Assembly (NCBI GenBank): GCA_964016885.1 | Contig: OZ024740.1 | Span: 347,510,001 to 347,574,000, forward strand | DNA: 64,000 bases | Reading direction: 5' to 3' | Source: Eledone cirrhosa | Lineage: Eukaryota | Shown: one piece after another, positions 1-64,000 of the stretch | Layout of the letters: every line of letters begins with the position of its first letter | Position numbering within the stretch: position 1 is the first letter of the stretch | Program-made: the position numbers and the translations under genes | The notes under the pieces: generated by a model | Databases searched by the model: none | Seen by the model: the letters and a program-made list of their open reading frames with translations, nothing else | Told to the model about the DNA's origin: nothing

Positions 1-976
<976 letters not shown>

Positions 977-1251
977 ATTGGTGTTGGATGCTTAAAGCGT
1001 CCGTATGCGGTAGGCCGTTTGAGCACCTGATGCTCTCACAGAGCAGAGTATGATATCACAAAAAAAAAAGAGAATCAGTGTTGCGACGAATGGAATTTAT
1101 TGGACATATTACAATCGTTTCTCTGGCGACCAGCTCGAGGCACGATCGATGTGATGATCGAACCTGACACTAAAATCGCAAGGTCCTCAGATATGTCTTG
1201 ATTCTACGAACTGGTCCCGAGAGAATTGATTGTAATATGTCCAATAAATTC

Positions 1252-1287
<36 letters not shown>

Positions 1288-1466
1288 CAATAACAGAGAT
1301 AGTTTAAAGCTAAACTCTGACTGGTAACCATCTCACTCAACAAACATTAGGTTATATTAAAATATAAACCCAATTTAAGTGTTTGGGGTGCTAACAATAT
1401 GTATAATGTGGAAAAACCAGTTGTATTATTTTATGAGATATAATTAAAGTTAAAGTATATCTCTCT

Positions 1467-1592
1467 TTCCAAACAATTGTTTCATTATAAGTTTTCTACA
1501 AGTTTGGGAGAATGTTTCCAGTTTATGTAGAAGCCTAATATATATTCATGTAAGAATATATTTAGGTGGGCACTTATAAATCATCAGTGGAA
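1467..1592 (-). ncRNA. Type-I hammerhead with 97-nt helix-II domain inside a pLTR-like fragment (~1283-1800)
   Basis: Minus strand: TTCCA-CTGATGA-tTTATAAGT...ACTTATAAt-GAAA-CAATTG-TT-TGGAA. Helix I 5 bp, helix II base 8 bp, palindromic helix III. Confidence 0.8.
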
Positions 1593-1795
1593 GCCCGTTA
1601 AACATTGATATAAGAAAACAATTTCTTACCGCTGTCAAAAATCATGTCCGTAAAGTTGCTCTCTCTCACCTTGAATGACCGCCAAATTTGAAATTCCAGC
1701 AGATTTTGACTGAGCAAGTATCATAGCGACACGAAGCGGGAAGGGGAGACAACCCACGATCCACGAAATGAGGAAAAAAAATAATATACACGCGG

Positions 1796-1872
<77 letters not shown>

Positions 1873-2400
1873 TATATATATACAATGAGTGGAAGAACAT
1901 TCGGAATGAAAGTGTTAACTTTTAGTGCATAATGTGATGAAGTAAATACTAAATATGTGCGTGATACATAAACTTCGGTTTTACCTTACAACAAAACGAA
2001 ATATGCCTATTGTCTATTGATTGTTGGGATTCCACATATTGACATCGTTGTGGATGGAATTAATACTGGTAGATATTTCATCCTCTACGAAATGGGTGAG
2101 ATTTTAAAAATGGTTGAATGGTGTTAATAGTAGAATAGGCATAAACATCTATTAGGATTAAACTATCAGTTTGACAATCCCTTTCGTCCTACAAGATTAT
2201 TATGCCAATTCTACTATTAACACCATTCAACCATTCCTTTCAAAGGGTCATGACCTCAACTAAAGTGTATTACTTTTCATCTTAACACCATATGAAAAAA
2301 ACAATTTGATTCGTTAGTTCTTCAAACACCTTGAAATAAGGACATGATACTAACATACTACTAATTCTGAATAAAATTATTATTGAATAAAATTATATTA

Positions 2401-2545
2401 TTATTGCTTTTGAAAACAGCTGGTGATATGCATGTAAGTAAAAATTCTCTTTATCTGATATTTTGTAACTAACCTTACATAGATCAATAAAGGAGTATAA
2501 CTACAATGTATTATCATCATCTAGAAACGATCGTAAAGCAGTGAA
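2401..2545 (+). ncRNA. Type-I hammerhead, U3-A8 core variant, 107-nt helix-II domain
   Basis: TTATTGCTT-TTGAAAA-...TGGTGATA...TATCATCA...-GAAA-CGATCG-TA-AAGCAGTGA. Confidence 0.7.
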
Positions 2546-2586
2546 GTATATCTCTAATGACTTGATATTTTATTTCATTGTTTTAA

Positions 2587-2656
<70 letters not shown>

Positions 2657-2785
2657 AAGTTATATTTAAAATTGTTGGGTTACAACTAGTAAATATTTAT
2701 AACTGATATAAAAGCACTCGACAAATATTTGGAGTATATTTACAATATTAAATAAATGGAAAACTATATTTATAAAACCATATTT

Positions 2786-2850
2786 ATTTCATTATATATA
2801 TTTCGGGGATATCATATTAACAATATGCTATGCCTTCATCAGACAAAATA
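2786..2850 (-). ncRNA. Hammerhead-like motif in pLTR fragment
   Basis: Minus: CTGATGA-AGGcatagCATATT gtt AATATGatatcCCC-GAAA-TATA-TA. Helix I is weak. Confidence 0.5.
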
Positions 2851-2943
2851 CAATATAAACAGTTTTATAGATAAATAGATTCGACATACAGTGAAGTATA
2901 TCTCTAATGACTTGATATTTTATTTCATTGTTTTAACTTATAT

Positions 2944-2980
<37 letters not shown>

Positions 2981-3420
2981 AAGGTTATCATATACATAAA
3001 ATGAAAGATATATATATGTTGCAGCTGTTCACTTTTAAGCTCTATGAAGAATTAATAAATTAAAATCAAAAAATCAGAGCATTATATCATAAATCATGTC
3101 TTTAGAATCATCAGATATTAAAGTATATACTATTTCTTCTTCTAATTAGCATAAGTAACCATATACAAAATCAAATCTAGCAAGCTTTAAGAATAAATTT
3201 TCTTATGGGGAAATCTCTGACAAACAATCGATCGTAGCCTCTTCGCGGCAGCCCCGTTCCATTATTTATCGAACATTTCGACAGCATGTAGACTCCGACT
3301 AAATATACCATCAATCACACACAATTAGTAGTAAAATTAAACTTAGAAGAAATGCGCACATACCGTAATTATATCTCTACCATGGTTTCTTCCTTATTTA
3401 GGACATCCAAATAATATGAA

Positions 3421-3630
3421 TTTCCAGAGTTAGGAGATAAACTCAAAATCAGACATTTAGTTTTTCAATCCGATCCCGCCAAATTTAGATTCAAAAATGG
3501 CTAAAATTCGCTATGAAGCTGTGTTCCAGCCAGAGAGAAAGAGTGTGATTGGTTGCTTACGGCGGGATCGGATTGAAAAACTAAATGTCTGATTTTGAGT
3601 TTATCTCCTGATGAAACCTAACTCTGGAAA
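3421..3630. repeat. Inverted repeat (arms 3421-3480 / 3561-3630) of a pLTR carrying a split hammerhead
   Basis: Arms are reverse complements. The right arm has TATCTC-CTGATGA. The left arm (-) lacks the core but continues to GAAA-CCATGG-TA-GAGATA (3372-3389). Confidence 0.8.
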
Positions 3631-3809
3631 ACGCAAACAACATATTATGTATTTATACAAGTATTTATGTTTATTTTTTTATGACTCATTCCGGGCCATA
3701 CTTCTTAATTGCATCGACCAAAACGAAGCTTTTTCAGTTGCGCACCATTTTCTGATTTCTTTCCTCTATAACGATAAAAAAAAACACATTATGTATATAC
3801 ATGCATATA

Positions 3810-4740
3810 CCCTAAGAGTCACAGAGGAGGGGTCTATATACTCCACATTTTACAGGGAGAATGCCTGCAGAGACATTTTTGGGTACCACTAAACTGCCCT
3901 TCATTACAGGGCCAGAATGGCTTATATACGAAATGAGATATCGCGGATACTCAACAGATTCAGCAGGTGTAGCGACAGAAATTACCAGCTCCGTGGAACT
4001 CCAAAGAGTTCTCACCAAACTCAGTAATGCCAGGGCAGCAACACGTAAAAGAACAGGGTGAACACGTACCCCTAACGATATTTGCTATCTAAAGCTGCCG
4101 CATTTCAATGAGAAGACGAAAGCTGCCATCAGACAAACCATCCATAAGAAGAGTTCCTCTGACAAGGGCAAGTTTCATCACTGTCAATTCAGTACCTGTC
4201 CGGATAGTAACCAGGGATCAATTATGGATATTTAACAAGATTTAATGGAGGGAGGGGGGGGGGGGGGCAATAACATCGATTCCACATTCGAACTAGATCT
4301 TGCTCCTTGGAAATTTCAATTCATGTGTGGGAAAGGACGACCACATCTGGAGTGTTTTAGGACTTCACGGCATGAACAAGATGAATGCCAATGATCTTCT
4401 CCTTTTGCAATTAATTATGCACGGAGTTTGAGCTGGTCGTGTCCAATAATTCTTTTCGGTAAAAAGAGATCCACTTGCCAACATGGATACACCCGAGATC
4501 CAAACATCGACTCATCTTGGAATATATCGCCACCAGGAAGAGAAACCTCCATGATATCTGCTCTTTAAGAGTAATGCGTGGTGTAGAATGTGATAAGGCC
4601 CATAAAATCGTACGTATCAAGATAAAAGTGCAGATCAGAGAAAACATGAGGGCAGCCGAGGTATAACTGCCAAAACGTATAGATGTGTCCAAACTGCAAA
4701 GTTTAAAATTAAGAGATGCTCTTGATAGAACTTGGGTATA
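3810..4740 (+). pseudogene. Degenerate RTE/BovB-type LINE, AP-endonuclease region
   Basis: 4295-4700 translates to LGNFNSCVGKDDHIWSVLGLHGMNKMNANDLLLL...TWIHPRSKHRLILEYIATRKRNLHD...MRGVECDKAHKIVR, matching RTE APE motifs (GDFNARVG, TWMHPRSKHW, TDH). The 5' limit is approximate. Confidence 0.8.
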
Positions 4741-7007
4741 ATCGTTTGCAGATATTTGACACGGGATGGTTAAATGAAAAGCGCGTAGATAATTTTAAAA
4801 TGTCTCAAAGTAAAGTTTTATCAAGTTTTCTAAATCTTTGGTAAGATCTTTTAATCATAAGCTATTGTTCTATACATTCTAGAAATGTGTGCTTGAATGC
4901 TGCAATATTATGATTTATCTTGGTATTTTTTTCTTGCATGCCAAATTTCGGAGCGTATCAATGTGGAGACTATATTCACTGAGTTCGCAATACGAGGTCT
5001 GAAACTTAAGTTATACTTTTGGGGAATAAATCTGAGTAATTTAGAGAACTTAATTATCTTATTATTACTTCGTTACAGAAACTATTTATTATTGTTAGCA
5101 TTATGATGTTATTCAAGAATGGTCTTTAGATTCACTATTCCCTCAAATCCTAAACAAATATATATTAATAATATCTATGTGTCGAGGATTTGCTTATGGC
5201 AGCAGGTGAACTTAATAGTGTGGCGGTAAACATGTATGATATTAAATTGGGAATAGAAATCAATCTTTCAAACAGTATTACTAATTCCAATTTTTGTAAT
5301 TAGAAATAGGTTTTCTATGCCAAGTATAACTCAGGAGGTTTGTGACAACAAGTTGCTTTTTAACCCCAAATCAGACCCACTTGATTGTAATGCATCTGAT
5401 ACTCTCTGTAGCTACACCATATAATTTATGTAGGACGTCATTATTTACTGCCTTTACTCTATTAAGATAATTGTATATGATTTGAAGTGTACTGTTTACT
5501 ATTTCTCGCAGGTTGTGTGACTTCTACTGCTAGAGTTAAAAAATCTTAAAACTTTGAACTAAACGTATTGCCAATCTCAAATTTATTATTAGACATATTT
5601 TCCCAAAATCCATACATGCGTATCTGAGTCATCGCGTTCTTCTCTTAGTGATGTATTAATGTTCAAATGTAAGCCCAACAGGCTTTTACATCTACCGAAA
5701 AGAACGTTAGAATTGATTTTTCGTAACTTCTTAACAGAAGCATCATTCGTCAGGAAAGCTGTTCCTAGCAGTGTCTAACATTTTCTCATGAGTCAGTCAA
5801 CTGGCAAATATATTTATTGTTTCGAGAAGCGAATTGTTATATTTACACCTTTGGGGGGCTCGTGAAATCCTATATGGAAAGAGACTTAATGTAAGAAGTC
5901 GTGGTTGTCAGTTTTATTGTTTCTACTGCGTTTGAGGTAATTTAACCAAACAACATTGCTGGTATTTGTAGTATGAGCCTTGGACGTATATATCGCAATT
6001 TAATCCTGATATCTCCTGAAATAACACCTAAAACTGAATTAATAAAACAAGTTCCTGTTAAAGTTTAATTCCACAATAATCTGATAGAATATCTAGATAT
6101 TGCTGTTGATTTTGGTGTTGTTGTTGTTGGTGATGTTGTTGCTGCTATTGTTGTTGTTGTTGTTGTGGGTGGGTGGTTTTCGTCGTCGTTGTCGTGTTGT
6201 TGTGGTCAACAAAGCCATTTCAGTCGGCACCTTATCTTTTATTTCGATATGATATATCTAAGATTACATTCTGTACTGTATCATTTCTTTGTATTTCTTT
6301 AAAACAGTGATATTTCTAAAATAACAATTTCAGAAGGATTTCACTTGTTGAGTGACTCCCTCGAAGCCCCATCATTGGTTTGAGCTTGGGCAGTATATCA
6401 TTGTGTGTAAGTAAAGTATATGTACACGTTTGTGTCAACTAAATTAAAAGAGGTTATTTGTAACTATTACTGAGTCAACAGAATCAACATCAATATAAAT
6501 ACTTACAGACATATTGCCCTCTCTAATTCACAGAAGTTTAAAAAAGTGACTCCATCAGTTCCACATGTTTCAAATATGATAAGCATCATGCAGTATCGAC
6601 AATTTGGTTCCGTAGTCGGTGCCGCGCTATTGAGAACGACTCCTGGTTAGAGAAGGTAAAAAAATATTTATTTTATTTTGTCTTAAAAAAGAGAAAAATA
6701 TACACATATCTCTTTCAGTTTCTATCGACATAGATAGAGCGTTTACACGTTTCGATACTTTCCAAGGTATCTTATTGGAAACATACTTCCCAGGGAGAGG
6801 AGTCAGGCTGCTAGTCTTATTTTTCTCAAAGGCATAAGAGTAACGTCACTTTCGATTCGATCCCCCTGATATGACAGTCTGGCGTAATCGACAGATTTGG
6901 TAGTAGAATATATATATATATATATATATGTATGTATATATATATATATATACTACCATGACTGAATCTTAACCATCTACTATGTCAGGGTATGTCATGC
7001 ATCATCT

Positions 7008-7074
7008 TATTTTATCTGATGAGGACGTACTGTTGAAATTAACTCAGTACCTCTGAAATATGTATAATAAAATA
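7008..7074 (+). ncRNA. Type-I hammerhead motif
   Basis: TATTTTAT-CTGATGA-GgacGTACTG...CAGTACctct-GAAA-TATG-TA-taATAAAATA. Confidence 0.6.
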
Positions 7075-7211
7075 TACTTGATCACAAGAATATCTATTTT
7101 GTTAATATTTTAAATTAATATTAATAACTCCGGAAAATCAATTCTTTTGAGTGCTTCCAATCTATTGTAAAATTTATTCTTTGAGTTATTCATTGAACCT
7201 TGTTTAAGATT

Positions 7212-7267
<56 letters not shown>

Positions 7268-8040
7268 CATTTAACTCCTATTTCCCTGCTAGCAAGGTTT
7301 GAACGTGTCTTCACAGACCAAGTCAGTACCGAAGCTGGGCTACCGACGTCCCAGACAGGCCGAGGGGTCTGTATCCCGATTACGTCTGATCATATCAAGT
7401 GCAGAGGAGATTTTGTCTTTTCTTTTGACACAACACAAACTGAAGGATCCACCTAACCCATAGTTTGGCAACCTGTCTATGGCTGGATGCCCTTGCTAAC
7501 ACCAAACACTTTACACCGTGTACGCGGTGCGGGTATCGTGTAGATCAAAGGTTCTCAACGGGGGAATATGCACCCCCGGGGGGCGTTTCGGAACTCCAGG
7601 GGGGTGTTTGGGAGCAAGGTCGCGTTAGGGGGGCGTTTGGAGATTGGGGTCGCTGGAAGGCTCTTTACTTTGGTAAGTTTTATAAGCCATATTTGTATGT
7701 CTTTGAGACAGCCAGTGTGAATGCATTTGAATGAGCATGCAGACAGCATAATTATAGTCTGACCGCAGCTGTGAGCAGGTGTGCAGGCATGTCTAGACAT
7801 TAACCGGCAATTGGGAACCTAAAAATGGAAAAACCCACAGTCAACTGGGTCAAGGACACTTTGAGCGCAGCCAGTTAGAATCTTATCTTTCCTTCACCGA
7901 TAACAATGTATTTCATGTGTGAAATTATTGACTCAACCGTAACGAGTTGACACTATGTATATCTATTTTATTCCCTATTGTATAAATAATATTACAAATA
8001 AAAAAGAAAAGAAAAAACACAGAAGCGGGTCACACACACA

Positions 8041-8222
8041 TCTAGGACCACATGCAACACGTAATCAGGTAATAGAAACATCTAGGACCACATACAACAC
8101 ACAGGCAGGTAATACATACCTCTAGGACCACATACAACACACAAGCAGGTAATACATACAGCTGGGACCACATGCAATACATAAGCAGGTAATACATACA
8201 TCTAAGACTAGATACAACACAC
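8041..8222 (+). repeat. 40-bp minisatellite, ~4.5 copies, inside the hAT
   Basis: TCTAGGACCACATACAACAC...CAGGTAATACATAC units start at 8041, 8081, 8121, 8161 and 8201. Confidence 0.9.
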
Positions 8223-9254
8223 ATTGTATCATGTGCTACGGACGACGCAAGAGCAATGGTCGGCCAACATAAGGGTTTCGTCACTCTTCTGAAGAGAGAA
8301 AATCTATCTGTATTTGCTGTTCATTGTGACATTCATCGACAACATTTGGCTGCGAAGAAACTCAGCAAGCTGCCAAGCAAGTCCTTGCAGGTGGCCATTG
8401 ATGTCATCAATTTTATCTAACGGCATTCCCTCAATGAACGAATTTTCCGGCAACTGTGTCAAGATAATGATGAAGAATTCATCAAGCTGCTCCTTCATAA
8501 TGAAGTGAGGTGGCTTTCAAAGGGCAAGTGCCTTACTCACTTCTTTGAACACTTCGACTCTCTCATTGAGTTTCTGCGAGGCCGCAACGCAGAACTGTAC
8601 AAGAAAACCCCTACCTCACCGACATCTTCGACAAATGCAATAGCGTCATTTTGGCTTTGCAGGGAAAGAAGATCACCTTGCTTAAAGCAAGGAATGCTGT
8701 GAAAACATTCCTGGCCAAATTGAAAGTCATTGAAAGGAATCTTTGTTGACGGGAGTTCTATAATTTTCCTAGTGTCGCCAATGTTCAAAACATTGTAAAC
8801 AATGACCAACTCCAGATTTATACCACTCACCTCCGTGCACTACAAGACAACATGAGAGAATGGTTTGTCAATCTTTTGCCGATGGACATTCCAATGTGGA
8901 TAGCAGATCACTTCATAGCTAACGTCGACAATTTGGATGTTAAATTTCAGGAAGAATTCATTGAACTTCAATCAGATAATATGATCAAAATTAGATTTCC
9001 CAAAATAGGTGAACCCCTTTTTGGGATGCAAGAGGAAACTCAGCGTCGATTTCCACATCTACATGCAGAGGCTAAGAGATTTGCTCTGCCTTTTCCAGGC
9101 TCATACTTAGTCGAGAGGAGGTTTGATGCTGTTTCAAGACTGCAGAGTAAGTCTCTCAACCGCTACACGTGGAGATCTCTTGCTACATCTTAGGAAAATT
9201 CAGCCTCATGTCAAAGAGTTAGCTAGACTCCATGAAGCTCAAGGGTCCCATTGA
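8222..9254 (+). pseudogene. Frameshifted hAT transposase C-terminal part (Buster/ZBED8-like)
   Basis: Motifs IVSCATDDARAMVG, VHCDIHRQHLAAK, LLLHNEVRWLSKGKCL, LPFPGSYLVERRF and terminal HEAQGSH*. Confidence 0.9.
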
Positions 9255-10279
9255 AATGAGGTCAAAGTTAAAGTAAGTTGATTTATCCGAAAACTTGGAT
9301 ATGCTATTGTTACAAAGCAAACTAACAATTTTTTTATTTGTAGTTGCAGTCTGACTGGACTGGAAACCATCTACTACAATTCACTTACTCATTTGTTGTA
9401 TATATTTTACCATTTACTAATAAATATACCCTCCCGCGTGGTCGTGAAAACCCTCTTCCGTGGTCTCTAAGCTCACAAAGCAGAGGGGACATCAATTTAG
9501 ATATCAACATTTATTCTGTCCGTTTCATTAAAGGGGAAAATGGAAAGCTTTGAAATGATATAATTGCCACTTTCTTCCAGATAAGAGCACTCTTGGGATA
9601 GACAGAATTGCTCTTGTATAAATGTTCAAAATAGTTGGTAATGCCTGGTGGGAATATAACAAATTCAACTGGTCCTCATTCATAAAAAAGAACATTTATG
9701 TTCCTTTTTTTGAAATTTATATATTTCCTTTCAAGGAATGTATTTATACTCTCAGCTGCCTGCAATGGTATCTTTGGAATATTGTTAATTTTTCAGTAAT
9801 CTACTGATATTAAAATCAGAAGTATATTGAAAAATGGAAAAATAGGGTAGGGGGCATTTCGTGATTTCAAGGGACAAAAGGGGGCGTTTGGCCTAAATGG
9901 GTTGAGAATCTGTGGTGTAGATCTTCAACACTAGAGGTTGTTATACTTTGGGAGTGTCATACTGACAATAGAAACACATAACAGTTAAATTTCATTTCTG
10001 TCTATTAGAAGATGAGTAACTAATCCAATCATCGGTTAGTTTATTAACCAGCTAGCTGCTTAATGGTTAATTGGCGAGACTTCAGGCATGCATCCAGTGA
10101 CATTTACAATGTCAATTGTTGCTTCTCTTTGTCTTCTCTTTGTTCTCATCTTGTTCTATTTACTTCAAACAAGATGAAAGAAATAGAACAATATCAAAAC
10201 AAAGAGGAACAGGAATAGTCATTGATGCCCGTCGAAAAAGATTTGACAATTTGTTTCAGATTTAATAATAGCTTCTACA

Positions 10280-10485
10280 TTTGGCACAAGGCCAGCAACT
10301 TTGGCGGAGTGTAAAATCGATTAATTCGACCCCAGTGCGTTAATAGTGCATTAGTTATCGACCCCGCAGGGATGAAAGGCAAAGCTAACCTTGGCGGGAT
10401 TTGAAATCAGAAGGCAAAGGGCCGTAATTCTATGCCATAAAGCATGTTGTCCGACGCTCTACCAATACTGCCAATCCAACCCCCT
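10280..10485 (-). mobile_element. tRNA-derived SINE (family also at 57849-58070 and 62647-62830)
   Basis: Reverse complement of the core TTTGCCTTTCATCC...GGGGTCGATAA shared with the two plus-strand copies; B-box-like TTCAAATCCC. Confidence 0.8.
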
Positions 10486-11849
10486 GTAATCGTCAATGGC
10501 TCCAATGACCAATTTTCAGAATATGACATGGAGCATCAAACTTATTACTCTAATTTAATTGACTGTTATAAAAAAAAAATTATTAATAAGGAAAATATGC
10601 ATTTTATATCTCAAAACTGTTTTTTTTTTTGTTTTGTTTTTTGATAAAACATGATCAGAGGAAAAAGACATGTTCTTTCCCTGGGTGTTGAATTTCGTAT
10701 TCGATAAAATGATAACCTGATAAGTATTGAGGTCAAGTCACTGTTGCCTTTCTAAATAATCAAGTATTTGAGTTCACGTGTTATTTTTGGCAATAACATT
10801 TGTTCATTTCTCAGTATATACTCTGTTATCGGTAATTATTTTTCATTGGTTAAAAACATTTTTGTCCGAATTACTTTTGGTACGACATCATGAAGAAGGT
10901 GATATAAATGGGAGATATCTCTGTATCAACCGATCAAAACAAGGTGCTTGTTCTATAATGTGTTGATGTGCCTCATGTACCGTATTCAGACTGTCGCAAT
11001 AAGCCGATATAGATATGTGCGACGTACGTGCTAGGTATACTGAAAGATTTATAATATCAAACAAACAGATGAGTGTACGATAAAAAAAAAGTGGCAAAAT
11101 AACATAAAATAACCACGAAACCTTTGACTGAAAATGTTGTTGGTGTTATAAGATTTAATGCTCATATTGCTAGTGCTTTGGAGTCCACACATCTATACCA
11201 GAACTGTGCACACATCCATACACTGGGAGTCGGAAATACAGAAATACGTAATATTACTGTTCAGACTTGTTTCTACAGCTCAAGTCATGGTTCTCTTACT
11301 TAATAATTTTTTCTGTGATCTGGGCGTTAACAAGATCTGTGTTTATATGTCATGTTTATTCTGATGTATAACCACCATTTCATCGATCCGAAAAAATTAA
11401 TAAACAATATTGATTTTTTTAAAAATAGGTCGATTGTTGACTTGTGATTCGTTCTGTGATTTGGGATGGACCGTCGACAAGCAACAGGTTTCTTGTGTGT
11501 TGCTTTACTAGCTAGAAAAAGAGTACTGCCCTAGAGTATAACCATAAATTGTCATTCTTGAAAAGGATGTCAGACCTGCATAGACGGTATCAATAATCCA
11601 TTTTCTAGTTTTATAGCTGTGAGTCAGTCAGTTAGGCAGTCAATCCCTCGTAACCAGGGACAGTTCCCAGTCTTTTCGATCGTTTGTGTATTCTTTTATA
11701 TTTTCTGCCTCCCTTTCCCGAAAGGTTCTATACCATGTTGCTAATATGTTCCTGTCATTTCCTTGTCTTTGCACTGTTGCATCTCAACACACAATTTGTA
11801 TGTCGCTTCGGATTTGTATGTTGCTGCGGATCCACCATGAATTGTTTCA

Positions 11850-12330
11850 GCCTCCACCCGCTTTCCTGTCGCTACAGTGCCGGCCGCCTTCCACGCCATG
11901 CCGCCATCAACGAGGTCATAAAACATGGCTTGGATGTTGCAGGCTTCCCCTCCCAGCTCGAGCCGGTGGAGCTGGACCGAAGGGACGGGAAAAGGCCAGA
12001 CGGTATGACCATCTGCCCGTTCCACGGTGGCAAAACCCTCGTCTGGGATGCCACTTGCAGCAACACCTTATCCAGCCGCAACCTGGTGCAGTTTGCGATT
12101 AACCCATGTTCTGCTGCACTTCAGGCTAAGGAGGGCAAACTATCCAAGTATCGGTCGCTTTCCGACATGTTTGCGGTCGTGTCCTTAGCAATGGAGACTT
12201 CTGGTGTCCTTGGGCCTAGGGCTACCTCCTTACTACCATCGGCGCTGAGCTGGCCAGCCGCAGGTGTGAGCCGGAGCTGTGGGGCGGCCAGCACGTGGAA
12301 CCCCATTTTCTCATAATACAGAGAGATGGG
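11850..12330 (+). pseudogene. 3' fragment of a CRE-clade non-LTR retrotransposon (restriction-like endonuclease)
   Basis: HPLSC...GRLPRHAAINEVI...EPVELDRRDGKRPDGMT...LVWDATC...KLSKY...AMETSGVLG match RH, RPD-G..D, K..KY and ETxG RLE motifs. Confidence 0.85.
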
Positions 12331-12865
12331 GAGGGCGAGAGAGGTGGAGGCGATAAGAGTGGGAGTTCAGTTCTTCCGTTTTGGGACACATTTGTCAAAC
12401 TGTAGGTTTTATGAAACAATTGTACCATAAATTAATTTGTATGTCGATGAGCTAGTTACCACAGTACGTGACCAACCAGTCACTAATTTGTCTGGGTGGT
12501 AAAAATACTGGGTGGTAAAAATACTCCTTTGCTTCGTCTCGTAAAACTAGATTTACTTTCACTTTTAAGGGAAAGACGGTGGAATCGAGGAGCCATCTGA
12601 GGTTCAATATTCGATGTAAAACATCTTGTGATGCATTGTATTGTAGGCCCTGTTAGTTTTACTGCTTGGTGCTTGGAATGTGTCTGCTCAAATATCAATC
12701 TTCTTTCAAATATATGCTTCGTATATAGTGGGACCTCTAGATAATATTACAATTCTCAACAATCTTGTCCTGTATAATGAAGAATATATAAACACAGACC
12801 ACATAAATATTGAATCTTCCGTCAGTTAGAAACAGTAAAACAAATTGCTATAGAAAATTACATAC

Positions 12866-12902
12866 CTGAAAGGAGCAGTAGCACCACAATGACAGGAGAC
12901 AT
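12866..12902 (-). CDS. Candidate first coding exon encoding a signal-peptide-like N-terminus (MSPVIVVLLLLS)
   Basis: Minus: TTTTGTTCTCATTTCACCAG|AAAT-ATG TCT CCT GTC ATT GTG GTG CTA CTG CTC CTT TCA G|GTATGT. No convincing downstream exon found. Confidence 0.4.
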
Positions 12903-12988
12903 ATTTCTGGTGAAATGAGAACAAAATAACGTAATATGATTTTATAGATGTATATATGTATATATATATATATATAGGAACCAGTAAG

Positions 12989-13082
12989 ACCCCGACAGCT
13001 GAGCTCAAGCCGTTTCGACGGCTAATTCTGGACTAAATGAAAATTTATCCTGGTATTTAAATAGCCGATCTTCTCAAGGGGT
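12989..13082 (-). ncRNA. Complete type-I hammerhead, U3-A8 core, GUC triplet
   Basis: ACCCC-TTGAGAA-GAtCGGCTA...TAGCCGTC-GAAA-CGGC ttgagctca GCTG-TC-GGGGT. All three helices pair. Confidence 0.85.
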
Positions 13083-14175
13083 AATTCCATATATGGTCAA
13101 AGTGATTGTCAAAAATCAGTAGTAATTCTGTGGTTGCAAATTAGTAGGGGAGATGGTGGCTAAACCTGCCAGTAGGAGAAAGAGGGGAGGGGGTGGAGTA
13201 GACCCAATCAAGCGTTGGTAGTGCCAGCTACAGCTGGGCATGAGGTCAAAGAAGATACAGGGGAGGGGGAGGAAGTCGGAACGGTATGTAGAACAATGGG
13301 GGGTAGAAATATATAGGAAAGAAAAAATACTGAGAGTGAAGAAAAGCAAATAAGTGTAAAGAAAAAAGTAAAGTAAATTAAATTCTACGACCTAGGTGTC
13401 AGGCTATTGTTAGGCTAGAATAACATAAAGAAAGAAAGAAAGAAGTAAAGAAATAAATAAATAAATAAATAACGAAATAAGTAAAAGAACTAGGTGGGAC
13501 GAAATAGGCAAGGACCCTTTTAAGAGGTATAAGTACGTAAATGATACGGTGACGGGTCAACAAAAGGGGCCAAAATACTAAAGAGACTACCACGAAATAA
13601 ACAATAAAGGTTTCCATCCCGGGCCAGCAACGACCCAGTGCAGCAAAGTGAACTTGTACGAGATAATAATTCTGAGTCCCGAGAAAAATATATACTAATG
13701 CTAACTCTAAAAGATCTAAAACAAGCTACATGAAAGTTCGTACGAAATAAAGGTAGAATACGGAGAAATAAATTCAGAATCCACCCCGCCCAGAAGAAAA
13801 GCGAAGCAAGAAATACTGAAACGAAAAAATTAGGCATAAGTGCCACTAAGAAATATAGAGGGCACAGAGAATAGTGGGAGCGGTCGGAAAAAGGGGGCAA
13901 GTATCCGGGGTCTAAGCCAACTGCTATAAAGGGCGGAGTCCGCCAAATCTATCATAGACTAGGGGAGGGGGTGGTGGGGGTAATAAGGCTACATGGGGCC
14001 AAAGGGCAGCCTCGGGTGGGCGAGAAAAGACGCCGACAAAGGAGAAGAGCTGGGGTAGAAGGACAAAGGAGAGAGGGGGGAAGGAAATAAAGGAAGCGAT
14101 AAAAGAATACAAAGAAGATCTTACGTCTTCCTTGGCAAGAAGGGGTTACCCATTGCAAAATCGGCAAGTGGGGTG

Positions 14176-15496
14176 TTATAGCCCTAGTCTACCCCCCCCC
14201 CCCGGGTCATTATGGGGTTTGAGGGCGAGGTAAGTCCTACGCAATCTATGTTTACATGCAGTAACCAGTTCATCTTTCTTGTTTAGGAGTTGGTCCGTCG
14301 AAAACAGCATTTGAAAAGTTTCCTCCGAGCATAAATTGCACGGACGGCGTCCTCCCGTGTAAGAATTGGCTCTGGACAGTAATCTCCAAGTGAGATCATA
14401 GGTGATGTTGTTGTCCTTGAGGTCCCATATGTGGCCCGAAAGTGTAGTGGCGTGACGCCGGGCCGGGTTTCGGAAGGTATGTCTATGTTGGTATAGCCGG
14501 GTCTTGAAGTCACATGCGGTAAGTCCTATATAGGCTTTGTTGGAGGTATCCGTCCTCACGTTGCACTGGTAGATCACATTACGGTCTCTGCATCTATTGT
14601 CGAGTGGGCAAATAGATCTATCCGGGCAATTACACCTCCTGGTCGGTTCTCCACTGCTATTTAGGTTATTTCTGCCATCGGGGTTGAGTTTTTTGTTGTT
14701 AGAGGAGACGATGTTTTGTGCGAAGTTTGGTGTAGTGCTGTAAGAGAGTTTGATGGTATTTTTGTTAATTATGTTGTGGTAGCGGTGTTGTAATGGGAAG
14801 TGTTTTTCAATGAGCCTAAAGAATAGTTTCCCGATGGGAGTAGTCACCTCTGCGTTGTGGGGAGGATTGAACCATGTTACATTGCGTGAGCGGCGGTGTC
14901 TCCTGCTGGTTCCGCTAATGGGAGCTGGACAGTAGGATATTTCCTCCCGGAAACCACTCCGCTTGAGGGCCTGGTTGTAATAAGGCGCATGTTCATCGAA
15001 TATCCGCTCATTAGCTGACAAACGGGATATGCGGAGGGAGATGTTTTTGACCAGGTTGTTTGTGATGTTCCTAGGATGGTTTGATCGGCGGTGGATGTAG
15101 TGCAGATTGTCATTAGGTTTCCTGTATGGGTAGTACAGGTCGTTTTCGAGGTCGAGGGTCACGTCCAGGAAGTTTACTCGGGTCAGGGACGTTTGTAGGG
15201 TTATTTTAAATCCCCAGTCGCGGAAGAATCTGATTAATTGTTTCCGGACCCGATCTGTACTACTGGGGTTGTACCCTTTAAGGGTAAGGAGCCCATCATC
15301 ACGGTACAATCCACCACCGAATGCAGGAAACATATCAGTGAGTTTGGCTATTAGGAATAATCCTATAAGATCAGTGACCTCCGCCGAATCCGTGGCGCCC
15401 ATGCTGACGTCGAAGGGTGAGTCGGGAGCTCTTTTTATCCATTTAGAGTCGTCAAAGAGTAAGACTGTCTTCCTGGCGTGGAGGAGGATTTTTCTT
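14176..15496 (-). CDS. PLE RT C-half/thumb + Cys-rich linker + GIY-YIG endonuclease (5'-truncated, stop-free ~440 codons)
   Basis: [52 protein letters not shown]...YIGLT, CNLCSEE. The N-terminal 110 aa of the tracked ORF is microsatellite read-through. Confidence 0.9.
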
Positions 15497-15944
<448 letters not shown>

Positions 15945-16018
15945 AGGGTCACTGATGAAGGACCTACTTTTTCACATGCCCCACCATTTGCAACGGGCAG
16001 CCTATTATTTTCATATTT

Positions 16019-16069
<51 letters not shown>

Positions 16070-17289
16070 CATGTGAAATAGCCCATATGTTGTGCTCAAT
16101 TGTTGGGTGTTATGGCGGAAGTAGTTGTAGTGATGGTGGTGGTCATGGTGGTATGTGTGAGAAAGGAAGGTGGTGATGGCTATCGGTGTTGCTAACTATA
16201 GATTAGCATTGGTGTGCGAGAACTATATATAAAGGCATACTAACCGAAACTATCATATCTATGAAGGAGTTGTTTCAAAGGTAACCTTTTAATTGTGTAC
16301 ATAGTTGTTCCTGGTATGTAACATTTCTTGCAATTGTTAATTTGAATAAAGCTGCAAAGAATGATGTTTCCTTCGTCTTTGATCAGCCTACTTTTATAAA
16401 CCACGAATAAAATATAACTACAGAATTGTATGTTCCTTAAGAACTACTCCTGTGAAGCAACTGTCCTCTTACTTTAGAAGTGAATAAAGAATATCTTTCA
16501 AAGATGATATTGGCTGCAAACGATGCCATTTGAAATGTTCATTTCTAGGCACGGATGTGACGGCAAATACTAATGCCTATTATTGGCTCTTAAATCGCTG
16601 GCAGCATTCTCAAGTGGACTTTGCTACTACATGATCAGATCATGCCAGTTGTCACCATTTGCTAATTTTCGCTTTTCCTTTCCTACATTCTTCTGACATG
16701 AAATCTATAAAGACAGGTCACTCGGGTAAACAGCCATTAGTTAGGTCATAAAGAAAAATCCCTTGTTTCACTGTTTTGAGACGAATTGTGTTTTACTTTA
16801 TTTAGTGAGCATGATTTGTTGTTACAGCTGTAGCTGAGATCCTTAATGGTTGTTCAGTGCCCACATTCTGATCTGTTCAAGTCTTTCTCTTGTGCCTAAC
16901 TGACTGTGGTTCGCTTCACGTCATGTTTTTTGTCAGGATTTAATGTTGCTGCTTCGTGTTATCTGGTTTGGAGACTGATTAAAGTACAAATAATCCTTGA
17001 CACGTTGAGATAATTCGGTTTTCGAAAAAAGTGGAGTATATTTAGAAAGCTCATATTGCTATTCTGGTGAAGGTAATATGGTATTTCTAACAAACATTAT
17101 ATGCGTGGGAGGTTTTTGAATTAAAAACAAATATATATGAATATATTTGTATAAAGAAAGAAAGATTGGGAAAGTAAATGAAAATGTTGAGTGTATAAAT
17201 GAATAAATATGAGCTGGTAAATGTTGAGACACACACAAACACACACACACACACACGAGTGTCATATTACAACATGAGCATTTCATACA

Positions 17290-17968
<679 letters not shown>

Positions 17969-17988
17969 CTCTGTATACATATATACAT

Positions 17989-18320
17989 AAGACTAAAATC
18001 CAAAGAGGGCTCGATAAGGAAAATATATATCAAATATATAAGAACCGTAGAGCAAATATTTATTAAAATAACAGATTAAAGTTTAATCAAAGAATCGCTG
18101 CTTTCACCCTTAACGGGATCTCCTGAAACTAACAAAGTCAATCTGTAAACGCAGAACTGGATATTTCAAAAAACGTTGCAACCGGAGGAAGACAGGAAGA
18201 CGATACTTTGGTTCATGGTGACGTTCGCTGGCAAAGAACGGGAAAAAAAACGAATAATACGTCATTAATAGGAGCGGTGAAAAACAATTACGTGCAAGGA
18301 CAGAACCACGTTTATGGTAT
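17989..18320 (-). repeat. pLTR family A (copies also 19030-19255, 24365-24452, 25993-26428, 56510-57035)
   Basis: Shared AAGACTAAAATCCAAAGAGGGCTCGATAAGG...CTTTCACCCTTAACGGGATCT; contains an HHR motif. Confidence 0.85.
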
Positions 18321-18536
18321 GCACGGCGTTCGAATCCTTAATAGAACGAATTCTATTCTTCAGGTCTTGCTGGAAGGAATTGCTCCTATTCCGAAATTTG
18401 ATACTCCGAATGAGTTCCAAGACATCATTTTCGAAGGGTAGCAATGCTGGGTTCCACGGAGGGTTATTATAGGTTTTAAATCCAAATTTGTCCTGCTTGT
18501 TGTCTGCTTTTCGCGGATTATCGAAATAAAAGGCAT
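18321..18536 (-). pseudogene. N-terminal fragment of a Naiad-type PLE ORF fused to pLTR family A
   Basis: Translates to AFYFDNPRKADNKQDKFGFKTYNNPPWNPALLPFENDVLELIRSIKFRNRSNSFQQDLKNRIRSIKDSNAV (GFK..PP..FE.D..I.FR..N.FQ pattern that precedes ADKT in this RT family). Confidence 0.7.
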
Positions 18537-18542
18537 TAATAA

Positions 18543-18652
<110 letters not shown>

Positions 18653-19459
18653 TGAATATAAAAAAGATATAAACACAGATATATACATATATGTGTTCAA
18701 ATCGTAGGGGACCAGATTTGCTAGGGTGAAGAAAATACTAACTATGAACAATAGGGTTTGCCAGACTCAATTTAAAAGAAATATGCCATGTGCGTTATTT
18801 TATATACGCACACAATTCAGTCTTCTCAGATACTTAGAAGTGAAGAGCAAAAGAATTGGTCATTCCGTTTCACCGAATTGGCGAAACTATATATATATGT
18901 ATGTATGTATATATATATATATATATATAGTTAAATCTTAGACAGGAACAAAACCAGAGAGGCAGTACAAATATGAGTTTATTAGGTTCACGCTTTTGAG
19001 ATGGTGGGGGGGGGGGCATATATATATATAGTAATAATAATAAATGTGAAGTGAAGACTAAAATCCAAGGAGGGCTCGATAAGGATAAATATATATGTAT
19101 CAAATATATAAGAAACAGAACAAATATTTATTAAAATAACAGATTAAAGTTTAAGCAACGTATCGCTACTTTCACCCTTAACGGGATCTTCAGAAGATCC
19201 CGTTAAGGCTGAAAGCAACGATTCTTTGCTTAAACTTCAATCTGTCATTTTATTATATATATATGCAAGAGATGTCAACATGAATGGACCTGTTATTTTT
19301 ATCTCAAGACATTTTTCCAATTCCAACCCGCCCGTCCCCTCAATCTATTTTATTTCTCATTCTTTCTTCTGGTGAAGGACAAACTATATCAAGCGTTAAT
19401 AACCTAATATATACCTTCCAGATACTGTACCGATTGTGTTGTTATTCCTGTTTACCTGT

Positions 19460-19624
<165 letters not shown>

Positions 19625-19629
19625 TTTTG

Positions 19630-19673
<44 letters not shown>

Positions 19674-19826
19674 ATCGGAGAAAGCTAATAGCGATACTCC
19701 GCCGAAATTCCAACTCACTCAACAAACATTAGGAAATACCTGAGTATATACCCAATTAAACGTTCGGGGTGCTAACTAATTGTATTGTGTGGAAAATTGA
19801 GTGTATCAATTTCATATGAGATATAT

Positions 19827-19856
<30 letters not shown>

Positions 19857-19866
<10 letters not shown>

Positions 19867-19978
19867 ATTTAGAGTTTTCACTCAGGAGTCAAATACAATT
19901 ATTTAGCTCTAAGAAATATTTCTTAGAGCTAAATAATTGTATTTGACTCCTGAGTGAAAACTCTAAATTATATTATAT
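19857..19978. repeat. Perfect loop-less 122-bp palindrome
   Basis: Centre AAGAAAT|ATTTCTT at 19917/19918; arms are exact reverse complements. Confidence 0.92.
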
Positions 19979-20497
19979 CTGCTCCTTCGGTCGAGCTGAA
20001 TTCGTAATCCCATATAAACGGCTGTTATTTCTAGGGCCATGAGTATGAGCCAGATTGCTGGGGAAAAATCGTGTGCAAAAGCACATGTATTTGGCATACG
20101 ACAAACCAGTCCTTAGATATTTCTCTTAGGTGAAGTAACTCTTATTTTTCTGGGTGCCTATTGAGAATCACAGAAAATTGATTATTTCATTATTAATTAT
20201 TTCATAAATAGTTATTCCACAATTAATTAATTATTTCAATAGTATACCATCCTTTATGAAACAGGTTTATTTTTTGAAGTTCGGACTGATCTGCTGAAAA
20301 GGTTTGAATTTTGGAATTTAAACTTGTCTAGGCACCAGGGCAGTTGCCGATATACGTCTGTGAGTTTAGATTTATTATTTTTTAGATCGATACAGGCAGA
20401 CTATATGTATTTGAATTAAGGTATTTCTATCTGGCTAAATTATTGTCAATTTGCAATAAAAACACATTAGTGTTGATCATATTTTTATATCAACTTG

Positions 20498-20534
<37 letters not shown>

Positions 20535-20544
<10 letters not shown>

Positions 20545-20938
20545 TAAACGGAATAGAAAATGCTGACAAATTGTTCACAGTTGAAAAATGGTTTAATTAG
20601 GAATAAAAGAGTATTAGTGATTGTATGGGTTAGTATTCAGTTGTGGTTTAAAGTTTTTAAGTTTTTACCGGTTGCGCATTTCTAAATGCTTTTCAAAAAT
20701 AATTTTGAGATAGAGTGTCCGTGCTGTTTGCTCTGATCTGAGCAAACAGCACGGACACTCTATCTCAAAATTATTTTTGAAAAGCATTTAGAAATGCGCA
20801 ACCGGTAAAAACTTAAAAACTTTAAACCACAACTGAATACTAACCCATACAATCACTAATACTCTTTTATTCCTAATTAAACCATTTTTCAACTGTGAAC
20901 AATTTGTCAGCATTTTCTATTCCGTTTACCAATATATA
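20535..20938. repeat. ~400-bp near-perfect palindrome of a pLTR fragment
   Basis: Centre GATC 20735-20738. Right arm holds TTGAAAA-GCATT taga AATGC-GCAA-CCGG-TA (20777-20807), a damaged minimal HHR. Confidence 0.92.
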
Positions 20939-20967
20939 ATAACTTGTGTGTTACACCTCTATTCTTT

Positions 20968-21030
<63 letters not shown>

Positions 21031-21066
21031 TATATATATAGTAATATATATATATATAGTAATAAT

Positions 21067-24000
21067 GTCCTGGGTATGACATTAAACTACATCCAGTGGC
21101 AAGGCTCCAGTTCGGGAGTTCAGGAGTTGTGGGGAATGTGGAGTTACCCCTTAGTTGTCTTGACTCCCAGCTCTGCCCTGGCCCGGGGTGGTAGTACCTG
21201 TTAGGGCTCCATTTATGGGTTAAATAACTACCTTATTCGAGTGGCGCCGGTAAGGTATTGTCAGCCATTGAAAAGAAATATGGAGAGTCGATCTAACAGC
21301 AGTAGGGTTAGAGCCCCTAATTACACTGTCAAGGAGCAGCCTGGTCGTTATGACACTGCTGGCTTAGAGGGCCAATGGATGATGGATCAGCTGTCTCTGA
21401 GACAAATATAAAGAATGCAGTTTTGTCCTGCAGAAGAGCCATCAAAATGGGCACTTTGAATGTGAGGACTATTCGGACGCTGGAGAAGAGAGAGGAGTTG
21501 GGACATCTGTTCGAGGAGAGTGGTATGCAGATACTTGCGATCCAAGAACACAGGATCCTACACGATGAGCTCGTGAGGAGTGTGATGATCGGGAAGAGGA
21601 GCCAGCTCATCACTACATCGGCAGTGAAGAACACAACAAATGCTGCAGTAGGAGGAGTGGGTTTTGTGTTCAGTGCAAAAACCAATCTGTTGGTGAGGGA
21701 AATAATGCCTATCTCCTCGCGAGTGTTGAGGGTGACCTTCAATGGAAACCCAAGACTGACAGTCATCTCAGCCTATAGTCCAACCGAGGGGGACAGTGAT
21801 ATGAGTGCGGAAGAGTTCCATGAGGAGGTGTGTAGAGCTGTCAACACCACTCAGGCACACAATATCCTGCTTGTTTTGGGGGACTTCAATGCACATCTGA
21901 GTAAGGAGGGCAGTGAAGATCCTTGCTGGTACTTCCATAACAACACCAATCGAAATGAAAGACTACTGAGAGACACCCTGCTGGAGGCGAACTTGATGGC
22001 GACCAACCTAAGGTTTAGGAAGAATCTGGGGAAGATGGGGACCTACATCTCGGATATGCACCTGTCCAAGTCCCAGATTGATTTCATTCTGGTGAGGAAA
22101 AAGTGGCGGAATAGTGTTCTGAACACAGAACCAGACAGCTATTTCAGTACACTGGGTAGTGACCACCGGCTTGTTATGAGTGAGGTCCGGGTGAGCTTAA
22201 GAAAGAGCAAGGCTCGGCCCCGGAGAGCAATCTATGACTGGGGAGCTTTCAAGGAAGATGATAAGCTACAGGAGAGGTTCAAAGTGGAAGTGAGAAACAG
22301 GTTTAGTGCCCTGTGTGGAGTGTCAGAGGAGAGAGAGATTGGATGGACTGAGGAGAGTGTGACGAGGAGGTACGGGCACTTCACCAATGCAGTGGCGGTG
22401 GCAAGTGAAACCCTGTTGCCGAGGAAAAAGAACAAAGGGAAGCACGTCAGCTCTGCAATCCCAAAAGTGTGTGCAGCCAGAGAACGCCTGAAAGCTGCCA
22501 AGGACCAATTCTATGCTGATCCTACGGAGGAAAGGATGGAGACTGTGGAGGTGATGAGGGAAGAACTCTGTACCGCTTACACTGAGGTCAGAGAGGAGGC
22601 ACTGATAGAGAAGATCAGAAGTGTGGAGAGAGCGGTTGACAGATCTGGATGTAAGGAGAGCTGGATGATCATCAACGAGATCACAGGGAGGAAGAGAAGG
22701 TGTTCGAGTCAGATCCAGGGAACGGGGCCCGAGGATAGGAAGAGGAAATGGCTAGACCATTTTAGGACCCTACTAGAAGAGCCACCCCCCACAGCCCAGA
22801 GCACTGGGGAGATCAGGCAGATGTTTGAGGAACTGGATGTTGAGACAGAGCCCTTCACCAAAGAGGAGCTTCAGAGAGCCAAGAAGAGAATCAAGGAGGG
22901 CAAGGCTCATGGAGAAGATGGAGTGGCATCAGAGGTGATGAAGAGGTGTGATTTTGATGATATCATCCTGGGGTTCTGTAACGGGGCACTGGAGAAAGGA
23001 GTTGCCCCGAATCAGTGGAGGATCAGTAACATCGTCCCAGTGCCAAAGAAGGGAGATCTCTCTAACACCAAAACTACAGGGGGATCTCACTGACGTCACT
23101 TGTGGCAAAGACCCTCAACAGGATGATTTTTAACAGGATCCAGCCTGAGATGGAGAAGAAGCTCAGGGACAACCAGAACGGCTTCAGAGAGGGTAGATCA
23201 ACCACCAGTCACATTCTGATGCTGAGGAGGATATTAGAAGGAGCTAGAGCAAAGTGCCTTCCTGCGGTCATGGTTTTCATTGACTTTAGGAAGGCCTTTG
23301 ATTCTGTGGATCGTTACTGCCTGATGAAGATCTTACAGGCTTATGGAATCCCCAAGAAGATAGTGGACCTGATATCACTGCTCTACACCAACACCAAATC
23401 CCAAGTCATTACACCTGATGGGATGACAGAGTTCTTTGAGATACTGGCTGGAGTGCTCCAGGGAGATGCATTGGCTCCCTACCTTTTTATCATCGTAGTG
23501 GACTATTGTATGCGCATTGCACTGGAGAAACACCAGGACTCTGGCTTTTCTGTGGCACCGGCTCAGAGCAGGAGAGTTAGGGCGAAAAGGTATCGGATGC
23601 TGAATTTGCCGACGACATAGTTTTGGTGACAAATACAGTGAAGGAGGCAGAGGATTTGATGCGGGAGGTTGAGACTGTGTTGATGAGTGTGGGGCTGAGA
23701 ATGAATGAGACTAAAACAAAATATCTGGTAGAGAATGTTTAGAAGCCAGAGGGGATAACTAATATAGGCGGGAATCCGCTAGAATTGGTTCAGGGCTTCC
23801 TGTATTTGGGAGCAAAGATTGGGAATACGGAAGATGATGTGGTTGAGAGGATGAGCAAATCCTGGGCGGCGTGCCACAGCTTGAGATCGGTGTGGAAGTC
23901 GGACCTTCGTAGAGACCTGAAAATCCGCCTCTTAATTGCTGTAGTGGAGTCTGTGCTGCTGTATGGATCTGAGACTTGGACACTGACCAAGAAACTCACT

Positions 24001-24364
24001 CAGATGGTGGATGGGTGCTACACGAGAATGCTGAGGATGGCTTTGATCATTAATCAGTATACACTGCAGATGAAAAACTCAGAGCTGTATGGGAACATCC
24101 AAAAAGTCAGCTTAAAAGTGACACAGAGGAGACTGAGGTTAGCTGGACATGCTCACCGACATCCAGAGTTGACATTGCACTCAGTGCTCCTTTGGGAGCC
24201 CCTACATGGACACACTAGAAGAGGAAGACCAAGGTTAACGTATGTTGATGCCCTAAGGACAGACACTGGTCTATTGGAGACGCAGGACACGGCAGCGATA
24301 ATGAGGAACAGAGACCGCTGGAGAGAACTCGTCCATGGATCTCGGGAATTTTACCCACCTTAGA
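21067..24364 (+). mobile_element. Full-length RTE/RTEX-type LINE with 11-bp TSD
   Basis: TSD ATAGTAATAAT at 21056-21066 and 24365-24375; ~300-bp 5' UTR; APE+RT ORF ending at TAG 24361-24363. Confidence 0.9.
21375..24363 (+). pseudogene. APE endonuclease-reverse transcriptase ORF with 2 frameshifts and 1 stop
   Basis: GTLNVRT, LAIQEHR, GDFNAH, SDH; IVPVPKKGD/NYRGISL, QNGFREGRST, FIDFRKAFDSV, GVLQGD, EFADD, LLYGSETW, LAGH. Breaks near 23070, 23590 and 23740. Confidence 0.92.
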
Positions 24365-24452
24365 ATAGTAATAATAATAAATTTGAAGACTAAAATTCAA
24401 AGAGCGCTCGATAAGGATAAATATATATCAAATATATAAGAACCGTAGAGCT

Positions 24453-25400
24453 AATTACCTCGACGTTACCCTCAATTTATCGAATGGCTTGTATTACCCG
24501 TATAGAAAGCCGAATGATACGCTTAATTACATAAGTAAGCATTCTAACCATCCTGCCAGCATAACCAAGAACCTGGTAAGAAACGTTTCTTTGAGGCTTT
24601 CCCGTCTATCTACTAACGAGCATATTTTCAACGACCATTCCACATATTACAATGAAGCTCTTGCTCGGAGTGGATTTGTCGATAAGGTAGCATATACAGA
24701 GTACGAGAATACACCTAGAAGAAATAGATCCCGGCGCATTATATGGTATAACCCACCATATAATATGGAGGTGGCCACACCATTAGCTAAGATCCTTCTA
24801 TCCCTTATTACGAAGCATTTGCCCCTACACGTAAATATAGTAAATTTTTTAATAGAAATACTATTAAAATGTGTTACTCTACGACTCCTAACCTTGCACA
24901 TAACATCACAGCTTCAAATTTAGCTAAACTACCTAGCCGTAGGATCACGTGCAACCCTGTAGTTAGTACTAACTGTAATTGTAGGAATCGGGTTGATTGC
25001 CCCCTATCCGGTAAATGCCTCTCTAGTAACATTGTCTACAAATGTAAGGTTGAAACACCCACGTCCCGTAGGGCCTATATAGGGTTAACCGCCAATAGAT
25101 TCAAGCAGCGTCGTTACATGCATACCCATTCTTTTCGTTACCCTTTAAGAAGGAATATGACGTCACTTTCAGCTTATATCTGGAGGCTAAAAGACAACCA
25201 CACCCAATATAAGTTACACTGGGAGATCCTAGCTAGATCGTTAAACGGAAATAAAAGACCATGTGACCTCTGCGCCGCTGAGGCCCTGGAAATACTCTAC
25301 GCCAAAGACAACATCTTAAACAAAAGAAATCTGAGGCAATTTCGGCTTGTAAACATAAATTGCACAGAACTTTCCTATATTACAGCCCCACATTATACCC
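24453..25400 (+). pseudogene. Naiad-type PLE fragment: thumb + GIY-YIG, frameshifted
   Basis: [49 protein letters not shown]...AYIGLT, PCDLC. Confidence 0.88.
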
Positions 25401-26355
25401 TAACGGATAGTACGATCTATACGCGGATATTTTACGTCTTGTTGTGGTAGCTAAGTATATGTTATGTTTATACCATTACTTATTTGCATAGGTAAGTATA
25501 TATTACCTGTATGTTTTGTGAAGGTACGTATACTTTCTCGTACGTATATTTGATTGTATATGTTATGGCGTATATTTTATATATCCTGGTACATATGCTT
25601 TTGGTTATGTGTATACGTAAGTTTTGCGTCTGTGTGAGTATGCGGGTTCGTACGTATGTAGGCTGTGTGTATATGTGTACTTCGTGTTTTGGTTGACGTA
25701 CGTCTCCGAAAATTTGTGTATTTACATGTAGGTATGTGTGTGCGCTTGTTATATACGTATTTATTTATTTATATACGTTTATTTAATTATTTGTATACAC
25801 GCACGCACACACACACACACAGACACACACACACATATTTATATGTGCGTATATTTGTATACCTATGGCGATTGTTTTCGCGTATGCTTGTGTATGTACG
25901 TATATGGTTGCGTGTATGTATTTATTTAATTTCTGTTACCTCTGTATTTTATTTACTTTATTCTTAACTCTGAAGCCGAGAATCATTCGGTTTCCTAGTT
26001 AGAATTTTAGTCTACGACTTCAGTTATACCATTTACGTGGTTTTGTGTTTGCATGCAATTGTTCTCCACGCTCCACATATGACGTATTATATTCGTTTTT
26101 TCCGTTCATTGCCAGATAACGTCTCTATAAACCACCTAAGAGAATATTAGTCTACGACTTCTTTTATACCATAAACGTGGTTTTGTCTTTGCGTGTAATT
26201 GTTTTTCACCGCTCCAAATAATGACGTATTATATTCGTTTTTTCCCGTTCTTTGCCAGGAAACGTTTCCACGAACCAAAGTATCGTCTTCCTGTCCTCCT
26301 CCGGTTGCAACGTTTTTTGAAATATTCACTTCTGCGTTCACAGATTGACTTTGTT

Positions 26356-26406
26356 AGTTTCAGAAGATCCCGTTAAGGGTGAAAGCAGCGATTCTTTGCT
26401 TAAACC
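26356..26406 (+). ncRNA. Type-I hammerhead of pLTR family A with CAGAAGA (U4A) core
   Basis: GTTT-CAGAAGA-tCCC gttaa GGGt-GAAA-GCA gcgattctt TGC-TT-AAAC. Confidence 0.65.
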
Positions 26407-26426
26407 TTAATCTGTTATTTTAATAA

Positions 26427-26494
<68 letters not shown>

Positions 26495-26541
26495 GACGTA
26501 AATAAGAAAGTTATGAAAATTGACTTACTTACTAAAATTTC

Positions 26542-26620
26542 ACTCCAACTAATTAGTTTCTGTAAGGGGATAAATACAGTTACGTAATACCTGTAGAGAA
26601 GCCTTACGTCACCAGGGAGT
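26542..26620 (-). ncRNA. Type-I hammerhead, 48-nt helix-II domain, palindromic helix III
   Basis: ACTCC-CTGGTGA-cGTAAGG...TACAG...CTGTA...CCTTACa-GAAA-CTAATTAG-TT-GGAGT. One core substitution (A6G). Confidence 0.75.
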
Positions 26621-27137
26621 CTATTCTCAGCTAAGCTACCAGGCAATGCGGGGACACTGGAAGCTTACATAACAATAATTCAGTGGATGGAAAAAACCGA
26701 AAAAATCGAGCGGGGCTAGATTCTAAGCACTGAAAAATCCGCTGCCTCCTTGGTCAAGTGGCAAATTCAAAAGAAATAATCACGTGACACTGAGGTTAAC
26801 CAGCTTGGAGTGGGGGTGCTATTAAGACAGAGCCTAGCTACTACTATCAGGCACAGTAGTAATTTGGCAAATTTTGCTCAACAAATAATTTGGAGTAGAA
26901 TATAAAGAATTTATATATCTACCGACATATGTATACAGATGCATACCTAGCTAGCAGATATATATGTTTTGTCTTAGTAACGCTGTAGTTCTATGCAGGT
27001 GAATGCAGAACAATTATATGAAAGACGTAACTAAGAAAGTTATGAAAATTGACTTACTTACTAAAATTTGGAGTGAAATTTTAGTAAGTAAGTCAATTTT
27101 CATAACTTTCTTATATATATATATATTTTCATAACTT

Positions 27138-27582
<445 letters not shown>

Positions 27583-27727
27583 CACATACACATACATATA
27601 TGTACACAAACACATACAGACACATACACACATATACACATACATATACACATACATATATATCCATATACATATATATATACACATATATATACACACA
27701 TATATATATATATATATATATACATAC

Positions 27728-27764
<37 letters not shown>

Positions 27765-27806
27765 TACAAGTACATACATACACACATACATACATACACA
27801 TACATG

Positions 27807-27838
<32 letters not shown>

Positions 27839-28530
27839 CATATATACATACATATATATATACCTATATATACACACACACATACATACACACATACATA
27901 TATATATATGTGCGTACACACGAGCACATAAAGACACATATACACATACACATATATATACACATATATATACATATATATACACATACACCTACATACA
28001 AACATACATATACACAAACAGAAACATACACATATGTACACACATATATACATATATGCACATGCATACACACACACACACACATATATAGGTACATACA
28101 CATACTTACACACACACATAAACATACATATCTATCCATATATATATATATATATATATATATAACGATCGTTTCTAGGATATATATGTGTTAGAATTGG
28201 CATGCATATTCAACAGATCTATGTACAAAATTATACAAAATTATACAAACTATCAAGATTAAATATACATACCAAACACACATATACGCCGTCTTCAGAA
28301 ATAATGAAATATATTTATTGATAATAACAACAATTCAAAATTTCAGGTCCGTTTGGGAACAAAATTGACCAATGAAAATACAAAAGGTTTTATGCAATTT
28401 GGTGTGTGTATATACATTTAACTACCCCGTACACATATTTATACAAAGATGTATGCTCAACATGCATATGCATGCCAAAAAGATGCATGCAAATACAAAA
28501 TTTCAAGGTTAATGTCTCTGTAAGTTTATA

Positions 28531-30090
28531 ATGCACAGGAATGAATACTGGACCAGAAACACATATAGTAATCTATTTGATATTACTATGGGTTCAAGCG
28601 ATTCCGCCCAAATTACTGATCTTGTGGGCCTCTTTCTCCTTTTCAACATAAATGCCTCCTTTCCCCACCTCAAAGGTGGTTTATATCGTGATGACTGTCT
28701 TCTTCTTTCTAACAACCTTAGCCTTTCAGAAATTGAAAAAAACAAAAAACATATTAGAACTTTCCTTAAAGACTATTATAATCTTCATATTACTTTTGAA
28801 AAAACAAGTAAAGTAGTAAATTTCCTAGATATAACTTTAGATTTAGCTACGGGTATCTACCAACCTTACCATAAACCAAACCAAAACTTACATTACATAC
28901 ACTCACAATCTAATCACCCTAAATCTATCCTTAAAAACCTTGCATATAATATATCACTTAGAATTTCTAACCTTTCTTCTAACCAAGATGTATTTGATAA
29001 AAATACGACCTTCTATAACGAAGCTCTAGATAGAAGTGGCCACAAAAATAGATTAGAATATATACCTTCTACTAAAAATACTAAAAGCATACAACCTAAT
29101 ATTACCAACAAACACCAAATGAAAAGTACACACCTAAATGCCACCCACACTATACCCCAAAATACCAAATCTTCTAATATAAAATATAGTAACTCTCAAA
29201 AAACTACTCATCATACAACTCTAATAAATATTAATAATAAAACTCCTAATAAAAAAGATAAAACACCTAAATCTACAAATATAACTAAAAATGGTTGTGG
29301 TGAGATCATTAACATTAATCCTCCTAGTAAACATCACGATACAACCTATAAAAATAATAAAAATAATAAACAACATAGAAACCGTAATAGACGGGTTACT
29401 TGGTATAATGCTCCATTTAATTTACAAATTAAGGATAATATTGCTAAAAAATTTTTTTATATCCTAGAGAAAAACTTCCCGCCAAACCACAAATACCATC
29501 AAATCTTAAATAGGTCTACAGTTAAATTCTCATACTCAACAACAAATAACATAAAACAAAATATAAGTGCCTATAATGCATATAAATGTAAGAAAACCAT
29601 AAGTATACCACCAGTACATCAAATTAACCATAATATCTCCTCAAATACAGAATTAACGAAAGGTTGTAACTGTAGAAACAAAGCAAACTGCCCATTAAAA
29701 GGGAATTGTCTTGTTAACAACATAGTCTATAAATGTAATGTTAAAACTAAAGATTCTATTTGCTCATATATAGGAGCTACCTCTAACAATTTTAAGACAA
29801 GGTTTAATACCCACAAGCATAGTTTTAAAAATGCCGCACTGGCTAATACAACATCTCTAGCAGAAAAAATCAATAGTTATAAAAATAAGAATATAGAATA
29901 TGATTTGACCTGGAGTGTGCTCAAAAGAGCCACCCCTTATCAAAATAATAGAAATGAATGTAGATTATGTTCCCAAGAACTATTTGAAATAATGAAATCT
30001 AAGGATATCCTATTAAATAAACGACAGGAATTAATTATATCGTGTAATCATAAACTAAAAAAAACATTTAAATATTATAAACCTAATTAA
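28531..30090 (+). CDS. PLE RT C-half/thumb + GIY-YIG, 519 aa, 5'-truncated (ATG supplied by the inverted repeat)
   Basis: FDITMGSSDSAQI, GLYRDDCL, NFLDITLDL, PYHKPNQ, SNHP, VTWYNAPF, CNCRNKANCPLKGNC, NIVYKC...SYIGAT, CRLCSQE. Confidence 0.9.
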   Translation: MHRNEYWTRNTYSNLFDITMGSSDSAQITDLVGLFLLFNINASFPHLKGGLYRDDCLLLSNNLSLSEIEKNKKHIRTFLKDYYNLHITFEKTSKVVNFLDITLDLATGIYQPYHKPNQNLHYIHSQSNHPKSILKNLAYNISLRISNLSSNQDVFDKNTTFYNEALDRSGHKNRLEYIPSTKNTKSIQPNITNKHQMKSTHLNATHTIPQNTKSSNIKYSNSQKTTHHTTLININNKTPNKKDKTPKSTNITKNGCGEIININPPSKHHDTTYKNNKNNKQHRNRNRRVTWYNAPFNLQIKDNIAKKFFYILEKNFPPNHKYHQILNRSTVKFSYSTTNNIKQNISAYNAYKCKKTISIPPVHQINHNISSNTELTKGCNCRNKANCPLKGNCLVNNIVYKCNVKTKDSICSYIGATSNNFKTRFNTHKHSFKNAALANTTSLAEKINSYKNKNIEYDLTWSVLKRATPYQNNRNECRLCSQELFEIMKSKDILLNKRQELIISCNHKLKKTFKYYKPN

Positions 30091-30582
30091 TAACATTATT
30101 TTAGAAATTAATTTAATTTAAATGTTAGTTAACCTATAAATTTAATTTAATTAAAATTCTACTACAGATGAGAATATAAAATATTGTGTAATCATAAATT
30201 GTGAAAACCCTTTAAATATTACTAATATATACTTAGTAATTTAATTTATAGATTAATTTTAATTTATTTAAACCTTTTATTAAAATTCCTTTACAGATAA
30301 AATATAACAAAATATCGTGTATCCAATGACAGAGAAATAATTTTTAGTATTATAGACCTAATTAATATACATTTTAGAAATATATTTATAATTTGGTTTT
30401 AAATTTAGTCAACCTAAAAATTTAATTTAATTGGCTTAAAATTAGTATCCTTATACAGACGTATTGCAGAGTGTCATGTAATCATAGAATGGGATGTGTT
30501 TTGGATGTATACCTAGTTAATATATTCTTTGCAATTTTTGAAAAAATATGTATATGTATGTATGTATATGTATGTGTATGTA

Positions 30583-30675
<93 letters not shown>

Positions 30676-31744
30676 ATGTATATGTATATGTATATGTATT
30701 AATTTTGATTTCTATTTGCATATAATTATATTCTGCTATTGATAAAATACAATATCTGTTTTATTTATTATATACCTAATTAACATATACTATAGAAATT
30801 AATATATAATTTTTAATTTAGTTAACCTATAATTTATATTCTACTACCGATGTAATACTTTATTTGTTTTTTCCCTATTACTAAATTCATTTCCTAATAT
30901 TGATACCATAACGTTAATAACTTTAATTTAGTTATACTATAATTAATACTCTACTACTATTTAACTTCAAAATTCTGCTTCAAATATTATAAACCTAACT
31001 AATTTACACCTTAGAAATCAATATGTTAACTATCTTTAGTTTAGTTAACATATAATTAATGGTATACTTATTTTGAAATGCATAATTTTGCCTTATTTCT
31101 TGTATTTCCTAACACTGAAACTATGTAAAAACATATATTGGGATCCAGATACAGATAATATTCTATGTTTCTTGAAACATATATTTACTATAATCCCCTT
31201 CTCCAACCCCCCCCTTTCCCCCATACTATTATCATCTGTGTTTGTAAGCGTGTATGTATGAATATATATGTAGGTAGCTGTATATATGTTTGGGTATTTA
31301 TATCTGAATATAAAAATACATATATGCGCATGCAAATAAGAATGTAAGATTGTGTGTGTATATATATGTGTGTATATATATATATATATGTATATGTATG
31401 CATGTGTGTGTATATATATGTGTATGTGTACATATGTGTATATGTGTATATGTGTATATGTGTGTGGGCGTGTATGTGTGTGTGTATATATATATATGTA
31501 TATGTGTGTGTATGTATGTGTATATATATATGTGTATATATATGTATGTCTCTCTATATATATGTCTATCTTCGTATCTATGTGGGTATATGTGTGTATG
31601 TACATGTATGCACATGTATATGTTTATGTGTATATGTGTGTATGTGTATATATGTACGTGTGCGCACATATATATGTGAGTGTGTGTGTGTGTGTATATA
31701 TATATATATGTGTATATCTATGTGTGTATATATGTCTATATTCG

Positions 31745-31775
<31 letters not shown>

Positions 31776-32334
31776 TATTTATTATTATAATATAACTTAT
31801 GTGTATGTGTGTATATGTGAGGGTGTGTATATGTATATATATGTATATATATGTGTAAAAATATATATGTGTATGTGTGTTTTTTGTGTGTGTGTATATA
31901 TATGTATGTATATATGTGTGTATGTGTGTGTTTGTATGTGTGTTTGTGGTTGTATGTGTGTGTGGGTGTATATATATAAATGTATATGTATGTATATATA
32001 TATATGTGTATATGTATCTCTATTAATGTGTGTATATATGTATATGTATATACCTTTTTCTTTGTATGTCTGAGTTGGGTGAGAGTGTAGTGGGTTTTGT
32101 ATGTATATACGCATATATGGATGCGTATGTATTTGTATATATGAGTATATGTAAGTGCGTATGTATGTATGAATATATTTCTATGTCTATGTATGAGTAT
32201 ATATGTGTGTGTATGTATGTTGTGTGTGTATGTATGTATGTGTCTATGTGTGTATATATATATATATATGTGTGTATATGTATGTATGTATGTGTATGTA
32301 TGTACATGTATGTCTATGTATATGTGTATGTATA

Positions 32335-32365
<31 letters not shown>

Positions 32366-32884
32366 CTTTATTTTATATATATGTGTGTGTGTGTATGTGT
32401 GTGTGTGTATATATATCTTTATATATGTGTATGTGTATGTTCGTGTAGGTGTATGTGTGTGTATGACTATATATGTATGTATGTATGTCTGTATGTATGT
32501 ATATGTATGTGTGTGTACATGTATGTATGTGTATGTATATATATGTGTGTATATGTGTATGTATATATATATATATATATATGTGTATATATATATATAT
32601 ATGTATATGTATCTCTATTTGTATGTGTATATGTGTATAGGTATATACCTTTTTCTTTGTATGTCTGAGTTGTGTGAGAGTGTAGTGGTGTTTCTATGTA
32701 TATACCGATATATGGATGCGTAAGTATTTGTGTGTATGTATGTATGTATGTCTGTATGTATTTGTGTGTATATATAGGTATGTATGTGTATATCTGTATG
32801 TATATAAGTATGTATGTGTATGTATATGTGCGTGTATGTGTATATATATGTGTGTCTATATATGTATGTGTGATTATATGTGTA

Positions 32885-32925
<41 letters not shown>

Positions 32926-33017
32926 GTATGTGTGTATATGTGTGTATGTGTGTATATGTATATGTTTATATATGTGTGTGTATGTGTGTTCTAAGTGTAG
33001 ATGTGTGTATATGTATG

Positions 33018-33068
<51 letters not shown>

Positions 33069-33701
33069 GTATATATATATTTTCTTGATATATTTCTTTT
33101 TTCTTTTTTCTTTTTCTTTTCTTTCCTTTTTAATTTTTATTTTTTATTTCTTAGTTTATAGATACATCTATAAATAAGCAGTCTGCCCAAACCGTTGAAT
33201 ACTGACCTCTCCCCCCCTCCCACCTAATTTCTGTATCTTGATCTAGATGTGTGTGGCAGTGTTTATGTGAGTGAATTAATATCCATGTGCTTATGATAAT
33301 ATTATATCCACATATATATATGTGTGTGGGGGTGTGTGTGTGTATGTATGTTCGTAATTATGTGTATGTTTATGCATATACGCGCGCGTGTGTGTGAGTG
33401 TACGGATATGTGTGAGTATGAGAATATGTGTATACACTTATTTCATATTTATGTGTCTATACGCATCTTATCTGTGCATTATAAACTTACAGAGACATTA
33501 ACCTTGAAATTTTGTATTTGCATGCATCTTTTTGGCATGCATATGCATGTTGAGCATACATCTTTGTATAAATATGTGTACGGGGTAGTTAAATGTATAT
33601 ACACACACCAAATTGCATAAAACCTTTTGTATTTTCATTGGTCAATTTTGTTCCCAAACGGACCTGAAATTTTGAATTGTTGTTATTATCAATAAATATA
33701 T

Positions 33702-33856
33702 TTCATTATTTCTGAAGACGGCGTATATGTGTGTTTGGTATGTATATTTAATCTTGATAGTTTGTATAATTTTGTATAATTTTGTACATAGATCTGTTGA
33801 ATATGCATGCCAATTCTAACACATATATATCCTAGAAACGATCGTTAAATAATGAA
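33702..33856 (+). ncRNA. Type-I hammerhead with 116-nt helix-II domain
   Basis: TTCATTATTT-CTGAAGA-cGG..TATATGTGT...ACACATATA..CCta-GAAA-CGATCG-TT-AAATAATGAA. Perfect 10-bp helix I. Confidence 0.85.
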
Positions 33857-34050
33857 CTTTTTTTGTTTAATATAAGGAACTGTTTCATTGTTTTATTCAT
33901 TATTTGTTTAATATTTTATCTTGACTCTGTATACCGTTTATCTTTCACCGAAAGTGATTTTTCATTACATCTCTTCTTTCCATGATATCCGGAATACATT
34001 GAGTTCTTCATACGGATTGGACACTACCGTAAACTCTTGGTAGATTTATC

Positions 34051-34098
<48 letters not shown>

Positions 34099-34153
34099 TA
34101 TACAAACATACACATACATACATGTACATATACACATATATACACACATACAC

Positions 34154-34244
<91 letters not shown>

Positions 34245-34456
34245 TACAAACATACACACATCCATACATATATATATACACACACACACACACATACACA
34301 TACACACACCCACATACATACATACCCACACGTACATACATCCATACATTCCTACACACATATATGTGTGTGTCTCATCGTTCACTCAGATATTCATGTG
34401 TATACATAAGAAGAGGGGGGGGGTAGTGAAATGGAATTTTACCTCCGAGTGTTAAT

Positions 34457-36068
34457 TCATTTTTTCGTGTTCAGTAGTGGTTTAAATTTTTCAATGAAGA
34501 ATTCTTCTTTATATCTGCGGAAATGTTCGTTATCCGACCATATCTTGAAGAAAGGGAAGATTGTGAATTTTCCCTTCCCGCATGATGCAAAGTGTGCGCT
34601 ACATGTGGTATTTCTGACTGTGGGGTCTTTAATCTGTTGTTTATGTACCCGGACTCTATCATGTAATCCCGTTCCGGTTTCCCCAATGTAATACTCTTTA
34701 CACTGTGGACATGTTGCGCAATATATTAGGTTTTTCGTTTTGCAGTTCATGTTAGCATTGACCTTGAAATTATCATGGTTTTTGAAAGACAACTGTTTGC
34801 CCTCTTCGATGAGTTCACAGGTTCCACATCTAGGGTCCCCGCATTTCGTCACTTGCATTGATTCCATGTTGGTCGTAAATTTTGCCTTGGTAATTAGTTT
34901 TTTAAGGTTGGGTGCTTGGCGTCTGCTATAAATTATCTGTGTGTTTTTTAAGAGTGCATTCATTTTGGTAGATTGCTGTAGAATCGGGAGATACTGCTTA
35001 GCAGTTTTCACAATGTTGATGTGTCCCTGGGTTGTGAGTGATGACAAAAGAGATAGCAGAGTTTTCTTTTTTATGTTGTGGGTTTGGTTTTCTCAGTGTT
35101 GTTATTGGGATGTTCTTAGCCTTGGAGATGGCTGCGTTGATGAGTTTCATCGGGTATTCTTGTTTTTTAAGGAATTTTTTCAGGTCACATAATCTTTTTT
35201 CTTGTAGTACGGGGTGTGTTGCTATAGTGCAGATGCGCCTTGCCATGTTGAAGGGAATGTTCCTTTTCGTATGTGAGGGGTGTGCTGACCGGAAATTTAA
35301 GTATTGGTGTGTGTCAGTGGGTTTGCAAAATAGGTCCGTTATGATATTTTCCCCTTCTTTAATGATGAGGATATCTAGAAAGGGCAGTTCCTTTTTGTTA
35401 CATTCCATAGTGAATTGTATAGCTTCATGAAGCCTGTTTAGGATCGAATAAAATTTTTGTAGGTCTGTTTGGCTTCTGTTCCAGAAGATGAAGCAGTCAT
35501 CTAGGTAACGTTTCCAGTTTTTATTAATGTAGAAGGCGAAGTCGTGACTGAATGTTATCTGTAGTTGGGAATATAATTTTGCCTCTAAGTGACCCATAAC
35601 GAGCGTTGCATATGTAGGGGCCACTTTGGTACCCATGGCTGTTCCTTTTATTTGTAGATAAAGTTCGTTGTCAAAGAGGAAGTGGTTGTTTTCCAATACT
35701 AATTTAAGTCCTTCCAAGATGAATTCTTTGGGGAATCTTTCTGAAATGTGACTTGAGTGTTTTGTAATCCAGAAGTCCACAGCTTCAATCCCTAGGTCGT
35801 GTGGGATGTTAGTGTACAGGCTTATTACATCAAAACTGACTAGGATTGTATCCTGGTGTACTTTTTGGGGATATAGTTAAGGAATTCCATATCATCTCTG
35901 ATGTAGCTTGGAACTTTTTTACATAGGGCTTTGAGTATGATGTCTAATAGGTTGCTTAGACGTTGTGTGCTTGAGGCTGGGCCAGCAATAATGGGGCGTA
36001 ATTTTAAGTCTGTCGGTTTTGGTGCTTCGATGTATGATGTATTTTTCCCTTTTATGTTGTTATATTCC
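34457..36068 (-). pseudogene. Neptune-type PLE RT + Cys motif + GIY-YIG, 2 frameshifts, 5'-truncated
   Basis: LRPIIAG, SFDVISLYTNIP, GTAMGTKVAPTYA, WKRYLDDCF, KPTDTHQYL..S.HP, CGDPRCGTC, NLIYCATC...YIGETG. Confidence 0.92.
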
Positions 36069-36069
36069 C

Positions 36070-36500
36070 GTACAGTGTTCGGCAACCATCGTTCAACACT
36101 GACAAAGGAACGATGAACTAGTTTCAAACTTATTAGCTATCGACAGCATCGTATACCTTCCTGTCAGATGATTGAACCTTTGAAAGTATATACTTTCCTT
36201 ATGCATATTAATGGCTGAGCAGCCTAATTTGCATATCGAGTGAGTTAGTCGGCCGGGCGTACAATAGCTAATAAGCGTGAAACTAGTTCATCGTTCCTTT
36301 GTCAGTGTTGAACAAAAGGGCAACGATGGTTGCCGAACGCTGTCCGGCTTAATTCGGGTTGTTTGTTTACAAACAAACCGAACATTATAATAAATGTCCA
36401 GTAAACCCATACGTACATATATATATGTGTACATGTATGTATATATATACATACTACTGTACGTCTGCATACATATATGTATGTACGTATACATACTTAT
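36070..36500. repeat. pLTR (-, 36070-36260, HHR 36111-36151) plus inverted partial copy (+, 36263-36500); same family as 1-870
   Basis: Minus HHR CGATG-CTGTCGA-tAGCT aata AGTTt-GAAA-CTAG-TT-CATCG. The plus copy matches 158-410. Confidence 0.8.
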
Positions 36501-36553
36501 ATATATATATATACATGTATATATATATATATATATATTGAGAGAGAGAGAGG

Positions 36554-36647
<94 letters not shown>

Positions 36648-36707
36648 GTTAGGTAGACAGATAGATCGATAAGTAGATAAATAGATAGATAGATAGAAAA
36701 ATAGGTA

Positions 36708-36758
<51 letters not shown>

Positions 36759-37618
36759 GTTATTCCGGGTTGAATCGGAGGTAACCACAGTAAGTAAGGT
36801 ACTCAATACATAGCAGAGTATAATAGTTTTAATATAGATGAGATTCTACAGGACTAGAACTGTTTCATTCATTAGAAATCATCAGGAATCTGGGTATCAA
36901 AAAATAAATATGGTATTTATAGGTCTCTACAAGTGGTAGGAGAGGGTGGGGAGTGGGATGGGTGCAGGTCATTGGTTGATAGAGAAGGGAATTCATTAAA
37001 GGCTAATTCTACATAGCTATAGTTAATTTATATTTATTTATGTTTTTAGAGTAACAAAGGCAGACAGAAATCTATAAACAAGTTCCGGATGGCATACCAT
37101 TCCTTGTCAATAAGTTTCTCTTAAGCTAGCAGATGTCTATAAAATCAGTGGGGGGTCATTCATGCTCGATAGAATTAAAGAAAAGGGAGATTCTTTAAAA
37201 GCTAAAGTCATTAAGTTCTGCTAAGTGACAAAGGTCTAGGGAATTCTGCAGACAGATTCAAAATACTGAGTGCATATCTTACTATTATCTTCGAACTTCT
37301 CTTAAACTAATCAACAATATGCCAAATCAACAGACACATTCACAAAAAAACAAAAAAACCCAAATAAAGCCAAAAAAACAGAAAAACAAAAAAAACCACA
37401 CCTAAAAAAAACCAAAAAAACACACATACTCACTCACACACTTACGCGCAACCATAAACACACACATAAACACAAATACACACATAAAAACACACACACA
37501 TATATAAAAAAAGTATATAAATATATACAAATATATATTCATGTACACGCACATACATACACACATACATACATACATACATATATAAAAATACATATAC
37601 ACATATACATACGCACAC

Positions 37619-37706
<88 letters not shown>

Positions 37707-37814
37707 ACATACATATACATATATACACATATATATATATATACACACATACACACACACACACATACATACATATATATATACATATATATATACACAC
37801 ACACATATATATAC

Positions 37815-37855
<41 letters not shown>

Positions 37856-37861
37856 CATACA

Positions 37862-37895
<34 letters not shown>

Positions 37896-38038
37896 CACAC
37901 ACACACGGATACACACACACATACACATACATACACACATACACACATATATATACACAAGTAAATACACTCACACGCATACATACAAACACGAGTATAC
38001 ATATGTATAAATATCTATACACACACACATACACACAC

Positions 38039-38097
<59 letters not shown>

Positions 38098-38449
38098 CAT
38101 ATACACACATACATACACACACACATACACATATATACACATACATATACATATATATACATATACATATATATACATACATATATATATACATGCACAT
38201 ATACATATACATATATATATATATATATACACACATACATACATACACACACACATACATACATACATATATATATATATCTCTCTTTATGTGCCTGTGT
38301 ATATGCGTATATTTATTGAGTACCTATTTACTTGTATGTGTATATATTTGTTTGTATATGTGTATATGTGTATGTGTTGTGTGTGTATATATATATGTAT
38401 GTGTATGTGTATATATATATGTATATGTATATATATATATATGTATATA

Positions 38450-38494
<45 letters not shown>

Positions 38495-38634
38495 ATGTAT
38501 ATATGTGTATATATATATATGTTTGTGTGAATACGTGTTTTATGTGTGTATATTTATGCAGGTATATGTTTGTATGTGTCTGTATTTATGTATGTATGTA
38601 TGTATGTGTGTGTATGTATGTATATATATGTGTG

Positions 38635-38669
<35 letters not shown>

Positions 38670-38859
38670 ATATATATATATGTATGTGTATGTATATGTA
38701 TGTGTATGTATATGTGTGTGTATGTATGTGTATGTATATGTATGTTTGTATATGTGTGTGTGTATATATTTGTCTGTATATATGTGTATATGTGTATATG
38801 TATGTGTATGTGTGTGTATATATATATATATATGTATGTGTATATATATGTATATATGG

Positions 38860-38899
<40 letters not shown>

Positions 38900-38982
38900 G
38901 TGTGTATATATATATATATATATGTGTGTATGTATATATATATATATATACGTGTGCGTGTGCGTATGTGTGTATATGTGTG

Positions 38983-39021
<39 letters not shown>

Positions 39022-39265
39022 ATTTGTATGTGTTTGTGTGTATGTATATGTATATATATGTGTGTATGTGTGTGTATCTGTGAGTGTATATGTACATATA
39101 TGTGTGTGTGTGTATGTACGTATGTGTATGTATATGTATGTGTATGTGTATATGCATGCGTGTGTATATATATATATATGTATATATATGTATATATATG
39201 TATATGTGTATGTATGTGTATGTGTATCTGTGTGTATGTATGTATTTGTATGTGTCTGTGTATAT

Positions 39266-39367
<102 letters not shown>

Positions 39368-39445
39368 GTGCATGAGAGAGAGAATGTGTGTGTGTATATA
39401 TATTTTGTGTGTGGGTGTGTGTATGTGTGTATGCACGCGTGTGTG

Positions 39446-39490
<45 letters not shown>

Positions 39491-39506
39491 ATGTGTGTGT
39501 GTATGC

Positions 39507-39560
<54 letters not shown>

Positions 39561-39665
39561 GTGTGTATGTATATATGTGTGTGTATTTGTGCGTTATATC
39601 TCTGTATATATATGTGTATATTTATGTATAGGTCTGTGTATGCATGTGTATGTTTGTGTATGTAT

Positions 39666-39736
<71 letters not shown>

Positions 39737-39737
39737 C

Positions 39738-39773
<36 letters not shown>

Positions 39774-39984
39774 TTGTATGTGTGTGTTTAGAGATATATA
39801 TATATATATGTATGTATGTATGTGTGTGTGTATGTATGTATGTGTGTATATATATATATATATATATGTATATGTATATGTGCATGTATATATATATGTA
39901 TGTATGTATATATATGTATATGTATATATATGTATATGTATGTGTATATATGTGTATGTGTGTGTGTATGTATGTGTGTATATG

Positions 39985-40033
<49 letters not shown>

Positions 40034-40176
40034 GTGTGTGTATGTGTGTGTGTATAGATATTTATACATATGTATACTCGTGTTTGTATGTATGCGTGTG
40101 AGTGTATTTACTTGTGTATATATATGTGTGTATGTGTGTATGTATGTGTATGTGTGTGTGTATCCGTGTGTGTGTG

Positions 40177-40207
<31 letters not shown>

Positions 40208-40212
40208 GTATG

Positions 40213-40253
<41 letters not shown>

Positions 40254-40359
40254 GTATATATATGTGTGTGTGTATATATATATGTATATATATATGTATG
40301 TATGTGTGTGTGTGTGTATGTGTGTATATATATATATGTGTATATATGTATATGTATGT

Positions 40360-40441
<82 letters not shown>

Positions 40442-41138
40442 GTGTGCGTATGTATATGTGTATATGTATTTTTATATATGTATGTATGTATGTATGTGTG
40501 TATGTATGTGCGTGTACATGAATATATATTTGTATATATTTATATACTTTTTTTATATATGTGTGTGTGTTTTTATGTGTGTATTTGTGTTTATGTGTGT
40601 GTTTATGGTTGCGCGTAAGTGTGTGAGTGAGTATGTGTGTTTTTTTGGTTTTTTTTAGGTGTGGTTTTTTTTGTTTTTCTGTTTTTTTGGCTTTATTTGG
40701 GTTTTTTTGTTTTTTTGTGAATGTGTCTGTTGATTTGGCATATTGTTGATTAGTTTAAGAGAAGTTCGAAGATAATAGTAAGATATGCACTCAGTATTTT
40801 GAATCTGTCTGCAGAATTCCCTAGACCTTTGTCACTTAGCAGAACTTAATGACTTTAGCTTTTAAAGAATCTCCCTTTTCTTTAATTCTATCGAGCATGA
40901 ATGACCCCCCACTGATTTTATAGACATCTGCTAGCTTAAGAGAAACTTATTGACAAGGAATGGTATGCCATCCGGAACTTGTTTATAGATTTCTGTCTGC
41001 CTTTGTTACTCTAAAAACATAAATAAATATAAATTAACTATAGCTATGTAGAATTAGCCTTTAATGAATTCCCTTCTCTATCAACCAATGACCTGCACCC
41101 ATCCCACTCCCCACCCTCTCCTACCACTTGTAGAGACC

Positions 41139-41146
41139 TATAAATA
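41139..41146 (+). promoter_or_regulatory. Candidate pLTR TATA box (CCAAT at 41085-41089)
   Basis: CCTATAAATACC ~25 nt upstream of the hammerhead; motif evidence only. Confidence 0.4.
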
Positions 41147-41168
41147 CCATATTTATTTTTTGATACCC

Positions 41169-41219
41169 AGATTCCTGATGATTTCTAATGAATGAAACAG
41201 TTCTAGTCCTGTAGAATCT
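41169..41219 (+). ncRNA. Canonical-core type-I hammerhead, GUA triplet (mirror copy 36841-36891, -)
   Basis: AGATTC-CTGATGA-tTTC taat GAAt-GAAA-CAG ttctagtc CTG-TA-GAATCT. Confidence 0.88.
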
Positions 41220-41340
41220 CATCTATATTAAAACTATATATATATATATATATATTGTTATACTTTGGGAGGGTCATGTTGCCAATAAGAAACACACTCT
41301 CCAGGTGCTTTCACTCCAATTTATTATAAATTAAATTTAT

Positions 41341-42282
41341 AAAATTTATGATCCCGATGGCTGGGCTAAAGTCGTTTCGACACCTGTTTCTGGACTATTA
41401 CCCAGTCTACTACCCTAAGTATTGAGTACTCTGGTGTGTTATGGTCCATCTGGTTCTTTACCACACCTCCTTCGTTATATATATATGTATATATATGTAT
41501 ATATATATATATATATATCGTTTCTGAATTTGTTTAGCAAGATTCTTTATCTCAAAACGTCTGTTGAAACCGATATTGTTATACATTGGGAGGGTCATGT
41601 TGCCAATAAGAAACACACGCACCAGTTGCTTTCACTCCAATTTATTATAAATTAAATTTATAAATTTAAGTATTTATAAATTTCCGGTTGGTTGGTTGGT
41701 TGGTTCCACAACCGGACGGTTTTTCATATATTGTCCAAGTTCTTTCGTCACACATTATGTGACCTCTTCAGTGACTGGGGATTCTTTTCTTTGTTTTATG
41801 CTTCTGCTTTGTTCGGTCCTACGCCGTCTTGTTTTGTGTGTGTTGACAACAGTCACTGAAGAGGTCACAGAATGTGTGACGAAAGAACTTTGACACTATA
41901 TGAACAACCGTCCGGTTGTGGAACCGGCCAACCAACCAACCGAAAATTTATAAATTCTTAAATTTATAAATTTAATTTATAATAAATTGGAGTGAAAGCA
42001 ACTGGTGCGTGTGTTTCTTATTGGCAACATGACCCTCCCAAAGTATAACAATATCGGTTTCAACAGACGTTTTCAGATAAAGAATCTTGCTAAACAAATT
42101 CAGAAACGATATATATATATATATTCATATATATACATATATATATAACGAAGGAGGTGTGGTAAGGAACCAGATGGACCATAACGCACCAGAGTACTCA
42201 ATGCTTAGGGTAGTAGACTGGGTAATAGTCCAGAAATAGGTGTCGAAACGACTTGAGCCCAGCCATCGGGGTCATACATTTT
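41341..42282. repeat. Inverted repeat, ~435-bp composite arms (41341-41777 / 41850-42282)
   Basis: Arms are diverged reverse complements, each containing pLTR family B, a (TA)n tract and pLTR family C. Confidence 0.9.
41852..41894 (+). ncRNA. Minimal hammerhead motif (family C; related GTCACA..TGTGAC-GAAAGAAC at ~54680-54712)
   Basis: GTCA-CTGAAGA-gGTCACA gaatg TGTGAC-GAAA-GAAC-TT-TGAC. Confidence 0.65.
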
Positions 42283-42378
42283 CCTATATATATATAATAC
42301 CAGTTTCAGCATTATATTCATTATCAATTGTGGATATGCAGAATATTGTTAAGTTGCATATTTGTACAAATAGTGATG

Positions 42379-42435
<57 letters not shown>

Positions 42436-43478
42436 GGGAAGAAGACGCACGAGGTGACGGAGGTCATGAAATCGCTCCCGTAAGTTTTGAATTTTTAACA
42501 TATTTAAACCATTTGTGAAATAACAACTCTTAGTACAAATGCTACGTAAAGCACCCGGCTTGAGCCCCAAAAAATTCGGACCCAAAATATATTGTTATAA
42601 GGCTCAAATATTCAAATATTCAACTTTGTATTGTACACTGTATATCCAAAAAAGAAAATGGCTATAAATGGAAGAAGAACCCCCCCCCCCCCTCCTCCTC
42701 TGTATACACTATATAGAACAGCCAAACTCACCAACACCAGAAACTAGATACACCACCCACCCTATCACCTGTGTACACTAAACCACCACCGATCACTACG
42801 GCCATCATTACAACCATTATCCCATCACCGCCGCCACCACCCCTTCACTCCTTCACTGCTGCCACCGCTACAGCACCATCGCTACAGTAATACGGTCACA
42901 TCACCGCCACCACTGCCTCGGTATCGACATCACCACCACCACTGTCTCAGTATCGCTACCGCCGCCAGTCTCCCACTTCTTCTTTTAGCTGGCTGCTGCC
43001 ACCACATTATAGAATCCCTACTGCTAAAAAAGAGGAAGGCATCAAAATATATAGATAGACTCAAAAGAAAAAAGAAAAAATAAACAACAAAAGCAGCACA
43101 GCAACAACAGTAAAAAACGAGAAAAACAGAGAAAAACAAAAACAAAAAAAGAAACCCCCAAAACGTAAAGAAAATAAGAATGAAGAGAGAGGCAGGCGGA
43201 CGGACAGAGAAGAGGGGGGAAAAAGTAAAACTTAAAAAACAAAAACTAAGTCAGACATTCGAATACTACATTACAATGAAACTTATGCTTATTCATTTTT
43301 GGGGCCCTTTCTGCCCGTGTGTTTGTTTGTTTATGTGTGTCCGTATACAGCGTGGTGATAATGCCACACAAGGGCCAAGTGGGATGGCGGATCCACAGAT
43401 GGCTATGTAAACATACATTCGCCAATCCTCGATAAGAGTGTTTAAATATCGAACATAAACAGTTCGAATAACGGTGAA

Positions 43479-46400
43479 ATGGAGACTAGAACGTCATGTG
43501 ACAGACTCTCACCCAACAGGTGCCCCCTGGCTCAGCAGCAGGAACCTGACTGTCAACGAAATACTGCTGATGTTGGAGGAAGAAGAAGAAGGAAAGGGGC
43601 CAGAACCAACTGGACGAAAGAATTGAATAGAACTGTTATGCAATGCTACCTGAAAAGTAACCCCAAGGAGAGGGGCTACAGGAGACGGATGCATAACATC
43701 TGGAACGAGATTGGTTTATTTAAATTAGATGAACAAAAATTGGCCGGGCAGGCTCGGGTAATAAGAACTAATGGGTGGATAAGCGAGCTGGAACTGGAGG
43801 AACTGAGCAGAGAGAATGGCTTGGAGATGGCGGGTGTAGTATGCCAGACAAGCGAGCCGGCGGGAAATGAAGGTGAGGAGGTCCTGAGAGCGGAGGAACC
43901 ACCCGAAGCAGACAATGATCTGAATACTGAGATAAATAATACCTGGAACAGAGATACGGCCACTGAGGAGATGAATGCTGACGGGCTAGGACAAGATTCG
44001 GTTGACATCCTAAATTTAGTGGTAGATGAGTTGAACAATGATAGTGGGAGACCTATGAACCTAAGATTTGTAGACAGGAAAAAGTTAAAAGAAACAACAG
44101 CTAAGGTAAACAAAGTCATCCCATACCTTGAGGCGAGGAGTCTTCACCAGTGCAACAATATCCTCAAAGCAACAGCAAATACGGTGAGGAAACTACTTGG
44201 TATAAAAGCGAGAGGAAACAACAGACAAGAAAGAGCAGAGCCGTGGTGGAAGAAGCGACTGAGTGGGCAAATCGGGGAAATGAGAAATGACATAGGAAAG
44301 CTTGAGTCACTACTGAATGGGACACTAAAAAACATAGGCACTAAAAATAGACTGGAAATAAAATACAAAACTAGGAGTAAAAAGCTAAATATTATCATAG
44401 AGGAATTGAAGCAACGCATTGTAGCAAAGAGTGCCAAAATCAGGCGATACGAGAACAGAGTCAGTCAGTATAAACAGAACCGCATGTTCGACAACAACCA
44501 GAAGATGCTGTTTGGACAGCTTGAGGGGAAAGAAAGAGGCACCGACTTGATCCCTGGGGCGGAACAAGCTAAAACATTCTGGAGAGGAATATGGGAGCAG
44601 GATGTTAGACACAATGCCCAGGCAGGGTGGATTGAGACAGTACAGAGGGAGATCGGTGAGCAGGCACAGCAACAGACTGATTTGAGTATCACAGTTGAAA
44701 CTCTTAAGGGGCAAGCCAAAAAACTAACCAACTGGAAATCACCAGGCCCAGATGGTGTGCAGGGGTATTGGATTAAACATTTAACATCCCTCCACCCGAA
44801 GCTGACGGCCATGTTCAATGACTGCTTGGTGTCGGGTGAGGTGCCAGAGTGGTTGACAAAAGGTACCACAGTTCTGATAATGAAAGACCGAATCAAGGGT
44901 AATGATGTTACCAACTATAGACCTATCACATGTCTGCCCGTAATGTGGAAACTGTTGACGAGCATTGTGTCTGAGGAAATCTACCATCACCTCCACACAA
45001 ACAACTTGTTGCCGGACGAACAGAAAGGATGCCGAAAGAAGTCACGTGGTACAAAGGACCAGTTGCTTATTGATAAGATGGTAATGGGGAATTGCAGGAG
45101 GAGACACACTGATCTTGCCATGGGATGGATAGACTACAGAAAGGCATTTGACATGGTGCCTCATTCCTGGATCACCAAAAGCCTGGAGATCTTCAGGGTG
45201 GCAGATAACATCAGAGAGTTGCTGGGCAGGAGTATGGGGTCCTGGGAGACAGAGTTGACATCAACTGGAGTATCCTTGGGAAGCGTGAAGATCAAGAGAG
45301 GTATCTTCCAGGGAGATAGCCTGTCCCCTCTGTTGTTTGTCCTTGCCCTGATGCCCTTGACCATTATGCTGCGAAAAGTGAGAGCAGGATACAAGTTGGG
45401 AAGGGGAGAGCTTACCATCAATCACCTCCTCTTCATGGACGATCTTAAGCTCTTCGGGAAAAGTGAGAAGGAGTTGGATGTGCTTGTTGACACTGTCCGT
45501 ATTTTCAGCAGTGATATATGTATGCAGTTTGGTATTGGTAAATGTGGAGTCATTGTGATGAGGAGGGGTAGGTTGAGCAGAAGTAACGGGATCCAGATAC
45601 CAACAGGTGAGATGATAAAGGAAATTGACTCTGAGGAAGGATACAAGTATTTGGGCGTTCTGGAGGCTGATGGCATAAAGAACAAAAAAATGAAGGAATT
45701 GTTAAGAACTGAATACATTCGGAGAGTAAGGAGCGTATTGAAGTCACATCTGAACAGCAGAAATGCCATAAGCGCAGTAAATTCCCGAGCTGTGTCTATT
45801 ATTAGGTACAGTGCGGGAATTCTGAGATGGAATGTTGCTGAACAAAAAGAAATGGATAGGAAGACTAGGAAGCTATTGACTATCTACAACATGTTCCACA
45901 AGAGGAGTGATGTCGATAGACTCTACCTAAGGAGATCTGAGGGTGGAAGAGGTCTTATCAGCATAGAGGACTGTGTTCAGATGGAGAAAAACAACCTATA
46001 CAAATACGTGACCTATAGTAAGGAGCCAATGCTCAGAGCTGTACTGAAGGAGGGGAGAGTAGGCCAGGGGATACCCAAGGAGGAAATAACATCAAGGAGG
46101 AAGAGCAGCCTTAAGGGAAAATCCCTTCATAGTACCTTCTTTGAGAAAACTGAATTTAGAGATCCACAGACATGGAACTGGTTGAGAAGAGGAGACCTCA
46201 AAAAGGCTACAGAAGGAATGCTAATGGCTGCGCAGGAGCAGGCCCTCAAAACGAAGTGGTTGAAGCACCATATCTACAAGGAGGAGGCTAGCCCACTGTG
46301 CAGGATCTGTGGAGAGAGAGAGGAGACTGTGGCTCACATTGTGTCCGAGTGTAAACACCTAGCCCAGACCCACTATAAGGGCTGGAGACACGATGTGATG

Positions 46401-46871
46401 GGCAGGGTGATCCACTGGCACCTGTGCAAAGTAAACAATCTACCACATTCTGAGAAATGGTATGAGCATAGGCCAGAGGCGGTGATGGAGAACAGTCAGG
46501 TGAAGGTGCTGTGGGATTTTAGGATACAGACGGACAAAAAACTGGAACACAATAGACCTGACCTGGTGGTTGTGGACAAAGAAAAAAGATCGTGCCTGAT
46601 TGTGGATGTGGCCTGCCCGTTCGACACGAGAGTGCAAGAGAAGGAGAGGGAGAAAATTAACCGATACCAGGACCTAAAGTGGGAGGTGAAAAGGATTTGG
46701 AACTGCCATGAAGTCAAAGTGATCCCGATTGTCATAGGCGCACTGGGGACTATCTCCAAAGGTTTCCAGGGATGGTTAAAGAAAATCGGCCCCTTCACGC
46801 TTTTTGGAACGCTTCAAAAGGCATGCTTGCTTGGAACGGCAAGAACCCTCCGATACGTCCTGAATATCTGA
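43479..46871 (+). CDS. Intact R4/Dong-clade non-LTR retrotransposon protein (N-terminal domain, RT, CCHC, RLE), 1130 aa
   Basis: WKSPGPDG, NYRPITCL, EQKGCR, WIDYRKAFD, GIFQGDSLSP, FMDDLKL, GGRGL, CRICG..ET..HIVSEC, RHD, RPDLVV..D...IVDVACP, K..RY, IGALG. (TAA/CAA)n tail 46946-46990. Confidence 0.95.
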   Translation: METRTSCDRLSPNRCPLAQQQEPDCQRNTADVGGRRRRKGARTNWTKELNRTVMQCYLKSNPKERGYRRRMHNIWNEIGLFKLDEQKLAGQARVIRTNGWISELELEELSRENGLEMAGVVCQTSEPAGNEGEEVLRAEEPPEADNDLNTEINNTWNRDTATEEMNADGLGQDSVDILNLVVDELNNDSGRPMNLRFVDRKKLKETTAKVNKVIPYLEARSLHQCNNILKATANTVRKLLGIKARGNNRQERAEPWWKKRLSGQIGEMRNDIGKLESLLNGTLKNIGTKNRLEIKYKTRSKKLNIIIEELKQRIVAKSAKIRRYENRVSQYKQNRMFDNNQKMLFGQLEGKERGTDLIPGAEQAKTFWRGIWEQDVRHNAQAGWIETVQREIGEQAQQQTDLSITVETLKGQAKKLTNWKSPGPDGVQGYWIKHLTSLHPKLTAMFNDCLVSGEVPEWLTKGTTVLIMKDRIKGNDVTNYRPITCLPVMWKLLTSIVSEEIYHHLHTNNLLPDEQKGCRKKSRGTKDQLLIDKMVMGNCRRRHTDLAMGWIDYRKAFDMVPHSWITKSLEIFRVADNIRELLGRSMGSWETELTSTGVSLGSVKIKRGIFQGDSLSPLLFVLALMPLTIMLRKVRAGYKLGRGELTINHLLFMDDLKLFGKSEKELDVLVDTVRIFSSDICMQFGIGKCGVIVMRRGRLSRSNGIQIPTGEMIKEIDSEEGYKYLGVLEADGIKNKKMKELLRTEYIRRVRSVLKSHLNSRNAISAVNSRAVSIIRYSAGILRWNVAEQKEMDRKTRKLLTIYNMFHKRSDVDRLYLRRSEGGRGLISIEDCVQMEKNNLYKYVTYSKEPMLRAVLKEGRVGQGIPKEEITSRRKSSLKGKSLHSTFFEKTEFRDPQTWNWLRRGDLKKATEGMLMAAQEQALKTKWLKHHIYKEEASPLCRICGEREETVAHIVSECKHLAQTHYKGWRHDVMGRVIHWHLCKVNNLPHSEKWYEHRPEAVMENSQVKVLWDFRIQTDKKLEHNRPDLVVVDKEKRSCLIVDVACPFDTRVQEKEREKINRYQDLKWEVKRIWNCHEVKVIPIVIGALGTISKGFQGWLKKIGPFTLFGTLQKACLLGTARTLRYVLNI

Positions 46872-46990
46872 GGCTGCAGGTAGTGGCTTGATATTCAATC
46901 CAACGGACTTTCCAGTTAACCAACATCAATGACTGAGATTCAAGGAATAACAATAACAATAATAATAATAATAATAATAATTATAATAAT

Positions 46991-47900
46991 AGGAAATAAC
47001 ATCAAGGAGGAAGAGCAGCCTTAAGGGAAAATCCCTTCATAGTACCTTCTTTGAGAAAACTGAATTTAGAGATCCACAGACATGGAACTGGTTGAGAAGA
47101 GGAGACCTCAAAAAGGCTACAGAAGGAATGCTAATGGCTGCGCAGGAGCAGGCCCTCAAAACGAAGTGGTTGAAGCACCATATTTACAAGGAGGAGGCTA
47201 GCCCACTGTGCAGGATCTGTGGAGAGAGAGAGGAGACTGTGGCTCACATTGTGTCCGAGTGTAAACACCTAGCCCAGACCCACTATAAGGGCTGGAGACA
47301 CGATGTGATGGGCAGGGTGATCCACTGGCACCTGTGCAAAGTAAACAATTTACCACATTCTGAGAAATGGTATGAGCATAGGCCAGAGGCGGTGATGGAG
47401 AACAATCAGGTGAAAGTGTTGTGGGATTTTAGGATACAGACGGACAAAAAACTGGAACACAATAGACCTGACCTGGTGGTTGTGGATAAAGAAAAAAGAT
47501 CGTGTCTGATTGTGGATGTGGCCTGCCCGTTCGACACGAGAGTGCAAGAGAAGGAGAGGGAGAAAATTAACCGATACCAGGACCTAAAGTGGGAGGTGAA
47601 AAGGATTTGGAACTGCCATGAAGTCAAAGTGATCCCGATTGTCATAGGCGCACTGTGGACTATCTCCAAAAGTTTCCAGGGATGGTTAAAGAAAATCGGC
47701 CCCTTCACGCTTTTTGGAACGCTTCAAAAGGCATGCTTGCTTGGAGCAGCAAGAAGCCTCCGATACGTCCTGAATATCTGAGGCTGCAGGTAGTGGCTTG
47801 ATATTCAATCCAACGGACTTTCCAGTTAACCAACATCAATGACTGAGATTCAAGGAATGACAACAATAATAATAATAATAATAGTGATAATAATAATAAA
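46991..47900 (+). mobile_element. 5'-truncated sibling copy of the Dong element inserted in the tail of the first
   Basis: 46991-47855 repeats 46081-46945 with roughly a dozen substitutions; has its own (TAA)n tail. Confidence 0.95.
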
Positions 47901-47925
47901 AAGAAAAAGGGGAAGAAAAATTAAT

Positions 47926-48365
47926 TTTCATGTACTTGTTCATTCAGAGAAGAGAGTTCATTACTCTGTCGATCCTTCTCTGCTTATAACTTTGTTGTGA
48001 CTGGTAGTAGTAGAGGGTAGAAGAAGGAGGGGAGACGAGAAGAAGGAGAGGTGGAGGAGGCAAGGGTTAGTTGTGTTGGCAGACTGGTGTGAGAGACCTT
48101 TCAGGAGTTTCTGCTGAAGATAGAATGGGCATTCCAGTGGCAAAATTGTCTCCATTCCCCTAAATCTGAAATTTCTGCTAGGGATGGAATGAGTATTTCA
48201 ATAACACTGAATCTTCTTTATGGCAAATAAACAAGGTCAATGTTGATGAATTCTTCCAACTAAAAATCCTTCTTTTACCCTCTCCTACTACCAGTTACAA
48301 TCAAGCTATCAGCAGAAAAGGATGGAAAGAGAAATGAACTCTCTTCTCTGAATGAACATGAATGT
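47926..48365. repeat. Diverged ~100-bp inverted repeat pair (MITE-like or pLTR fold-back)
   Basis: GTTCATTCAGAGAAGAGAGTTCATT...CTGGTAGTAG vs CTACTACCAG...AATGAACTCTCTTCTCTGAATGAAC. Confidence 0.7.
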
Positions 48366-48387
48366 TTTTATTTTTATTATTATTATT

Positions 48388-49721
48388 ATCACCCAGAAAT
48401 GGGCAGAGAGGAAGCTATCCCTGAAAGGTCGAGCGGAGGTGGCGAATATGTACATCGCATCCGTCATCTTCTACCGCCTGACCGTCGTGCCTTGTCCTAA
48501 TCCTCGCCAGACTGCACTGAAGCGTTTGCTCTTTCGCTTTTTGTGGAAGGGACGCGCTCCGATGTTCAAGCGGTCCATCTGCTGTCAACACCCGCTACGT
48601 GAAGGGCTGGGCCTGTCGTGGCTGATGATGCGCAGACACGCGCTCAGGCTACAAAATCTCCACCTCTTCCTCGACGGTGATCAGGTGTGGTCGCCGTTTG
48701 CTAGACGCGTATTTCCCCAGCTCGTCTCCTTTACGGAGCTGCAGTCCTGGGTCAAGCGAAGACCGAGAGGGAGCGCTTGGAGACTGGAATGTCTTCAGGC
48801 GCTCACAGCCCTCGACCAGTCGGGCAATGTGATCGGTGGAAACTCCACCTTGGCGTTCTATAGAGGAATAGTGGAGGGGAAGAGCGACGACATACTTGGG
48901 GAAACTCTAGGCGTCGACGAAAATTAACTTGCCAATCCCTTCGGAAGAACTTTCGGGCCGGGGCCTATCGACAATTTCCAGAAATCCCTGGCCTGGCAGT
49001 GCTACTGAGGAGCTTTGCCAGTTCGGGATAAACTCTACATGCATGGAAGTGCCGTCAGCCGGGCATGTCCGAGATGCGCGCAGGGCGACGAAACCGTCTT
49101 GCATGCACTCGTCCAGTGTCCGAGCATTGCTGACTTGTGGGTTTATGTCAAACACCTACTGTCGCGTGTAGAACGGATCCGGCTATCAGCTGAGTCCATC
49201 GTAAGGATTGCCCCGCCCTCTTCCTTTAGCCGGGAAGGGGAGGCAGTTTTTATCTGTCTGGTGGCCATGGCGAAAGAGATAGTATGGTGGACGCGTCTGA
49301 AAGGGCTGAAGACGAGCGCTTACCTCTTCGGTGATGCCCTGATTAACTTTTTCAAATTTCATTTGAAAAGAAAAATCAGGGTAGAGAGGGAAGTGCTCTC
49401 TTCCCAGCTTTTTGTTGAAAGATGGGTGAGAGGCAAGAATGGCCCGAGTGAATGGGCCTACTCTGAGTATGTGCCTGTAAATTGAAGGTGGAAAACTTGC
49501 CCTGCTGACCAGGGTCACCGTGTCTTTTTTAATGGGCTTTCTCCACGATGGCCCTCGGAAGTCAACCCCTTATTGGGGAATTTTTCATTGTTCTTTTTTT
49601 TGTTACATCCTCTGTTTTTGTTTTTTTACACGCAGAAATGCCCATTCGTACCGTCCTGTATTGTCCTGTACTGTCCTTAATGTCTCACTTTGTGTAAACC
49701 CTTGTGGTTAATAAAGAAAGC
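48388..49721 (+). pseudogene. 3' fragment of an L1/Tx1-clade LINE (post-RT region + CCHC zinc finger), two in-frame stops
   Basis: W..RKLSLKGR, LFRFLWKG, EGLGL, LPVRDKL...CPRC...ETVLHALVQC. AATAAA at 49710; flanked by (ATT)n. Confidence 0.9.
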
Positions 49722-49754
49722 ATTATTATTATTATTGTCACTATTTGTACAAAT

Positions 49755-52101
49755 ATGCAACTTAACACTATTCTGCATATCCGCAATTGACATGCAACTT
49801 AACACTATTCTGCATATCCGCAATTGACATGCAACTTAACACTATTCTGCATATCCGCAATTGACATGCAACTTAACACTATTCTGCATATCCGCAATTG
49901 ACATGCAACTTAACACTATTCTGCATATCCGCAATTGACATGAAACTTAACACTATTCTGCATATCCGCAATTGACATGCAACTTAACACTATTCTGCAT
50001 ATCCGCTATTGACATGCAACTTAACACTATTCTGCATATCCGCAATTGACATGCAACATAACACTATTCTGCATATCCGCAATTGACATGCAACTTAACA
50101 CTATTCTGCATATCCGCAATTGACATGCAACATAACACTATTCTGCATATCCGCTATTGACATGCAACTTATCACTATTCTGCATATCCGCAATTGACAT
50201 GCAACTTAACACTATTCTGCATATCCGCAATTGACATGCAACTTAACACTATTCTGCATATCCGCAATTGACATGCAACTTAACACTATTCTGCATATCC
50301 GCAATTGACATGCAACTTAAAACTATTCTGCATATCCGCAATTGACATGCAACTTAACACTATTCTGCATATCCGCAATTGACATGCAACATAACACTAT
50401 TCTGCATATCCGCAATTGACATGCAACTTAACACTATTCTGCATATCCGCAATTGACATGCAACTTAACACTATTCTGCATATCCGCAATTGACATGCAA
50501 CTTAACACTGTTCTGCATATCCGCAATTGACACGCAACTTAACACTGTTCTGCATATCCGCAATTGACATGCAACTTAACACTATTCTGCATATCCGCAA
50601 TTGACATGCAACTTAACACTATTCTGCATATCCGCAATTGACATGCAACTTAACACTATTCTGCATATCCGCAATTGACATGCAACTTAACACTATTCTG
50701 CATATCCGCAATTGACATGCAACATAACACTATTCTGCATATCCGCAATTGACATGCAACTTAACACTATTCTGCATATCCGCAATTGACATGCAACTTA
50801 ACACTATTCTGCATATCCGCAATTGACATGCAACTTAACACTATTCTGCATATCCGCAATTGACATGCAACATAACACTATTCTGCATATCCGCAATTGA
50901 CATGCAACTTAACACTATTCTGCATATCCGCAATTGACATGCAACTTAACACTATTCTGCATATCCGCAATTGACATGCAACTTAACACTATTCTGCATA
51001 TCCGCAATTGACATGCAACTTAACACTATTCTGCATATCCGCAATTGACATGCAACTTAACACTATTCTGCATATCCGCAATTGACATGCAACTTAACAC
51101 TATTCTGCATATCCGCAATTGACATGCAACTTAACACTATTCTGCATATCCGCAATTGACATGCAACTTAACACTATTCTGCATATCCGCAATTGTCATG
51201 CAACTTAACACTATTCTGCATATCCGCAATTGACATGCAACTTAACACTATTCTGCATATCCGCTATTGACATGCAACTTAACACTATTCTGCATATCCG
51301 CAATTGACATGCAACTTAACACTATTCTGCATATCCGCAATTGACATGCAACTTAACACTATTCTGCATATCCGCAATTGACATGCAACATAACACTATT
51401 CTGCATATCCGCTATTGACATGCAACTTAACACTATTCTGCATATCCGCAATTGACATGCAACTTAACACTATTCTGCATATCCGCAATTGACATGCAAC
51501 TTAACACTATTCTGCATATCCGCAATTGACATGCAACTTAACACTATTCTGCATATCCGCAATTGACATGTTACATAACACTATTCTGCATATCCGCAAT
51601 TGACATGCAACTTAACACTATTCTGCATATCCGCAATTGACATGCAACTTAACACTATTCTGCATATCCGCAATTGACATGCAACTTAACACTATTCTGC
51701 ACATCCGCAATTGACATGCAACTTAACACTATTCTACATATCCGCAATTGACATGCAACTTAACACTATTCTGCATATCCGCAATTGACATGCAACTTAA
51801 CACTATTCTGCATATCCGCAATTGACATGCAACATAACACTATTCTGCATATCCGCTATTGACATGCAACTTAACACTATTCTGCATATCCGCAATTGAC
51901 ATGCAACTTAACACTATTCTGCATATCCGCAATTGACATGCAACTTAACACTATTCTGCATATCCGCAATTGACATGCAACTTAACACTATTCTGAATAT
52001 CCGCAATTGACATGCAACATAACACTATTCTGCATATCCGCAATTGACATGCAACTTAACACTATTCTGAATATCCGCAATTGACATGCAACATAACACT
52101 A
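49755..52101. repeat. 37-bp satellite, ~63 copies
   Basis: Unit ATGCAACTTAACACTATTCTGCATATCCGCAATTGAC; no spacers. Confidence 0.97.
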
Positions 52102-52299
52102 ACGCCTGAGCTCTTGCCGTTTAAGACTGAACTGGAATTAGGTGTTGAAACGGCAAGAGCTCCCCCGTTGGGTCCCGACACTTTACAATGTAATCATAAA
52201 CTACTACACTAAGTACCGAGTAATCTGTTAAGTAATGGTCTAACCAGTTTCATATTGGATCCAACCTGATATCTATCTATCTATCTATATATCTATCTA

Positions 52300-52419
<120 letters not shown>

Positions 52420-52756
52420 GGTGTCTTACGGTATTCGTGGGGTTTACGTTCTTGGAGCACCCAGAAAGAATGAAAAACACCGAATATTGGACGCGGTCCA
52501 TAAAATGCCTATAAACATCACAATATAACGTATAATTAAAAAGAATGTGGTGGCGTCTTATGCAAAGGGGCGGCCAATAGACCGGTATATTGTTATTAAT
52601 AATTGAGCGGTAATATATATATATATTGCCACGAAAATAAACATTAAAAAATTGCGGAGGATATTTATGGCTCCACGAAAAACCGGGACCGCGATTGCCA
52701 GATGTACGCAGTATATATATATGTATATATTATATACACACACACACACACATATA

Positions 52757-52814
<58 letters not shown>

Positions 52815-54564
52815 TACTTTGATTATTTTACTATCTAACTATCATGAAATAGTAAATTAATAGTTACTTTTATATTTTTCAAAAATATTTATTTTGTATG
52901 TGTGTGAGTGTTTGTGGTCGCTTGTGTGTGACCATGGGCATGTAATCATGTTACCGTTTGTTGCTTTTTTTTATTACAGTGGCAGAACACCGACGAATGT
53001 AGTAAAGAAACATGATGGTCGTTGCTAGATGTAAGGCCTGCCAATATCTGTGAACACTTTCGAAGTTGAGATATATAAATAAAAAGAATGATTAAATAAA
53101 CTGCTTTTGTTCTTTCTAAATCTAAGTAAAATTTATCTATTTGCAAATTGCGTTTAAAATATCATAAAGAAATGCGTTAAAGGACAAATAAAAAGGAAGA
53201 TAGAAATATGGGATGGGAAAGCTCTACGTTCTTGGACAAGTTGACAAAAGCGTTGCTTTGGAGAAAATTTAAGAGAACCAACTTCATCAGCTATTTCACC
53301 TCAGGAGGCTCCTTACTCAGTTATGGTGCACTCGTTCCAATATTGCGGAGAAAACAACTGTCCGGGAACATCAAAGAGATCAATGGCGGCTTGCACAAAA
53401 ATGAAATGGTCAGTTAATGCCTAATATTTATTGAGCCCCCCCCCCCCCGCGTCTTTGTTGTGAACTCTAAATTTGGGGCCGAAGTGATTAGAGTTGCATT
53501 GAAGAGATGGGACATTCTAGGTGAGAGATTTACCTCCCTGAAACGGGAAAATGGTAGTCTCATTAAGCCAACAAGACACACGGTAACTCGGATATGAGTT
53601 TACTCAACGGGAAATATGTGAAGTAAACTGGAAAGTGGTATCTGAGATATTCAGAGTATTCTGACAAGAGAAATACAGCAAAGTTAAAGTAAAATTCAGG
53701 TTCCATAATAGGAGACATTATAACACCAAATAAAGACAGCGTCGTATTATAACAAGGAATAGATGTAACAAAACAAAAAAAAGAATCAGTGGGGTTAATT
53801 GAAATTACGAATCCTTTTGTGTCGTTGATGATAGAATGTGTACATAATCAGGCAACATACAGACATACACGATGGCTGCAAACTCTGCTAAGAGTATTGC
53901 AATCGCATGTCAGATTACAGAGTTCATTGCACTTTTAGGCTACGGCCAGCCATACGAGCCCGTAACAGATCCTCAACAAGTCAAGCCTGTGCTTTGAAGG
54001 TTTTTTTAAAGTAAGTAAAGGCTTTCACTCGACCAATCCCACTCTCTGAGCATCGAAAAAACTACCCGAAAAGGAGAACTGGTCAACATCATCAGTTGCT
54101 TCCGAAGCTGCAGATTTTTTTCAGAGTTTCCCTCTCTTAAAAAGGTGTTGTGACAACAACTGGGGATGTTACACTCCCACGAGAAAAAAAAGTACTAGTT
54201 GGATGGCCGTTGACACCAAATATCCTCCTGCTCATCAAATAAGCTTGGTGAGGTTGCCGTATTAGTCGCCGACGTCCCAACCATGAGACAGGTAGTACTG
54301 GGTTACATGTTACTAGTAGCACTCGAGAGAGACCTGATATACATACACACACTCACACACACACACACACACACACACATACAATGGGAGATTAATTCTG
54401 GTATAAATTTGATACTTGAAAAGAGAAAAGAACATGACAATATTAAACAAAAACCAAAGAAAGAAACTCTGCTAACGAGGATATCGTTGGAGACGTCTAC
54501 GACCAATTAAAAACCCTATATTTTGTGTAAACAAGAACAAAACAACTACCCTCCACATCAACAA

Positions 54565-54640
<76 letters not shown>

Positions 54641-54959
54641 AGAGAGAGAGAGAGAAATAAAATAGAAATGTAACACTTAGGATGTCACAGATGTGACGAA
54701 AGAACTCTGAGAGACTATATTTATATCGATATTTACTCAGTTAATGATAAACATTGATTGCTAGCTGAATTAACCATAGAGATATTAAATATACTGAAAC
54801 GAAACCCAGCCCAAACCAAACAGTAAGTGTGTTTCAATATATATTTCTTGCAATATTATAACAACATCACCCTCCCCAAATATAACAATATTTGTTTCAA
54901 TATTTGTTTCAACGATTTCATATCAAAAACCTTGCAAAACAAATTCATCGCCGATATTT

Positions 54960-55360
54960 GGAGAGAGTGCAAGTAAAACTCTTCAATACAAGTTGATCAC
55001 CCTGACAGAAGAATTGAGAGTTGCCAGCGAGAAACTCCGATATCAGAACAGAGGTATTGGAAGGAAATCAGTCTATAGATCTGAGATGCAAATCAATAAA
55101 TCTCAACGAGACATCGTACCAAGAAAATAGATTCATTCTAGAGGAAATATGGGGTGAGAAAAATAATGTCAACCAAGATGCAATGTGGTTAAAAGATATC
55201 CGAACGAACTATTAGCCCTGGATTATACCAAACATTTACAGCATCATGATACACTTGGGTCTGTGTCTGAAAATCTTCAAGATAACAAAGCACCTGGAAG
55301 AGATTTGCTTGTCGGCTATTGGTACGAAATGTGACTTTCTATCGGGTGTATCTTATCAAC
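54960..55360 (+). pseudogene. Degenerate R4/Dong-like fragment
   Basis: EIWGEKNNVNQDAMWLKDIR and NKAPGRDLLVGYWY align by eye with GIWEQDVRHNAQAGWIE and WKSPGPDGVQGYWI of the 43479 ORF. Confidence 0.6.
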
Positions 55361-55680
55361 CTCTACCAATAAACTATCTATGTTTGATATTTGCAGTGAT
55401 GAGATTGATTCCCCAAAATAAAAATACCGACTTAGCAACTCGACTCGTGACCACATACATTGTGAAGAAATTATAATAAGGATATAGGCAGGCCAAAGGG
55501 ATTGCTAGAAATAGCAGCTCGTTTGGTCTAAAATAAAGCAGTTGTACTAAAATATAATGCTAGTAGCAGAAGTACTTAAGATTTTGATTAATAAACATGG
55601 ACGTTTTTTACACTTGAATTAGTGTATATATATATATGTGTGTGAGTGTGTATGTGTGCATATATATATGTGTGTGTACG

Positions 55681-56012
<332 letters not shown>

Positions 56013-56044
56013 TAACCCATTTGCAACGCCGCAGCTCCATTATT

Positions 56045-56115
<71 letters not shown>

Positions 56116-56304
56116 CAAAGGAATTGTGGTAATGAACCAGATGGACCACAGCACACCAGAGTACTCAATACTTAGGGTAGTAGAGTGAGAAATAGGAAAA
56201 AGTATGACCCCGACGGCAGAGCTCAAGCTGGTTCGACGGCTATTTCTGGACTCAAATAGTCCATAAATAGCCGTCGAAACGGCTATTATTGGAATAGGCA
56301 GAAC

Positions 56305-56378
56305 AAATCGACGTTGAATTTCCTCTTGCATCCAAAAAAGGGGTTCACCTATTTTGGGAAATCTAATTTTGATCATAT
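56305..56378 (-). mobile_element. Small internal fragment of the same hAT transposase as 8981-9052
   Basis: Encodes MIKIRFPKIGEPLFWMQEEIQRRF, near-identical to the 8852 ORF. Confidence 0.85.
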
Positions 56379-57594
56379 CTGTATAGTATATTTAATAAAA
56401 TACTATGTTTATTTAAACATATTTTGAAGAGCATTCGCTATGTGTTTTTAAGTAGTGACTATCCCACTTACATAGTCTTGGCGAAAACAAATATATATAT
56501 ATATATGTATAGTAATAATAATAAAATTGAAGACTAAAATCCAAAGAGGGCTCGATAAGGATAAATATATATCAAATATATAAGAACCGTAGAGCAAATA
56601 TTTATTAAATAACAGATTAAAGTTTAATAATAAAAATCTGCTTTCACCCTTAACGGGATCTTCTGAAACTAACAAAGTCAATCTGTAAACGGAGAACTGG
56701 ATATTTCAAAAAACGTTGCAACCGGAGGAAGACAGGAAGACGTTACTTTGGTTCGTGGAAACGTTCGCTGGCAAAGAACGGGAAAAAACGAATAATACGT
56801 CATTAATAGGAGCGGTGAAAAACAATTACGCGCAAAGACAGAACCACGTTTATGGTATAAAAGAGGTCGTAGACTAATGTTCTCTTAGGTGGTGCATAGA
56901 GACGTTCTCTAGCAATGAACGAAAAAACGAAGATAATACGTCATATGTGTAGCGTGGAGAACAATAGCACACAAAGACAAAACCACGTAAATGGTATAGC
57001 AGAAGTCGTAGACTAAAATTCTAACTAGGAGACCAAAAGGTATAAAACAAAAGCAAGCTATTTCAAATTATATATTTTTGAAAAATAGACGTGAATGTTC
57101 TCAAAGATTTGATCTCAGTCGAAAAAGCTTTTTTTTTTTTAATTCTATATTTCACTGTTAGCTGTTGTAATATTTTGAGTGGATAGACAATTCTACAATT
57201 CAAACTGTAAAGTCAAAATACGAAAGATGCAAAATATGAAGAATTTCTTACCTTTCTCTGGAATCACAAACTCAAGGGAAAAATAGTACCTGAGGAAATA
57301 GAGTACCTCGATCACAAACTTAGTTGCAACGAATGAATTGAGATGCTTAGTGACAGTGAGCAAACAATATCTGTATTCCTTTTATATGTATATATATATA
57401 TACATAGATAGATACACACACACACACACACACATACGTGCAAGCGCGCGCGTGCACACACACAGACTTGTGTGTGTGTGCATTCTTTATAGTACAGAAA
57501 GAATTTTCTCTCCAGTTTTTATTGCCGAGTCAAAGGCCACTGCGCTTTTCAACAACGTCAAATAACAACGCCAAATATATAGAGAAATATATAA

Positions 57595-57679
<85 letters not shown>

Positions 57680-57759
57680 AGAAGACAAACTGAGAGAGTA
57701 AGAAATGTGTGTGGGTGTTTTTGGTACACGTCTATCTATCTTTACATCTATCTCTCTAA

Positions 57760-58164
57760 CAGGCGGCTCAAACATGCGGCCCGCGAACTACTTTTCTATG
57801 GCATGTGGTAGAACCAATATTTCAGATTCCATTATAACTGGCGAAAATAAGGCGGTGAGCTGGTGGAATCGTTAGCACATCTGGCGAAATGCTTAGCGGT
57901 ACTTCTTCCGTTTTTACGTTCCGAGTTCAAATTCCGCCGATCTCAACTTTGCCTTTCATCCTTTTGGAGTCGATAAATTAAGTACCAGTGGTGAACTGAG
58001 ATTCATGTAATCGACGGGACCCTAAACCTCAAATTCCATGCCTTGTGTCTATAGTAGAAATAATTATAACTGGTAAAAATCATCACCCACCACCACGTTT
58101 GGCCCACTGTGCCTCTCATCCAGGACGTAATGGCCCTTTTATGTCCTTGAATTTGAGACCCCTC
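57760..58164 (+). mobile_element. hAT-type MITE remnant with nested SINE (57849-58070)
   Basis: CAGGCGGCTCAAACATGCGGCCCGCG ... GGCCC...ATTTGAGACCCCT termini; TSD not clean. Confidence 0.55.
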
Positions 58165-58204
58165 TTCTACACACACAGACACACATATCTATATACATTT
58201 TACT

Positions 58205-58458
58205 TTTTTTCTGTTTCTGGACTACGCCCCTGCTGGAGCATCACCTTGGTAAGTTATGGGGACGTCAACAAACCAACAAGTATTGGTGGGAGTGCAAACA
58301 CAAACGCAAAGACACACACCGACATGTATACATATATACGACGCGCTTCTTTTTGTTTCGGTCTATCAAATCCACTCACAGGGCTTTGGTCGGCCCGATC
58401 AGTGGGACTGAACCCGGAAACATGTGGTTGGGAAGCAAGCTTCTTGTCACACTGCGCA
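58205..58458 (-). mobile_element. tRNA-headed SINE fragment (second family)
   Basis: Minus: AAGAAGCTTGCTTCCCAACCACATGTTTCCGGGTTCAGTCCCACT...GGCCGACCAAAGCCCTGTGAGTGGATTTG; B-box-like GGTTCAGTCCC. Confidence 0.7.
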
Positions 58459-58460
58459 TG

Positions 58461-58507
<47 letters not shown>

Positions 58508-58514
58508 TTGTGTC

Positions 58515-58545
<31 letters not shown>

Positions 58546-60159
58546 CAGGGGCGAAGGGTGCATGCAAGCAACGCATGCAGTGCATGGGTTATAGAATCTT
58601 GAGTTGATAAATTGCGTCGGTTGAAGCAAGCAGTATTTTGGCTCCTTGCTAAATCGTAGACACATATAAAGATAACACACACACACACATACACACACAC
58701 ATACACACACTAGATAACACTACATGTGGCTTTGACCGGGAGGGGGATTTAGAGGGTATTGAGGGGGGTGTAAGGCTTTTCCGCCATGGTGATCGGACTG
58801 CATGCCCTGCTTTCCATGTTACCCTTCGCCACTGGTGTATTGGGGTATGTGTGTGTGTGTATTATCAAATTGACAATGAAAATAAAAAGAACAAAGTCAA
58901 GTTACTTTATAACTTTGTTTTTATTTTGTTGTTTTTTTATTTTTATTGTTAATTTAATACCTAATATCTGACTCTGTATCTAAAGAATTAATTCAGCGAA
59001 ACACAGAACTTCTCTATGGATTTTACAAAATTACATTGCGTTCTTCTACGGTACCGACCCTACCACCAGAGGTAGACCAGACTGAAAAAAGAAAAAATAT
59101 ATATATGTATGTGTGTCTGTGTGTGTATAATATATATTTATATATATATATCTACATACATATATACATACATACTTTACGTATGTATATAGCTATGCAT
59201 TTATATATCTGTATATAAACATGCATTTATATATGTGTGTAAGGATATTGACATGATTTTTTTTTTCTTTTCTGGAAAGGAGAGAATTTTGGCTCCAGAT
59301 TTTATTACCTAGGGAGATTAAATACCATAGCATTTCAACCTCATCAAACACCAACGTTGGCCTATGTGTGTGTATGTATGTATGTATGTATGTATGTGTG
59401 TATGTATGTATGTATGTATGTATGTATGTATGTATGTATGTATGTATGTATGTATGTATGTATATACACATGTACATATGTATGTATATGTGTATATACA
59501 TGGGTGTGCTTATGTATGTATGTGCGGGGACATAGAAAAAGTCGGACTGGACACGCGAACGTGAGGTTAAACCACTGGGAGTGAAGGACCCCCTAGCTTT
59601 TGTCAGGGTATTCTTCTAGGAGAAGGCAACTCGGGAATCTGGGATAACTCCGATATAAAACCTGCGACACAGTAGTTACCGATGATGTTGATCTTTTCTT
59701 CTTTTCGTGTTATAGTTACTGACGATCAGAGAGTGAGATTGGCTCAGTGCACAGTCTTTCTTCACTTTAAAAAATATCTTCACGAACAGGCATTGCACGA
59801 TAGTATTAATTAATAATTATTAATAATGGAATACCGTGTAATGGCCATACTCGATAACGACGGGGCAGCCATCATCATCATGTATGTATGTATGTGTGTA
59901 TGTATGTATGTATGTATGTATGTATGTATGTATGTATGCATGTGTGTGTATGATTGTATGTATGATTGTATGTATGTATATGTAAACACCCACACCTTTC
60001 ATAACTATTGCTTCATTTTCTTGTCGTTTTTGTTGTTCTTGTAACTGTTGTCATAGTTGACCTTGTCCTTATTTTCATTTTCTTTGACTTCTTTCGTTTT
60101 TCTTTTATCTCTCTAGGGTTTTCGTTGAAAAGTTTCTTTCATTTATTTTCTTCGTTTTC

Positions 60160-60300
60160 TTCATTCAAATGCATTCACACTGGCTGTCTCAGAGACGTAC
60201 AAATATGGCTTATAAAACTTACCTGAGTAAAGAGCCTTCAGCGCCCTTCTTGCGCCTCCCCAAATCTTCAAACGCCTCCCTATCGTCCCTTGCCCCAAAT
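60160..60300 (-). mobile_element. Fragment of the hAT 5' subterminal region
   Basis: Reverse complement of ~7605-7733. Confidence 0.85.
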
Positions 60301-60539
60301 CCTTTGTTCTAGAACATCATGCATCGTGCGAGAAATAGCAACCAAATCAACCTCAAATTACACTTGAACCTCTTAGGAAAAGAAAGAAGAGAATGGTTAA
60401 TATGTCCTTAAAATACTTTGATAAATTTGGGCAATCAGTGTTTATCTGCGACAAAACAATTACAAAATGACCTAAAATATACTGGAGGATAGCACTTCGC
60501 CCTCTATCCTCATGTTAGTTTATGAAATTCAAAGGGTTT

Positions 60540-61300
60540 CATCTAAGTGGGAAAGCAATTTTCAAAACTTACGAACGTGCCAGTCATGCCACTTTCATTA
60601 ACGTAGTCAACAAGCAGCAAGGAGAGCAAGATTATCCACTTCTCCTTAAGAAATGATGGTGGGAGTCGATGTTGACGATAGAATATACTGATTACAAGTC
60701 CCGTCTTGCACGTAATAATTGTTTGAAATAATGCCACAATCAAGCAATGCCCAGATAGTGGACGTGTATGTGATGGACGGTTTCATCACCTCACACATCT
60801 CGAACAGGATCGGTTACTAACAATTGCTGACGATTCCAGTACTGCAATAGCAATACAGTTTATGCTAAATCCCCACTTTTCTAGAACTACTAAATCAATG
60901 GCTTTTGCAAGTTCACAATACTCCACGACCACTTTGACAATATCGTTGAGCGACTCGTAAGCCTAACAACATTTAAGAAGCCAAACATCCAAACTCATTC
61001 TCCGATTTCCATGTCTGTTGCATTGTCAAAGAGACTAAATATGCGAAATATGATGCACAAAAGACGAACACGTCTGTTCATCAATATTGTTGTCCACCCC
61101 TGCAAATATTTCACTTTCAACACATATCTGCGTATCATCTCCGACGGCACGTCGAACTCCCGTGGGGGGGGGGGGTTTCGAGAAGCCGTTGTTCAGAAAT
61201 ATGTTGCTTACTTTTACATCCAGCGATACTGAAACTACAATGTCCCGATACGTGAAGGAGATGTAGATTGGACAGACAGACAGCAAGTGATTGAGTCGTA
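60540..61300 (-). pseudogene. Possible very old LINE RT relic
   Basis: VVVEYCELAKAIDLV resembles D(F)xKAFD; ILLSLLLVDYVNE resembles PLLFLIYIND. Weak. Confidence 0.3.
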
Positions 61301-62374
61301 GAAATTCGGATCTTACTGATGGCTAGCAGATACAGACATGATGTACTGATTGTCTGAAGTCAACAGATGTACCTGCTTCGACGCCAACGCAAGCCTATGT
61401 GAATTTAGAAAACACAGGCCTAATTGAAACCTGCTGGTTATCAAAAGAGTGAGAAAAATCATCTACGTTATCTATAGATGATCGGGCATACTATGTTTGT
61501 TTGTCCTAGGAGGGCTCATTAAGATCCATTGCGATTATTTTAAAATTCTGCCATGTCACGTATGAATCTTCGATTAGAGTAATCGAATTGTCTGTATCAG
61601 AAGTCTGTCTGTTTTTGTCTATGGAGTAAATTCATTTATTTGAGCACTATCTGTTGTGTCTATGATTTCGGATGAAGATCAGATTTTTCCAGGCAATAGT
61701 AAAATTGTAATGTGATTGTTGCTGACGCTATTGTTATGGATTTTGCTATTGTTATTATTGCTGTATCACTTCTTTGTGTATCTTCTATTATTCTATGTAT
61801 TTTTATTTTTGTTGTTATTGATGATGAGGGTGGTGGGGGGGGGGGGGGGCGGATGTTCATGTTGGAGTTTGTGGTGGTGCCGCTGGTGTTACTGGTACTA
61901 GTAGCGGTAGTGTTTGTAGTTCGTGCTGATGATGGTGGTACAGGTGGTGATGGCGCTGGTGGTGTGCCAGTGATGGTGTATGTGGAGGTTGTAGTGGTGT
62001 TGTGATAGTTGTAGTGTTGCTGGTAGTTACTGTTATTTCTTTTTTGTTTGCATATTTTACCACGCAGTTTAGTTTTTTTGTAAATATTTCTGATTTCTAA
62101 AGATTTGGGCTTTTATGAAATGTCAGGTGATTTCTCCTACCTCAAATATCTTCACCTTTATCGAGCTCTATTTCTTTTATTTTACTGATGCTGCCTTCTC
62201 ACCTTTTTAATCTTCTTCACTTGAGAAATCAGACAGTGTAAACATTGTCCCCGAATATGTCTGAACTTGTCCTTGCGTGTTTCTACGAATGTTGTTTTGT
62301 TCAGGAGGGCACTTTACCGTGAAATCCTTGATGTTTTTTAATGTTCCCTAACAATAGAATTAACGAAATCCATT

Positions 62375-63115
62375 ATTTCAATTAAATATCTTTGAAACTT
62401 CACATAAGTTGTTTTACACACACACTTACACGTGCAGACGGCACACTCACACTCACATACATACACAAGCACACACATAACAGCCGCACACAAATACTCA
62501 CTGATACACATACACACACAATATACATATATATATATAGGAGATAACGAAACAAATCGTTTCAACAGCTAAATCTACATTTCATAGAAATATGTCACCA
62601 ATCACCGTCTTCTTACTTCTTCTTTCTGGTATGTATATTTTTGTATAGTGAATTGCCAGTATCGGTAGAGTGTTGGACGCCACACTTTCTAGCATAGTTA
62701 CGTCCCTTTACGTTCTGAGTTTAAATCCCGCCGAGGTTAACTTTGCCTTTCATCCTTACGGGGTCGATAAAATAAAGTACTAGTAATGTACTGGCTAATT
62801 GCTGGCTTTGTGCCAACACTAGAAACACTTATTTCTTTTACGTTACTGCCAACACTGTTGTATCTCAATTTTAGACAATGCTCTTCGTTGATTCTGTCTG
62901 AGCCCTAGCGCCCAATGTGTCTTGGCTTGATGTCACTAAACTAAAACCTGACACAATATATTGTTGGTGTTTTCATCATCTCAAATATGCATCCAAAGCA
63001 AAGAATTGATTGTCTTCATTCCTAATGTCCGAATAATTTCAGCAGGTGGGCCAATGTCCTTAATCAGAACCAAATGATCTACACTCGGTCAGATTGATAT
63101 ATATCCAATTTTCTG
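62375..63115. repeat. Second copy of the 17290-17845 segment, interrupted by a SINE at 62647-62830
   Basis: Alignment by eye; the empty site TTTTGTAT|TATTTCTTTT is at ~17553-17570. Confidence 0.9.
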
Positions 63116-63163
63116 TGGTTTCTAACTCCCTCCTGTCTCTCTCTCACTCTCTCTCTATATATG

Positions 63164-63201
<38 letters not shown>

Positions 63202-63239
63202 TATAAATATATATATATATATAAATATATATATATATA

Positions 63240-63482
<243 letters not shown>

Positions 63483-63484
63483 TA

Positions 63485-63536
<52 letters not shown>

Positions 63537-63537
<1 letters not shown>

Positions 63538-64000
63538 TAGCAGTGGTACCCGGCGTTACACGGGATAAGATATTTTGGAACGCCGGCCGCCAACAGACCT
63601 AATCGGGGAAAAACTTCATGACTAGACAATTTGTAAAGAAAATAAACCGAATACACTGATGGCTGGACAATCTTTAAGATGTTCCTCGATGAAGCAGGAA
63701 AAATGCAGGTTTTCACCTAATGCGGGTCCTAGGGGATCAAGAAAATGAATTTTTTTTATCAGCATAAAATGCCTTGAAATTTCGGGAAAATCGACTAGAA
63801 CGTAACGCCTCAAAAAAGCCCTAAAGATCTGAAAAAATGAAGTTTTTCACCTAATGCGGGCCCTAGGCCATAAAAAGTGGGATTTTCTGTGTTCACTGTA
63901 TGAAGAAGAGACTGCCTAATACATAGTTACAATTTTAAGGAAATCGGTCTGACGTAATGTCTCAAAGCACCCCTAGAAAGCTGAAAAAACGCAGATTTTT
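63537..64000 (-). mobile_element. Helitron 3' terminus (element runs off window)
   Basis: Minus: hairpin CCCGtgtaacgcCGGG, 8 nt, CTAG followed by T in (TA)n. Internal repeat TTTTCACCTAATGCGGG at ~63710 and ~63845. Confidence 0.75.

Follow-up and report, generated by a model that had tools for sequence, protein, structure and literature searches.

Head-to-head copies of a hammerhead-bearing repeat in Eledone cirrhosa and the position of their 5' ends relative to the predicted ribozyme cut

The window, a stretch of 64,000 nt of Eledone cirrhosa (OZ024740.1, positions 347,510,001 to 347,574,000, forward strand; assembly GCA_964016885.1), contains a perfect hairpin that turns where a predicted hammerhead ribozyme would cut its RNA. 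This raises the question of how inverted copies of such repeats arise, and whether ribozyme-cut RNA has a part in it. The first-pass annotation had proposed that cDNA reached the cut RNA end and primed itself back.

The hairpin and its repeat

The claimed arms, 27032-27069 and 27076-27113 with the loop GGAGTG, are confirmed as exact reverse complements (38/38 bp), with no further extension possible. The hairpin is the head-to-head joint of two copies of a 529-nt hammerhead-bearing repeat, designated family A. Units are numbered from the base right after the predicted cut (+1), unit positions 528 and 529 being -2 and -1. The features of the locus are:

26430..26491: (TA)n target, left flank
26486..27069, minus strand: long arm, 585 nt, which starts at unit +7, spans a complete 529-nt unit and stops at the short fixed 3' end (+55/61)
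26493..27021, minus strand: full 529-nt non-coding unit of family A
26542..26620, minus strand: predicted minimal type I hammerhead, with a 5-bp stem I, an unpaired base before stem II and a palindromic stem III
26900..27021, minus strand: extension ("tail") that separates the short fixed 3' end (+55/61) from the long one (+176)
27032..27069, minus strand: left hairpin arm, which is the long arm's initial 38 nt (unit +7..+44)
27070..27075, plus strand: loop, unit +1..+6, the first bases past the predicted cut and part of the short arm
27068..27114, plus strand: short inverted arm, 47 nt, unit -2/+1..+45, terminating in (TA)n short of both fixed 3' sites
27114..27271: (TA)n target on the right side; near 27125-27141 it includes a slipped duplicate, 17 nt long, of unit +27..+43

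The predicted GUU^ cut of the motif at 26542-26620(-) falls between 26547 and 26546, and the plus strand from 27070 is the sequence downstream of it. The match from 27070 stands, but the start was described as lying exactly at the cleavage site, and 2 nt of microhomology (27068-27069) allow the short arm to begin anywhere from -2 to +1. The short arm is without a standard 3' end. The hairpin is more than a chance arrangement because its arms are two copies of one repeat and because the position of the joint is enriched family-wide.

The family A unit has no ORF of at least 120 aa and so does not qualify as an autonomous Penelope-like element, which carries an ORF with reverse transcriptase (RT) and GIY-YIG domains. 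Across the 3.0-Gb genome, a 28-mer taken from the unit is matched exactly at 584 sites. The repeat combines the non-coding tandem organization of a non-LTR retrozyme, each unit bearing a type I hammerhead, with the Penelope-type partial tandem or pseudo-LTR that carries an inverted 5'-truncated copy, and it has the optional tail, given by its two fixed 3' ends at +55/61 and +176. A search for an autonomous partner found none, the ORFs adjoining family A copies belonging to other families. A tandem array of family A spans at least 78 kb (contig C5:84646561-84723944; L159-L174, L267, L268), a possible source locus or satellite.

The Penelope-like minimal type I hammerhead is described as having a conserved core, a helix I of 4-5 bp, a long helix II, an unpaired base after position 9, a palindromic helix III, and G10.1-C11.1 directly before the 3' core (PMC4209133). 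The family A motif has the core, the helix I length, the long helix II, the unpaired base and the palindromic helix III. Its stem II opens with a G-C pair, and one more unpaired base, an A, stands before the 3' core. The base at the cut is U, and stem II has a C-A mismatch at its top. Each core position is conserved in 109-123 of the 123 distinct full units, many of them from the C5 array. The window copy alone has a core change, G for A at 26612, where 123/123 other full units are canonical. The Rfam hammerhead models did not match the motif, and its single-strand fold is no better than shuffles (z -0.11). Site-specific self-cleavage is a prediction, with indirect support from genomic 5' ends. 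In tandemly repeated variant units at L093:1501-2230, unit 457-529 is deleted and 456 is joined to +1; the part removed is the ribozyme that the two stem I strands enclose.

Position of 5' ends relative to the predicted cut

For family A 268 loci were fetched, and rates were taken from unbiased sets only: the 100 pattern matches that came first among the 584, each of them on contig C1, and the top matches to queries 3' of +17. Sets requiring the ribozyme or a hairpin, the C5 array and the focal locus were left out of rates. Segments shorter than 25 nt or below 80% identity and in-register splits were dropped, which kept 238 of 315 distinct 5' ends, and 234 after L093 and L108 were counted once and L061 was dropped. 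Only the cut site was named in advance, and the P values treat 5' ends as independent.

The rate of 5' ends steps up at the predicted cut. Nine ends lie at -2..+2, roughly a fourfold excess (2.2 expected, P = 5e-4; 8 against 2.2 without L093, which has the ribozyme deletion), 5 at +3..+6 (2.3 expected), 13 at +7..+10 (2.4 expected) and 12 at +11..+18 (4.9 expected), so that the tallest peak is at +7..+10, not at +1. The 20 nt upstream of this range hold 10 ends (10.6 expected), compared with 39 at -2..+18 (P = 8e-5). The best position for the step is -2, with -8 to +1 nearly as good, a resolution of about 8 nt. The excess is kept more than 250 nt from the start of the arm (11 against 3.5) and is weaker beyond 400 nt (10 against 4.6). 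An apparent fall to background at +19..+36 was discarded as biased by the choice of copies.

Blunt junctions at exactly +1 are found in L108 (both arms), L137, L217 and L266. Identical junctions occur at unlinked loci with differing flanks (L139-L142, L118/L133, L067/L086, L143/L231).

Since -2..+18 accounts for 39 of 234 ends, those tied to the cut form a class of 5' ends that is genuine yet small. The proposed link to the cleavage site therefore holds in part for the sampled family A copies: the rate of ends steps up at the predicted cut and exceeds expectation there and shortly beyond it, but most turn points lie elsewhere. As a general explanation of the fold-back inserts the cut fails, since 195/234 ends (83%) fall outside -2..+18. 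That majority is what random 5' truncation joined by microhomology would leave, with the focal match to the cut due to chance; most junctions overlap by 1-4 nt, and about a quarter of the -2..+2 ends are expected as background. The step and the excess at a site named beforehand make this reading improbable, as does the lack of any excess at seven other 6-nt palindromes at unit 177-527 (5 against 10.2).

The ribozyme cut is, on balance, the probable cause of the step. The cDNAs could instead have been joined in the same way with the step near +1 reflecting a transcription start, or a stall of the polymerase at the 3' foot of the uncut fold, a reading helped by the step being placed to within about 8 nt. 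A stall would agree with the +7 peak, just 3' of stem I. A transcription start would agree with the word at -6..-1, with its A at -4, which we take to be initiator-like, as we do the A at the hotspot of a second family, B. The window holds the following family B features:

2157..2593, plus strand: family B copy, covering the 3' part of a Penelope-like element that has an ORF; cut predicted after 2535, 5'-end hotspot at about 2403
about 2405-2540, plus strand: predicted U3-A8 hammerhead
2889..2943, plus strand: direct 5'-truncated family B copy, starting at +4 of the predicted cut

The U3-A8 core variant has been reported (PMC4209133). The duplicate at 2889 was rightly placed 3 nt past the 2535 cut; it is a direct copy, not a fold-back. 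Among 122 ends from the first 100 of 2138 pattern matches, 1 lies at -2..+2 (0.8 expected) and 8 at +1..+18 (3.6 expected). The link to the cut is thus limited in family B to this weak excess, while the main hotspot lies 133 nt upstream, at -135..-121, with 18 ends against 1.8 expected (2403 in the window; homologous sites in L299-L385). The hotspot starts on the initiator-like A just before stem I, about 30 nt before a splice-donor-like word. A second, upstream hammerhead was looked for at this hotspot and not seen; a peak at -148 looks like a subfamily alignment break and was set aside. The layout is akin to that of the D. virilis Penelope promoter (PMC2377424), and because of this resemblance the hotspot is likely a transcription start. 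As a likely RNA start it supports run-off of cDNA at RNA 5' ends and lends little support to cleavage in family B, and it keeps a transcription start possible for family A.

Against a transcription start at the family A step, only 1 end lies at -6..-3 (2.2 expected), whereas family B peaks on its A, and the family A counterpart of the family B hotspot, just 5' of stem I, has a weak excess of its own (22 against 12 at unit 440-465). Against a stall, the much more stable fold of family B shows no strong stop at its 3' foot. Taken together, a transcription start or stall is a fairly unlikely source of the step, though less so than random truncation.

Fixed 3' ends recur across families. In A, B and E (L001, L273, L394) the short fixed 3' end is placed 50-61 nt, and the long one 154-178 nt, downstream of the predicted cut, and both fixed ends of family A carry TA-rich bases matching the (TA)n target. 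In family E the fixed ends are near +52 and +154, and in a small, selected set of about 26 5' ends counted by eye, the interval from -2 to +16 is empty. A near-complete Penelope-like ORF of family E (L386:1527-4212, an 855-codon frame) has a weak GIY-YIG match and no solved-structure match; it was considered as the autonomous partner of family A and rejected, as its ORF belongs to another family. Other family E copies have a canonical-looking hammerhead upstream. The ORF pieces of family B have a weak GIY-YIG match (E=2.7e-4), below the Pfam cut-off.

The window contains further perfect or near-perfect inverted repeats (19176-19208, 19857-19978, 20535-20938, 55827-55964, 41522-42105 and 36823-41237), several with hammerhead-like cores; these are probably places where copies of other families meet head to head. 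Pieces of Penelope-like RT/GIY-YIG ORFs were assigned by similarity to L330/L386 at 14176-15948(-) and 28513-30090(+), and by eye at 24387-25450(+) and 34457-35876(-). There is also a LINE-like RT ORF of 1141 codons at 43446-46871(+) with a 3' duplicate at 46993-47781, an endonuclease-RT LINE-like element in pieces at 21354-24363(+), and a 37/74-nt tandem array at 49782-52096.

Pairing of the inverted arms

The two arms of a pair end at different fixed 3' sites. Across all sets, 100 of 124 head-to-head pairs of family A join a short end (+55/61) with a long one (+176), 24 have one non-standard end, and none pairs short with short or long with long. Both sides are flanked by (TA)n in 87 of the 100. 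Family B pairs, also counted in all sets, are short with long in 32/40 and long with long in 1. This strict pairing favours priming from both target strands over self-priming, and twin priming is probable.

Private variants are common to both arms of a pair (1.4 per 100 nt, against 0.4 across loci), which indicates that both arms come from one source. Divergence between arms is 1.8-2.7%. A circular template or a blocked primer would leave ends where one cDNA meets the other primer; such ends are not in excess (5 against 9.7; 4 against 8.1), and this signature was rejected. Classical twin priming on one and the same RNA predicts an excess at the other start site; without it, either strand displacement or two RNAs from one source would be needed.

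Self-priming has been proposed for Penelope-like elements (PMC3846280). Here it would mean that a cDNA at the RNA 5' end folded back and copied itself, the second arm being cut off at the other fixed site. The private variants common to the arms would follow from this, and so would the co-occurrence of arm 5' ends at the cut (8/71 against about 3.3, Fisher P = 0.002). Six loci (L108, L118, L120, L133, L136, L137) have the suitable order: the long-type arm is at -2..+2, the short-type one at +1..+8. The focal locus has it the wrong way round, since its loop belongs to the 47-nt arm, and an arm of that length could not have served as template for the 585-nt one unless the spacer was flipped afterwards. 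Among the 71 unbiased pairs the short arm lies inside the long one in 34, the long inside the short in 14, and neither is contained in 23. Away from the cut the 5' ends of the arms are uncorrelated (5 against 5.0 within 25 nt, n=48). Tight hairpins are compatible with fold-back in 7 cases, incompatible in 10 and symmetric in 3. A later flip of the spacer or gain or loss of units could rescue some pairs, but not those with non-overlapping arms (L002 and L048 in family A; L280, L309 and L337 in family B). The self-primed origin proposed by the first-pass annotation is therefore unlikely, given the focal geometry, the arms that always end at different fixed sites and the 23/71 non-contained pairs.

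An inversion made at the DNA level, by fold-back during replication, or an error of assembly is the least probable origin of all. The (TA)n flanks and the slipped duplicate do indicate local instability; reads did not confirm the focal junction, and three contig sets neither confirmed nor contradicted it. The short/long rule largely refutes such an origin, which would not give short with long in 100/100 classifiable pairs, and it fits poorly with arms that have diverged and with the same junction recurring in different flanks.

A proposed two-primer account and its relation to known elements

The account that is modestly favoured as a whole has two cDNAs primed from opposite (TA)n strands and joined at their 3' ends, some of them having run off ribozyme-cut RNA. 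Family A would be mobilised in trans by a Penelope-like RT/GIY-YIG protein, which may nick both strands of the (TA)n target and initiate cDNA at two fixed sites, one per target strand. Some cDNAs would run off the 5' end of self-cleaved RNA, with trimming of 0-18 nt, and the two cDNAs would then be joined at their 3' ends, perhaps helped by the 6-nt palindrome at +7. At the focal locus both cDNAs likely reached or neared the ribozyme-cut RNA end.

Inverted repeats with tails are already known for Penelope-like elements, whose inverted pseudo-LTRs with a tail at one end have been ascribed to self-priming or endonuclease resolution (PMC3846280, PMC8557442). Family A shares with them partial tandems, an inverted 5'-truncated head-to-head copy, the one-end tail, microsatellite targets and the hammerhead in the repeat. 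It differs from the elements in these descriptions in having no ORF and an extension of about 115-120 nt rather than 30-40. In vitro, the protein of the Poseidon element PAc from Anolis cuts both strands and extends each of them, initiating at a pair of tail-bounding sites, ribozyme cleavage being dispensable (PMC11167929). PAc and family A both have AT-rich targets and a pair of fixed sites, 3' of the hammerhead cut, at which reverse transcription begins or, in family A, would begin. That study found no reads or RNA ends at the cut, where the genomic 5' ends of family A step up; in the text consulted it does not derive inverted insertions from the two starts.

Non-LTR retrozymes (PMC7229834, bioRxiv 10.64898/2026.07.22.740005) resemble family A in their non-coding tandem units with one type I hammerhead each, found as dispersed copies and a long array. 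As far as these sources go, family A is set apart by a minimal instead of a canonical ribozyme, a unit of 529 nt instead of about 300 and its Penelope-type inverted insertions. In twin or dual priming of L1 (PMC2837659, bioRxiv 10.1101/2024.12.14.628481) both target strands likewise prime, and the inverted junction has short microhomology; in family A both primings are at fixed sites, the arms overlap freely and inversion is the common outcome. In R2 an HDV-like ribozyme cut shapes 5' junctions and defines the end of the element (PMC3774820), whereas family A has a tandem RNA in which the cut would explain a minor share of the ends.

In the open-access main texts searched, no report was found of an excess of Penelope-type 5' junctions at a hammerhead cut, or of strict short with long pairing read as twin priming. 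The origin of one-side-tailed inverted repeats in Penelope-like elements and the in vivo cutting by weak hammerheads are questions posed in PMC8557442, PMC4209133 and PMC11167929. If the step in 5' ends is read as due to cleavage, it would count as genomic evidence for templating by cut RNA. More broadly, and with rather less assurance than for the account of family A, integration of Penelope-like elements may be an obligate two-primer reaction whose 5' junctions form a fossil map of template RNA 5' ends; in one family the map would record where a minimal hammerhead cleaves in vivo, in another the transcription start. Any well-assembled genome with many Penelope-like elements would allow an inexpensive test of the pairing rule and of the step in 5' ends.
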